DNA of 62,818 nucleotides, filler included, from Chrysochromulina tobinii (GCA_001275005.1; 5 parts of 5 records of this genome joined end to end with filler, not necessarily neighbours in it); one strand, 5' to 3'; numbered from the whole stretch's first letter, positions 1 to 62,818 are shown. Translations and numbers: made by a program. Notes: generated by a model from the letters alone, not told the origin.

Positions 1-2330
1 GCGGAGAGGGGGAAGGCGGCAGCGGCGGCGGCGACGGGCGCGGCGGCGGCGGGGCCGGCGGAGGCGGCGATGGCGGAGGCGGCGGCGATGGCGGAGGGGG
101 CGAAGGAGGTGGCGGAGGTGGCGACAAAGGGTAGCGGTGACGGCAGAGGGCTCGGGGGTGGTACTCGCGCGGTCTTGCCGGGAGCGACGGGCGGCCACAG
201 CGGTGAGGGCAGTGGTGGGAGTGGCGGTGCAGGTGGCAACGCAACGGGAGACCCTCGGGTTGCGTAAGTCAGCAAAGCCAGCAAAGCCAGCAAGCACATG
301 GCGTAAGAGAGGCAACAAAGTGCAAGTGAAGCATATTCCAAAAGGTCTAAATTGTCTGCTGGTGGCGATGCCGGTCTCACAGCAATTGGGACGCCGATCG
401 TTTCGGTACGTGTGAGCTGCCGAGGCGTGTTGACGTGTTGGCGTGTTGGCGGAGGAATCTCCACCTTCGGCACATCAAGAGCCTCGGCAGGACACCACTC
501 GAAAGTTACGTGCAGCCGAGCAGGAGTCGACTGCTTATCTATCAAGATGACCTCAAGGTCAACGGGCTCTTCGGCTGCGAGCGGAGCGCGATGCTGCTGC
601 AGCTCCACAGTCGCGCGGCCGATCAGGTCGTCGATGCCGAGCGGGTCGGTCAGCGTCGGCGGATCCCAATCATAGACCGCAAACGCGGCATTCTGCTCGA
701 GCGCCGCGTCGAGGCTCTCAAAGGCAAAGCGCATCGCCCAGTCGAAGCGTGGATTGAGCGTCCTCTTGACAGTGCCTGTCTTCTCTGAGCGACTCCCGAG
801 GGTGACTTTGACGTATGGATCGGACGTGCCACTCCTGTCCCCGGCCATGAGGCCCGTCGCGTGTCTCACGTGGACCACGACCGTCCCTGGCTGCGGCGTA
901 GTATCTAGTGTCCACTTGAGATGAATGTACAGCCGAGCAGGAGTCGACTGCCCATCTTTCAAGATGACCTCAAGGTCAACGGGCCCACCGGCCGCCAGCG
1001 CAGTGCGATGCTGCAGCAGGTTCACAGTCGCGCGGCCGATCAGGTCGTCGATGCCGAGCGGGTCGGTCAGCGTCGGCGGATCCCAATCATAGACCGCAAA
1101 CGCGGCATTCTGCTCGAGCGCCGCGTCGAGACTCTCAAAGGCAAAGCGCATCGCCCAGTCGAAGCGTGGATTGAGCGTCCTCTTGACAGTGCCTGTCTTC
1201 TCTGAGCGACTTCCGAGGGTGACTTTGACGTATGGATCGGACGTGCCACTCCTGTCCCCGGCCATGAGGCCCGTTGCGTGGGACACGTGCAGCGAGATCT
1301 TGCCCGGCTGCTTCGGTTGAGGTGCAGGGATACCAGCGGAGGCTCGAGCAGGTGCAGCTTCAGGGGCAAGAGCAGCAGCAGGAGCAGCGGCCGGAGCAAA
1401 CGCCGTACATGTACTCCGAGAAAGCGAATAAAATTTAGATCGCACAGCCTCGAAGCTTTCTCTCGGCGGTGACAGCAGCGTTGGCTGAGAAGGAGTATCG
1501 GACGACGTGGTATCCGGCGTCCACTGGAGTCCGATGTATAATCGAGCAGGAGTCGACTGCCCATCATTCAACACAAGCTCAAGGTCGACCAAATTACCGG
1601 CCGCGAGCAGAGCGCGATGCTGCAGCAGGTTCACAGTCGCGCGGCCGATCAGGTCGTCGATGCCGAGCGGGTCGGTCAGCGTCGGCGGATCCCAATCATA
1701 GACCGCAAACGCGGCATTCTGCTCGAGCGCCGCGTCGAGGCTCTCAAAGGCAAAGTACATCTCCCGGTCGAAGCGTGGATTGAGCGTCCTCTTGACAGTG
1801 CCTGTCTTCTGCGTGCGTTTTCCGAGGGTGACTTTGACGTATGGATCGGACGTGCCACTCCTGTCCCCGGCCATGAGGCCCGTCGCGTGTCTCACGTGGA
1901 CCACGACCGTCCCAGGGACACCAGTAATGATGCCGATACTGGTTTGCACAATCTTCGCTGCTTCTCTCGACCCATCGGCACGGGCGGGCGCCTCGGTGTT
2001 GTCGCCAGCCACCCGTCCCGTCTCCGAGATGACCGCGGGTTTCAACCGTCCCGTTGCCTGCCACTCCTGCGCCGTGCTGGCGACCTCATCGGCGAACGCC
2101 TCGGCGCCGCCGACACGGTACACGCTTCTCTCAAAGTCCGAGAGCAGTGTGGCTGAGGTTGAGGGCAACGCGTGGGCCAACGTATCCCGTTGACGAGCGG
2201 ATTGTACAGGGTCAACGTGGTCAGCTCCATCGGAGAGCCAGCGCGCGACCATAAGTGTGGCATCTGAGACTCCCGCGGCTGATCCGAGCGACGCGCTGGC
2301 CTTGGCCTGGTTGCGGTGGGCAGTCCACAT
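1..2330 (-). CDS. Protein with three tandem C2 domains, a transmembrane helix and a Pro-rich tail (3' end runs off the window)
   Basis: Not in the ORF track. Hand translation from ATG 2330 (MWTAHRNQ...) stays open through three copies of HATGLMAGDRSGTSDPYVKVTLG..QKTGTVKRTLNPRF...AVYDWD...DDLIG (C2 signature; about 1525-1918, 912-1300, 495-890), then YASLALCCLSYAMCLLALLALLTYA and Pro-rich sequence. Confidence 0.85.
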   Translation of the reverse strand, partial: MWTAHRNQAKASASLGSAAGVSDATLMVARWLSDGADHVDPVQSARQRDTLAHALPSTSATLLSDFERSVYRVGGAEAFADEVASTAQEWQATGRLKPAVISETGRVAGDNTEAPARADGSREAAKIVQTSIGIITGVPGTVVVHVRHATGLMAGDRSGTSDPYVKVTLGKRTQKTGTVKRTLNPRFDREMYFAFESLDAALEQNAAFAVYDWDPPTLTDPLGIDDLIGRATVNLLQHRALLAAGNLVDLELVLNDGQSTPARLYIGLQWTPDTTSSDTPSQPTLLSPPRESFEAVRSKFYSLSRSTCTAFAPAAAPAAALAPEAAPARASAGIPAPQPKQPGKISLHVSHATGLMAGDRSGTSDPYVKVTLGSRSEKTGTVKRTLNPRFDWAMRFAFESLDAALEQNAAFAVYDWDPPTLTDPLGIDDLIGRATVNLLQHRTALAAGGPVDLEVILKDGQSTPARLYIHLKWTLDTTPQPGTVVVHVRHATGLMAGDRSGTSDPYVKVTLGSRSEKTGTVKRTLNPRFDWAMRFAFESLDAALEQNAAFAVYDWDPPTLTDPLGIDDLIGRATVELQQHRAPLAAEEPVDLEVILIDKQSTPARLHVTFEWCPAEALDVPKVEIPPPTRQHVNTPRQLTRTETIGVPIAVRPASPPADNLDLLEYASLALCCLSYAMCLLALLALLTYATRGSPVALPPAPPLPPLPSPLWPPVAPGKTARVPPPSPLPSPLPFVATSATSFAPSAIAAASAIAASAGPAAAAPVAAAAAAFPLS

Positions 2331-3145
2331 CTTCGAAGCCTCAAATTGTTCACTTTGGCCGAACCGCGTCGTGCCGGGCGGCGGCTTGAGTCGATACCGG
2401 AAGCAATCCCGGCTCCCCCCGGTTTCTTTTTACCGGAAGCAATAAAGGGTGCCAGTGTTTGTGCGCGATCATCTTAGATGCGATACAATTCTTCCAAAAA
2501 AGGTGGAAAGCTGGAAACTGAGTCCAAACTGTTTCGTACATGTACATGTATGTACAAATCAGTACGCCGGTACGGTGTATCCTCTTTCGCCTCCTCGTTT
2601 GGCCGCAGTCGCCTCTTTCGCCCCGGTGGTTTGCCTGCGCTTCTTTGGTGTGTCCGTGAGACCCCTGCGTGAGACCGTGAGCAAATATGTCTGTGAGTGC
2701 TGAGTCGGACCGGTGCCGATCTTCATCGTCCGTGTAGAACCGTGTGAGAGTGTCCCGGCTCCCCCGGTTCCGGTTCAGAACGGTTCAGGTCTCATAACAC
2801 CTAAGTCCCTGACCTAAGTGTCTCCTAGTGAACCTTCTCCTGTGAATAGAGGATGGCTGTGCAGTTGTGGCTGTGATAAGGGGGTCCAGGGGTCCCCGAG
2901 CTACATGTAGTGGTAACCGCATCCATACATATGTATGTACTTGTACGCCGGTCCGGTGTCTTCATGGGTTTCGAACTTGTATACAGTAAACCATTGGCTG
3001 TGAATATTCTGAACCGTGTCTGTGAGTGCGGTACGCGTTGTAGCACGTCGCGAGCATGAGAATGAAGCGACTGTGACGTGTGCGAGGTATTGCCCTCGAC
3101 GTATTTGAGTTTGCGCTGCACGTGTGTTGTGAATGAATCTTCGCG

Positions 3146-4210
3146 ATGCCCATGAAGTGCTGCCTTCTTGCTGTGCTTCTTCTGCTCGCGACAACCAAGT
3201 CCTCGAGCACTCCGGGCATCATTGGCCGCGCATTCCAACGCCTATCCCCCAACGCCGAGGATGCCAACCTCCGCGAACCCGACCATGACACACATCAGCA
3301 AGCAAAAAGCCAGCCACCGCGGTGTGAGCACATCTACAAGGTGCACGTGCCCTTGGCGCATCTGCCCATCACAGAAATCCTCTGCCTCATCATCCTATTG
3401 GAGCTCGCCATCGTCAGCTCAAAAATCTCGGCAGCGACCCCCTCACTCGAGGCACTCTTCGTTGAGTGTACTAAGGAGCATATGGGTGAGCACGGCCGAC
3501 GCGACTTGGCTCCGGCGCAGGCGTCGCGAACGAGCCCGCGCGCTCGTAACCGCACAGAGGGCGCGGTGCCTCTGGTGGAGCGTGTGCTGCGCACAAATGC
3601 GGCCACCTTTTCGGGCGCGCTGCTGGGCGAGGACGACGTCGACTTGGCCGAGTTCATGCGCGGATGTCGCGAGTTCCGTGACACGATTCTCGCCAAGATG
3701 GGCTCGTTCACCACACCAGCGGCGAAGCAGGTGAGCGACAACCTCGCCAAGATCGAGACCATCTATGCGCTGCAGCCCGAGCGCTTCCGCTCGATGCGCG
3801 CCATTCTCGAGGAGGAGGTCACTTCGCAGATGCACTCACGCATGCGGGCGAGCGGGCTCGCAGACCCATCCGCCGCGATGGGTCTCCTGTGGGCGCGCCG
3901 TGGGCTCCAATATTGGATAGTGCTCTTCCGGCCTCTGCTGGACGGCACAGGTGGCCCGCCCGGCTACCACGAGGCCATGGCCGCGTACGAGCAGACTATT
4001 GGTCCGTATAACGGCTGGGTGATGAGAAACATGGTGTCGATGACGGCGCGCGTGACGCCCGCTGGGCATGGGCTCATGGGCCTCGCGCCGAGCAATGAGG
4101 AGCTTCTGGAAGACATGCGCAAGTGGACGGAGGCCGTGGGTTCAGTGCTCGCGCGCGGCCGGCGGCTGCACGAAGTGCTCGATTTGGAGGATCAGACGAA
4201 GACCCTTTGA
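3146..4210 (+). CDS. Glycolipid transfer protein (GLTP) domain protein with N-terminal signal-like/hydrophobic segments
   Basis: VDLAEFMRGCREF...QVSDNLAKI...SAAMGLLWARRGL...AYEQTIGPYNGWVMR matches the GLTP-fold motifs LLWLxRGL and AY..TL..YHGW. Confidence 0.75.
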   Translation: MPMKCCLLAVLLLLATTKSSSTPGIIGRAFQRLSPNAEDANLREPDHDTHQQAKSQPPRCEHIYKVHVPLAHLPITEILCLIILLELAIVSSKISAATPSLEALFVECTKEHMGEHGRRDLAPAQASRTSPRARNRTEGAVPLVERVLRTNAATFSGALLGEDDVDLAEFMRGCREFRDTILAKMGSFTTPAAKQVSDNLAKIETIYALQPERFRSMRAILEEEVTSQMHSRMRASGLADPSAAMGLLWARRGLQYWIVLFRPLLDGTGGPPGYHEAMAAYEQTIGPYNGWVMRNMVSMTARVTPAGHGLMGLAPSNEELLEDMRKWTEAVGSVLARGRRLHEVLDLEDQTKTL

Positions 4211-4567
4211 GCCATCTCTTCTGTAGCAAGAGCGGCTAGCCCGGGCCACAGACTTATCGATATCGTGTTATCGACATCCGACTTAGGTCTTAGCTTCCGG
4301 TTCCGCGTTCGAGGTGCTCGATAAAAATATGGAGCCGCGTCAGACGATATCAACATCATAACGTGTGATTTCTAATAGCACAGTTCCAGCATCGAGCATG
4401 ATGCTCGGTGCGACACAGTACCGGTATCTGACTCCACCGCACCAAACCGATCGCAGGGACGCACGCGTCGACTCGACTATCGTATCACTTCGGTTTCATC
4501 ACGCTTCACGGTCGCCGCCGGGCTCCTCTGGTGGCTAGGCACTCGGGCAAGACCAGGCGCCCATCTC

Positions 4568-6229
4568 TCAAGAACGCAACGAGACGCCACCATGCACATG
4601 TACGCCGCAAGGCGGGCTGGCCGCGAGCGCCTCATCGAACGCCGTCTCGAGCGCCTCCTCGGCCGCCAACTCCGCGGCGAGAGGGTCATACTGACCGTCA
4701 TACTCATCTGTGTCGGCCGACTCGGTGTCGCCCTCGTTGGCCGTCGCGCGCCGTCGTGGGCTTCCCAGAAGCGCCGCAGCCGCGAAGCTTGCGCTGAGCG
4801 CTCGGCGCGCCGTCGACGGGCTAATCACACTCACAGGCGGCAGCGCCGGCGGCGCGGGCGCGGCAAGGACAACGCGTGGCGAGCAGAGCGACGGCGGCGG
4901 ATTCGGGGCGGCCGCTGAGATTCCGACCGAGATTCGGACGCCCGCCGGGAGGCCGCCAGGCGGTGGCGCGGGCGGTGGCGCGGGCGGTGGCGCGGGCGGT
5001 GGCGCGGGCGTCGTCGCGGGCGAAGCAGCACCCGCTGCCTCGACGTATCCGCAAGCTGGCGACCATCCTACGGGTAGTATGACCGGCGCCGGGGCGTACA
5101 CGGTCGTGCACGGCGACTCGCGAGCGGCCGCCGGTACCACATATGGTCGCACCGCGCCTGCAGCCGCGCCCACAGCCACGCCTGGACCTGGCGAGATCGT
5201 GCAGCTCGCCGGCGAGATCGTGCAGCTCGCGGTTAGCAGCGGAGCTCGTGTGCTGTATGACGAAACTGATGACGTGGCGGCGGGGGCAGCGCCACCGCAC
5301 AGGCAGCAGCGCGAGCACCCGCAGGCGCGCAGCCACAGCTGGTACAGCCGGCGCCGGTAGGCTGGGCTGGTCCAAACAAAGATCACCGCGGTGGCGATGC
5401 CTTGTGCAGGGTTGGTGAAGGCCAGCAAGCCCTTGAGCGCCGTGCTGAGCGCCGAGTGGCGCAGAAAGAGGCCGCTCGCGTGTGGGCCAATGGACCACTC
5501 AACGCACCGGTAGATGGTCTCGGGCAGACGGCAGAGCACGAAGATGAGGGGTATCGCCAGCATCCTGCGCCGGAGCTGGCGCAGATTGCGCTGTTGCTTC
5601 GTCTCATCGCTCGCATTGACGTGGGCGCGCAGCTGCATGAGTGAGACGAGAGAGCACGCGGTGACCACGGACATCGAGAGCCAGAGCGGGCCGTAGATGG
5701 AGACGAGTCGCCATCCGAACTCGTCTCGATCCACGAAGCCGCCGTTCGCGTCCTCGGACAAAAGGTTGTAGCTGAGGGGCACGCGCTCCTCAATGAGCAA
5801 GACGAGCACCACGGTCGGGTAGCCAAAAGAGAGAAAGCAGAAGAGCATGGTCACGAGCGGCGTCGCCCGTTGCTGTCGCGGCGCCCGGCGCATGTGCCGC
5901 GTGAGGAAGAAGGTCACGTACGCTGAGACGCACGCCGACCAGATGAATGAGGAGCACGCCGACCAGATTCCAATGAAGGCAAAGACCTTGCACCCCAGCG
6001 TGCCTTCGTGGCTTCGATCGTGGAAAATGCCCGCGCCGTCCAAAGTGTAGTATAGTCCCTGCAAAAAGTCCGCCAACGAAAGGAATAGTACGTACAGCCG
6101 CCAGGCCGAGCGCAGCTCTGGGAAGGCGAAGAAGCAGAGAGCGACGATGCACGCCGACCACATGCACGCGCTCCCGGTGATCATCGCAATCCACTGGGTG
6201 TAACTGAACACGTCGAATTGGAACGCCAT
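4568..6229 (-). CDS. Seven-transmembrane GPCR-like protein (GCR1/cAMP-receptor type) with Pro/Ala-rich C-tail
   Basis: About seven hydrophobic segments; LFLSLADFL, CKVFAFIG..SACSSFIWSAC and NPAQG motifs typical of GCR1/cAR-like receptors. Confidence 0.75.
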   Translation of the reverse strand: MAFQFDVFSYTQWIAMITGSACMWSACIVALCFFAFPELRSAWRLYVLFLSLADFLQGLYYTLDGAGIFHDRSHEGTLGCKVFAFIGIWSACSSFIWSACVSAYVTFFLTRHMRRAPRQQRATPLVTMLFCFLSFGYPTVVLVLLIEERVPLSYNLLSEDANGGFVDRDEFGWRLVSIYGPLWLSMSVVTACSLVSLMQLRAHVNASDETKQQRNLRQLRRRMLAIPLIFVLCRLPETIYRCVEWSIGPHASGLFLRHSALSTALKGLLAFTNPAQGIATAVIFVWTSPAYRRRLYQLWLRACGCSRCCLCGGAAPAATSSVSSYSTRAPLLTASCTISPASCTISPGPGVAVGAAAGAVRPYVVPAAARESPCTTVYAPAPVILPVGWSPACGYVEAAGAASPATTPAPPPAPPPAPPPAPPPGGLPAGVRISVGISAAAPNPPPSLCSPRVVLAAPAPPALPPVSVISPSTARRALSASFAAAALLGSPRRRATANEGDTESADTDEYDGQYDPLAAELAAEEALETAFDEALAASPPCGVHVHGGVSLRS

Positions 6230-6633
6230 GGTCCCGAGGCCGCCTGATTCTCAGGTGTCGAGACGACAACTTGCCAGCACGCCACGCCGGCCCCGGAGAC
6301 AAGACGGTAGACAGCGAACACAGCGCGCCACCGGTTAATCTAGCGGCCGTGAACCACAGTGTGAAGAGACAGTCGGCGGAGCCTTCCCACAATCGTTTCC
6401 CCCCCCCAGCACACCCCGTCAGTGGGGACACGTCCTTACACGACATGATTTCTTGTTTATGTTCAACAAAAGTCTAGAAAAGTTCACATATGATATCACA
6501 ACTCTTCCGAGGTCTCTTCAAGTCTTCATGATTATGTATTCGGGTCCAGTATTCGCCGGACAACGTGGTAGCGCATTAGGCACCGTCCGCTCTCGTCCGC
6601 TCTTCTCACTGCCGCCTGAGATTCGTTCATAAC

Positions 6634-8019
6634 TTACGGTTTAGGGCGCGAGCCGACGCACAAGGGAAGGCTTAAGGGAAAGCTCGATGGCTCGGGCTGC
6701 TCGAGCTCGTCTGCACTCTTGAGCTTGCCCTGAAAGATGAGGCCGAGCTTGTGCAGCCCTGCCGCGCGCGCTCGGCGCGTGTCCTTATCGATTGACGAAT
6801 CGAACAGGCACAGCTTCGCGGCCGTTCCGACCGTGGACTCGATGTCGAGGGCCATGATGTTGAACATGTTGTTCTCGAGCTCGTCGCGGTGCGCCGCATC
6901 CGCGCTCTCCTGCACCCCATTCTTCTCCTTGGCCAGCGCGTGGATCGAGACAGCCATTCGCGAGGCCGTCTGCAGCTGGTGCAATGCCTCCGATCCGCCA
7001 CCGAAGCCGAGTTGGTTGAAGCGTCCCTTGATGCCGAGGATGGCGTCGGCGTTGAGCTCCCACATGACGCCGATGGACGTGCACATCTGAGGCCCCATGT
7101 TCGTCTTGAACAACTCTTCGAACACCCCGATCTGCTCCCTGACGAACCCCTCCTTGTCCGCGAGCCACCCGTCGAGGCGTAGCGCGAGCTTCTTGGCGAG
7201 GTTGCGTTCTCGCTGAGTCTGCAGCCGACTGAGCTCGGCCGCCTGCGCCTCTTTGGTGCTAAAGGTGAGGTCCTGCGTCAGCCGCATCTGCATCACGGTC
7301 ATCAAATCGCCCACGTAGTCCTCAAACTTGTCCTCGCCGAACATCATCGCGAACACGCGCCCGGGGTCGCCCTTGTGTTCGTCCTTGACGCCGTCCATAC
7401 CCTGCTCGTCGTAGCGCCTGCGCTTGACCGGGTCCGAGAGTACCGCGTATGCTTCGCCGATCTTCTGGAACTTGACCACGTCGCCACCCTTATCCGGGTG
7501 CTCCTGCCTCGCCAGCACGTAGTACCGGCGCTTGAGTTCGCTCGCAGTCGCAATCGGCTCGGAGCCGAGCAGGTCGTAGTACGCCCGGTCCTTGACCTGG
7601 GCTTTGGGCGCATACTCGGTCTCCTTGACGGCCTCGTCAAGCACCTTGGTCTGCGAGCGCGCGTCCCAGTCGCGAGTGCCCATTTGGATCGCCTCGACCT
7701 GCGACAGGTCAATTGTTTCCTTACCGTGCAGGTCATTGTCCGTCGCAAAGGCCGCGACGACGCCGGGCGTGTCCCAGATGCCCTTGGCCATGAGCCCCAA
7801 GCCCACGGCCGTGCCGCCGACCACCCCAACTGTCAGGCTCAGGACGCCCGCGAGCAAGCCCCCTATGGTGCCGACAGTGGCACCGAGGATGCCGCCCTTC
7901 TCCGCGCCTTGCACCAAGCCGGAGACCGGGCTGACGACGAGCCCGGCCACGCCGGTTCCAACCCCCGCGCCGATGACGGCTACACCCAAGGCCGTGCCGG
8001 TGATGAAGTTCGAGGACAT
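6634..8019 (-). CDS. DnaJ (Hsp40) protein with DnaJ-X domain and Gly-rich hydrophobic N-terminus
   Basis: YYDLLG...LKRRYYVLARQEHPDKGGD..KFQKIGEAYAVLSDP..RRRYD (J domain with HPD), then MFG.DKFEDYVG and DIESTV..AAK...RRARA.GL..LG.IF. Start placed at MSSNF (8019); the ORF could extend to 8136. Confidence 0.85.
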   Translation of the reverse strand: MSSNFITGTALGVAVIGAGVGTGVAGLVVSPVSGLVQGAEKGGILGATVGTIGGLLAGVLSLTVGVVGGTAVGLGLMAKGIWDTPGVVAAFATDNDLHGKETIDLSQVEAIQMGTRDWDARSQTKVLDEAVKETEYAPKAQVKDRAYYDLLGSEPIATASELKRRYYVLARQEHPDKGGDVVKFQKIGEAYAVLSDPVKRRRYDEQGMDGVKDEHKGDPGRVFAMMFGEDKFEDYVGDLMTVMQMRLTQDLTFSTKEAQAAELSRLQTQRERNLAKKLALRLDGWLADKEGFVREQIGVFEELFKTNMGPQMCTSIGVMWELNADAILGIKGRFNQLGFGGGSEALHQLQTASRMAVSIHALAKEKNGVQESADAAHRDELENNMFNIMALDIESTVGTAAKLCLFDSSIDKDTRRARAAGLHKLGLIFQGKLKSADELEQPEPSSFPLSLPLCVGSRPKP

Positions 8020-8427
8020 GGTTAGAAGACCCCAGGCCGCCGTGTCGCTGCCCTTGACACCCTCGCCGCCCTCGAAGGGCTGTTTTGCTTTTTCCGTGTT
8101 GCCAAAAATAGAAAAAAACTTCAATGCGCACCTCATCTGATCTCACGCCTTGCCGATATTTTTTTCAAGCTTTCCTGCACGAAACGAACTGAAACCCTGC
8201 TGTATCTTTTACATCGACGCTCGGAATGTCGGAATTGCCAAAAAGGGCGAACCCCCCGTCGGAGCCGGTGTACGTGCTTGTTGTTCGAACCCTCGGCGGA
8301 GGGTTGAAAGGGGTCTCGTACTTTTTATGTGGCTTCGCGAAACTTGTTCACGGGGCGGCGTCACGAGTTTCGGCCCCGCGGAGGCGATGAGCCGTGAGGC
8401 CGAGCGCGAGGAGGTCGACCATCCGGA

Positions 8428-9456
8428 ATGGTAGAGACAGCCGCGCCAATCGACGAGGTTGTGGCTGTCAGTGTCGCCATGTTGACCGACCTGCGCGACA
8501 AGGAGCTCGGCCTGCTCGAGCTCATTCTGGCGCACCTGCCGCCCCCAACCCTTGTTGAGATCGCCGCAACATGCGCGTTCCTCCGCACCTGCGCGCTCTC
8601 CTCTGCCGACCAGCGCGTCCGCGCACTCATCACCTCAGATCGACGGGTCTCGCGATGGCGGCGCTCCGGCTACGAGGGTCGCTTTGCCATCTTTCGCGAG
8701 CTACATCACATTGAGGGGGCCGCCCAGTACGCCCACCGTGTCGCTGGCCGCTTCCGGCTCGGAACCTTTGCTGCACTCGACATCTCGCCCTCGGGCGAGT
8801 TCGTCAACTACAGCTGCGGCGACCCTGAGGATGGCTACTGCTTCCGAGGTATCATGACAGTCGCGGGCGTGATTCCGCGCGGGCGCCGCAACGAACCGCT
8901 GTATTTGCTCGATCGCTGGTACGTGGCCGCCTGGCGCAAGGGCGAGCTGCAGACGGCCGAGAGCCTTTCCTTCGTCGGGCCGGGGTACCAGTGCTACTCG
9001 GTGAGCACGTCGGAGGAGCGCGAGATCAAGGGCCGCGGCGGCGGCGGACGGAGCAGCAAGCTCGTGTTGTACGAGAACGAGCCCGGCCCAGATGCAGCGA
9101 AATCGTGGAAGGTGCCGCGCGAGATGCCCGTGTTCCGCGGCTCGAGCTCGTATGATGAGCGCCCCGACCTCGACCCCGACGGTGACCCTGACGGCGACGG
9201 GCTGGTTGCGGATGAGGTGCGCAGTGTGCTGCGCCTCTCGTTCCAGGACGGCGTGCTGCCGCTGCGCAAGGTAGCCGAGCGCGAACTTGCGTGGCCCGAG
9301 GGTGGCCTCGTGCCACTAACCGACACGCGGCTCGTTCCCGTTGGAGGCGATCTGTCTCTGTCGTGGGTGCAACCGTCACAGCCACCGGACTCGCAGCTGC
9401 TCAGGGTGCATCACTTTTCGCCGCACATTGCGGACCTTCGGGTGGCTTTGAGCTGA
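8428..9456 (+). CDS. F-box-like domain protein
   Basis: LTDL...LLELILAHLPPPTLVEIAATCAFLR resembles an F-box; the remainder is not recognised. Confidence 0.55.
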   Translation: MVETAAPIDEVVAVSVAMLTDLRDKELGLLELILAHLPPPTLVEIAATCAFLRTCALSSADQRVRALITSDRRVSRWRRSGYEGRFAIFRELHHIEGAAQYAHRVAGRFRLGTFAALDISPSGEFVNYSCGDPEDGYCFRGIMTVAGVIPRGRRNEPLYLLDRWYVAAWRKGELQTAESLSFVGPGYQCYSVSTSEEREIKGRGGGGRSSKLVLYENEPGPDAAKSWKVPREMPVFRGSSSYDERPDLDPDGDPDGDGLVADEVRSVLRLSFQDGVLPLRKVAERELAWPEGGLVPLTDTRLVPVGGDLSLSWVQPSQPPDSQLLRVHHFSPHIADLRVALS

Positions 9457-10095
9457 TTGTGTTTGTGATCTAAGATGCACGTTACTGTAACATAAGTAGC
9501 TTGGCCGATTGGGCGATGCCGATTGGCCGATTGGGCGCCGGAAGTACCGTAAGTACCGTAAATGGCCGATGGGCCGATATGGGCGCCGTAATATACCGTA
9601 ATATAGGCCGATGGCAGATCCGAGGATTGGGCGGGCCGCGCCCCCGGGGCGGGCGGGCGGGGCTGCGGGGCGGCTTCGGCTTCGGGCGGGTATCGGCCGC
9701 GCTACCTTGCCGGGCGCCGTGGCGATCGACGTCGCACCTGCGGGTACCCCTGCGCTGGGTGTACGCGTGTACGGTCGACCGTGCGCGGCGCGTACACGCG
9801 CGTAGATGTCGCACGCTTACTGCGTTAGATCGCAGTGAAGATCGCAGATCCGCACTGTCGATCCGCGCACTGCGGTCTGCGCACAGCCACGAGGAGTCAG
9901 GACACGCCGCGCCGCAGACCGCGGTCGAAGCCGTAACCGAACACGCTCCGCCTCCCCCGGCTCGACGCCCCCACATACACAGAGACCGCCACACGGTGCA
10001 CATACGCGACACGCGGCTCTGCCGTCATGAGCCGGGATACAGGGTGCCCCGACAAAGTCGCCGAGCTCAGTACAGGAGCGGTGGCCCCGCGGGCA

Positions 10096-10149
10096 CACGA
10101 TCCAAATTAGGGACCAAACTCACGATCCAAATTAGGGTCCAAACTCACG
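10096..10149. repeat. 25-bp tandem duplication
   Basis: CACGATCCAAATTAGGG(A/T)CCAAACT twice, one mismatch. Confidence 0.8.
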
Positions 10150-10266
10150 CTCAAATCCGCGCTGACGCTGTCCATCAAGGCACGCTGCGTACGCGAGTTG
10201 CCCGTGCCCATAAAAGTGGCGACGCATTCCGGCTGTGGCCTGTGTGATGGGCTCGTCGCCGGCAAT

Positions 10267-11355
10267 CTAATACCACAGACGAGTCTCCTGCTGATACCGC
10301 TTGAAGCTCAGAAGGGGATCATAGAGCTCTTCCGACTGCATCTGCTGTCCAGCGTTCGCGCCGGAACGCTCGCCGGCAGGCACTATCTGCGGCAGCGCGT
10401 CGAGCCTCACGAACTCGCCCGCGCCCTTGGCGCACGTCGACACGAATGCATCGAGCTCGATCTGCGTGTCGCTGTCGGTGCCCGAGATGACGCCCTTGAA
10501 CGCACGCGCTTCACCTCCAAGGCCGTTGGCATCGTCGGTGCTTCGCAGCGCGAGAAGGACAGGCCTGCTCGTCTCGGGCAGCTGAGCGGTGAACGACGCC
10601 GTGTGCGTCTTGCGGTTGAGCGTCGCCACCCCGAGCTCGCGGTGGGACTTCCCCACTGCCGCAAGGACGGCCTTCTTGGCTGAGGTGCTCGCCACACCGC
10701 TCGTGAGCAGCACCAGGCACACGGTTCGGCTCAGGCAGTGGCGGCGCAGGTCGAGCGTGCTGTTCAGAATGGGCACGGCCGGGCTTGCCCAACGGCTCAG
10801 GTGGCGAACGAGCGACTGCGTCGTCGTGTGACGAGCTACGACCTGCGGTGCACTCATGCCGTGCCCAGCCTGCAGCAGCAGTGGCGCCCTTTGGGGCGCA
10901 GGCAGGTTAAAGTGCTCTAGCAGTCTGGGCGCGCAATCGAGGCTGATCAAACGGACCGAGTCCGGTAGAAGTTGCTCCGCTGCCGCTTCGCGCATCAGGT
11001 TGCGGCCCGACACTCGTGGCGTCGTGCACTCGATGAGGACGGGTGTCGCTCCAAACAACGCGGCGCGAACTGCAGCAGCGTCAGAGATTTGAATCGCCTC
11101 GATCGGCTGCGACGGCTTGCCGCCACCGCTCGCTTGGAAGGAAAACAAGCAGACGATGAGTAGGCAGATGCCACCAACCACGCCCAAGCCAGCAAACAGC
11201 TCACGGTCAGCTCGCGCACTCTCTGTGGCGCCCTGTGTCTTGCGCTCTGCGCGGCTGAGTTTGCTCGTGGTGCGGCTGTCGCCGCCGCCCACAATGGCCT
11301 TGCCAATCAGGCGGATAATCTCCACCGACGCTTGCGCTATCGGCCCACGCCCCAT
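10267..11355 (-). CDS. Hypothetical membrane-anchored protein, possibly with thioredoxin-like folds
   Basis: 362-aa ORF with one TM segment (LFAGLGVVGGICLLIVCLF) followed by alpha/beta-patterned sequence. Confidence 0.5.
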   Translation of the reverse strand: MGRGPIAQASVEIIRLIGKAIVGGGDSRTTSKLSRAERKTQGATESARADRELFAGLGVVGGICLLIVCLFSFQASGGGKPSQPIEAIQISDAAAVRAALFGATPVLIECTTPRVSGRNLMREAAAEQLLPDSVRLISLDCAPRLLEHFNLPAPQRAPLLLQAGHGMSAPQVVARHTTTQSLVRHLSRWASPAVPILNSTLDLRRHCLSRTVCLVLLTSGVASTSAKKAVLAAVGKSHRELGVATLNRKTHTASFTAQLPETSRPVLLALRSTDDANGLGGEARAFKGVISGTDSDTQIELDAFVSTCAKGAGEFVRLDALPQIVPAGERSGANAGQQMQSEELYDPLLSFKRYQQETRLWY

Positions 11356-11665
11356 CGTCGCGCGGGCGACGACGGAACGAAAGCCCGACGGGCGCTATCG
11401 CGAGCGGCCGCGCCCGCCGCGGCGCTACTTCCCTGAGCTTCGAACATTTCTAGCTTCATCCGTTCAATCAGCCACCTTCCGTGCAGCTAAAACATTCATC
11501 GAAAACATGCGGAACATTGCAATGGAACATGACACCAAAAATTCCTCACTCGCCGCGGGCCCGGGCCCCACAATCACTTCGGCGTGCCCGACCTCACACC
11601 CTTCGCGCGAGCGTGCGTCCGTTGGCTCGTGCACGACAGTACGGGTACGTCCCCTTCTTCTCTAG

Positions 11666-12163
11666 ATGCCCATCGACTGGAATGGGGCGATCCTCTCCGG
11701 CTTCCTCCTCTGCTGCAGCTGCTGTGTCATGGTGACGGCGTGGTACCTGCACCTGCGCATGAAGGAATCTTGGAATCTTGGGCAGGCGATCGTCATCTCC
11801 TGGCTCATCGCGGGTCTCGAGTACTGCCTTCTGGTGCCTGCAAATCGCATCGGTGCGCAGGCGGGCCTCTCTGCTGCACAGCTTCGTGGCTTGGCAGAAG
11901 TAGCCATCCTGATTGCGTTCCTCATCTTCCAGGTCAGGGTGCTTGGGCAGCCACTGCTGTGGAACCATTTGGTCGGCTTCTCGATCGTGTTTCTTGGCGT
12001 CCTCGTGGTCCTTGGCGGGCCGTTTCCCAGCGAAATCTTCCACGTGGCGCCATCGATCGAACACATGCAACTCGCGAATGTCACAGACTCCTCTGCTGTT
12101 TCTCACGCCGAAGGGACAGAATTAACTCCGTCGGTACCTCCGGCGCCGTTGCCACCGCGATGA
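11666..12163 (+). CDS. Small DMT-superfamily membrane protein (DMT_6/DUF486 type)
   Basis: AWYLHL...AIVISWLIAGLEYCLLVPANRIG...LSAAQLR...E...LLWNHLVGF matches the AWYgHL / EY..qVPANRIG signature. Confidence 0.75.
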   Translation: MPIDWNGAILSGFLLCCSCCVMVTAWYLHLRMKESWNLGQAIVISWLIAGLEYCLLVPANRIGAQAGLSAAQLRGLAEVAILIAFLIFQVRVLGQPLLWNHLVGFSIVFLGVLVVLGGPFPSEIFHVAPSIEHMQLANVTDSSAVSHAEGTELTPSVPPAPLPPR

Positions 12164-12274
12164 CTCTGTATAAAACAGTAATGAAAATTTGGTAGACGTA
12201 GAGAGAAATGCTGCACAGACGCGGCGTCTAGATCCGCACCGGAACCGGGCCCCGGGGCGACGCGCGACGAGCGC

Positions 12275-13120
12275 TCAATAGCTCATATCTCGGCTGTCGG
12301 CGACCTTCTTCCTGCTGCGAGAGAAGCAGCAGAGCGAGTAGTCGCACGCTGCCTGCAGGATACATCCCATCGCAGCACACGAGAGGACGGCGGCGAGCAG
12401 AAGCGCGAGGGCGGCCTCGATCCCTAGGTGGGTGCGCACGAAGCGCGAGCTGTCATCAGCCAGGGCGGTGAGATTGCCGAGCAGCGGCGGCTGGCGGTGC
12501 GGTGGCGGCGCCGGTGGCCGAAGGCGCGCATGCGCGCGCCGGTCGCGCAGCACGAAGAGCGCGCCCAGCCGCGAGGACACGTTGGAGGAGGAGAGCGAGC
12601 CAGGCCAGACAGACGAGTCAGCCGTCGCGGCGTCCTCCAGGCCCGCGAATGGCGCGAGCTGCACGACCGTCTCGCCCAGACCGTGCGAGTAGCGCAGCGA
12701 GCTGGCGAGCAAAAAGGGGTCGGGTCGCTGCAGGGTCAGCTGCTCCTCGGTCGTTCCGCCCGGGTTGACGACGATAAGTGAGCCAGCACGGAAGCCGGTT
12801 GCCAGCTTGACGGAGAGCTGGCGCGCGCCTCGGGGAGCCATGGACGTGATGAGGCGTGTCCGTGCATCTATGGCCAGGCCAGACAGCGATCCGACGCGTT
12901 CAGTCTTCGGCTGCTGCAGCGGCTCTTGCTGGATCAGGAGCTCGATCGAGATCGGTGGTGGCGGCGGTGAGGGCTGATCGAGCGACGCGAGCGGTGGCTC
13001 ATCGAGCAGTGGGCGTTCGGTCAGCGGTAGGGGGAAAAGGAAACGCTTCGGCTCCAATTGCTGCACGCTCCTGGTCGTCAAAAGAGAGAGAGCCATGAGA
13101 AGAAGAAGCGCAATCCGCAT
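12275..13120 (-). CDS. Hypothetical type I membrane protein
   Basis: Signal-peptide-like start (MRIALLLLMALSLL) and a C-terminal TM segment followed by basic residues. Confidence 0.5.
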   Translation of the reverse strand: MRIALLLLMALSLLTTRSVQQLEPKRFLFPLPLTERPLLDEPPLASLDQPSPPPPPISIELLIQQEPLQQPKTERVGSLSGLAIDARTRLITSMAPRGARQLSVKLATGFRAGSLIVVNPGGTTEEQLTLQRPDPFLLASSLRYSHGLGETVVQLAPFAGLEDAATADSSVWPGSLSSSNVSSRLGALFVLRDRRAHARLRPPAPPPHRQPPLLGNLTALADDSSRFVRTHLGIEAALALLLAAVLSCAAMGCILQAACDYSLCCFSRSRKKVADSRDMSY

Positions 13121-13499
13121 GGCGAAGCCGCCGTGTTGAGCGTTTCAGCACGTGTCTGAATCTCTGAAATGTTGAAACGTGAATACGAGTCGCCCGACGT
13201 AAATTCAATGAGGACTCTCGCCCAGGATAGTCGTACGATCCTTAGGTCCTAATACTTTACGGCCGGCGCCGGCGGGCAAATGTTGCTTTGGGATGAAGTG
13301 CGCACGTCCCTCTCCCTGCCGTTGCTATGGCGGACGCCGCAGGCTCAGCCACTCTGCCTGGTGCGGCCATCTCGGGCGTGGGCGTAGCCGAGCCGGAGCA
13401 CGAGCCGCGGTATGCGCTGGCCACACGCGCGCGCTCAGGCCGCCAGCGACGGAGGCTGCGGACTTGAGCGCCAGGCGCGACAAGAAATGGACATCGCCA

Positions 13500-14536
13500 T
13501 CAGCGCCCGTGCGCCTTCGGCCGCGACCCTTGCCGCGGCCGCTGCCGCCTTTGGCCGAGCGGGGCGGCCTCGGCAGCGCTTGCAGGAAGCGGGGCCGCCT
13601 CTAGCCGAGGTCGTTTCCTGCCGAGGCCACCCCTGCTTTTGAAGACTTCCTCGTGATTGCTGCTCAGTCGGCCGCGGCGGCGGTTGCGCGTGCCTCCGTC
13701 GCTATTGCACTGCTCGTGATCATAGAGCGTGGCCCCCTGGCCCATGGCGAGCGACGCATAGTGGAAGCCGCCGTGCTTGAGGTTATGCACGAACAGGGTC
13801 AGGTTACAGGGCGGGCGGTAGAGGCCGCCTCCCTCGGCCTTGTGAGCACCGTTTTTATGGCACACGAAGTCGTGTACCCAGCGCCCGACATTGACGTACA
13901 GGACTGTGAACGGCGCGTAGCTGAGCCAGTAGCCAGTGGAGGTGTCCTCAAACTTCTGCCACTGGATCGCGTCGCGCGTGGGACCGGCCGCTTGGCGTAC
14001 CCAGTTGATCACGGCCGCGTCGGTGGCCACCCATCGCAGCGTCGCCGCGCCGAAGACATAGCCCGCACCCGTGCCGTACGGGAACGGCGGTACGGCACCG
14101 AGTTTGTCGCACGGAGGGAAGTAGCCAGGGCACGGGAACGAGGAGCATGGCTTTCCAAATGTGGCACCGTAGTTCACGAGCGCGGCCCCCATGCCCCAGC
14201 CGAAGCCACATCGGTCGTTGCGCACACCCGTATTGCGCGCCTGCGGCACCACTCCAGCCCAATTGATGGCCCCTATGAAGAGGTGTTCCTTACAACGGAG
14301 CTGTGCTCCGAGCGCCACGAGCAGCGCAAGGTTGGGCGCGGTGTCATCGTCAATCTTGCCCACATACGGAACGTGCGGCAGCATGTGCGCCACGTGCTGG
14401 AAGAAGGCGTACTGCTTGAACGTCGGCATGCCGCGGCCCAGTCGTGTAAAGTTGGAGTAGGCCGTCTTCGCTGTAATGAGCGCACGTGTCTCGGGCACAT
14501 CGAGCAGGAGCAGGTCAGCATGCGCGCCCTGCTCCG
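13500..14536 (-). CDS. GT31 family (beta-1,3-galactosyltransferase-like) glycosyltransferase, 5'-truncated by the contig end
   Basis: YVGKIDDD (DxD), PFPYGTGAGYVF and FEDTSTGYWL motifs. Confidence 0.7.
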
Positions 14537-14636
14537 NNNNNNNNNNNNNNNNNNNNNNNNNNNNNNNNNNNNNNNNNNNNTTAATTAATTAANNNNNNNN
14601 NNNNNNNNNNNNNNNNNNNNNNNNNNNNNNNNNNNN
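14537..14636. other. Artificial contig linker
   Basis: N44 + TTAATTAATTAA (stops in all six frames) + N44. Confidence 0.98.
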
Positions 14637-15260
14637 CACGAGGGCATTGGGCAATCCACCTTTGGCATTGACTACCGCAAACTTTTGGGGGGTCTCCCTC
14701 TGTGAAACAGCCTAAAGGGAGCCTCAGTCTGTGAAGAGCCCATGAAGGGAGTCGGGCCTTGTCCCTCGTCCACGTGCGCGCGAACCGTCCCGCGTGCCCC
14801 TCAGTGTGGTGCCTCTGATTGCCCATCTATGCCCACGAGTATTTTCAATGAAGACAACGCGAGTGCAACCGCCTACGAGAGTGAGACTGTGAGAGCAAAG
14901 AAGCAGAACATGCACGTCTGCAGTTCGATGCACATTTAGAGGTGTATGTCTCTAAATAGACTAGAACAGTTTCCGTCACTGGTTCGCGATCTTGCGCGGG
15001 GTCGGGAGTACGCGGAGTGTACAAACGCCGGAAACGGGCGGCCCGCGGCGCGCGGGGTCTCACGTGGTCACGCGTGAAAAACGGCGCGCGGGAAGACGCG
15101 CGAACGGATCGAGTCAAGGCGTCCTCTTCTCCGACGTCCCTCTGAAGACAGTGGCGCGAGCGGCGAGCCCCGGCAGCACGAACGTCGACATGCGGTATGA
15201 GGACCGGACTCGAGATGCGCAGTTGCGCAGACGAGGTGCACGCAAAGCGCCCAGAGCGGC

Positions 15261-15629
15261 CTACCAGAACCCAAAACGCGCGGCCGCCCCGCGGAGGCCA
15301 CTCTGGCGCGTGTCGCGGATGTCCTTGACCTCCTGCGGCGAGAACTCGAAGCCCTGCGCGAGCACCGGCAAGGCGTTCTCGAGGTCCCCCTCCTTGAGGA
15401 AGCGCACGAGCACGTTCTTGAGGAAGGTGAGCTGGAGCCCCTTTTCGGAGCGCTTGAGGGCAGCCTGCAGCTCGCCCAGCTCGTGCTTCAGGAACGCGAT
15501 CTCCTCACGCAGCTCGGCTTCGACGGCTGCCGCCGCGGCGGCGACGCCCGCCGCCACCGCGGGGGCGGCGCCGCCACTCCCGGTGGCAGGTGCACCGCCG
15601 CCACCCAGTACGCTGGAGAGGGCCGCCGC

Positions 15630-15662
<33 letters not shown>

Positions 15663-15719
15663 CTCGGCGACGCGCCGCTGCAGGGCGGCGATGGTTGCTT
15701 GCGTCCGTTGGGCTTGCAT
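15261..15719 (-). CDS. Coiled-coil + GRIP domain (golgin-type C-terminus); short gene or orphan terminal exon
   Basis: LTFLKNVLVRFL...ALPVLAQGFEFSPQEV matches the GRIP consensus YLKNV...L.PVI..LL.FS.EE. Confidence 0.65.
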
Positions 15720-15890
15720 GCACAGCCCATGCTCACGTAACGATCTCGTTGACGAGTCCGTAATGAGATCGTGCTTGCACAGCCCATGCTCTCGTAATGA
15801 TCTCGTTAACGATCTCGTTGACGAGTCCGTAATGAGATCGTGCTTGCACAGCCCATGCTCTCGTAATGATCTCGTTAATGATCTCGTTAC
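15720..15890. repeat. Imperfect tandem repeat, 57-69-bp unit, about 2.7 copies
   Basis: GCACAGCCCATGCTC...GATCTCGTTGACGAGTCCGTAATGAGATCGTGCTT repeated. Confidence 0.8.
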
Positions 15891-15904
15891 GGCGGACCGT
15901 GCTC

Positions 15905-17141
15905 CTATGAGGCTACTCTGGTACCATCCAACTCGTGCCACTGGCCTTCGTCGTCCTGCACGAGCTCGCCCTTGCGGTGCAGCAATCAGAGGTCATCAGA
16001 GGTCATCAGAGCTCATCAGCACACCTGCACGAGCTCGCCTGATGAGGGAGGCAATCAGAGGTCATCAGAGGTCATCAGAGCTCATCAGCACACCTGCACG
16101 AGCTCGCCCTTGCGGTGCAGCACGCCCAGCCGCATGCGGTGCCACAACGAGGCGATGCCAGCCGCGTTACGGGCGGAGCAGATAGGCAGGTCGCCGCCAG
16201 CGTAGCCCGGGCGCTGGGCGACCTTTCGCCGGATGAGCTCGCAGCTCTGCGCGAGCGCCCTCGGTTCCAGCAAGTCCGCCTTGTTGATCACGCAGTGGTA
16301 CTCGACGCGCGCCTGATGAGGGAGGCCATCAAGCGGCGATCAGTGGCGATCAGCGGCGATCAGTGGCAATCATTGGCAATCAGTGGCACTCGACGCGCGC
16401 CTCGTCCAAGACCCCGAGAAAGCGCTCGTCGTCGAGCGTGACGCCGAGGGTGCAGTCGAGGACGACAAAGGCGCACGCGAGCTGCTCGCGCTCGCGCAGG
16501 TAGCGCTTCGTCGTGCGCGCCCAGCGCGTGCGCATAGACTCCTTCGTGGCCGCCGGACCGTAGCCGGGAAGATCGACGAGTGTCATGAGCGGCTCCTCTG
16601 GCCCTTTGCCGTTCTCGCGCAGCTCGTAAAAGTGCAGGCTGCTGGTCCAGCCAGGCACGTGGCTGACGGAGGCTGCACCACGATGGCCCTTGGCGCCGGT
16701 GAGGGCGTTGAACAGGCTCGACTTGCCCGCGTTCGACCGGCCGACGAGCGCGACCTCGGGCAGCTCCGGGTGAAGCAGCGCCGGCAGCGGGTCGTCGGCC
16801 GCGAGGACGACGCCCACGAGCGACGCACAGCACGCGTGCGAGCGTCGCGCAGCCGCCGCTCGCGAGGTGTGCGCGCCGCGCTGCCGTCCGAGTCGCTGCA
16901 CCTCAATGTCCTCGACCACGTCCGCGTCAACGTCGTCGCCGACGGTGTCCTCGAGCGAGCCGACATACGCGGCGCGGAGCGCCTCATCGCGTTCGAGTAT
17001 CGCGTGCAAATCGGTCGTGCCGCTGCCGCCCGCGCGTGCTAGGGCGAGCCGCGCGAGCCCACGCGCCGAGCCGGCGGTGCACGCGCGCGATAAGCGTTGC
17101 ACCGCGAGTCGCATGTTCGACTTGGGGCATCGAGTCTGCAT
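15905..17141 (-). CDS. engB: EngB/YihA (YsxC)-family GTPase, probably organelle-targeted; two introns
   Basis: LPEVALVGRSNAGKSSLFNAL (G1), VPGWT (G2), LVDLPGYG (G3). INKAD (G4) is restored by removing a GC-AG intron at 16313-16400. Second intron about 15956-16094. Start codon uncertain. Confidence 0.85.
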
Positions 17142-17303
17142 TGCGGTGAGTTTCGTCGACACGTAAATATCGGAGACAAACCAAAGAAATCACACGATGA
17201 GGTCGTCCAAGGCTAGTTGCGTCGTCCAGTAGCTGGTCGAAAATGTTTGGCACATTGTAACGTCTGCTTTTTTGCGATCTGCGTGCCCGTCCTATCAGGC
17301 TGC

Positions 17304-18671
17304 ATGGAGCCACCGCGGCCGTCCCATCGCGCCAAAGCTCCACCTGGGCTCAAGGCGATGGCGGCCGCGACCAAGCCGCTGCTGCTGAAGCCCTCGCTGC
17401 AGCCCGGCCTGCCGCCGTCGCGCAAGCAGGAGCTGGACGAGCGGACGGTGCCGGCCGAGGGCAGTAGCACGATTCGGCCGTCAGCACGAGGTAGCAGCAG
17501 CGGGCGAAGCCGTCCTGGGGGTGGGTCGTCGCCCGCGGCCGTGGGCCCCACGAGCAGGAATGGCACCGCCAGCGCCAGCAGCACCACGCGCAGCGCCAAA
17601 GGGGCGAAGAGGCACTCTAAGGAGACGAGCGGAGGCGCTTCCAAGGTGGGTTCCCATGGAGCGCTCGTACCGCCGATCGCTGCGTCCCGGCAGCGGCGGA
17701 GCACGAATGAGGAGATGAACTCGTCGGCGCTCTCGTCGCCACTCGCCCTCTCGTCGCCCGTCTCGATGCCCTCACCAAGCCCAACACACTCGCTGATGGC
17801 CTTCGACGGCGCGGAGGGTCCGAGCAGCCAGCAATGGTGGTCGGCATGCCTATCCGGCGGTCGGCAGGGCCAGAGGGAGACATCTTCTCCTCCGGCCGAC
17901 GCGCTGTCGCCCCTCGACTCCCCAGCGGGCAGTGCCCACGACGGCGCCTCGATCGGCTCTGCGGCGACGCTCGAGACGGCGCTCGAGAGTGGCCGCTCGT
18001 GCGTGTGGGTGGGTGGCGGCGACGGCTTCGGCGACGGCTTCGGCGGTAGCCCTTTCGGCACGCCGCCCTGCTCGGGCAGCGGCACGCCCGCGCTCTCCTC
18101 GCCGGGAGACTCGCCCTCCCAGACGCCCCCACACTCGACCCCACACTCGCCCAAGGGCGCGGCGCCCGACACGGCGCGCGCGCTCCCCCCTGCGGCGGCG
18201 CCGTCTGCTGATCCACTTGGTGCCCGTGCAGGAGTGACGAAGCCGAGGGCAGGTGAGGCGGCGCAGTCTGCCGAGGAGGCGCTCTGGGCCCCTGGTGCGG
18301 AGCCATCACCCACATCGATCCTCGAGTTGATGGCAAAAGTGGCCGAGGCGTCGAAGGCGGCGAAGGCGCCCACTAAGGCTGCTGCCTCGCCGCCGCCGCC
18401 GCTGCTGCCGCTTATGCCTCCCTCGAAGGCGCCCACGACGGCGGCGCCCACTACGGCGTCACTCTCGACGGTGGCGCCCACGACGGCGCCTCTCGCGCCG
18501 ACGGGTGGCGCTTCGCGCGTCACGCAGCCCTCGGCTTCGTCACTCCCGCCCTCGGCTTCGTCACTCCTGCCCTCGGCTTCGTCACTCCTGAGCGTGGGCA
18601 TGGAGGTGCTCGTCCAGAGATGCGCCCCGCCCCTCCTCCCAACGCCAGTGGGAACGCCTCGACCAGATTAG
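17304..18671 (+). CDS. Low-complexity Ser/Pro/Ala-rich hypothetical protein
   Basis: Long ORF with no recognisable domain; an antisense ORF of similar length exists, so the strand is uncertain. Confidence 0.35.
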   Translation: MEPPRPSHRAKAPPGLKAMAAATKPLLLKPSLQPGLPPSRKQELDERTVPAEGSSTIRPSARGSSSGRSRPGGGSSPAAVGPTSRNGTASASSTTRSAKGAKRHSKETSGGASKVGSHGALVPPIAASRQRRSTNEEMNSSALSSPLALSSPVSMPSPSPTHSLMAFDGAEGPSSQQWWSACLSGGRQGQRETSSPPADALSPLDSPAGSAHDGASIGSAATLETALESGRSCVWVGGGDGFGDGFGGSPFGTPPCSGSGTPALSSPGDSPSQTPPHSTPHSPKGAAPDTARALPPAAAPSADPLGARAGVTKPRAGEAAQSAEEALWAPGAEPSPTSILELMAKVAEASKAAKAPTKAAASPPPPLLPLMPPSKAPTTAAPTTASLSTVAPTTAPLAPTGGASRVTQPSASSLPPSASSLLPSASSLLSVGMEVLVQRCAPPLLPTPVGTPRPD

Positions 18672-19485
18672 GGAGGCAATCCGCATGCAATCAGCATGCA
18701 ATCCGCCCCTCCTCCCAACGCCAGTGGGAACGCCTCGACCAGATTAGGGAGGCAATCCGCATGCAATCCGCATGCAATCCGCCCCTCCTCCCAACGCCAG
18801 TGTGCACGCCTCGCGTCGAGTAGGGAGGCAATCAGCATGCAATCCGGAGAATGGCGGCCCTGCTGTGCACTAATGGGCGGCGCCGTAGTGGGCGGCCCTG
18901 CAGTGCCGACCGCCGCGTCCCTTCTGGCCCTTGATCAGTTTTAGCGGCGTCTCAGCCTCGCACCCTCGCTATCATGCCGTTGCTCTGTCGTTTCTCGCAT
19001 TCCCCGCCCGTACAGTCCGTCTCGCGGCGCTCGCGATCACGGCGCGGCCGGGCGGTGCACGGCGGCGTCGTTGGTCGCATGGTTGGTCGTCGCTTCAAGA
19101 TGCGACTGAGGCATGTGTCCTCTCGCCGCGGGCGCGCGCGCCCGCCGGGCGAAGTCACTTAGTTAGTCCAGTCGAGTGAGAATTTTTCGCAAACCAAAAC
19201 AATGCCACGATTTTATCCTTGGCACGGCTTCCGACTTTGGCGCGAGAGTTCAGAGTAACAAAAAGTCAAATGAGTGAGAGCGCGTGTTCCAGCCCCGTTT
19301 GTCTAAGTTCTGATCTCGGCTCGACGTGTTACGTGCGAGTCTGCGGCAACGGAGGTCACTCCCGTTCCGGAACAATCAACTTTTGGGGGTCCGACGTGTG
19401 TGCGCGGTTGTGTTTCACAGGAGCAGCTGCAATCAACTTTCGCGTCGATCGGAAAAGGTTGCGTGGCTTCCATCGCCCGCTTCTC

Positions 19486-22400
19486 ATGGGCTCAGCGCGC
19501 AAGCGCGCGCAGCGTGCAAGCACGGCGGCGGCGCAGAGCGACGCCGCCGCCTCTCTGTGGCGCTTCCTACCGGCCGAGTTGGCCGCGGCGCTCCACGGGC
19601 ACTCGGCGAGCGAGTGGGCGGTGTGGCTCACGACGGCCGTGCTGTGCGCGGGTGCGTACGCACGGCACGGGTTGCTGGCCGCGACCGTTTACTTCCTCTC
19701 GACTGCGGGTCTGTGCGCCATCGACCAGTCCATGCACTCGGTCCAGCTGCTCAACCTTGCCGCCGTCGTGTACGACCTCTCATTCGAGCTGCACCGGCTG
19801 TACACGCTCGTGAGCAACCGGCCGCTGCTCATGATGGTGATCATGGTGATCGCGCTTGGCGTGGAGTGGCTGCTCGAGCGGTACGAGGCCGAGGACGCGA
19901 GCGACAGCGCCTCACGCGGCGCGCTCGGCGGCCTCGCGCGCCTCGGCCGCTCGGTGGGCCGCATGCTGCTGCCGGCGGTGATGGGCGTGCTGATCGCGTG
20001 CGTCGGCTGGCTGGCGCTCACGGCGGCGCTGCTGCACCCGTCGGCGTTCACTGCGCCGATGGTCGAGGCGGTCGAGCAGATGCTCGGCGCCCGCTTCGCC
20101 TGCGCCTCCGCCTCCGACTGCGTGTATGTGACCGGCTCGGCGCATCAAGTGCGCGTGCACGGCGTCTACGTGCGCTCACCGCGGCGCTGCTCGGATAAGC
20201 CCGTATACCGCCAGCGAGGGCCCGAGGGGCTGTACTTGCACTCGCCCGCCCACGAGAACCAGTGGAACGTGGGCCCCGACGTGTGCGACAACTCGCCGCG
20301 TAACAAGTGGATGGAGCTCTACAGCCCAGCAGCGAGCGCTGAGGAGATCGGGCCAGCCACGTGGTTCGAGTACGCTGCGGATTGCTACTGATTGCCATGG
20401 ATTGCGATCCTCATCAGCCAGCCACGTGGTTCGAGTACGCTGCATATGGCGTGCCTGCGTGCCGTGCTGAGTGCCGTGCTGAGTGCCGTGCTGAGTGCCA
20501 CTGAGTGCCGTGGAGTGCCACTGAGTGCCTCGGATTGCGATCCTCATTAGGTACACGGACGAGAGCGGTTGGACTAAGAATAGCGCGGTCGTGGTTCAGC
20601 CGTGTGCGACTCCCCCGCGCGCCCACCAGTCGGGCCGAGCGTGCGTCCAGCTGGGCGGCTCGTCGCGCGATGATGCCAAGTACGTAGAGACGTCGCACCG
20701 GGAGGCAGGGCGGCCAGCGGGCTGCAACGGCAACGGCAAGCCCGTCTACGTGTCGCAGCGCACCGACGATGAGGAGGGCGTGAAGCCGTACCTGTACTCG
20801 CCTGCGCGTCGTAATTCGTGGCTGGTGGGCGCAGACCCGTGCCGTCCCAACGGCTGGATGGAGGTGCGCTCGTCTGATGACCTTTGATGACCACTGATGG
20901 CCTCTCTCATCAGCCGTGCCGCCCCAACGGTTGGATGGAGGTGCGCTGGTCTGATGACCATTGATGACCATTGATGGCCTCCCTCATCAGGTGCGCTCGT
21001 CCGCGGAGCAAGCTGAGCACATACAGGCGGGCGCGAGTGGGCCATGGCAGGAGTTCAACGGCTCTGGATGGGTGCGCACGGCCTCGGTACGTGCGCTGCC
21101 GCAGTGCGGCACCCCCGCCGATGACTGCTTGTATATCTCGGGCTCGAGTCATCAGCAGCACACGCACGGCGTCTACGTGCGCACGAGCCTCCAGTGCGAC
21201 GGCAAGCCGGTGTACGTACAGCAGACGGGGCCGGTCCCCCACATGCTCGGAACGGCCCCGTCCGCCGATGGGCGTACCGGTAGTAGCGCATCTCGAGCAC
21301 GGGAGATCGAGAGCACTCGGAGCTCGCGTGCGAGCCTCTCGGCGGCCGAGGCGGCGCAGGGAGACCACCGACGGTTATACCTCTTCTCGCCCTCGGGTCG
21401 GGAGTCATGGATGGTCGGCCGCGATGCTTGCAAACCGTCTGGATGGCTCGAGGTGCACTCTGAGGTGGAGACGGTCGAGGGCATCGACGGCGTCTGGCGC
21501 GAGCATGTGCCCGGCGGCGCGTGGGCGTCCAACCCCGGCATCTCGCTCCAGCTCAACGCGCTGCAGGACGCCTTTGGTGGTTTCACGACGCGCCCTGATG
21601 GGCGTCTGAATGATCCCGACGGCGTGCTGTGGCGCCTCACCTCCATCTCCTCGCTCCTGCCACCCACGCTCGTGCACGGCGCCGCCGACGCGCACGGCGA
21701 CGAGGGCGCCGATGCCCAAGACGACGCGATGCGTGCAGACGAGGATGCCCCTTCGCTTGGCGCCAAATTCGAAGAGGCAACCCACGTGGACGCCGACCCG
21801 TACTCCGAGGATCGGACGGAGGCGGTGGCCGCCAAGGGCAGTGCACCAGCGGCTGCGGCCGAGGGCAGTGCACCAGTCGCCCCAGCCGTTGGAACGGCCG
21901 AGGATGGAGCGGATGGAGCAGCGGCGCCGTCTCGAGCGGCGGCGCCCACCACGGCGGATGGAGCGTCGGCGGCGCTCGTCGAAGCTGAGGCCCCCAGCGA
22001 CGAAGCTAAGGCCCCCGCGACGTGCCGTCCCGGCGCCGACGCGGACGAGCAGCGGGCTTGTGTGGCCAGCGCGCTGGTGCCCCCTTCTACGCCCTCGGCG
22101 TCGTCACTCCTGCCCTCGGCTTCGTCACCGCTGCCCTCGGCTTCGTCACTCCTGCCCTCGGCTTCGTCACGCGCGCCGGAGCCCCCGCCCGATAGGACGC
22201 CCTCGCCGCCTCCGCCGCCGCCCGCGCAGGCAGAGGACCCGAGCGCTGTCACGAGCGCGCCTCCCTCGCCACCCGATGCGTGCCTCGATGTGATCATCGA
22301 ACCAAGCCTTGAAGGCGGCCGGCTGCTCGCTGTCGAGCACTCGGCGTCGCCGGCACGAACAGCTGTTCACAAGGTGCTCAAGGCGAACGGCTGGCAGAGG

Positions 22401-24834
22401 CGCTGGCTGCGCCCGTCGCACTACTCGTCGCCGCATGCCTCTTCGTGGCTCCGGCGCCAGCTGTGGCACCCGTCGCGCCTTGAAGTGATGACCGCCATCG
22501 ACGACAGCGCCGAGGCTGAGGGCAGCAGCGCCGGCGGCGCCGGGGGCAGCCCCAGCAGCCCCGGCAGCGCCAGGCAGGCTCGCGCGCGTGGACGTGCCAA
22601 TGCTCGAGGCGGCGGCAGCAGCAGCGTGTCCAAGAGCGCCAACGTCTCCCTGGGCCTGCGAGCGTGGCGCAAGCCGTCGTTCATGCCCGAGGACCTCGTC
22701 ATCATCGAGGAAGCGTGCCTGGCGTCCTCACTGCGGCTCGACCAAGTGCATCTCCTGACCTCCGATCGCCAGCAGACAGTACCGCTTCCCCTGCTTCGGC
22801 TGTGGCCGTCGCGGCTTCGGCTACGCGCCGAGCAGCACTCCCACCTGCTACTGCTCCTCGCCGTCCTCGTCGTCCTCGTCGGCGCGCGTGGCAGAGCCAA
22901 GCTGCGCGAGCGCCGTCGTGAGCGCGCGCGTGGCCGAGAGGCGACCGAGGCTGTGAACGTTCACACCTCCGTGCGCGACCACGCCAGCCTCGGCGAGAAG
23001 CCCAAGGACCCTCGGAGCGCCGTGACGAGCACCAACGTGCCCAAGGACGTGGGGATCGGGGTGCCGTGCCGAGCACCGCCCAAGGACACCGGGAGCGCCG
23101 TGGCGAGCGCCGACGGAGGGGAGCGCCGTGGCGAGCGCTGGCTGTGGAGTGACCTGTTCTTCCACCGCGACAAGGGCGACAAGGGACTCGCCAACGAGAA
23201 GCTCAAGGATGCCAACGAGAAGCTCAAGGACAAGGGAGGCGGCGGCGGAGGCGTCAAGAAGGCCAGCGGCGGCGGTGACAAGGGCAGCGCCTTGACCGCC
23301 GAGGCCAAGGCAGTCGCCGAGGCCAAGGCAGTCGCCGAGGCAAAGGCGCAGGCGGCGGCACAAAAGGAGGCGCAGGCCAAGGCGGCGGCGGAGGAGAAGT
23401 TGCGTCTAGCGAAGCAGAAGCAGACGGCCGATGCCAAGGCGGCGGAGGAGGCGGAGGAGGCGGAGGAGGCGGCAGCCATTGCTCGGGCGGCGGCAGAGGA
23501 GGCGCGCCTTGCGAGTGAGAAGAAGGCGCTCGAGGCGGCGCTCGAGGCTCTGAAGGTGAATACGGAAGCGACACTCAACGCTGGGGCGGCGGCGGCGGCG
23601 GCGGCGGCGGCCAAGAAGGAAGAGGAGGATGAGGAGGACGAGGACGAGGAGGACGAGGAGGAGGAGGCGGAGGACGAGGACGACGACGAGGAGGAGGAGG
23701 AGGAGGGCGGCGTCGACGAGGGATCCTTCGTGACGGTGTCACACCCCACCGATGGCATCGAGGAGCATGCTTTACCTGCCCCACCTGCCCCACCTGCCCT
23801 ACCTGCCCTACGCGATGGCATCGAGGGGCCACCAGCGCCGGCAGCGCGAGCCCCGCTGCTCAATACGACGCGGTCCCCCGTGCTCAACACGGCGCGGTCC
23901 CCACTGCTCAGCACGGCGCGATCCCCAGTGCTCTCGCCGCCTCCGTCCGAGCCCTCGGCGTCATCTCGGCGTCATCTCGGCGTCATCTCGCCGCCTCCGT
24001 CCGAGCCCTCGGCGTCCTCTGCGTCGGTGGGCAGTGCGTGGGATGTGCAGGATAGCAGTGCGACTCCTCGTGAAGCTGCACCGGCGCACCACCGCTCCGC
24101 TCCAACCGCGCCGACCGATACCGGTAATCACCGCTCCGCTCCCTCGCCGACCGATACCGGTACTCACGCGCAGTCCGCCACTGCCACCACCGCTCCTGCC
24201 ACCACCGCTCCTGCCACCACCGCTCCTGCCGCCACCGCTCCTGCCTCCACTGCTCCTGCCGCCACTGCTCCTTCCGCTTCCTCCCCGCGCCCGCACGCGT
24301 CCGGCCGCCCGATTGCAAAGGCAATCCCCCTCGCCGCACGCCGGCCGTCGACGAGGCGCGATGAGAAGGCAGAGGCAGCCGCCACGACGGCGCGCGAGAG
24401 GGGGGAGCCCAACACGGCGCGCAGCAAGGGCGAGGGGGTTCGGGACAGGGGGGGGGACAAGGGGGGCGAGCGGCCGGCGGCGGCGGCTGGTGGGTCCACG
24501 GCGAGCTCCGGCCCGAGCTCCGGCCGTTACAGCCCAAGCGTAACCACCAGTGGAACCGCGCTCTCCTCCCCGCGCTCGCCCCGCGGACCGCCTGAGCGCC
24601 GTGATGAGCGCCGCGACGACACCCGTGACGACACCCGTGATGAGCGCCGTGATGAGCGCCGTGACGAGCGCAATACCGGCGTTGGCGCCACCTCCGCCGT
24701 GTTGGGCGCCACCTCCGCCGCGGCCGGTGCAGGCGCCCAGGCTGCCGCCACGTCGACTGCCAATGCCAGCTCCTCCGCGGCGACCAGCCAGCAAGCGCAG
24801 CTGGCGATGGCGAGTGTGGCTGGGGCGACGAGCT

Positions 24835-24870
<36 letters not shown>

Positions 24871-26150
24871 TGCCGCAGGCCACCTCTGCTCTGCGGCTCC
24901 CAGCCGCTAGCACTGGTGCCTCGCCTGCAGCTGTCTCGTCGCCCGCGCTGGCAGGCGAGGTGGCCCCACCTCTCAACGGACAGAGAACACCCTCGTTTTC
25001 GACTCTGCCGCCCGCCCTCGTCGCCGCCGCCAGCCAGACCACCCTCAACCCGAATGCGCCCGCGTGGCAGCCGCCAGCCGACGGCTACGATGACGTGGAT
25101 GCGTTTGGGATGGGGGGGGGTGGCTACGGCGGGGACGACGGGTATGATGGCGCGGAGGACTATGGAGACGATGGGTACGGTGTGAAGGACTATGGAGACG
25201 ATGGGTACGGTGGAGACGGGTACGATGGCTATGGCGACGAGGGCTACAATGTGGACGGCTTCGTGGGCGATGCCTACGTGGGCGACGGCTACGGTCCAGA
25301 CGGTTTCCCACACGTCCCTAATATGGAAGGCTTCCCACTCGTCCATCCGGGGCTTCTGAGCAGCACTCTGGCTGGCGCTCTTCCCGTCAGTGGCGTCCAC
25401 CCGTCAAACGTCCACCCGCCGCCCAACGTCCACCCGCCCAACGTCCACCCGCCGTCCAACGTCCACCCGTCCAACGCCCACCGGTCCAGTGGGGACCCGT
25501 TGAGCTCCCTCGGGCGTCTCTCGGCGTCTCCGAGCGGCTTCCCACACGTCCCTAATATGGAAGCGTCTCCGAGCGGCTTCCACATCTCCCTCGAGGCCTC
25601 CGTCGCCGAGCGGGCGGCGCTTGCCGTCCTCGATGACTTCACAGACCTCTTCAATCTCGAGAACCTCGAGATTGACGAAACCGGGCGCGGGCTCTCGGGC
25701 GCGGCGGGGGCGGCGCCCGGCCATCCCCCCAGCCCACGCCGGCTGTCCGACCCCGACAGCCCGCGCCTGCACGCCACCGCTGCGGGCGCCATGCCGGGCG
25801 CCATGCCCAGCACGGCGTCCGCCGCAGCCGAGCTCGATCTCGGACCTCGGAGCTCAGATCTCGGACCTCGGAGCTCAACCCCCGAGCTTCGGCCGAGATC
25901 GAATCTGGGCGCCGTGCTGGGCGTGATCCCCGAGGATCTCCTGTGCCCGATCTCGCGTGAGCTCATGAGCGACCCTGTCCTCGCGGCCGATGGGCACGCG
26001 TACGAGCGCGTCCACATCGAGGAGTGGCTCGCGCACCACCCCACCTCGCCGCTCACGGGCGAGGTCCTGCACAGCGCCGCGCTCCTCCCCTGCCACGCGC
26101 TGCGCAAGATGGCGCAGCTTTACATCCACGGGCGCTCCTCCACAAGCTGA
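19486..26150 (+). CDS. Large multi-pass membrane protein: three Cys/Trp repeats, PAM2 motif and C-terminal U-box (E3 ligase)
   Basis: Introns 20370-20550 and 20864-20990 join three ORFs in frame. Repeat GS.HQ...HGVYVR...C..KPVY.Q...YL.SP....W.VG.D.C. TLNPNAPAWQP at about 25040 (PAM2). IPEDLLCPISRELMSDPVLAADGHAYERVHIEEWL...TSPLTG at about 25924-26125 (U-box). Confidence 0.75.
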
Positions 26151-26677
26151 GCGCTGTCATGAGCGCTGTCAGGGGATACGGTACCGCCCCGACCGCCCGG
26201 GAGGTGTGGGGAGATTGGCACGGCCCCCGCCGCGGCGTTCTCTCGTGACGTTTGCTCCGTCGTCCTCCGGAATGCGGACATCATAGGCCGGGCGAGATCG
26301 CGCATCGCGGCGAATCTTCTCCTCCGTAATAAATTATCTTTCGTACCACACTCGTCACTCCTCCCTCCCCGTCCGCTGATGCACGGCCACTTCACACACG
26401 TGTTTCTCTGATTTGTTGACGCGAGTACCGAACGCAATGGGCATTGGACCTCCGCACGCTGAAACGCTCGGACGAGCGCGTCGTGCCGTCGTCGTCGCTG
26501 CCTCGTCGGGAGGGTTTTGGTTGTCCGCTGGCGGGCCTCGGCCCGGGGGCGCGGCGGGCGCGGCCGAGCCGAATGGAGGCGCACATGGCCCGAGGACACC
26601 GACGGCGCAATTGCATGCATGAAATCAAGCTCTAAAATAGTCCTGTGTAACGAACTTACCGAGTCTCGCGGGTTTTC

Positions 26678-28420
26678 ATGCCCGGCATTTGTGATGAGAC
26701 AGTCAAGACGACGATTCGGACGACCTTAGTTTTTACCGTGTACTTGATTGTCTCCATCGGGATCATCATGGAGCTCGAGCCGGACTGGTCGGGGATCGAC
26801 GCAGCTTACTTCACTATGGCGACTCTTGCGACGGTGGGCTATGGAGACCTTGCGCCCACGTCTGACGCGTCGAGGGTGGTCGCTGTGTTCGTGATCTTCC
26901 TTGGAATCTCGATCGTCCTCTCTCAAGTCGCTGGTCTCGTCTCTCTGGTCACTGCCCCGATCACCAATAAAGGCCGCAAGCTCCTTGCCAAGGCATTCCC
27001 ACCAACGGGCGTCGACCTCGATCTCTCTGGCGACATCGACTTCTATCAACCGCGCCATCCAATCGTCTTCTACTCGAAGAATCTTCTTCCGTCCATCGCG
27101 CTCAACGTGGTGGTCCAGTGCATCTCCGCCGCCATCTTCGTCGCAATCGACCCGACGTGGACCTTTGGCCGTTGGTTGTATCACTGCTTCGTCACCGCGA
27201 CGACCGTTGGGTATGGCGACACGCTCAACGGCACGCAAGAGGGGCGGCTTTGGAGCTGCTTTCACATCCTCATCAGCGTGGCGATGCTCGGCGAGTTCGT
27301 CTCGTCCATCGACGAGCTCCGCTTTGAACGTGAGGCGACGCTCGAACGGAATCGCATGTTCACGACTCGCCTGAGCACGCAGATGCTCGACGAGCTACTC
27401 GAGCATGCGATCGCGCTCCGTAACGTCTATCAGGAGCACAACCTGCTGAAGGCCGCTCGAGCCCACAGCGTGCCCTTTGACGCCCTCGCCGCTCTCCTCG
27501 GCCAGATCAAGTCGAGCATAGCCCAATCTCTCGATCGCTCGATGGACCTCTTCCGACGCATCGACACAGACGGAGACGGGGTGGTCAATGGGAACGAGTG
27601 GCGCGCCGCCGTGACCTCGCTCGGTGTGGCGGCGCCCGCGTCGAACTTGGACGCGATCTTCGCCGCACTCGACATCGACGGCTCGGGCGAGCTCAACTAC
27701 GCCGAGCTGCATCAAGAGATCGAAACTGGACTGGGGCTGACCGAGTCGGAGTTTGCGCTTGCGATGATGCTCGAGCTCGGCATCATCCAGGCCGAACACG
27801 TGACGCCCTTCATCAAGCAGTTCCGGATGATCGATATCGACGGGAACACGCGCCTCACCCGCAGTGACCTCGTCGCGGCGGAGGGTAAGAGCCTCGCACA
27901 GATCCAAGCAGCCGCCGCGCAACGCCGCAAGAGACGATCCGGTCGCACCGGCCCGCTGGGGGCTACAAGTGCTCGTGTGCAGTCTACTGCCACTGACCAA
28001 TGCCCCTCCAAGCCTATAGTGTTGAACTCCGAGCGGCGCATCCCTCCCTGGTGGACGGGCCCCACTGCCAAGAACACTGCCACTGCCTACGCTGCCGCCG
28101 GCGCCGCACCCATCGTCAGTTTCGTCACTGGCGACGTCAATTTCGTCACTGGCGACGTGCCCCTCGCCGCCGTCGACGACTCGCGTCTTTCACACGCAAC
28201 CCCGTCGATGGCAGATCTGTGGACTTTGTTTGGCCATCAACGCCTGATGATCTTCGAGCTGCAGCAGCAGATTGCTCAGCTACAGCAGTCCACGACTCCG
28301 CCTCCGGAGACGTGGCGTTGGCCGCTTCGCGATCCCGCCCTGGCTACGCCATTTTCCTCGGCGCGCATCGCGCCCATCCTCGCTGAAGGTACCACGTACG
28401 CAGCACATCACCCGTTCTGA
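26678..28420 (+). CDS. Two-pore-domain potassium channel with EF hands (TPK/KCO-like)
   Basis: Two selectivity filters (ATVGYGD, TTVGYGD), four TM segments, EF hands DTDGDGVVNGNE and DIDGSGELNYAE. Confidence 0.9.
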   Translation: MPGICDETVKTTIRTTLVFTVYLIVSIGIIMELEPDWSGIDAAYFTMATLATVGYGDLAPTSDASRVVAVFVIFLGISIVLSQVAGLVSLVTAPITNKGRKLLAKAFPPTGVDLDLSGDIDFYQPRHPIVFYSKNLLPSIALNVVVQCISAAIFVAIDPTWTFGRWLYHCFVTATTVGYGDTLNGTQEGRLWSCFHILISVAMLGEFVSSIDELRFEREATLERNRMFTTRLSTQMLDELLEHAIALRNVYQEHNLLKAARAHSVPFDALAALLGQIKSSIAQSLDRSMDLFRRIDTDGDGVVNGNEWRAAVTSLGVAAPASNLDAIFAALDIDGSGELNYAELHQEIETGLGLTESEFALAMMLELGIIQAEHVTPFIKQFRMIDIDGNTRLTRSDLVAAEGKSLAQIQAAAAQRRKRRSGRTGPLGATSARVQSTATDQCPSKPIVLNSERRIPPWWTGPTAKNTATAYAAAGAAPIVSFVTGDVNFVTGDVPLAAVDDSRLSHATPSMADLWTLFGHQRLMIFELQQQIAQLQQSTTPPPETWRWPLRDPALATPFSSARIAPILAEGTTYAAHHPF

Positions 28421-29173
28421 ACGCACTTCCGCACAGACATACCCGAGCGAGCGAGCGCACTTAGGAACCTTCACAGTAAAGTTTCTTTGGGCGAGGCATT
28501 TCTCAGCCCTTTCACAGCATTTGATAAGTCTCTTCCAGAAAAGGTAATGCTGCAGTGGAGGACGTGCATCCGGCCAATCCCTCGCGCGCGGGCGAATGCC
28601 CGATGCCCTCGTCGAGCCCGATGGCCTTTGACACGCGCTCCGCGGTATGCGATGCCCAACTCATCGCTCCATCCGGCCTTCGCTGCGCTCCCGTCCGCTC
28701 ACCCTGCGCGCGCGGCTGAGATGGGGGCCGATTTCCATGCGCGTCTGCACGGCATGCTTCGCGCCCTCGGGGCCTCGGGAAGTGTGGGACGCTGCCCTCT
28801 TTGACTGCGGGGATCGCTTCCTACTCGCGCGCCCTATGCCCTCGTCGAGCCCGATGGCCTGCTTCGCACACGTTCGGGGCCTTGGGAGCTTCAGCTGCTT
28901 CGCACGCCCATACCACGCTGCTTGGGGCCTCGGGAGCCAGGCGTTGCGGCAGCCTCGACTGCGCGCCGTGGTCGCTTCGAGCGTCCTCGACGCGCCCTCG
29001 CGCCACTGCCGCCGCCACCACCCGAGCTCCGAGGGGCCTGTGGGCGAGCTGCACATGCGCACCGCGACGGAGTGCGCGCCGCCGCCTCTCGAGCGTCACC
29101 GCGGAGCCGCGCGTGCCCCCCCGAATCCGCAGGTGGCCGAGCAGGCGAAGGCCTGTAGAGCGCGGCGGACGCG

Positions 29174-29920
29174 ATGAGCGACTCGATGGGCAAGGCCGTG
29201 TGGGATGCCGCAAAGGCCGGCAAGGAGGCGGAGCTCGGGCGGCTGATCGGCCTTGGAGGGAACGTCAACTGGCACAATCCTGATTATGTGCGCCGCCACA
29301 TGTGCCTCGCGTGGGCGCCTGCGTCGTCGCCGCCTCTGTTGCTTCGGTCGCCCTCGCCGCCGAGGTAGCGCTCGCCCGACACGGCGCCGTCTCCCCACAG
29401 CCCAGACGGCGCTGGCCTTCTGCCGCCGCCTCGCCGCCCCGCCGAGCTTGGCACACGCGTCCTCGACGGCGCGCGCCGCACCCCCGCGTGCTCGCCCACG
29501 CTCCTCGCGTGCTCTGGCACTCGATGACGCCGCGTGTGCTGCATTTGCCACAGTACGGACTCACAGCATTGATATGGGCCTCATCGTACGGGCGCGAAGG
29601 GTGCGTCCGCCTCCTCCTCGAGGCCAAGGCCATCGAGGTCAACGCCAAGGTAAGCCTCGAGCATGCCCTCCCCCAAGCACATGCGATGGGTCCGCTTGCA
29701 TGTAGTCATTCCGCTCTTGGCCTCTCGTTTGTCTTTAGAACAACTACGATCAGACAGCATTGCATTACGCGGCACACGACGGCTACCTCGCGATCGCCAA
29801 GCGCCTCCTCGAAGGGGGCGCCGATGTGACGCTTCGAGACAAGTACGGCGAGACGGCCATCGACCTCGCACGGAAGCAGGGCAAGAGCGAGGTCGTGGCG
29901 CTCCTCAGCGAGCCTCGGTA
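29174..29920 (+). CDS. Ankyrin-repeat protein, multi-exon, truncated at the contig end
   Basis: Exons give AVWDAAKAGKEAEL..., YGLTALIWASSYGREGCVRLLL, TALHYAAHDGYLAIAKRLLEGGAD and GETAIDLA; GT-AG introns at about 29288-29553 and 29650-29738. Confidence 0.8.
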
Positions 29921-29988
29921 CGCCGCGCGCATGCACACTGATTGCCCAGCGCTGCCGAGCGGATGTGCAGAGGCGCCGTCTTGGGCGC

Positions 29989-30088
29989 NNNNNNNNNNNN
30001 NNNNNNNNNNNNNNNNNNNNNNNNNNNNNNNNTTAATTAATTAANNNNNNNNNNNNNNNNNNNNNNNNNNNNNNNNNNNNNNNNNNNN
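29989..30088. other. Artificial contig linker
   Basis: N44-TTAATTAATTAA-N44. Confidence 0.98.
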
Positions 30089-31613
30089 GAGATCGATGAC
30101 GAGGGGCCAACCCGCCTGCTGAAGGCGGAACGTCTTGCAGAGCTCCGCAGAGCACCGTTCGTACGTCGTCCAGCCGCGGCTGTCGTACGTGCGAATTGCA
30201 TCGAACGATTTCGGCAATTTCTTGGGCAGCTCGGTGAGCAGAATGACCGTCGTCTTGGAGTGCGCGTACCACAAGTCCAGCGTGCCCAGTGCAAATTTCG
30301 CCGCCTGGGCCTGCGCCTCCGTTTTGCTGTCGCGGTAGCGATCGGCCGCGCGCCGCTGGTCCTCGGTGCGCTCCTCTTCGGCTATGAGCTCGGCCGGAGT
30401 CCACAGCCTCGGATCCTTCTGAAAGAGGGAGGCCCAGTCGAAGAAGACGCCCATGTCGCGGAAGCCGTAGGCCTGGCACACGCCGAGCAGCCCAGAGCGG
30501 CGCAGCACGCCGAGGCTTGGGAAGAGGGTCTTCAGCCGTGTGCACAGCAGCCGCAGCTGCTCGCCGTCGCAGTCCGGGTGCCTCGGTTCCAGCCAGCAGC
30601 TGCGAGTGCACGCGGGGACATGCGGACCGTGTGAGAGGTGGGCGCCAGACACAACGAGGGGGATTGCGACTCAACGAGGGGGCGTTCGGCGCGACGTGAC
30701 GCGTACTATGAGATGGCGACGATAGGGAGCAGGTCGTCGACGTTGCGCTTGACAAACTTGCACGAGAAGATATGGAAGAGCACGCGCATCACGCGCTTGA
30801 GCAGATTACCCTCACCAAGCTGCATCTCGAGCGTAAACGTCTCGTAAAACGAATAAAAGTCCACGCCGCGCTTCGCCTGCCGTGAGATCTTCCGCAGCTC
30901 GTCGACGCCGATGAAGGCGGCCTCAGGCAGCTCCTGCCGCCGCGGCAGGACGCCGCCGTATTCCTTGTGCACGCTGCTGCCTGGCTGGCCGAGCGCGAGC
31001 AGCCACGACAGGCGCACCAGGCGCACCGGCCGCTCGCTCTCCTTGACGCCGTCGCCCTCGAGCGCTTTCCAGACCTCATCGTGCCCGAGGTAGCGCCGCG
31101 CAGCCGCCTGCGCTTCTTCGGAGGAGACGGCAGGGCTCGTACCTCTCTCGGGTGTGAGGGTGCCACCTCGCGATGCGATTGGGACAGCTCGGGACGCTCC
31201 GAAGAGGGAATGCCACTGCACGAGCACAGCCTGATGCCGACGGTCAGGCACAAGAGCGAGAGTGGGAGATACATAAACTCCACACCTAAGACGATTGCAC
31301 TCACGATGCCCATGATCAGGGTCACGGGCAGGATGCACAAGTGGACCGCGCGGGGAATCGCGTGCAAGTCATGCAAGTAGAGGTGCCAGGCGAACATATG
31401 GAGCGGCACAAGAACGAAGAGCAGAAAGGGCATGGCGATGGGCATGGCAGCGGGTCCGATGAGAGCAACGAGCAGCATGGCCTGGATCACGTAGCAGAGG
31501 GCGATTTGAATGGATGGCTTCCATGGCAGCGCGGTGCCCGACGGCGAACTGCGGGCGCCGCGAGTCTCCTTCACCAACATCACGGCACGACGGGCGGGGT
31601 CTTTTGGCACCAA
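30089..31613 (-). CDS. Host gene: N-terminal TM helices plus a HET-like domain; one clear intron; 3'-truncated
   Basis: Removing GT-AG intron 30600-30706 gives PIVAISYCWLEPRHPD..GEQL, followed by VFFDWASLFQ, DLWYAH and YDSRGWTTYER, which resemble the SY.W / W.D..c..Q / RGW..qE motifs of HET domains. A frame change near 31130-31200 is unresolved. Confidence 0.6.
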
Positions 31614-31718
31614 AGGCGGAACAGCATCTTTGGATTTTGCGATCCGAAGAAGGCTCGCGATGCGGTTTCAGTGAACGTCAGTCAGTTTCGGTCCCCCGCG
31701 CTACGGAGATTTACTACC

Positions 31719-31869
31719 TAGTGACGAAACTGTATCTTACGGAGGTCTAGTACCGGGGGTGACGGGGGGGTTCCTATACAAATTGGGGGGGGGTCCTAGA
31801 TACGATACGTATCCTGATGTATCCTGCACGTATCCTGCATGTATCTTGCATGTATTCTGATGTGTCCCG
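31719..31869 (+). repeat. Junction sequence: TAGTGACG start, long G runs and five 10-11-bp GTAT(C/T)(C/T)TG(C)A(T/C) repeats; transposon-terminus-like or origin-like
   Basis: G5/G7/G9 runs at about 31755-31793. GTATCCTGAT, GTATCCTGCAC, GTATCCTGCAT, GTATCTTGCAT, GTATTCTGAT at 31809-31861, abutting the viral ORF. Confidence 0.6.
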
Positions 31870-34800
31870 ACGAGTTGGCGACCGCCGTGCGCTACCTGAT
31901 CAACCGATCGAAGAGATACGTTGAGAGGCCAACTGCCACCAAATACCACGTGCTCTTCCAGATTTTGACGTACGCGAACATGCTGGTGTCCAAACTCGAA
32001 CCTGGGAGAGTCGAACCCAAGAAGGGCGAGCTCAACTGCCACTTCAAGGAGGAGCGCTTGCAGGCCTTCGGGTACCATAGCATCTACGATGAGGGGCGCC
32101 TGAACTTTCAGTATGAAGATACAACCCCAGAGGCCCAGGAGGAATTTGCACGGAAGCATGGACGCGACGCGCAGACGTACGCTGTGAACGGCAAGACCGC
32201 ACAGGTCTTAAAGGGGTACGAAACGACGTTCGGGCGTGCGAAGGAGGATGTGTTGGATCGAAAAATCAGCGAATTCCGCGATGATTACATGCGCATTATT
32301 GCAATCTACTTTGCAAACCGAGGCGTCGGTTCGACGAAGCTTGGGTTTGATGTCCAACAGAAGCGAACCGGCATGTTGGCAGGCCTCTGGCGCTTCAACG
32401 AAGAGCGAAACAGTCCTCAGTACGTGCAAGCGCCCGTTTGGTTCGCGAAGAAGGGCTACGAGCCCAACGCGAAGACCGGCACCCAAATTTGGCAACCTGT
32501 GTTCAAGGGCTTCGACAAAAAGAAGCTCGATGGCAACGAGCTGACTAAAATGGTTGGCAAGCCGGCCGCGCAGGCTTTTGCAAGGTACTTTCTCGACCAG
32601 ACGGACGCGTACTGGGAAAACGACGTGTTCGAGGACATTGCGCTCCCAGAATCTGACATGACGGTCCGTGAGTGGGTGACGACGCCCTGGCACCTGCACC
32701 ACTTGCCGTACCAGATGCAGTACGCTGTGTTTCGAGACGGCGAGGCGTTTTGCGAAGGCTGCAAGCGTTGCTCGCGGCCGTTTTATGAATACGAGCACTT
32801 GCTGTACTCGGTCGACAAACCCTACCTGACCACCGCGCTGTGGCAGCAACTCGACGACGACGATGGCCGACTGGCGCGCGTCCCAATCCACGACCCGCAA
32901 TTTCAATTGGAAGCGCCGAAGAAAGCGCTCTCGGCCGCCGAAATCGGGTACAAGCCCAAGGCGCCGACGAATCCGAACAAGAGGCCGATACCGATCGTCA
33001 AGGACGCGAGCACTCTCGACAAGCCGGTTTACATTAACGACGGCCAGCAGCCCGACGGCGAACCCTTCGAGCCCGAACCAGGCACGTACAACTTCAGCCT
33101 CGTCATGCTCAAAAAGGAAAACGTGCATGTGAACGACCGTAAGAAGTCGGTCTTCACCAAGGGGTACAACAGCGGCGGTGTACCGTTCCGCAAGTACACT
33201 TCACCCGCTTACTCCGAAGAGCGCAAGCACATGTACAAAGGCATGCCAAACGGCTACATGATGGTCGCGAAGACCTTCGGAAGGCCAGATCACCGGGTTG
33301 TGCGCTCGCACAAGTTTGGCAACACGTGCAGGGACTGCCAACACATCCTACAGAACGCTCCAGGCCTCTTTGAGCAGAACAACCGCTACGCGTTCGGGCC
33401 GCAAGAGCCGAACGCCGGGAAGCAGCAGTTCACGACCTTACCACGCGAGAACATGTACGACAAGCTGTTCAAGCCCGCGAAGGACCAGCGAAGAGACGAC
33501 GAAACCCTCGACGACACGCTCGAACGGATCCGCGCCTCGCTCGCCGCGCGCAACAAGCTCCCACCGGGCTGGTCGAAGATCGTCGACGTCGACATCGCAA
33601 TCAACAGAGATCCGCGGCGGGTCGAGAAGCCAAGCGCTGACACGAAACAGGCAGAGGAGGACCTCGCGTTCCTTCTGTCCACTGGACGACCACCGGCAAA
33701 TCCGGACTGGCTGAAGAACCCGGCGCTCCGGCGCAGTCTCGAGCAACTGCGGAGCAAGTTCACACACACGCGGCAGACCGAGCGTGTGCAGAGCGCGACC
33801 GGGCGGTTCGAGGCCGGGATCCAGCGGCACGAGTATCGCAACTGCATACTGCGCTACGAGTTCAAGAAAGAGGACCAAACGTTCAGCTTAGAGTGGCTCA
33901 ACCCATCGCCGGAGCTGTGCGAGGGCTTCAGCGGCGTCAGTGGTTGGGAAGCGGAGGGCCCTGATGGGAGGCTCAAATTCGACGGCAAGGAGCAGGCGTT
34001 TGGCAAGGGCTGTGCTCTTCCGGGTGACGACGCCTACTTTGGCAGGTACACAATTGCTCGGCTCAGCAAAGCGAAACGGCCCTATGCTGGCCTACCCGAC
34101 GGCAGTAAGGTCTATTACAACTGCCTGATCACGCGCCAGTATGACCCTGTGAACGACCCGACGAAGAAGAAGCGCTACCGCGTCGAGGCGTACGTGGCCA
34201 CGCTGCGAGGCGAGGAAGCCGAGGTCGTCGAGCAACCACCGGGATGCGAGTCGCAGTGGCAGGGCGACGGGTACCTCTTGTACAAGTACGAAGGACCAGG
34301 CGACCGACAAACGGAGTGGTTCCGCGATGCAAGACCGGTCTGGTACCAGCTGCGCGAACTGGTGCAGACGCGCGTCTTCATCACGTACTCGCTGCACCGA
34401 CCAGTCAGCGGCACGCGCGAGGGAGAGGACATCTTGCTCAAGATGGGCGGCGCCGTGTCGGCGCTCTTCGGCAACGACGAGTGGCTGAGCCAAATGCTCA
34501 AGTTCGGGAAGAAGCTCGCGAGGGTGCAAGTCACCGACAACGTCGGCAACACCGATTGGATCCCAATCGAGAAGCCGAACAAGGCAGAGAAGACCTTCTA
34601 CGGCGGTCGCAAGATCATCAACCAAAAGAACGTGGTGAACAACTCCTACGAGTACGACACGTTTGATACACACGTGGACTCAGTCGAGCTCGACGGCGGC
34701 GTCGAAGTCGGACCGAAGCTGGGCCACCCACACTTCCACCTTCTGCTCACGCTCACACACTTCACGTACCTGCAATTCGACTACTACACGATGAAGGTCT

Positions 34801-35105
34801 TCCTCGAGATCATGTTCAAGGGCCTGCAGACCCACCACGGCTTTCCAACGGACTTCAGGCTCGGCACGCCCGACGACCTCTTTTACGGCGACAACGAGAA
34901 CCCGTACGTCGACCTACGACTGTACCCGGCCGACAACTTCATGGAGGTCCTGCACAAGTACGTGCGCAAGAACGACGCGTTTGCAAAGGTGAGCGGCGCT
35001 TTGATGAATGTGATCGACAACACGCCGATGGAGAAGGACGGCGAGGAGGGCGACGACGAGGAAGCCGACGAGGAGGAAGAGGAGGAATTTCCTATTGGGT
35101 TTTAA
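31839..35105 (+). CDS. Large viral protein with a C-terminal rolling-circle HUH endonuclease domain; probably 5'-truncated
   Basis: RCR motif I VFITY (34374-34388), motif II EVGPKLGHPHFHLLL (34704-34748), motif III YVRK (34959-34970); Cys clusters CEGCKRC and CRDC; acidic tail. The first ~10 codons lie inside the junction repeats. Confidence 0.8.
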   Translation: MYLACILMCPDELATAVRYLINRSKRYVERPTATKYHVLFQILTYANMLVSKLEPGRVEPKKGELNCHFKEERLQAFGYHSIYDEGRLNFQYEDTTPEAQEEFARKHGRDAQTYAVNGKTAQVLKGYETTFGRAKEDVLDRKISEFRDDYMRIIAIYFANRGVGSTKLGFDVQQKRTGMLAGLWRFNEERNSPQYVQAPVWFAKKGYEPNAKTGTQIWQPVFKGFDKKKLDGNELTKMVGKPAAQAFARYFLDQTDAYWENDVFEDIALPESDMTVREWVTTPWHLHHLPYQMQYAVFRDGEAFCEGCKRCSRPFYEYEHLLYSVDKPYLTTALWQQLDDDDGRLARVPIHDPQFQLEAPKKALSAAEIGYKPKAPTNPNKRPIPIVKDASTLDKPVYINDGQQPDGEPFEPEPGTYNFSLVMLKKENVHVNDRKKSVFTKGYNSGGVPFRKYTSPAYSEERKHMYKGMPNGYMMVAKTFGRPDHRVVRSHKFGNTCRDCQHILQNAPGLFEQNNRYAFGPQEPNAGKQQFTTLPRENMYDKLFKPAKDQRRDDETLDDTLERIRASLAARNKLPPGWSKIVDVDIAINRDPRRVEKPSADTKQAEEDLAFLLSTGRPPANPDWLKNPALRRSLEQLRSKFTHTRQTERVQSATGRFEAGIQRHEYRNCILRYEFKKEDQTFSLEWLNPSPELCEGFSGVSGWEAEGPDGRLKFDGKEQAFGKGCALPGDDAYFGRYTIARLSKAKRPYAGLPDGSKVYYNCLITRQYDPVNDPTKKKRYRVEAYVATLRGEEAEVVEQPPGCESQWQGDGYLLYKYEGPGDRQTEWFRDARPVWYQLRELVQTRVFITYSLHRPVSGTREGEDILLKMGGAVSALFGNDEWLSQMLKFGKKLARVQVTDNVGNTDWIPIEKPNKAEKTFYGGRKIINQKNVVNNSYEYDTFDTHVDSVELDGGVEVGPKLGHPHFHLLLTLTHFTYLQFDYYTMKVFLEIMFKGLQTHHGFPTDFRLGTPDDLFYGDNENPYVDLRLYPADNFMEVLHKYVRKNDAFAKVSGALMNVIDNTPMEKDGEEGDDEEADEEEEEEFPIGF

Positions 35106-35506
35106 TGCCTAATGGTCCACTCGACGTCCTTCTTGTGGCTCGGCGTGGCTTTGTCGCGCATCGGCTGCGTGCCGTCGTGCTTGTAGCGGTTGACATCGTC
35201 GGTGACCGACGGACCATAGGGTCCGCTGGCCTGGGCTTGCGCGATGAGTTCCGCAAACCGAGTGTTATTACCTGCGATGTTTGCCTGTACTAGGTTCCTT
35301 GGAGGTGGGTCGCGATGTACCGGAGGTAGACGCTGTTCTGCTGCACGGACCTCGTGAACACTCGTCCCGATGAACGTCACTGGCTGCCCCTGCGTCGCTC
35401 CGGGGCCGTTGACGGCGTCCATGGGCGTTGGCGGTGGCATCAGGTGACCCATCGGAATCGGAGGCGCGGTCGGGGGTGGCGCGGGTGTGGAAGGGCTCTG
35501 TCCCAT
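35102..35506 (-). CDS. Small Pro-rich viral protein with N-myristoylation-type start
   Basis: Starts MGQSPS (MGxxxS); TTCTAAG 11 nt upstream; its stop overlaps the HUH ORF stop (TTAA at 35102-35105). Confidence 0.7.
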   Translation of the reverse strand: MGQSPSTPAPPPTAPPIPMGHLMPPPTPMDAVNGPGATQGQPVTFIGTSVHEVRAAEQRLPPVHRDPPPRNLVQANIAGNNTRFAELIAQAQASGPYGPSVTDDVNRYKHDGTQPMRDKATPSHKKDVEWTIRH

Positions 35507-35527
35507 GGCACTCTCGACTTAGAATTA

Positions 35528-35865
35528 CTAGTGTTGTACGGCGTGTTGTTGAAGGTATTCAAGGCCAGAGTGAAGGAATCCAGCTGATGCTGATCCCGAT
35601 CCAAGTGAATTTCCTTGTGTAGGGTGACCGACTAACGCAATTTCAGCAACTCCCATAGGAGTCATTGGGGGATCATGTGGTGCAGTAGGTGGGTGTGTTA
35701 AAACCTCCGATGCAAGACTTCTCGAATGAGTTTGTGCTGTGTTAATCAATGAACGGGGAGACAAGAAGGCTATGGGGGAGACAAGAAGGCTATGGGTGCG
35801 TTAGGGTTAGGTGCGGGAGGTAGTCGTGGTGGTGGGTGTTGCGCACTTGATCCAGACTGCCCCAT
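35528..35865 (-). pseudogene. Small Pro-rich viral protein (MGQSGS...) interrupted by a 20-bp tandem duplication
   Basis: GGGGAGACAAGAAGGCTATG duplicated at 35755-35794. Removing one copy fuses MGQSGSSAQHPPP...IAFLSP to RSLINTAQ...QQHAVQH*. Confidence 0.7.
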
Positions 35866-35885
35866 GACATACCTTCGATTTAGAA

Positions 35886-36176
35886 TTACACGAACATCAT
35901 CCTGCCGTACCGGGCGAGTAAGCTCAGGAGGATGAGCATCGTGAGCGCCTTTCTCGTGCCGTTGAGCACGCCCAGCTCTCGTGTAAACTTGCCGTGTTGT
36001 GCCAGTGACTCTTTCGCCGCTATGTAATCTTGATACACTTTGTGGTTCTGCCCTTCGACCGCCTCTTTCCATTCGTTGCTCATACTTTCGTAGTCCTGGA
36101 CAAATTTGGTCCAATTTGCGACGTATTCTGCGTCGGTGAGCTTCTCGGTTCGGTTCAGCTCGGTTAAGACCCCCAT
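35886..36176 (-). CDS. 96-aa helical viral protein with a C-terminal hydrophobic segment
   Basis: MGVLTELNR...ALTMLILLSLLARYGRMMFV; TTCTAGA 17 nt upstream. Confidence 0.65.
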   Translation of the reverse strand: MGVLTELNRTEKLTDAEYVANWTKFVQDYESMSNEWKEAVEGQNHKVYQDYIAAKESLAQHGKFTRELGVLNGTRKALTMLILLSLLARYGRMMFV

Positions 36177-36228
36177 CACTAACAACGTCTTACTCTAGAA
36201 AGTTCTAAACTTCAATCCGAACTGATGT

Positions 36229-36728
36229 TCACTCTGGTTCGCAAGGTTTGCCATAGTCTGGGGTGCCTGATCGGTCAAACACGCGCGACGGACGCTCCTC
36301 CAGCAGGTACACCTCGCGCTGCACCTGGCCCTTGTCCTTCTCCGGAAACGTCTGATCGCGAATCGTCTGAGCCACGATTGGCAAGACCCCCACGCCCCGA
36401 ACGTCCCGAAGACCCCCCCGCCACGTGTCGCACCCCCAGTTTCCAATCCCGACCTTCGAGGGAAACTTGGGGAGTGTCTCCACCTCGTCAACGCTTGGGA
36501 CGTAGGGATCCGGCGGCGTTTCAGATGCCACCGCTAGCATGGGCAAGAGGACGTTGAGCTGCTGCTGAGCTGCTCGCGAATCTTGCGTCCGTTTTCGACC
36601 GAATGCTTGTGATTGTAATCGCCCTCGTAGATCCACGGGTTCTGGCGGTTCGGATCGACCGTCTGCGTGTACAGGTCGTAGTCGACGTACTTGTCGATCG
36701 TGTCATACTCCACTAATGAGCTGGCCAT
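36229..36728 (-). pseudogene. Viral hypothetical protein with a 1-nt frameshift near 36565
   Basis: MASSLVEYDTIDKYVDYDLY...RKIREQL continues as QQQLNVLLPMLAV...GKPCEPE* in another frame; ATG overlaps the upstream TGA (TGATG). Confidence 0.6.
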
Positions 36729-37606
36729 CACGCGCGCCTCTGTCTGTACCATAAGAAGATTAGCACACCGCCAACCGTCACAGTCCCTATTGCGATTATC
36801 GGCATCATGCTGCCGGACGACTGTTGCTGCTCGTGGTGTCGGTGATGAGGCTGTGGCGGCGGCGGCGGGTCGCTCGTGACGCGCAGTTGGTGCTGGTCGG
36901 TTTGCAGCAGCGTGACCGGAGGGAGCACCGCCGCGTGGTCCTGATTGTACACGCGCTGTGGCTCGACCTCGCGTGCTTGGTAGGCGCTCGCGACGACTGG
37001 GATCGGTTGCGGCGCGCCCTGCGTCGCTGCGGGACCGGTGGCACTGCACGGCGTTTGAGCCATAAGAACGCCTTGATTGGCGTCGTGCACGCCCGCCGCT
37101 GGTAGCGGACTCCCGTCATAAGGGCCCACGGCCATGGGCGCAGTGAGATTTGGTGCAACGGCCGCGACGCCCGCTGCTTGCACCTGCGCGTTGGTCGAAT
37201 TTTGAACGGTCTGTGCGTGTGTCTCACCGTCCGCTGTCGTCAGGCCCGTGTAGACAGCTTGCGCCAAGTGGACTTCATTCACCGTCTGCTGCACCGTACC
37301 TCGCACCACTCCTACAACGTCACCCGAAGCCAAAGCCACTGCAGTTGAACCGGCTTGAGTCACTACGGCGCTGGCAGCTTGGCCTATCGGACCGGACGTC
37401 GCGCTGTGAACCGTCGACGAGATCTGATCGACCGCCGACTGCCCGACGACTTGCGCGGCGGCCATCCCAGCCTCTCGCGTGACCTCCCGTGCGACACTCG
37501 TCGCGACCGGCATCAAAGTGCGCCCGATCGTAGGAGCAATAGCTCTGGCACCGAAACTCAAGGCAGCGCGCCCTGCTGTCATAGCGAAGGGGACAGCAAG
37601 AAACAT
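36728..37606 (-). CDS. Ala/Thr/Gln-rich viral protein with C-terminal TM anchor
   Basis: 292 aa ending MMPIIAIGTVTVGGVLIFLWYRQRRA; TTCTGAT 14 nt upstream. Confidence 0.75.
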   Translation of the reverse strand: MFLAVPFAMTAGRAALSFGARAIAPTIGRTLMPVATSVAREVTREAGMAAAQVVGQSAVDQISSTVHSATSGPIGQAASAVVTQAGSTAVALASGDVVGVVRGTVQQTVNEVHLAQAVYTGLTTADGETHAQTVQNSTNAQVQAAGVAAVAPNLTAPMAVGPYDGSPLPAAGVHDANQGVLMAQTPCSATGPAATQGAPQPIPVVASAYQAREVEPQRVYNQDHAAVLPPVTLLQTDQHQLRVTSDPPPPPQPHHRHHEQQQSSGSMMPIIAIGTVTVGGVLIFLWYRQRRA

Positions 37607-37627
37607 GGTTTCTTACTTTAATCAGAA

Positions 37628-38218
37628 TTACTGCTTGTACACCCAAATCGCCCCACCAATGATCACACCGGCTGTGAGCAGGTACGTGACGTTCCGTACT
37701 GTGTTGGCGCCGTGTTCAATCCCGTGGCGCAAGTCGCCCGGAATGGACATGAGCCAATGCCCCGCGTCGCCCGCACCATCCAAGAAATTATCGACTGCGC
37801 TCGGAGGATCAGATCTGGGGCCTCGATGGTCGAGCAAACTCATCACACCGCCACCGACGACCGGAATCGCCGCGTACAAGGCCGCTTGCCCGAGTGTGCT
37901 TCCGACCCCACTCGTGATTCTCGAGAACATGCTCCGCGTCGGCGTCGGCGCATTCGATGGATTCGGCGTCGGCGTCGGGTGCGTCGACGGCGCTGGCGGT
38001 CCTTGGTGAGGCGGCGTCGTGCTCACCGGTGGGTGCTGGCTCGTCAGGGTAGGGTTCGATGCGTGAGGCGCAGCGGGCGGCACGGTCGCATTCCCGGTCG
38101 GCGCATTCGTCGCGTGCGCGGGCGGGTCCGGATGCGGCGTCGGTGCGGGTGGGCGGCTGGGGTTTCCGCTTGCTGGCGTTCGCGGAAGTGTCGGCAGATG
38201 AAAGGAGAAACGACCCAT
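37628..38218 (-). CDS. Pro-rich viral protein with hydrophobic central and C-terminal segments
   Basis: 196 aa ending VTYLLTAGVIIGGAIWVYKQ; TTCTGAG 13 nt upstream. Confidence 0.75.
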   Translation of the reverse strand: MGRFSFHLPTLPRTPASGNPSRPPAPTPHPDPPAHATNAPTGNATVPPAAPHASNPTLTSQHPPVSTTPPHQGPPAPSTHPTPTPNPSNAPTPTRSMFSRITSGVGSTLGQAALYAAIPVVGGGVMSLLDHRGPRSDPPSAVDNFLDGAGDAGHWLMSIPGDLRHGIEHGANTVRNVTYLLTAGVIIGGAIWVYKQ

Positions 38219-38239
38219 TCTTCACCGAGCGCTCAGAAT

Positions 38240-38903
38240 TTACAGCGCGTCGGCATTCGGCGGTTTGTTCACTGGCTTCCCCACTCGTCCGGACCGCCTT
38301 TGCAATCTCCGGATTCTGGTTCGCCGCGTGGACTGTCACGACCGTCGCGCCGATCGCGAGTGCGAGGCGCCACTCGGGCGGCGTGTACATCCCGGTGTTG
38401 TACTTGATCATCAGCTCGTCGATGATCGGCTGGAACTCGTGCATGTTCTGCTGCGTCACGTTGCCGAGCCCGGTGAGGTTGAGGCCCAGCGGATTCCAGT
38501 AATCGGTCGAGCGCTCGAGGCACGTCATGGCCATGCACAGGCCCGACGCGCCAAAGTTGACGCCCTGGCTGCTCCCGAGCTGCAGCTCGAGGTAGTGCAG
38601 CTCGTCCTCGATCTCCTCGGGCGTGCTCAGCTTCTTGTTGCGCGACTTGAGGTGTGCGAAGCGCTCGCGGTACGCGCTGATCTTGTCGAGCATCAAGCGC
38701 AGCTGCTCGGGCGAGGGAGGGAGCGGCTCGGGCGGCGCGGCCGGGGCTTCGAGCGCCGCGGGCAGGCTGCCACGCTTCGGCTCCTTGGGCTCCTTCGGAG
38801 GCGCGCCGCCGCCCTTCTTCTTCGACGCGCGCTCCTCCTGCGCGGCGCCGAGGACGGCCGGCTCGAGTTCGATGAGGTTCAACGGATCGTAAATTTCGGG
38901 CAT
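38240..38903 (-). CDS. Homolog of a conserved Nucleocytoviricota helical protein family (DUF5767-like); 1-nt frameshift near the 3' end
   Basis: MAMTCLERSTDYWNPLGLNLTG...QQNMHEFQPIIDELMIKY...PPEWRLALAIG.TVVTVHAAN resembles, from memory, the NCLDV consensus GIEFLN..FDPF...LDG...N...Y..IF.EL.EKY...PE.KL...LGGS....H.TN. Deleting one base at about 38284 gives ...KPVNKPPNADAL* ending at 38240, just before the next gene's motif. Confidence 0.65.
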
Positions 38904-38935
38904 CGCTGTCTACTCTGACACTCAGAAACTTTGAC

Positions 38936-39262
38936 TCACTCGACAACATCAATAAACAGCTTCACATACCGCCAAAACTTCTCGTGCATGTGCTCGCGCC
39001 CCTGCACTTCGTTCAGGAGCTGCACGACCGGCTCGAAGCCGGCCTGGCCCGTCGCGAGCGCGATCAGCGCGTCCCAATCGCGCTGCGCCTCGATGTGCTT
39101 GTTCGAGTGCAGCATCGTTGCGAAGGTCGTGAGCTCGAGCTCGAGGCGCGCATCGACCGCCGCGACGTAGTCCATCGCTGCGGACGCGCCGAGCTCCTCC
39201 TGCACCCACGCGGCCATGTTGTGCATCTTGCTCTTGAGGAAGGAGCCGACGGTGTTCATCAT
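38936..39262 (-). CDS. 108-aa helical viral hypothetical protein
   Basis: Clean ORF ending HEKFWRYVKLFIDVVE; ATG overlaps the upstream TGA (TGATG at 39260-39264). Confidence 0.7.
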   Translation of the reverse strand: MMNTVGSFLKSKMHNMAAWVQEELGASAAMDYVAAVDARLELELTTFATMLHSNKHIEAQRDWDALIALATGQAGFEPVVQLLNEVQGREHMHEKFWRYVKLFIDVVE

Positions 39263-39507
39263 CAGATCAGGTAGGTGATCAGTGCCGCACTCAATGGGAC
39301 GGCTAGAAAATGATAGTCAGTGGCTTGCGGGTCGTTTGAGAGGCCCCGCTGCGGGCGCAGCTCGCCCGCCTCTGTGAACGCCGACTTTGGCAGCCCGGCC
39401 GTGAACGCAATGATGCCGACGAGGACGCCGGCGACGAACGCGCGCTTGAGCGGCGTCCCGAGCCCGAGCGCGACCATCGCGCCGCGCACTCCGATCTCTT
39501 CGTCCAT
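39262..39507 (-). CDS. 81-aa two-TM viral membrane protein
   Basis: TM - P.SAF.EAGELRP....T - TM layout recalls small NCLDV membrane proteins (P..F...G..R.F); TTCTAAG 14 nt upstream. Confidence 0.65.
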   Translation of the reverse strand: MDEEIGVRGAMVALGLGTPLKRAFVAGVLVGIIAFTAGLPKSAFTEAGELRPQRGLSNDPQATDYHFLAVPLSAALITYLI

Positions 39508-39531
39508 GTACGCACACGACGCTTAGAATAA

Positions 39532-40512
39532 TTAGATACGGACAGAACGGCCCGCGCTGCCGGCATCACCCACGAATGGAAGTGTATTCGCATTCGTTCT
39601 TGCGTTGTGGTGTACGGCAAGTCTATCATTGTCGATTTGGTACATGTTCCTAGCCATTTGCTCTCGAGTACCACCAGCACTGAGAGGCATGTCGGCACGC
39701 GAAACCGCCCAGGATGTTCCAAGCGTTGGCTGCCGACCCGTCTTCGCTGAATTGAAGGGCAGACCAAGCTTATCTTGGTCATTGAACTTTGTCGCAAACG
39801 CCAAGTACGACAGAATGCCCGGTGCGTATTTATCCGCAAGTCTCGTGCCGGTTCGAACGAGAGACGGACCTTGAAGCTTGCCCTGATCGACCATGTACTT
39901 GAAGTACAGGTCGTCGAACGTGTTGATCCCCCACGAGTCGATCATCTGATTACGAAGCGCGTACTCGTAATCGGCGTGCGCCTGTTGCAAACGCCGATTC
40001 ACATACTCAGGGTACACTTCCATCAAAAACTTCATACTCCCGGGTTGGCGGGGGTCAATGAAGGATTCAACGTACTGGTCAAACTTTGCGAGCTCGGAGG
40101 TGTCCTCCATGTACTTGAGGTACTGGACCTCCTCGTCCGTGATCGGATCGGTGCGCTGAACGCCCGGGGACTGTAAATTTTGAACAGACGCGTTGATGCC
40201 ATCTCGGATCGCCTGGCGTCGGGCCAAATTATCCTTTGCCGCTGAGGGACCCACGTACGAGACGGGGAGTTGCGAGGTCCCATTTGGCATCCAATTTGGC
40301 AAAGTAGTCGGCCTATCCCTACCATTGTCGCCACCGATGTACAGATGCTCAGCGTAGCCCCCTTCAGGAAAGCTTGGTGTCACGTACTGTTGCTGGAGTT
40401 CCAAGGCTCGCGCGGCGTTTTGGACTCCCATCGTCGGATTGGTTCGGGATCCACTCGACCCCGAAATCGACGGCATGCCGCTCGGTGCAGCATCAAGCCC
40501 TGTAGTAGCCAT
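39532..40512 (-). CDS. 326-aa viral hypothetical protein (candidate virion component)
   Basis: Intronless ORF with an ordered helical core FDQYVESFIDPRQPGSMKFLMEVYPEYVNRR...WGINTFDDLYFKYMVDQG; family not recognised. Confidence 0.75.
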   Translation of the reverse strand: MATTGLDAAPSGMPSISGSSGSRTNPTMGVQNAARALELQQQYVTPSFPEGGYAEHLYIGGDNGRDRPTTLPNWMPNGTSQLPVSYVGPSAAKDNLARRQAIRDGINASVQNLQSPGVQRTDPITDEEVQYLKYMEDTSELAKFDQYVESFIDPRQPGSMKFLMEVYPEYVNRRLQQAHADYEYALRNQMIDSWGINTFDDLYFKYMVDQGKLQGPSLVRTGTRLADKYAPGILSYLAFATKFNDQDKLGLPFNSAKTGRQPTLGTSWAVSRADMPLSAGGTREQMARNMYQIDNDRLAVHHNARTNANTLPFVGDAGSAGRSVRI

Positions 40513-40539
40513 GAGATTCTACATCTGCGACTTGGAAAA

Positions 40540-40851
40540 TCAACAGTCTTCGGTTTGAATCTTGAACCAGAGTCCGACCTTTGCGGTATTCGTGGAGACG
40601 GGCTTGAAGGTTCCGGTCGCAGTGTCGTACGTGCGGAGCGTCAAAGTCATCGACGAGAGGTGGCGCGGCGTGAAGGTGTGCGTGTGGATTGGCGTGTGGA
40701 CGTACCCGAGCGTGCCGAGCACGCAGAAGACCTTCTCGCGAAGCGTCTGCTCCGTCGCATTGTGCACGATCGTCGTCGTGTTGCCCTCAACTTCGTCGAT
40801 GTTTAGGAGGAGCGGCGCGAGGGTCGGATTCAAAGCAGGTGCCGCCATCAT
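40540..40851 (-). CDS. Penton/minor-capsid-like beta-rich protein (single-jelly-roll-like, short)
   Basis: LLLNIDEV...KVFCVL...HTFTPRHLSSMTLTLRTYD..G...GLWFKIQT resembles the L.IdE / F.P..L..lti.l / terminal beta-strand pattern of NCLDV and PLV pentons. Confidence 0.5.
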   Translation of the reverse strand: MMAAPALNPTLAPLLLNIDEVEGNTTTIVHNATEQTLREKVFCVLGTLGYVHTPIHTHTFTPRHLSSMTLTLRTYDTATGTFKPVSTNTAKVGLWFKIQTEDC

Positions 40852-40871
40852 CTAATCAGGCGATGAGAAAA

Positions 40872-41026
40872 TTAAGGAGTTGGAGGAGTTGGAGGTTGCT
40901 CCGAGACATTATTTACAACAACTGACGTTGGTAGGCGATGTATCGTCACTGAGGAGTACGCCTGCTCAGTGCCATTCTTCACAACCAATGTGAACACCGC
41001 GGTGAGCAGGTCTTCAGGCGCAGCTG
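40872..41026 (-). CDS. C-terminal fragment of a further viral ORF cut by the contig end
   Basis: Open frame AAPEDLLTAVFTLVVKNGTEQAYSSVTIHRLP...PPTPPTP*, followed by a 20-nt gap containing TTCTCA. Confidence 0.55.
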
Positions 41027-41126
41027 NNNNNNNNNNNNNNNNNNNNNNNNNNNNNNNNNNNNNNNNNNNNTTAATTAATTAANNNNNNNNNNNNNNNNNN
41101 NNNNNNNNNNNNNNNNNNNNNNNNNN
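41027..41126. other. Artificial contig linker
   Basis: N44-TTAATTAATTAA-N44. Confidence 0.98.
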
Positions 41127-41497
41127 GGTGGCCCCCCGCCGAGCCGGCGCGCACTGGCGCTGCCGGCTTCTGCTTCTGCTGCTTGGCCTGCTTGAGGTCG
41201 CGCACGCCGACAAAGGAGCCGCCGTGCAGCGAGCCCGAGATCAGCCCGCCCGCGAAGAAATCCCACTCGGGCTCGCCGCCGCCCACGCTCCCCGTCGATC
41301 CGGCGTTGGGCGCCGTGTGCGCCGCAGAGAGCAGCGAGAGCAGCGAGTCGGGCGATTCCTCAGCATCCTCATTGTCGGCTGCCTCGCCAAACAGCAGCGC
41401 GTACATACTGTCCGGCGCCAAAGACGCCGATTCGAGCGACATCGTCCACGGTCGCGCGGGCGGTTGGGCTCCGGAGGCGCGCTCCTTCCGGGGCGGG

Positions 41498-41522
41498 GAA
41501 AACAAGACTTTTTCCGTGAACA
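41498..41522 (+). repeat. 25-bp direct repeat, copy 1
   Basis: GAAAACAAGACTTTTTCCGTGAACA, identical to 46625-46649. Confidence 0.85.
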
Positions 41523-41639
41523 GATCGTCTACAGTGTGAATGCCCAGCGTGTCTCCCTTCCTCTGGGGTCGAGCATGGGTCCCTCCTACATTCACGAGAT
41601 CTGCATTCGAATTCACAGACAGTTTCGAGGCAAAAACTT

Positions 41640-44600
41640 ATGGAGTGCAGAGCGAGCGCCGCAGGAAGGGCGCATCGTACACCGAGTGCATCCGCGCCAC
41701 AGACAGAGTCGTGGACCGCCGCCGGGTTCCTCGGGACCCTCGGCATCCCGGAGCTGCTCGCAGCGCAGCTTGTCGAGGTCGGCGGCCCGAACGAGCTCGG
41801 TGCGCTGCAATCGCTCGCTCGCTCGCCGAAGGAGGAGCTCAGGCGGCGCCTGACCTCGGGCATCGACGCTCTCACCGACCGCCTCTCGTCCGCGCTCGAA
41901 AACCTCGCCTCGGGCGCCGCGCCGACGGCCGAGCAGTTGCAGAACAAGTTTATGCAGGATGGCGCCGGGCTGCTGGCATACGGTGACCTGAACACCTTCT
42001 TTGGAGGGCTGGAGGCGATCGTGGGTGCGCCGCTGCCGCGCGTGCGCGAGGCCATGGCCGCAGAGCACACCCAGCAGCCCGACTCGCACCTCGAGTTCAC
42101 GACGGAGAACTATGGCATCACGACGACCTCGGCGATCGAGTGGGCCTTTGTAGCCGAGAGCCGCTCGCACGACGCGTGGCCCGTCGAGGCGAAGCTCGTG
42201 CTCGCACGAAAGCCTGGCGGCAGCACGTCTATGCGCCTTGGAGAGGGAATTGCGGTCGTTGGGCTCGAAAGCACGACGGAGGCGGAGCCGCCTTCAAAGA
42301 AGGCGAAGCTCACATCCGTGCAGGCGCTTGGCAATGCCGTCGGAGAGGAGGAGGAGCGCCTGAACATGCGCCGGCGCGCGCCAATGCCGATCGACGAGCT
42401 GGAGCGGCATGTCGCCGAGCAGAGTGCGCGGTTGCTGGAGCAGGGCGAGCCGGCGCTCACGCTCGAGGAGGCGTTTGGCGCACGGCTGTACACGGGCCCG
42501 CTCTACGTCAAGTACAATGCGGTGCTGCGCGGGCTCAGTTCTGCGCGGCTCGACAGCCCGGTCCTTTACCTGCGCTGCGAGATGGTGCGGCTGTGCTGCT
42601 CCGCGGAGGACGCGGCATTGCACGCGCAAGCTGCCGAGGAGGCCAATGCCAAGCGCCTAGCAGAGGAGCCGTCGTTTGGCGAGCGCAGACCGACGGCGGC
42701 GGACGAGGCGGCGCTGCACGAGTACACGTGCGCTGCTTACGAGGCGGTGGTGCAACGCATCAACAAGTACACGACGACGCTGCACGCGCTCAACTCGGCG
42801 GTCATCAAACTGAGCAAGCTGACCAAGGCGTCGACGGTGTACCGCGGCGTCCACGATATGGTGCTCCCCGATCAGTTCTGGACGCCCAACAAGTACGGCG
42901 TGCGCGGCGGCATCGACAGCGCGTTCATGTCGACAACTCTGAAGCGTGAGGAGGCGATCAAGTACGCAGCAAGCGGGAGAACCGCTCCTCTGATCTTCGA
43001 GATCCAGCAAGGCATGATCGACCGCGGCGCCGACATCTCGTTCCTCTCGCAGTACCCATTCGAGAAGGAGATCCTCTTCAACCCGCTCACGGGGCTCGAG
43101 GTGTGCGGCTCGCGCGTCGAGGGCCAGTTGCTCATCGTCGAGGTGAAGCTGAGCATCAACCTGACGTCGCTCACCATCGAGCAGGTGATCGGCAAGCGCA
43201 AGAAGGTGCTGCAGGACATGGTGTTTGGGCTCGAGGCGGAGGTGCGTCAGGCGCTTCGCACGGAGGGTCTGGCCACAGCGTATGGAACGGAGAAGGTTTT
43301 GGGCGAGTTTCGCAAGGACGTGGAGGAGCACGATCTTGGGCACCCGTCCGAGTGGTACAATGGCGACGAGCGGCTCGCGGAGGCGCTGCAGGGGATGCTC
43401 TTAGCGCGGCGGCAGTACGGGCTCGGCGGGCAGCGGCGGACAAAGGCCCTGGCGGTGCTGAAAATGGACGAATTGAAACGCTGCGGCTTTGAGCCCAAGG
43501 CGTACACATCTATGGTGGTGGAGGCGGTAACGAAGCTCGAGGACTCGGACGTGGGCGTGCGCCGAGCGGCTGTGAAGACGCTCGGCAGCATCCTAATGGA
43601 GCCGGCGACGCTCGCGATGCACGGCGCCGCCCTCGTTGCGAGGCTCGAGGACTCGGACGCGGTCGTGCGCCAGGCAGTGGTGGCGATGCTCGGGAAGCTG
43701 GAGCCGGCGACGCTCGCGATGCACGGCGCCGCCCTCGTTGCGAGGCTCGAGGACTCGGACACGGTCGTGCGCCAGGCAGTGGTGGCGATGCTCGGGAAGT
43801 TGGAGCCGGCGACGATCGCGACGCACGGCGCCGCCCTCGTTGCGAAGCTCGAGAACTCGGACGCGGGTGTGCGCGAGGCGGTGGTGGCGACGCTCGGGAA
43901 GCTGGAGCCGGCGACGCTCGCGACGCACGGCGCCGCCCTCTTTGCGATGTTCAAGGACTCGGACGCGGGCGTGCGCCGAGTGGTGGTGGCGACGCTCGGG
44001 AAGCTGGAGCCGGCGACGCTCGCGACGCACGGCGCCGCCCTGGTTGCGAGGCTCGAGAACTCGGACGCGGGCGTGCGCCGAGGCGGTGGTGGAGACGCTC
44101 GGGAAGCTGGAGCCGGCGACGCTCGCGATGCACGGGGCCGCCCTCGTTGCAAAGCTCGAGGACTTGGGCGCGGGCGTGCGCCGAGTGGTGGTGGCGACGC
44201 TCGGGAAGCTGGAGCCGGCGACGCTCGCGACGCACGGCGCCGCCCTGGTTGCGAGGCTCGAGGACTCGTCCGCGGCCGTGCGCCGAGTGGTGGTGGCGAC
44301 GCTCGGGAAGCTGGAGCCGGCGACGCTCGCGATGCACGGCGCCGCCCTCGTTGCGAGGCTCGAGGACTCGGATGCGGGCGTGCGCGAGGCGGTGGTGGAG
44401 ACACTTGGGAAGCTGGAGCCGGCGACGATTGCGATGCACGGCGCCGCCCTCGTTGCGAGGCTCGAGGACTCGGACGCGGGCGTGCGCCGAGTGGTGGTGG
44501 CGACGCTCGGGAAGCTGGAGCCGGCGACGCTCGCGACGCACGGCGCCGCCCTGGTTGCGAAGCTCGAGGACTCGGACGCTGGCGTGCGCCGAGTGGTGGT

Positions 44601-45765
44601 GGCGACGCTCAGGAAGTTGGGGCCCGCGATGCTCACGACGCACGGCGCCGCCCTCGTTGCGAGGCTCGAGGAGGCCTGCCTCGAGGAGGCCTGCCTGCAA
44701 CCGAAGCGCCTCCTCGAGCAAAAACCGAAGCGCCTCGGGCCAGCGTGGTTCCGTGACCTCTTCGGCTTCGATGAGAGCAGCACGTGGAGAGACAACGTAA
44801 ACCACTTCCACATGGATGGCGATACGCTCGTGTGCAGGACCGCTCCGCAGTTTCCAAGGCAGTTCGTTGGGCGTTTCGAGTGCCCGTCTGTCGCCGAACT
44901 GCGCAGCAAGCTGGCCGCCGCACCGGGTGCGGCCGCGCCGTCGGCAGGCCTTCGTTTCGCGCACCTTGCCGCGCCGGCGGGCGTCGAACCGCTACACTTC
45001 GAGCCGAGTAATGCAGGTGCAGTCTTCCAGGCGGACAGTCAGTTCAACTGCCTCATTATGACCGGCCCCAGCGTGTCGCCCACTGCTGGCGTTGGCATCT
45101 ACTTCAACGACAGGACGCAGGGCATCGCGTGTGCGCTCGCGTGCCCAGCCGCAACCGTGTATCGCAACTACCTCGTGCAGCACGATGGCAGCACAGGGCA
45201 ACACCTCGTGCAGATTGACAACCTGAAGGCGTTGGGCGTGGCCGTCGGCAACGGCGACGGGCGCTACTGGGTTATGCAGAACGGCTACGCGATGCCGGTG
45301 GGTCGCGGCTCGTTGGCCGAGCTCGCCGCACGCCTCAGGACGGAGCCCAACCTGGTCGAGCAGGCCGTGGCCGCGCTGCGCGTCGGCGTGCACTGGGAGA
45401 CCTCGGTGGCGCCGCCGCTCGAGCACCGTGTGTGCCAAGTGTACGCGTCCGCGCTGCCCTGCGCCTACGCGCGCGGGACGCCAGAGAGCGACTGGGAGCC
45501 CTTTGCGCGCCTCGTGCTGCGCGCTGCGTACGAGGCCACGCTCGCCGTCGGAGCTGTACGCTCCTTGGAAGCTGGAGGCGCGCGCGTCAAGTGCTACCTG
45601 ACGGCGCTCGGCGAAGGCGTCTTCGGCAACCGGTACGAATGGATCCGCGATGCGATCTTCGATGCGCTCGATCTGTACCAGGGCTGGCCGCTCGATGTGG
45701 TGCTAGTACACTTCGACAGCTCACGTGTCGATGCGAACTGGGCCCACGACTTGCCGCCAAGGTAG
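41640..45765 (+). CDS. Mono-ADP-ribosyltransferase (R-S-E type) + HEAT repeats + macrodomain/PARG-like C-terminal domain; one frameshift at about 44079
   Basis: RLYTGP.YVKYNAVLR, VYRG, FMSTT and SQYPFEKEILF (ART). About 11 34-aa HEAT-like units. WFRDLFGFDE...FQADSQFNCL...DRTQG...VYRNY...AAYEATL...LGEGVFGN (macro-like). ORFs 41640-44756 and 43636-45765 join through one extra base. Confidence 0.75.
43525..44680 (+). repeat. Coding tandem array, 102-bp unit, about 11 copies
   Basis: Unit encodes VARLEDSDAGVRRVVVATLGKLEPATLATHGAAL. Confidence 0.9.
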
Positions 45766-46624
45766 CTGACGCCCCCCGGCACCCCCGCCCATGCATCGGC
45801 CGTCGGGCGAAGGCAACGCTCCGGCTCCGTGTTTGAAGAGTTCAGAAAGTCCGGGGGCGGCGAGCATCACCAAACACCATCACCCATCAGTCGAGATCGA
45901 TCAGGGAGAGACACCACATAATATAACAGAGAGAGGCACTGGCTTCTGGCTTGTGGCTAGCGCTACATGTAGATGTACCACTCCGTAGTCTTGAGACTCT
46001 CGATTTACGAAGCATATGAAAAGAGATTAAAAAACTTAGGATTCCTAGCTAATTGCTGCGTTACTTGCATGCTTCCATCGGTTCCGTTCCAATGCGGCAC
46101 GACAAGCGCCCCAAGCTGCTCTCACAGCCCATGACGCTCTCGCAAGCGCTCTCGAGACCTTGGGTGCAGACCAGGGTGCTGCGCCGCGATCAGGGCATTG
46201 CCACGTGCCTGGGCGAGTTCTGGTCAACCGCGCTGCGCTGTGCGCCCAAGGAACCACCCTCCTACATTCGCTCCTGCGCCCAAAGTTACACGCCTGTGAA
46301 CCCAACGTGAAGGTGCCAGGTCACATGGACGGTACCCATCATGGAACCAGACAGGGGGATGCGGAGAGCCCAGAGTATGGGGATCTCTCCGCCGTTTGGG
46401 GGTTATGGGACTCCCCTGGGAAAGCCTTATGAGGCACCCTCCACCCTGTGGGAAACGGATTGAGCTGGTATGCTGCTCTTGCGCGATCGGAGCCCGTTGT
46501 GGATCTTCACACGATTCCTTACGGCGGCCCGTCGCGCGATTGATGCGCGTCACCGTCAGCTTTACCGACATGAGAGAGATGTGTCGCAATCATCAACCAA
46601 CGCGACCCCAGGTTTACTTCCGGA

Positions 46625-46649
46625 GAAAACAAGACTTTTTCCGTGAACA
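46625..46649 (+). repeat. 25-bp direct repeat, copy 2
   Basis: Identical to 41498-41522; both copies have CTTCCGG just upstream. Confidence 0.85.
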
Positions 46650-46807
46650 CACGTCAACTTTATCTCCTTTATTGTGCGCTGTGAAAAGCTCGTACGTGTT
46701 GGTGTGATTTAAATACCGCTCGACACGACGCGGTGGGCGCCCTGGCCGTCCCGCGCTTGAGTTTCGGCCTTGTGTCGCACCACGAGAAAAAGCGCCGCCT
46801 TGCAGAC

Positions 46808-48006
46808 ATGTCCGATGTTCTCGACCTGCCGCCGCTGCAGGGGGGTGATGGTGTTCCACTGTCGGATCTAGCCGCCCCAACGTCAAAGCCTGAGGAGACG
46901 CCAGCGCCATCGGCGCCTCAGCAGTTCGCGCCGCTGCCGGAGACCATTGCGGCGCCAAATCAGATCCCGGTCGTGGCGACCAAGGTGGTGGCCATGATCG
47001 TTCCAGCCGACGTCAAAGCTGACCGCAAGATTAAGTTTGTGGTCGATGGCGTCAAGTATTCGGCGGTGCTTCCTGAGGGACTGAAGGCGGGCGACACTTT
47101 TCGCGCACGCATCCCGGCCACGCCAATTATGCTGCCTGTGGTCGGCCCGGCCGCAGGCGAAAGCGCGCCGAAGCGGCCGAAGGCGGAGGAGAGCATGCAG
47201 CAAGGCGCGAAAAAGCCGAAGTTCGCTAAGAAGAAGCGGGAGGTCAAGAGTGACGACGACGAGGAGGAGGAGGATGAATCCAAAGGGCAGGATGAGATGG
47301 AGTCCCCTTTCGATCGCCTGGCCGCCGACGAGATCCACCAGATCCTGACGCTAACTGGCATGACGGGGCTTTGCGTCGTCATGCCACGCGTGTCGAAGGA
47401 GATGAAAGCCCATGCCGCCGCCGCGCTCAGCAGCATGGAGCACATCGACATTTCACCATACGAGTCTGTTTCGCATCCTAGCCGCCCGGATCATTTCACC
47501 CCGGATCATTTCACCAACTGGTCGGCGGTGGAACGCCGCTGTGTGCCAGCCTCTCAGATCCCGTTTCTCACCTTCGATGAGGACAACTTGTGGGCCACTA
47601 GCCCATGGCCGTTCTCGGAGGACGCTATCGAAGCAGCCGCGAAGATGACCACGTTTGTGGACAACTTCAAACTGGTCCTGTCAAAGACAACGGCGCTGAA
47701 ATCGCTGTTCCTAGAGGCGACTTTCTATTTTTTGACGGACGATTGCGAACACGAGACAGTGCCTCTCCCTGCCTTCTCGCTTGCAACTGTTGCCTCTACT
47801 CTGCGAACGCTCTCGGTCCGCGCCAAGCCCTCATCGCAGACACTGCTCGACATTGTCTCCTCTTGCCCGGGGCTGGAGGAGCTCTCGTGGAGACTCTTGT
47901 CACAGTCCCGGTACGAAAGCGAGTACTCGCATCTGGTCCTGAATAAATCTATGGTTGCCGCACTCAAACACGCGAAGACGGCTTGTCCAAACCTCACCAA
48001 GCTCCC
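46808..48006 (+). CDS. F-box/LRR-like protein, 3'-truncated
   Basis: PFDRLAADEIHQILTL...MPRVSKEMK (F-box-like), then ALKSLFL, TLRTLSV, CPGLEELS and CPNLTKL (LRR-like). Confidence 0.55.
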
Positions 48007-48106
48007 NNNNNNNNNNNNNNNNNNNNNNNNNNNNNNNNNNNNNNNNNNNNTTAATTAATTAANNNNNNNNNNNNNNNNNNNNNNNNNNNNNNNNNNNNNN
48101 NNNNNN
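48007..48106. other. Artificial contig linker
   Basis: N44-TTAATTAATTAA-N44. Confidence 0.98.
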
Positions 48107-48157
<51 letters not shown>

Positions 48158-49911
48158 ACCAGGCGCTGGAGCACGTGCCTGAGGCGTCGCTGCTGCGCGC
48201 CTCCTCGGCTGACCAACCACCCTCACTCGACGCCGCCTATCCCCACAGCAACAGCGTCTTTCTCCGAAGCTGCGAAGAGAGCTGTGGGGAGATCGAGGGG
48301 CAGGGGGCCAGCCACCACGGCGCCACCCTGCACGCGAGCACGCCCGGGCCAGCGGCGGCCGTCGCCAGTCCGGCCGCCGCCCTCGCCAATGGCACGGCCA
48401 TTCACACCGCCAACGGCATTCACACCGCCCTCGCCAATGGCACGGCCATTCACACCGCCAACGGCATTCACACCGCCCTCGCCAATGGCACGACCACGCC
48501 CGCGCGCGCCGCAGCTCAGCACGGCACGAGTAGCGCACGTACCCGCTCCGCCAGCGCCAGCGCCTCCGCCTCCGCCTCCGGCTCAGTCGACAGCCGTGGC
48601 ACGCTCCCGACTCGAGATCATGGGCGCTGCTCGGGAGGCGCACACGGCGGCGCCAAAAGTCGCGCCGCTTTTGGCGCCGCTTTTGGCGTCGCAGCAGCGG
48701 CGGCCCCACCGGCTATGCTAACGTCGGTTTCATTTCTCCCGCCGCCTACCCGTCGACTCTCTTCAGTCATCTCCTTTGCTGATGGCATCTCATTCGTCGA
48801 CTCGCTACGTAGCGCAGCGCCGCCGCCCGAGCCGCGGGCCGGTGCGTCACCGGGACGGCGCGCCTCGCTCGCGCAACAGTTTGGCGACGGCCGCGTACGT
48901 GCCATCGACATCATGCGCGACGTGGACACGGACGGCGACGGCGTGATCTCCGCTCGGGAGCTCAAGAGTGCCCTCAAGGCGTCGGGCATGTCGGACGAGG
49001 AGACGGCGGCCACGTTTGCGGACGTCGGCACAGACGGCAACGGCCCAATCGACCTGCGCGAGCTCAAGCGGATGCTGCGCGCCTCTTCTTCTCCGCCCAG
49101 GCGCTCACCACGGCGCGCCTCGTCTTCTCCGCCCAGGCGCTCACCATGGCGCTGGTCACAGCCTTCGCCTCCACGCTCACCTCAGCGCACCCGGCCACCA
49201 CCGCCGCCGCCACGGCCGCCTGCCGCCGCCGCCGCCGCCTCCGCTGCCGTCTCCGCCGCCGCGCCGCCACCGCCCGTGCCGCCCCCGATTGGACTCGACG
49301 GTCAGAGCAGTAACGGTCAGAGCGGTTACGGTCAGAGCGGTTACGGTCAGAGCGGTTACGGTCAGAGCGGCCAGTGCGCTGCCCTGAGCGGTTACGGTCA
49401 GAGCGGTTACGGTCAGAGCGGCCAGTGCGCTGCCCTGACGACCACCGCCACGACGATGGCGGCGGAGACGAGCGCGATGAGCGCCATGATGAGCGCGCCG
49501 GCGCTTCTGACGCCTCCTCCTCCAGCGGGTGAGTGGTCGGCGTTGCAGGCGTTGCAGGAGCGCCTCCGAGTGCATGCGCAGCAGCAACGGGAGGCCTCGG
49601 GCGCGGCAGCCAAGGGCTTCACCACCGCCTTCGGCGCGGACTTGGGCGCTGCCCCGAGCGCCGTGTCGGGTGCCGCGCCAGACGTTGCGTCGAGCGCCGT
49701 CTCGAGCGCCGTGTCGAACGGCGCCCATTCGCTTGGCGTGTGCCGCCAGCAAGGCATGGCAAGCCAGCTGGGAACGGCGCCGCCGCTAAGGCAGCTACCC
49801 ATCCCGGACACTTCGTCCGTGTGGGGCCGGATTGCATGGGAGATGGGGCCAGCTCTCGAGCGAGCCCGCACGGCCAGCATCGGGGCGGCGCCAGCCGGAG
49901 CAGGGCCTTAG
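48107..49911 (+). CDS. EF-hand-containing low-complexity protein, 5'-truncated
   Basis: DTDGDGVISARE and TDGNGPIDLRE loops; GQSGY and TANGIH internal repeats. Confidence 0.55.
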
Positions 49912-50098
49912 CCGCGCCCTGATGAGGGAGGCAATCAGAGGTCATCAGGGTGAGGAGCACCAGGACCTTAGCCGCGCCCTGATGAGAGAGGCAGTCAGAG
50001 GTCATCAGGGTGAGGAGCACCAGGACCTTAGCCGCGCCCTGATGAGGGAGGCAATCAGAGGTCATCAGGGTGAGGAGCACCAGGACCTTAGCCGCGCC
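49907..50098. repeat. 60-bp tandem repeat x3 containing the CTGATGAGGGAGGCAATCAGAGGTCATCAG element
   Basis: Three near-identical units plus a partial fourth; the same core occurs in introns elsewhere in the window. Confidence 0.85.
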
Positions 50099-50497
50099 TC
50101 ATGTGAAGGCCCTCGTGCGCCTCTACACAATCTCTCAATACTCAAAGGCTCAGCGCTCCCATCAGCCATGATCAGATCGACCAGAATGCTGCCAGTCCCA
50201 GTCGCCTACCGTACGCGCGCGTGGCCGCCTTTTACGAGCGTGCTCCGTTCATGACGTGACGAGGGATGCCCGTGCGGTCGTCAACACAGCCTCACAGGTG
50301 ACCTGCGCTCGAGTGCTGTGTCTCGAGTCACTATTAAAAATACATGCAAACTGAGAATGAGAGATCTACTGCACCTATAGTGCGTGTGCCGATCATTCGC
50401 CCGGTCGCGAGATCATAATATTATACGTTTCGACTACTGTACTTCTCCAAGAAAGCAAGATATAACTAGGTCCCGCCATCCCCGTCTCGGCTCGTCA

Positions 50498-50565
50498 TCT
50501 CAGCGAGCGGCTGCCTCCGCGGGGTGCACGGAATTTTCGGCCGCACGCGTCATTCGTGCGAGAGG
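50498..50565 (-). promoter_or_regulatory. Candidate SECIS element
   Basis: Minus strand reads AUGA-CGCGUGCGGCCG-AAA...CCGUGCACCCCGCG-GA: an AUGA/GA core with AA 12 nt after UGA, about 60 nt after the SelM-like stop. Helix II is bulged. Confidence 0.5.
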
Positions 50566-50612
50566 GGGCGGCGTCGGCGCGTGTGCGGACGCCACGGCCG
50601 CCAAGAGCAGAA

Positions 50613-51167
50613 TCACAGGTCGCTGATCGCATCGCAGCACTGCGTGTAGCGGAAGCATATTGTATAGCAGCCGAGGGCGAGCACGCAGCCCGAAAACACA
50701 AAGAGTAGCGTGGACTCAAGGGTGGAGATGCCGTATGCCCAGCCAAAGAGCCGACGCCACGTGCGCACGAGTATGCCCGGCGGGTCGACGTCCTCGCGCC
50801 GAAAGTGCGCCGAGAAGAGCACGTGCAACTTTTCTTGGTCAAATTGCGAAAGATCGACCGTCTTGACCTCGAGACCTTGGGTATCGTAGACGTGCAGCAC
50901 AGGCCGCTCATGCAGCTTCCAATTCACTGTGACGTCGGGGTACTGGTCCACGCCGCCCGGCCGCCGCAGGAATGCCTTGACCTGTGGCAGCCGGTTGAGC
51001 GTTCACCTCGGGCAGGAAATGACGACGCCTCGGTGCCCCAGCGCGGTGACATTGGCGCTGCCGATTTTACGCTCGATCGGCTCGGCGGACTCGGTCAATG
51101 GCATCGGGATCGCGATCGCGCTGCGGCTCGCAGCGAGCAAGAGGACCGCGCGAGTAAGGGCCGCCAT
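50613..51167 (-). CDS. SELENOM: Selenoprotein M/Sep15-family thioredoxin-like protein with in-frame UGA (Sec) and a C-terminal TM helix
   Basis: Signal-peptide start MAALTRAVLLLAA; codon 55 (51003-51005) is TGA within SCPR-U-TLNRLPQVKAF, matching SelM CxxU.LNRL.EVKAF; the frame continues to 50613. Confidence 0.85.
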
Positions 51168-51309
51168 CGCAATTGGTGAGAAGACGAGGGTGTGCCCGTC
51201 ACGGCGCTTTTCGAGAGAGGGAGTTGTCTACTATAGTTGTCTACTTCCCGGATGCGCATCTCTCGCGCTCGCGCGCACAGCGCCTCAGTTACGACCTCAG
51301 CTGTGTGCA

Positions 51310-52665
51310 TCACGCGAGCTTGGGTTGCGCGCCGGTGTCGCCGCCCGTGACGGCGGCCTCGTCGGCGCTCACCTCTCCATGGGCGTCCTCGGCTGGCGCG
51401 CTCTCGAGCAGCGTACTCATCGCCTCGGGCAGGTGGAGGGGTTCCGGCTTGAGGTGGCGCCGATGCACGGCGATGAAAGCATCCATCTGGGGCTGGAGCG
51501 TGCGTAGCATGTCGGCGTTGAGGCTGAGCGCCGCCTGCACGGCGTCATGCGCGTTCATCACGATCGAGAACGCCTGCGGGCCGAGCAGCCTCTTCATTTC
51601 CGCATCCGCCGACCCAGTGAGCCCGAGAAGTTGCAACGCCTGCACTGCGGCCTTCTGGCACTCGGGCGAGAAGGTCTCGCGACTGAGGAGGGTGCAGAGC
51701 CAGGGCACGAGCTCGAGCTCGACACACGCGCGCTCGCGACGCTCAGTGGGGAGTGAGGCGACGAGTTGCCCAAGAGCGCGCGCCGCAGACGCTTGCATAT
51801 GGAGGGGCGGCGCTCTCTTCGGGTCGGTCGCGTCGATGAGCACGTGGATCAGGTGGCGTAGCAGCGACTCCTCGAGCTGCTCGGTCGCGAGGAGCACCGA
51901 GAAGAGCTGCCCCGCCTCATACAGCAGCTGCAGGTTGAACGAGTTGAGCAGCCCCACCGCCGCCTCGCAATAGCCCTCGTGCAGCACCGGCTGCGGGTGG
52001 CCCTCTTCGTCCTTGCGGTAGAGCTGGGAAGTGGGCAGCACCTTGAGGAGTGTGCGCAGGCCAGCGCACGCGAGCCGCTGCGCGTGCGCCGACTCGATGC
52101 GCAGCAGCCGCAGCAGCGCGCGGTGCACCTCGGTCGAGAAGCGGGGGTTGCCCCGTCCGATCGTGACGAGCAGGTCGCGCGCGTCCTCGAGCAGTGCCTC
52201 CGACTTGCTCGCGCGCATGAAGGCCTCGATCGCTTCGATGCCATCCCCGTCGCACACAATCTCCTTGTAGTGCCGGCCCGCGTTCGCGACCGCCATGAGC
52301 AACCGCATCGCCTCGTGCTTGTCGTGCTCGGGCAGCTGCGGCAACGAGAGTATCTCGACCACCGTCGCGACGCCGCCAACTTCGACAAACTCGGCGAGGT
52401 AGCGCTGACCACTCGAGGCGGCAACGAAGACGGCGATCGCCTGCAGCTGCAGCGCCACGGAGTGGCCCAGCGCGTAGGAGAGTCGCAGCCACGCCGAGAT
52501 GCGAGTGAGCACCAGGCTCGCGCCATTCTCCAGCTCGTCCTCGAGCTGAGGGCCGGTCATGTCGGCACAGCGCGCGACAAACTCCTCGAGCTGCTTGGTG
52601 CGCGAGGCGCGCGTGCCCGTGTCCCACCGGCGCAGAAAGGCGTTCAGCTGCTTGGCTGCCGGCAT
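51310..52665 (-). CDS. ARMH1: Armadillo-like helical domain-containing protein 1 homolog
   Basis: FLRRWD...EFV....TGPQLEDELENGASLVLTRISAWLRLSY...RYLAEFVEVGGVATVVEIL matches the ARMH1 N-terminus as I recall it. Confidence 0.8.
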   Translation of the reverse strand: MPAAKQLNAFLRRWDTGTRASRTKQLEEFVARCADMTGPQLEDELENGASLVLTRISAWLRLSYALGHSVALQLQAIAVFVAASSGQRYLAEFVEVGGVATVVEILSLPQLPEHDKHEAMRLLMAVANAGRHYKEIVCDGDGIEAIEAFMRASKSEALLEDARDLLVTIGRGNPRFSTEVHRALLRLLRIESAHAQRLACAGLRTLLKVLPTSQLYRKDEEGHPQPVLHEGYCEAAVGLLNSFNLQLLYEAGQLFSVLLATEQLEESLLRHLIHVLIDATDPKRAPPLHMQASAARALGQLVASLPTERRERACVELELVPWLCTLLSRETFSPECQKAAVQALQLLGLTGSADAEMKRLLGPQAFSIVMNAHDAVQAALSLNADMLRTLQPQMDAFIAVHRRHLKPEPLHLPEAMSTLLESAPAEDAHGEVSADEAAVTGGDTGAQPKLA

Positions 52666-53065
52666 CCTGTGGACCTGAAACAGCGATAACAAGGAGACTG
52701 AAGGATCGACTGAAGACACTGAAGCCCTGAACTGCTGACTGCAAGCAGGTCCTCTGGTGTGAAACAGTGGAAACTGGAAAGAGGGAAACACAAGGATGAC
52801 TGTGACAGGCTGACAGCGCTCATGCCGGCGTTTTTAAATAGTAACAGCAACAAATGTGAGCCTCCTCGCCAACGAAATCATCATCAATAATCATCTAACA
52901 TAAATATACGCTCGTTTACGCTCGTTGGCACAGCCGGCGAGATCTCAGATCAGACCTCCGTAGTTCGACCCACATCCACACATGTCAGGCAAGAAGTACC
53001 AGCGTATACCAGCATGCACCTCACTCTAGCGACGAGTTCACCACGCTGTTGCAGCATGAGGGCCA

Positions 53066-54124
53066 TCAGCTGCCTTTCTTGGTGAGATCGTCGAGCGCGC
53101 GCAGGTGGCGCCTCTGCTTGAGCACCTGCTTGGCGATGCGGAAGAGCTGTACGAGCAGGAAGAGTACAACGCCCGAGCTCGCGTACATCCATCCTTTTTT
53201 GGTCTGCACGGTATTGAGGGTGATCACGCGCCCGAAGGAGAGCAGCGACTCCTCGAGAAGGTCCTTCTCGGCGGCGATGCGGATGTCGGGCAGGTTGTTG
53301 GACATGTGCATGACTGTGTTCTCGCCCTCGACGCCGTCGATGAAGGCCATCCGAGCGGGGCGGACACGGTGCCACGCCTTCTTGATCGGCACTACGGTGA
53401 ACCTGCGGCGTGGCGCAGATAGCAGTCGTGAGTGTGCCGGAGGCGCGGCGAGGTGGCGTGGATGGGGTGGAGGTATGACGCGTGGCCGTGTGGCGGCGTG
53501 GCGGCACCCGCGCGGCAGTCGCGGCGGCTAGCGTGGCCGTGTGGCGGCGTGGGCGGCAGCCGCGCGGCGGCGTGGCGGCGAGGTGGCACCTCTCTCATCA
53601 GCAGCGGCGGAGGCCTGACACAGCAGCAGGGGCAGAGGCCTGACACAGCGGCAGCGGCAGCGACAGAGGCCTGGCACAACAATCGCGCCATGGCACGCAA
53701 CGGAGGCCATCGGCGCCGGCGCGTGTGGTGATGCGGGTCGGCGGCGGCTCACTCGTGCACATGGGACTCGCCGTGGTTGAGGTAGTCGAGCGTGAAATTG
53801 TTGGCGCCTGCGACCACTCGGAACTTGTCGCTTTTCCAATTGTCGTCATTGATGACGAGGCTGTACGCGTCACCCTGGCCGCGGTTGAAGATGGAGAGCG
53901 TCACGTTGAACGGCTGACCGACGGAGAAGCCTGACATCGGCGTCATCTTCTTGTACAGGAGCAGCACGCTGCGGCCCTGCACAGCACGGAGGCGGAGCAC
54001 GGAAGCAAGTCAGCATAAAGGCCCACCAGCTATGGCGTGCACATTCATGGCGGACCTCCTCTTCATCGCCAGCCACCAGGCTCTGCGTGAGGCCGATGAC
54101 AGCGAGAGCGAGAAGTCGATTCAT
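53066..54124 (-). CDS. SSR2: Translocon-associated protein beta (TRAP-beta), three exons
   Basis: Signal peptide; LLLYKK...GQPFNVTLSIFNRGQGDAY...DDNW...F.VVAG...L..GESHVH / FTVVP; C-terminal TM; introns at about 53403-53752 and 53977-54055. Confidence 0.75.
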
Positions 54125-54384
54125 CTCTCCCAAACACGTGTCAAACACGAAAATAAAGTCAGCTGAAAACGTCAAAAAAAGCAAATACACGGCGGCGGGC
54201 GACACGCGGCGAACGGCACGCGCGCGCTACGAACGGCACAACAGAAAAGTCTTCGGCCCGTTTTGGAAGCCCCAAACTTGTGCGGCCAAACCTGCGCTTG
54301 CATCGCATCCCGGCACGTCAAGGCGCCGGCCGCGGCGCCGCGGCATCGCCGTCCGCCTGTTGACGGCGGAGCTGTTGCACATTC

Positions 54385-55314
54385 ATGCCGCCGTCACCTC
54401 CGCCTCCACCCACGTCCCCGCCTTCAGACGATCCGTATGCTGGATTGTCGTCCAAGGAGATTTACAAGCTGAAGCTCAAAGAGATCAAGGCTAAGGAGGC
54501 CGCCGAGAAGGCATTGGAGGAAGCAGAACGAGCAAAGCGCGAGGCGGAGGAGGCCACCATTCGTGAGGAGAAGGAACGACTGCTTGCGGATCAAGCAAGG
54601 AAACTCGAGCGTCAAGGGACGAGTCAAAAGAAAGGGAAGAAGAATCCGTTCGCGAGCTTTTCCTTGAAGAAAGAGATCGACCCCCTCACGGGTGCCGACC
54701 CAAGTAACAAAGACGAGGGTGCGAGCGTGCACAGCAGCGATAAGTCGCGAACACCCACCGGTGCGGACGGCATGACACAGCTCGTGAACCGTCTCGCGAC
54801 GGCCTCGCGAGGCAAGATGATAACCGAGGTCAAGGAAGCGGTGGTGGTCACACAGCACGATCGCGAGCTGCTCAATAGACAGGACCGCGACCTCATCAAC
54901 GACATCCTCGCCAAGGCGGAGCGTGAGCGCGTCAGGGACGAGCTACGCCGGTACGCTTCGCCGCAGCGCACGGAGCGCACCGTGCCATCCTCGCCACGCG
55001 AAGGCCTTTCGGGCTGCAGCTCTCTCGACACGATCGATCGCGAGAAGCACGCCAGCTACTACCGCGGCCTGAACTCGCCCCCCCGCTCGCCGCGCTCGAA
55101 GGAGGGTCTGATGTCGCCGCCGAAAGACAGGTCCGCGAGGGGCACTTCCCCCTCGGCGATCCCGAGCTCACGAAGCCCTTATATGGACGAGTTCCTCCTC
55201 CAAAAGGAAGCCAAAAGCGGGCCACGGTCGAGCAGCCGGAGCAAGCGCGGCTCGCCGAAGAAGTCATCGCCAAAGTCAAAGGCAAAGGCAAAGAAATCCG
55301 ACAAGTCCAAGTGA
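54385..55314 (+). CDS. Hypothetical coiled-coil, Ser/Lys-rich protein
   Basis: 309-aa ORF with coding-like composition; no domain recognised. Confidence 0.55.
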   Translation: MPPSPPPPPTSPPSDDPYAGLSSKEIYKLKLKEIKAKEAAEKALEEAERAKREAEEATIREEKERLLADQARKLERQGTSQKKGKKNPFASFSLKKEIDPLTGADPSNKDEGASVHSSDKSRTPTGADGMTQLVNRLATASRGKMITEVKEAVVVTQHDRELLNRQDRDLINDILAKAERERVRDELRRYASPQRTERTVPSSPREGLSGCSSLDTIDREKHASYYRGLNSPPRSPRSKEGLMSPPKDRSARGTSPSAIPSSRSPYMDEFLLQKEAKSGPRSSSRSKRGSPKKSSPKSKAKAKKSDKSK

Positions 55315-55665
55315 TGCGCACCGCATGCGCACCCAGTAGCAATCCGTTACAAGGCGACTCCCCCACACAGGGGCACCTTGCAACGCTTTCGGAGTAGGGC
55401 GAGGGTCGCGAACCACAGCGTTGGCTTATAGCTGGCGCGACTGCGTGACTGCGTGAGCTGAGCTTCAAAGCATCTCAGCATGGAGCAGAGATGCAAGATT
55501 CAAATTCAGCAGTAACGTCAGAGGGCGTCGCTGGTGTGGACCACCGTATCTTAATCGTATCAGAATAGATCGCATGTATTCAACCGAGCGTGTGCTCGGT
55601 GCCTCTGTCATGGTCGGGTCGGTTCCGCACTTCACGGGACGTGACCTGGTGTGAAAACTGAGGCG

Positions 55666-57783
55666 ATGGCGGCAAATACTCGTCTCTCGTCATCCACACT
55701 CGTTGCGGCGCAGCTCTCGGGCACATTTGGCCGGCCTGCGCGCAACGTCCGCGGCCGGCCGTCCCTCGACCGTCTCGCGCTCGACCACCTCTTCGCCAAC
55801 CACATCGTCTCCGACCTCGCGCAGCTTCCCGCGCTATGGGCACTGCCTGGGCCACGCGGCGCGCCGCCATACGTGAGCGACGTGGATTTCGATGGCTCGG
55901 GCGAGCTACTGGCGAGCTGCTCCACGGATGGGCGCATTGCCGTCTTCCAGGCGCAGCAGTTTGCGGCCACGCTCCAAGCCGCGCACGCGCACGCGGAGCG
56001 CGCTGCCGAGGAGGCGCTCGCGCTGCAGCTCGCCTCTGAGGAGCGCGCGGGCGGGAGCGCACACGCGGCCGCGATCCAGGCGGCCGCCGTCGCCGCGGCC
56101 AAGGCCGCCGAGGTCGCTCATCACACCGTCGCGTGCGAGCCGCTGCTGTGCATCTCGACGCGCCAGAGCGCGTGCGCCACGCGCTGGAGCCCACACGCGC
56201 GCGACGAGCTCGTGTGCGCTTACGCGAACGCGCACGAGCTGCACGTCTTCGACCTCGGCAGCGCGACGCCCAACCGCCCCGTGCGCCGACTCCGCTCCGC
56301 CAAGGCATACGCAGCCACCCAGGGCGTCGCCGACGTCGCCTTCCCGCCTGGCGGCGCATTCCCGGCGGCGTCCGGTCGAGTCGTGCTTGCTGGCGGCCGC
56401 GATGGCCAACTGCGCGTTTGGGATGTGCGCGCACCGCAGCCGCTCGTGGCACAGGCGACGACGGCCACCGGCGGGTTCACCCTCGGCGTGCGCGCTCAGG
56501 ACGCGCATGCAGGAGCCATCCACGTACTCTGTGCCGCGCCCGATGGCGCGCGCGTGTACGCGGGCACGGACGAGGGCTGCGTGGTCGCGTGGGACGTTCG
56601 TGCTCTTCAAACGACGCTGAAGGTGGTGCGCGTGGGCCGCGCGCTTGCGAGCGCTGCCAGGAGCACCGCCGAAGGCGTAGTCGGACTCTCACACCATCCG
56701 AGCCTGCGCCACATCCTCTGTTCACAGCTCTCGGGTGGCTGCGCCATTCTGGTGGACGCCGAGGAGGGTGCCATACGCGCTGTGCGCCCGGCGCCGCGCC
56801 CGCCCCCGCCGGATGCGGCGACGCTGCCGGACTCGGAGGGCCTCGTGCCGCTCGGCGCACGGGCCGCCATCGGTGCGGCGGGCGGCGCAGCGGGCGGCGC
56901 GCCCCCCGATTGGCGCGTACGCACGCATCGCGGCGCGTTCCTCGAGAGCGGCGGTGGCGACGTGTGGTGGTGTACGGGGCTCGCCGGCACGAGCGACCTT
57001 ACCTCGCTTCGAGTGCGTCGCTACTGCACCGAGCTGAGTGCGGCTCGCACGACGCCAACGTCAGCTCCCGTGGTGGCGGTGGCCGCGCACCCACAAGGAC
57101 GCTTGCTCGCGGTCGGTCTGCGGGACAATTCTATTGGCCTCGTGGCGCCGTGCGCGCACGTGCCCGCGCTGCCGCTGCGTTTGGACGTGGGGCCGGCCGA
57201 GGCGGCCGGGGACGGGGCACGAATTGTCGCGCCTCCGCCGCGTTCGAGGAGCGTCGCGCAGGTGGCGGCGGAGGAGAGCGCAGCGCCTACGGAGGTGGGA
57301 GCAAGCAAGCAAACACATAAGCTTCGAATACCTAGCTTGCTTGAGGTGGGGGGAGCTCCGGGAGCGTCCACGATGGGGGGGGCGTCCGCGGTGGGGCTGA
57401 AGCTGGTGGCGCCGCCGAATATCATGGCGGCAGCCTCGGCCGCGCAGCCGCCGACGTACGCGGCCATGCCCGTGCTCGACACGGCGCTGGATGAGGACGA
57501 GGTCGCGGAGGTCGCCATGCTGGAGCGTGTCGCTGCTGACGCCGCCGCCACATTGCGAGGCGGCCGCCGCCCGGCGGCAGTTCGATCGATCTTTGAGCCA
57601 CGTGCAGACGATGCGAAGAAGGGGGGAGCTGCAGGTCCTGGCGCTCTTCCACCAAGCTCGGCTGAGTTGACGGCTGCTGCCTCGACCACCGCCGCCGCCA
57701 CCGAGCCGCCGCACGAGCCGCCCTCTAAGCCCGCGCCCAAGCGGCAGCGCCAGTCGTCGCTCGCTGACTTTTTCAGGAAGTAG
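55666..57783 (+). CDS. WD40-repeat protein
   Basis: VSDVDFDGSGELLASCSTDGRIAVF, LAGGRDGQLRVWDVR, GTDEGCVVAWDVR and AVAAHPQGRLLAVG; ends in a PIP-box-like QSSLADFF. Confidence 0.8.
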   Translation: MAANTRLSSSTLVAAQLSGTFGRPARNVRGRPSLDRLALDHLFANHIVSDLAQLPALWALPGPRGAPPYVSDVDFDGSGELLASCSTDGRIAVFQAQQFAATLQAAHAHAERAAEEALALQLASEERAGGSAHAAAIQAAAVAAAKAAEVAHHTVACEPLLCISTRQSACATRWSPHARDELVCAYANAHELHVFDLGSATPNRPVRRLRSAKAYAATQGVADVAFPPGGAFPAASGRVVLAGGRDGQLRVWDVRAPQPLVAQATTATGGFTLGVRAQDAHAGAIHVLCAAPDGARVYAGTDEGCVVAWDVRALQTTLKVVRVGRALASAARSTAEGVVGLSHHPSLRHILCSQLSGGCAILVDAEEGAIRAVRPAPRPPPPDAATLPDSEGLVPLGARAAIGAAGGAAGGAPPDWRVRTHRGAFLESGGGDVWWCTGLAGTSDLTSLRVRRYCTELSAARTTPTSAPVVAVAAHPQGRLLAVGLRDNSIGLVAPCAHVPALPLRLDVGPAEAAGDGARIVAPPPRSRSVAQVAAEESAAPTEVGASKQTHKLRIPSLLEVGGAPGASTMGGASAVGLKLVAPPNIMAAASAAQPPTYAAMPVLDTALDEDEVAEVAMLERVAADAAATLRGGRRPAAVRSIFEPRADDAKKGGAAGPGALPPSSAELTAAASTTAAATEPPHEPPSKPAPKRQRQSSLADFFRK

Positions 57784-57965
57784 GTGGAGGCGTTTCTGTG
57801 TGCATCCTTGTGCAGCTGCCTGTTTTGGACAACTTTTTTACTTTTGTAAGGCTGAACGACAATGCTGCAGAGCGCTCTCGATCATGAGAGCTGGAGCCAG
57901 CAACGTGCGCACTCCGCTTGCCATGACTGCTGCACGCATAGAGCTGCCCTTCTCGCTCACCTTGT

Positions 57966-60900
57966 TTGCATTTCGAGCTCGCCGCAGGCTTCGGTGCCAC
58001 CCCGCGGCTGCCCAAGATCGCGGCGGCGACGTCGATAGACGATGCGGCGGCCGTCGAAGTGGGTGATGCATCGGATCCGGCGGCACCTCTGCCGCTGCCA
58101 CCTCCACCGCGGCCCGGCGCCGTCTATCTGACCACGCGGCCCGCCAAGAAAAAGATCGCCTTTGTGACGGGCACGCCGATCACGGCGGCGGTGGCGCGCG
58201 AGGTGGCCGAGCTGCGGCGCGCGCGCGAAGAGGCGACGGAGCTGGCGGCCGCATTTTACGGCGGCCAACGACCTACGGCGCCAATTGCTACGCAGCCGGC
58301 GGCACCGGGCGGCAGCAGCAGCAGCAGCCCGCGGCGCAAGGCCTCCTCAGTCGGTGCCGACGGTGGCGGTGGGCAGTCGCAGTCGGCACGCGGGCCAAGC
58401 CCTCGACGGCGCGCGTCGCAGGAGGCGGCGGCGCACGCCTCCAAATCGGCCTCGCTCCAGGGCAGCGTCAGCAAACAGCTGGGGCTCGATGGCACTGTCG
58501 CGAGCCTCGAGCCCGCCCCGTCCGAGCGGCTTGGCTTCAGCCATAATGGGCCGCAGCCGCAGCAGTCGCCGTACGTGGCTCTGCATGCCAAGGACGCGGT
58601 GCTCGCCCACCTGGCCGCGCCGTTCGGGTACGACGCGTGGACGAGCCGCTCGACCCAGCGCGGCGGCCCCGTGGCAGAGAGCCTCGTGTGCGGTCGTGAA
58701 GCTGTGGTGCTCGCTGAGGTCGAGCTGATCGCGAGGGAGGCTGGCCTCACTCTCGATGCGATGGTGGACGCGGGGCTGAGCGTCGACGATGCGCGCGCGC
58801 TGCTCGAGCGGCTGTATGTCCACTCGACCGGCTTCGTGCAGCAGCTCGCCGAGTCGTTTGGCAGGCAGCCCCAGCGCGAAGGGCTCCTCGGCAGGGTGTG
58901 GAGCGCGTACGGGCTGCTGGTGGAACGAGTCCAGGTGGAGGGCGTGGATTACCGGTCGGTCTTGGCGTCGCACCAGAAGCGGGCCGAGGTGGCGTACGCC
59001 CAGCTCGAGGCCGACTTTCGCGCCACCTCCGAGTCCCTGCAGGCTCAGCTCGATGAGGTGAGAGGGCAGATCGGCGCATACGCGGGCAGATCGCGCATCG
59101 TCCGGCATGCAAGTGCTCACCACGGCGCCGTTCCCCTTCCCCACAGGTGAGAGGGCAGATCGCCGCGTACGTGGGCGAGCGTGATGAGCAGCGCGCCCGT
59201 GCCGACGCGTCGGACGCGCTCGCGGCGGCGCGGCTCGAGGAGCGCGCGCTGGCCGAGGCGGCGCTGCAAGTGGTCGAGAAGCAGCTGAAGGTCGAGGTGC
59301 AGGCGCGCGAGAGCGTCGAGCGCCGCTTGGCCGAGGAGGTCAAGGCCCAAGTGCCTCTCAAGGCGCAGCTCGCCCAACTGGCCGACGTCCAGGCGGAGGC
59401 GGCGCGGTTTCAGATGGCGGCGCAGAAGGCGAGCGCCGAGCTGCCGCCACTGCTCGAGGCGATCAAGAGGCTTGAGCTGCAGGTGCAGCAGGCGGAGGTG
59501 CTCTCGAACGTGCTGCGCGAGGACAAGGGCGCGCTCGAGAAGGAGGTGAGTGTCACGTCGCTCAAGCTCGATGCGAAGACACGGGAGGTCGAGAAGCTCG
59601 CCAACGAGCTGCGGATCGAGCGCAACAAGAGTCTCGAAATGAAGGTGGTCCAGGTGCAGGCGGAGACGAAGAAGGAGAGCAAGCTCGGCGCGCTCCTCGA
59701 GCGCGTCCTCAAGGCCGAACAGGAGCGCGAGGCGATCGAAAAGCGAGCACTCGCCGCGGAGCGCGAGGCGGCGCAGGTGAAGCAGGAGGTGCAGCAGGTG
59801 CAGCAGGAGACGATCCAGGTGTCCGAGGCTAAGGGGGAGCTGCAACTGGAGCTCGAGCAAGTGCGCGCCCAGGTGAGCGCTGAGCGTTCGAGGGTCAAGC
59901 AGCTCAATCTCGAGCTTGAGAGCGAGAGGCTGGCGACGGCCAAAGCGAAGCAAGCGACCGAGGGCGCGCTGCTCGAGGCGGCTGGCGCGCAGGAGCAGAC
60001 CGTTAGGGTGGTCGACGAGCTCGCGGCCGCACGTACGGACGCGCGAGAGGCGCGCGAGGCACTCGATGCGGTCAAGCTGGGCGCCTTCCGCAAGGTGGAT
60101 CAGCTCAACGCCGAGATCACCGAGATCACTGCTGGCAAGGAGGCGGCCGAGGCCGAGGTGCTGTCGGTGCGCGAGGCCGAAGCGCTCGCAAAGGCGCGAG
60201 TCACATCTCTTGAGGACGAGATCCAGAAGATGCGCCTGGTGAGCGCGCAGCTCGAGCTGACGCACCAGACCCAGCTGTTGAATCAGCACGAAGCGCAACG
60301 GCTCGAGCGTGAAGCGCTCGAGGCCCATCAGGCCACCGAGCTGCAGCACCATATGGAGGAGGCGGCCCTGTTGCGCGAGGTGCTCGACTCCTCGAGTACC
60401 CTCATGGCCTCCTTCGAGCTCATGCGCGCCGAGGTTGCGAACCTGACAGCCGATAACGAGTGCTACGTGGCCGAGCGGCGTCAACTCGAGGACGCGCTCA
60501 GCTGCCGCTTCGAGCTGCGCTCCACTTGCAGCACCGTCGAGGCGGTCGGCTTCATGCTCGAAGATCCTTTGGCTGTGGACCTCGTCGCGCAGCTCGCGCT
60601 ACAGTGCGAGCAGCAGCGCGCTCTCGATGCGACTGAGCGCGACCTGGCCGAGGCGCTTGGATGCTTCGACACTCTGGTGGCCTTTTGCAGGGACGAGCTG
60701 CAGCCCGAGGCGAACGCTGCCTGGTTGGCCGTGCAAGAGATGCCCCGGCTCCGCGAGGACCTGCTGCAAGCAGGGATGGTCCATTCCGATGGCATGGCCC
60801 AGCTGCAGCGCGCGCGCGCGGAGGCGGAGGCGGAGCGGCGGCGGCTGCTCGACGAGGTCGCGGTAGTCAACGCGAAGCTCGCGAAGGTGAGCGAGCAGGC

Positions 60901-61132
60901 CGCCTACACCACCGAGTTGCAGGCTTCACAGCTCACCCAGCTGACTATGGACTTCACCGAATGCAACGAGGAGCTCCAAAACTGGCGAATGGGCAACATC
61001 CGGCTCGCCAACGCGCGCCAGTGGCGCGAAGAGCGCGAGAAGGCGAAGGCCGGCGGGGGCAGCAGCGGCGGCCCGCCCGTCGAGGGCGGCGGCGTGGAGG
61101 CGTCGCCGCCCCCTGCGGCCGCGTTGGCGTGA
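57966..61132 (+). CDS. Long coiled-coil protein; intron 59058-59146; start uncertain
   Basis: Removing the 89-nt GT-AG intron joins ORFs 57966 and 59147 in frame; heptad-rich E/Q/A/L sequence. Confidence 0.7.
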
Positions 61133-61760
61133 GAGCCTGGCAAAGAGCGCCGCTCAAGAACCTCAGGGTGTGCACGCTGCGTTATTCGCGCCGGAGGGAT
61201 CCGAAGAGCGTGCGAAACAGATGTGTCTCAGCATCGGGGCCACAGCGCGAGTTCTAGAGCGTATGCGTAGTGGGTAGTGTGTAGACGGGTCGCCTCCCCC
61301 CCTCGCCTGAGACGCCCGCGACGGGGTCACGACGCAGGCGCGCGGACCGCCGCGCCGGTCCGCCCACCGCCGCCACGATCCTTCGCGGCGCCGCGCTGTC
61401 CGGTATCCGGAGGCAGCGCGGACGACGCGCGAGGCGCGCGAGGGCCGAGGGTCCGAACCCGGCAGAGCGTTCGAATTTTTTCGGTATTAAACTCCGCACC
61501 GTATTTCGAACACGATCCCGCTCCCGCCCCAACGCCCCACCAAGGTCCAAGCACCGTCGTGGGCCTGAATGTGCCTCCCACCACTATGCAGAATTGCAGA
61601 TGCACCAAATCAACGCCAACACAACGCCACTCTAACACCACTCCCGTTCGCGACCCCACGCTAGGGCCATGGACAGGGCGCGCTGCTCGTGCTGGCGGCA
61701 TATTTTTAACGGGCTGCGGACACACGAGCATTGGGTGATCTCCTTTAGCCCCTGCATAGA

Positions 61761-62818
61761 TCAGCTGTCTGTCTCACGGTGGCGTGATGCCCAGCCGGCA
61801 ATGAGCTGTGCGCATGCATCGCTTCCGCTGCCTCTTGCCATAAGCCAGACATCGATTCCTTGTGTACGCACTGAGGGAGGCACCTCACTTGCACTGATGA
61901 GCGCGCCGGCACGACCACGAAGCAGCTCAATCGCCCCCTGAGGATATGGCACGAAGCCTTCATCGGGTGGCGACAGCATGCACTCAGCCCCCAAGCGGAT
62001 GCAGCAGGCCAGCCCGTTCCCAGTCAGAGCAGGGTACAAGCTGTCAGCACGAACGTCGCTGAAAATAGCTTTCCAGACGCCATTCTTGCCAAACCAGATT
62101 GTGCCTGTGGTGAGATCCGACCCAAGGCCGATGACGTCACCTGCAGCCCACTGTTCCTCCCATTGACTCTCTCCTGCGTGCCATAAGAGCTTTCGTGCAC
62201 CGTCAGCCCCCCAGCTTACATCATCGTCACCTACACCCTCGCCCAAGGGAGCGCTCGCTCCGACAAGAAACGATGGCGATGCCCACCCGAGCTGCTGCGC
62301 ACCGCCAATTGCGATGAGCTCGATCTCGTAAAAGGCTTTGACGGGCGCCGCGGCCACTTGAACGCCAATCGTGCTGAATCCTGTAATGAGGGTTGCCGAT
62401 AGGGGCACGCTGGCTGTAAGCAGTGTCGTCCCAGCCTCGAGCAGGACGCGAGCGCACGGCTCGTGGCCATTTTCGGCAGCGATCATCAAGGCGGTCCATC
62501 CGTCGGACTTTGCCTGATTTGGGTCGGCCTTCGCCTCGAGCAGGACGAGAGCGACCTGCTCGTCGCCATAATGGGCAGCGAGCATCAAGGCGGTCCAGCC
62601 GTCGTGCTTTGCCTGATTTGGGTCGGCCTTTGCCTCGAGCAGGACGAGAGCGACTTGCTCGTGGCCATTTTGGGCAGCGCATATCAAGGCGGTCTCGCCG
62701 TTGGGCTTTGCCTGATTTGGGTCGGCCTTCGCCTCGAGCAGGACGAGAGCGACTTGCTCGTGGCCATTTTGGGCAGCTGCCATCAAGGCGGTCACGCCGT
62801 CAGGCATTCCCTGATTTG
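61761..62818 (-). CDS. Ankyrin-repeat + SPRY domain protein, 5' end outside the window
   Basis: Four GxTALMxAAxNGHEQVALVLLEAKADPN units, then FYEIEL...QLGWAS...GVGDD..SWGADG...W.AGDVIG...F.KNG (SPRY). Confidence 0.85.
   Translation of the reverse strand, partial: NQGMPDGVTALMAAAQNGHEQVALVLLEAKADPNQAKPNGETALICAAQNGHEQVALVLLEAKADPNQAKHDGWTALMLAAHYGDEQVALVLLEAKADPNQAKSDGWTALMIAAENGHEPCARVLLEAGTTLLTASVPLSATLITGFSTIGVQVAAAPVKAFYEIELIAIGGAQQLGWASPSFLVGASAPLGEGVGDDDVSWGADGARKLLWHAGESQWEEQWAAGDVIGLGSDLTTGTIWFGKNGVWKAIFSDVRADSLYPALTGNGLACCIRLGAECMLSPPDEGFVPYPQGAIELLRGRAGALISASEVPPSVRTQGIDVWLMARGSGSDACAQLIAGWASRHRETDS

Follow-up and report, generated by a model that had tools for sequence, protein, structure and literature searches.

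Layout of the locus

The window analysed here is a stretch of 62,818 nucleotides from Chrysochromulina tobinii (GCA_001275005.1), in which five records are joined with filler. Positions 30089-41026 form a single contig of 10,938 nt flanked by N-linkers. Viral homology spans 31868 to the contig end at 41026, and 97% of this part is taken up by intronless ORFs. The features are listed below.

30089..31580, minus strand: host gene of a multi-copy family, running off the contig; 82-94% identity to the C. parva gene model P0551
31701..31867, no strand assigned: high-copy host repeat with an approximate left edge (from depth, TRF and a GC of 0.49)
31868..35105, plus strand: HUH_long, 5'-truncated, from residue 798 onward of 1877; 97% to P0001 and 67% to P0002
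35102..35506, minus strand: PEV_14-like ORF, 134 aa, so named from a common HDGTQP motif and gene position; intact relatives 96%
35519..39528, minus strand: copies of the TTCTRA motif at 35519, 35880, 37622, 38233, 38922 and 39523, with an ATG about 17-26 nt downstream of each
35528..35865, minus strand: small ORF with its own upstream motif; a perfect 20-nt tandem duplication (35755-35794) apparently shifts its frame
35886..36176, minus strand: 96-aa ORF with a hydrophobic C-terminus; relatives 96-99%, L003 60%
36229..36752, minus strand: PEV_15 gene in two pieces of 72 and 103 aa, owing to an 8-nt insertion near 36560-36575
36728..37606, minus strand: 292-aa low-complexity ORF; C-terminal hydrophobic tail, a predicted membrane anchor
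37628..38218, minus strand: 196-aa Pro-rich ORF; C-terminal hydrophobic tail, a predicted membrane anchor; relatives 92-96%
38236..38903, minus strand: Mriya_48, envelope-type protein (Pfam DUF5767, E 1.6e-9); 46-68% to six IMG/VR loci
38936..39262, minus strand: PEV_20, 108 aa, from tblastn to IMG/VR loci and Table S1 gene numbering
39262..39507, minus strand: Mriya_50, 81 aa, two hydrophobic segments, assigned as PEV_20 was
39532..40512, minus strand: Mriya_51, 326 aa; 52-54% to L006 and L009; 265 homologs
40540..40851, minus strand: minor capsid protein, C-terminal two thirds, 103 aa; Atlas match to Sputnik V18/19
40872..41026, minus strand: 3' end of a 159-aa ORF lying between two minor-capsid halves; complete in L001

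The original prediction had described an abrupt switch, at 31719, from GC-rich spliced host genes to dense intronless ORFs. The intronless packing stands, while the shift in GC is slight (0.634 in the host part, 0.491 in the repeat and 0.592 in the virus), and the start of the element moves to 31868 because about 31701-31867 is host repeat. The predicted arrangement of one large plus-strand gene meeting at least 12 minus-strand genes was also found: the plus-strand ORF 31839-35105 has a stop-to-stop overlap with the minus-strand set, whose 13 co-oriented ORF pieces make up 12 genes. So was the spliced host gene on the same contig, with its 107-nt GT-AG intron at 30600-30706. In a Pfam scan of 13 window ORFs, DUF5767 was the only named domain. 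Together with the independent contig L001, which covers the same locus and runs past the contig end, the viral stretch in hand amounts to at least 12.6 kb.

The truncated HUH_long gene

Is the large plus-strand ORF a single gene, as had been supposed? The ORF from 31839 encodes 1088 aa, but its first 11 or so codons and its apparent start derive from the high-copy host repeat, and the alignments to P0001 and P0002 both begin at ORF residue 12, which corresponds to residue 798 of the 1877-aa relative. What remains is the 3' 58% of a gamadvirus gene, about 800 codons being gone. The HUH motifs in the remaining part are intact (I, 34374-34391; II, 34725-34739; III, 34959-34970). Compared with the intact relative P0019, encoded on a 26,775-nt contig, there are just 6 differences in 1040 aligned positions, so that, judged by sequence divergence, the capture is likely recent.

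A single-protein scan of viral data with this ORF gave no match, and an alignment-based search found its relatives on 8 IMG/VR loci. In a tree built by a quick method with a midpoint root, from which five motif-less proteins and the short-HUH outgroups were left out and to which three relatives were added, the window protein falls in a 98* clade with intact relatives, nested among gamadvirus HUH_long proteins. An AF2 model of the protein reached a pLDDT of 86. Its best six VIA matches are IS200/IS605-type HUH transposases, with middling Z scores of 7.1-7.8, all below 8. With the same model, Foldseek had no match reaching E 0.001 (SIRV1 ORF119, E 0.087), and CRISPR RRM-fold proteins headed its list by E-value. 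An earlier model from 5 sequences reached a pLDDT of 44 and, like the Foldseek search made with it, gave no information; a PDB sequence search using the HUH alignment returned 0 matches.

Minus-strand genes and their lesions

Note that the minus-strand gene names rest on synteny with matched published genomes and not on direct alignment to PEV proteins. The split in PEV_15 is clear by comparison. The gene is one uninterrupted ORF in L003 and L006, and among the cluster members listed (15 of 43) all 14 others are 163-171 aa long. The 20-nt duplication at 35755-35794 is also present in L001 and in the contig of all four culture runs examined; that it broke the small ORF is probable from the duplication itself, no intact relative having been seen. 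Mriya_48, which is gene 13 or 32 in the matched Table S1 genomes, carries an extra base at 38284 in the window. This base is missing from L001 and the four runs, and the L001 version is 100% identical to the 220-aa P0396; the base is likely an error of the window assembly. The Yaravirus homolog of Mriya_51 is listed as abundant in virion proteomics in Table 1 of PMC11253617.

The minor capsid gene is interrupted as well. Sputnik V18/19 minor capsid clusters rank second and third among the Atlas matches (0.96-0.97). The N-terminal part of the protein is found past the end of the window contig, at L001 12450-12579, and 7 relatives of 135-143 aa contain both halves in one protein. No match to the window half was found in G001-G003, and Atlas was uninformative for the intervening 159-aa ORF (g14; best score 0.76). 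The next 3.4 kb of L001 past the window contig carry Mriya_1 (a name inferred from position), three basic ORFs and YqaJ (PDDEXK; PF09588, E 1e-19), the last with homologs in G001 and G002; an internal deletion here joins Mriya_1 to the minor capsid gene. The major capsid protein (MCP), ATPase and VLTF3 had been expected past the contig break. None of them was found in the window contig or in these 3.4 kb; given this result and the Mriya_1/minor-capsid deletion, they need not lie there. Short HUH, VLTF2 and SF3 helicase are missing from the window copy, which is cut at 31868; the 96%-identical L002 has short HUH, a PEV_12-like ORF and a VLTF2-like ORF upstream. Among the 19 ORFs scanned from the partial element there was no integrase (RVE or YR) or pPolB, and no terminal repeats were seen in it.

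A putative signal upstream of the genes

The TTCTRA motif noted in the original prediction is real. In the viral part of L001, all 11 minus-strand matches lie within 50 nt upstream of an ATG. Across 9 gamadvirus loci, 54 of 116 matches fall 10-35 nt ahead of an ORF start, where 4.7 would be expected; in host contigs the number is 0 of 13. The motif is a putative promoter or terminator signal. We found no report of a family-wide TTCTRA motif in the literature searched.

Host flank and junction

The host gene has N-terminal hydrophobic segments, and a C-terminal LRR_6 is visible in L001 (E 6e-8). P0551 is interrupted at the position of the host gene's intron. A change of frame near 31142 reflects either a 2-nt insertion or a 35-nt intron; paralog contigs are without the 2 nt at L001 2197. 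The summed depth across the host-gene part is 280-700.

The junction repeat combines runs of G with an 11-nt GTATC unit present 5.5 times (TRF period 11). In all four runs its bin depth is 2800-3500, compared with about 40 for the virus, and it contains loose ends at L001 2914-2923. Other copies of the repeat continue into an inverted GATAC arm, so the window copy looks severed near the middle of a palindrome. The single arm present folds no better than shuffles (z +1.25). An 18-mer of the repeat is present in 1 of 12 loci, namely L001, and at the viral-host joint a few bases at most are shared. A GTATC-like stretch at 55546-55580 was considered as a further repeat copy and rejected as too short.

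Is the junction real? L001 reproduces it with 1 mismatch in 7713 nt counted from 30571. The exact chimeric 1088-aa protein was found on 14 contigs, and a protein named as C. tobinii is identical across 1003 residues. The 14 culture runs possibly represent one campaign and a single strain, and L001 may itself come from one of them. In each of four culture runs, one unbranched 6526-nt contig leads from 28 nt within the repeat through HUH_long, the 28 letters on the repeat side being below the 31-letter bar of the tool. The original prediction had proposed comparing read depth with that of the host. Depth on the viral contig is 38-46 in these runs and 34-59 on single host-paralog contigs, where contig depth does not equal copy number. 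The covalent junction with host DNA is present in two assemblies, 14 contigs and four of four runs, all from short reads and on one side of the element, whose right end lies past L001. Assembler errors are possible at the joint, which lies in a repeat covered about 70 times as deeply as the virus. Window and L001 differ at 29 positions in the distal host gene, which indicates uneven assembly of the flank. It is very likely that the viral fragment is integrated in a haptophyte genome, and this makes Chrysochromulina the likely host of the virus lineage.

Placement within Gamadviridae

The element is a sequence of the Gamadviridae (Mriyaviricetes). Gamadvirus features found in it are HUH_long with a C-terminal HUH domain (motifs I-III, in a 5'-truncated gene); Mriya_48, Mriya_50, Mriya_51, PEV_20 and PEV_15, by tblastn to IMG/VR loci and Table S1 numbering; YqaJ (PDDEXK) and Mriya_1, in L001 just past the contig; and a single jelly-roll minor capsid protein, by Atlas match to V18/19, both halves being present and separated. 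The gene order g12-g11-g10-g9-PEV_15 is conserved. Four of the 8 IMG/VR loci (L004, L005, L008, L010) were matched to Table S1 gamadvirus genomes, and the two records searched, G001 and G002, contain MCP, A32 ATPase and VLTF3 above Pfam cut-offs. A cellular or phage origin was rejected, all informative homologs lying on gamadvirus-type contigs, and a new family was rejected by the HUH_long tree. The prediction of a mriyavirus with an HUH endonuclease is thus upheld and narrowed to the gamadvirus branch. The suggestion of an undescribed lineage fails at the family level, since the protein nests among gamadvirus HUH_long proteins and has known relatives 96-99% identical. These intact relatives are found in metagenomes; being metagenome proteins, they could be further integrated copies and not free virus. 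We found no name for the gamadvirus sub-lineage of the window copy.

The comparisons that follow draw on parts of the papers cited. Gamadviridae include the Pleurochrysis endemic viruses and metagenomic relatives (Yutin et al. 2024, PMC11253617), with genomes of 35-45 kb without DNA or RNA polymerase. They have in common with the window copy the HUH_long motifs, Mriya_48/50/51, PEV_14/15/20, the minor capsid protein, the order of the Mriya_51-to-PEV_15 block and a haptophyte host, and with L001 Mriya_1 and YqaJ/PDDEXK. In contrast to them, the window copy is a fragment fused to host DNA; the VLTF2-PEV_12-HUH-HUH_long block has the opposite orientation to the structural block, likewise in the intact L003; and the interval from YqaJ to the minor capsid gene contains no ssb, ATPase or VLTF3. 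Proteins in common with the published representatives compared are 32-68% identical. The main text of PMC11253617 does not mention integration, endogenisation or a promoter.

Gamadvirus DNA in haptophyte genomes is already published for Phaeocystis. PaeNCLDV and PgeNCLDV are endogenous Yaravirus-like NCLDVs (PMC12480563), and Phaglo-G NDDV has a host-like GC of 61% and flanking short tandem repeats (10.1101/2022.07.28.501842). Like the window copy, the Phaeocystis elements are gamadvirus-type DNA in haptophyte assemblies with best matches to Pleurochrysis endemic viruses. They measure 47-54 kb and have MCP, ATPase, VLTF3, RuvC and helicase, whereas the window copy, of at least 12.6 kb, is truncated and broken; it lies in Chrysochromulina, its junction is resolved to the base, and it has intact relatives at 96-99% identity. 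The mriyavirus-like PLVs Zora/VC102, VC218 and VC134 (10.64898/2026.06.19.733378) share Mriya_48, partly the HUH endonuclease, and Nucleocytoviricota kinship. They often have RVE or tyrosine integrases, none of which was seen in the window copy, whose HUH_long and PEV genes are gamadvirus-specific. No Chrysochromulina gamadvirus and no report of this junction was found in the literature searched; the bioRxiv supplements and Supplementary Note 2 and file 4 of PMC12480563 could contain junctions or further hosts.

Origin of the fragment

How did the fragment come to lie beside a host gene? Most probably it is a piece of a Gamadviridae genome, 5'-truncated and partly frameshifted, that abuts a high-copy host repeat next to a spliced haptophyte gene; it likely entered a Chrysochromulina chromosome not long ago and has likely lost the capacity to make virus. 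The viral identity, the mid-gene junction, the lesions and the near identity to intact relatives are observed directly. The original idea of part of a virus integrated in the host therefore survives in its identity, a mriyavirus with HUH, and very likely in the integration, with the amendment that it is a truncated, decaying fragment with several broken genes. Gamadviruses have no polymerase, and nuclear replication by an HUH-initiated rolling circle is presumed for them (PMC11253617, in part); they are also described as lacking an integrase in the part of 10.64898/2026.06.19.733378 drawn on. A cell might survive infection, and host break repair would then be the likely way in which viral DNA is joined to the chromosome. 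The left joint links a point midway in a palindromic host repeat to one midway in HUH_long, and may have arisen at capture or through a later deletion. The integrated copy would now be passed on as host DNA and decay through small duplications and deletions.

It is very improbable that the assembly is chimeric and that the repeat led to a false join between the host and a gamadvirus present in the culture as free virus or as a persistent episome. The joint does lie within a repeat of depth around 3000, the distal flank is not the same between assemblies, and the junction is known from short reads only. But an episome needs the 5' half of HUH_long, and the viral contig is unbranched at the breakpoint in four of four runs. 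Depth near that of single host contigs in all four runs, frameshifts and a deletion in conserved genes that ill suit a replicating virus, and the absence of the repeat from the same place in L002 and L003 point the same way. Scarcely more credible is a provirus that is in large part complete, from which a repeat insertion or the assembly has separated the capsid block and the left arm (helicase, VLTF2, short HUH, 5' HUH_long); with other copies, it could still yield particles. Most remaining ORFs are intact at 96-100% to relatives, as are the HUH motifs; depth rises x2 to x4 over the minor capsid and YqaJ part; a second version connects L001 11869 to 12452; an 82%-identical Mriya_51 paralog is likewise on 14 contigs; and a 24,668-nt contig extends the locus. 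Against these stand at least 3 breaks (HUH_long, PEV_15, Mriya_1/minor capsid) plus the 20-nt duplication, a repeat that, from its loose ends, looks severed mid-body and not at an element end, a depth not raised by any second HUH_long copy at 90% or more, and a Mriya_51 paralog whose C-terminus also looks out of frame.

Might the viral enzyme itself have made the joint? The HUH endonuclease could have inserted the genome by strand transfer into the palindromic repeat, as IS200/IS605 elements do at hairpins, with truncation following later. Among solved folds, IS200/IS605 HUH transposases come nearest, inverted arms occur in the repeat, gamadviruses integrate recurrently in Phaeocystis without integrase (parts of PMC12480563 and 10.64898/2026.06.19.733378), and short tandem repeats are reported to flank Phaglo-G (10.1101/2022.07.28.501842, in part). 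However, on the viral side, the sole joint seen falls within a gene and not where an origin or nick site would be expected; fold likeness does not prove function; the present arm shows no excess folding over shuffles; and a target preference cannot be shown from one locus. We regard this route too as very unlikely. A broader scenario, a little less improbable but still unlikely, is that integrase-less gamadviruses repeatedly and presently enter haptophyte chromosomes, their HUH endonuclease joining viral DNA to palindromic host repeats; Chrysochromulina would then have several copies of a still-circulating lineage, and latency would be part of the life cycle of the smallest Nucleocytoviricota.

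With the recently integrated, decaying fragment as the preferred reading, what does the locus offer? Nearly all gamadviruses are hostless and come from metagenomes only. A chromosomal copy with 99% protein identity to intact relatives links one gamadvirus lineage to a cultured Chrysochromulina, so that isolating the virus, studying its host range and testing rolling-circle replication become feasible. The junction, resolved to the base, is a handle on how mriyaviruses without integrase enter host genomes, and TTCTRA one on how they drive transcription by host polymerase. In two freshwater RNA runs, 0.06-0.08 of the query words were present, which we do not take as evidence.

Results

The element lies on the third of five contigs separated by N-linkers (30089-41026; 10,938 nt), with the following features.

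30089-31580 (183-2634 on L001, a contig of another assembly): member of a multi-copy membrane and LRR gene family; metagenome paralogs are many, at 72-92%
31701-31867: junction repeat
31839-35105, + strand: large ORF
31868-41026: viral part, 97% covered by ORFs

The remaining window contigs carry GC-rich, eukaryote-like ORFs. A host gene at 41640-44756 (+), continuing to about 45765, has an ADP-ribosyltransferase domain (PF03496, PF01129) and then frame-changing HEAT repeats.

The original prediction of the gene layout holds: the large ORF and 13 minus-strand ORF pieces converge stop-to-stop, and a spliced host gene with a 107-nt GT-AG intron lies to their left. A Chrysochromulina parva gene model with 82-94% identity to this flanking gene is broken at the same intron position. 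A frame change near 31142 in the flanking gene is absent from paralog contigs. The predicted GC switch is present, but it is small (0.634 to 0.592, with 0.49 in the intervening repeat).

Which virus does the element come from? The large ORF is a gamadvirus HUH_long. Its homologs number 15, of which 10 measure 1650-1900 aa, and identity to the homologs P0001 (97%) and P0002 (67%) begins at ORF residue 12, corresponding to residue 798 of P0019, an intact relative of 1877 aa. The DNA match to the intact relatives L002 and L003 (96%) starts at 31868, and the initial codons are supplied by the GTATC repeat. The HUH endonuclease claimed originally is indeed found: motifs I, II and III are present at the C-terminus, and the predicted model (67 sequences, pLDDT 86) best matches IS200/IS605-type HUH transposases, which fill the top six rows (Z 7.1-7.8). 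With Foldseek, SIRV1 ORF119 had the highest probability among the matches listed, though at E 0.087; the best match reported by Yutin et al. (PMC11253617) is this protein too. An alignment search with HUH_long matched 8 IMG/VR loci, and 4 of them agree in exact length with gamadvirus genomes in Table S1 of that paper. In the related loci the order of the homologs of the minus-strand genes is kept. From the Table S1 numbering, Mriya_51, Mriya_50, PEV_20, Mriya_48 (also Pfam DUF5767) and PEV_15 were assigned by synteny, as was one ORF that is probably PEV_14. The final complete ORF encodes the C-terminal portion of the minor capsid protein. L001 continues 3.4 kb past the window contig with Mriya_1, three short basic ORFs and YqaJ. 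MCP, A32 ATPase and VLTF3 are present in G001 and G002, the two related gamadvirus records searched. A quick tree built from 44 HUH domains places the window in a 98* clade with L003, P0018, P0019 and P0029, on a long stem amid gamadvirus sequences. The proposed mriyavirus relationship is supported, within the gamadvirus branch. Published gamadvirus genomes have the HUH block in the opposite orientation; since L003 shares the inversion seen here, it is a trait of the lineage.

The three short Lys/Arg-rich ORFs (L001 13529-14400) each have an upstream TTCTRA motif, two share a GGRCKAG start, and they are possible DNA-condensing proteins.

The junction recurs in L001 with 1 mismatch in 7713 nt counted from 30571. 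The distal host flank differs at 29 positions between the two assemblies. The exact chimeric protein was found on 14 contigs, and 14 mixed-culture runs, which may be one campaign, contain 0.90-0.93 of the words. In the four of these runs examined, a single 6526-nt contig extends from 28 nt within the repeat (below the 31-letter threshold) through HUH_long, unbranched and with zero differences. Its depth was compared with the host, as originally advised, and is host-like (38-46 against 34-59 for single host-paralog contigs), contig depth not being copy number. Thus the only HUH_long seen in the cultures is the truncated form, joined to the host repeat. In the four runs, depth is about 3000 in the junction repeat bin and 280-700 in the flanking gene family. 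Note that the integration evidence consists of short-read contigs and one junction side of the element; no second junction was seen in the window contig, L001 or the runs examined. Identity across 1003 residues to a protein named for Chrysochromulina tobinii, together with the C. parva homolog, gives Chrysochromulina as the host genus. The junction repeat belongs to the host, reaches about 70 times single depth and contains poly-G as well as inverted GTATC/GATAC arms; we presume that it may be a MITE or satellite.

Several genes are broken. PEV_15 falls into two pieces of 72 and 103 aa, while 14/14 other members listed (15 of 43) measure 163-171 aa. Over 308 residues Mriya_1 is 97% identical to 539-547-aa relatives, after which it loses frame and continues into the minor capsid gene. 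This joint is an internal deletion of 0.7 kb or more; at L001 12578/12579 more than 0.7 kb was possibly lost, perhaps including the major capsid gene, which comes after Mriya_1 in G001. A small ORF is shifted out of frame by a 20-nt duplication. All these breaks are present in L001, and the PEV_15 break and the duplication lie within the viral contig of 4/4 runs. Only the window has an extra base at 38284, which is probably an error of its assembly. C-half-first forms occur in P0217 and the gamadvirus-type locus L012, so the minor capsid halves may be naturally separate.

Gamadvirus minor capsid genes are whole (135-143 aa), a C-half with its own start, or a C-half preceding the N-half (L012 9974-10846; P0217; window 40540-40851), which suggests putatively modular or permuted penton genes.

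Are there further copies? Additional gamadvirus-related copies in the same cultures are suggested by the raised depth of the YqaJ region (L001 14440-15500; 3-4 times higher), by an alternative version at depth 36-41 that joins L001 11869 to 12452 and leaves out 582 nt (a multiple of 3) of the sequence separating the minor capsid halves, and by an 82% Mriya_51 paralog present on 14 contigs. The paralog P0076, found on 14 contigs, ends in an odd C-terminus.

TTCTRA stands just upstream of starts in 11/11 minus-strand matches within L001's viral portion (10 of 15 genes), in 54 of 116 matches across nine gamadvirus loci against 4.7 expected, and in 0/13 matches on host contigs. This positional test is inflated because the motif includes a stop triplet and sits in AT-richer spacers; counted without regard to position, it is only mildly in excess in L001 (17 against 9.9, reached by 8/200 shuffles). 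Our literature search found no description of TTCTRA; it could be a promoter or terminator.

Discussion

The element belongs to an already known kind, gamadvirus DNA in haptophyte genomes. In the literature, Gamadviridae is defined (PMC11253617), Phaglo-G is described and a PLV survey gives C. parva without integrated viruses (both 10.1101/2022.07.28.501842), and Phaeocystis has endogenous relatives of 47-54 kb (PMC12480563; Supplementary Data 9). A literature search for a gamadvirus case in Chrysochromulina found none, and the captured fragment supplies a host and a junction for its lineage.

How was the fragment joined to the host? In the published accounts, nuclear rolling-circle replication is proposed for mriyaviruses (PMC11253617) and they are without integrases (10.64898/2026.06.19.733378). 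An insertion driven by the viral HUH endonuclease, whose motifs the truncated gene retains, seems to us very improbable; the sole joint seen lies mid-gene on the viral side and, on the host side, to judge by loose ends, close to the middle of a palindromic repeat. Host break repair at such a fragile repeat would instead have made the joint, at capture or in a later deletion. We hold a recently captured, decaying gamadvirus fragment joined by host break repair to be a quite probable reading as a whole. The capture is likely recent, as HUH_long and P0019 disagree at 6 of 1040 positions, 3 of them private to the window.

Two records of related sequences may be noted. The 29,545-nt gamadvirus contig L007 (P0156), filed as the source of a Planctomycetaceae MAG protein, is likely a mis-binned virus. 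P0043, 64 aa long and assigned to a more distant HUH_long cluster, takes its name from the Rhodomonas salina (cryptophyte) EukProt set and possibly points to a second host group, or to contamination.
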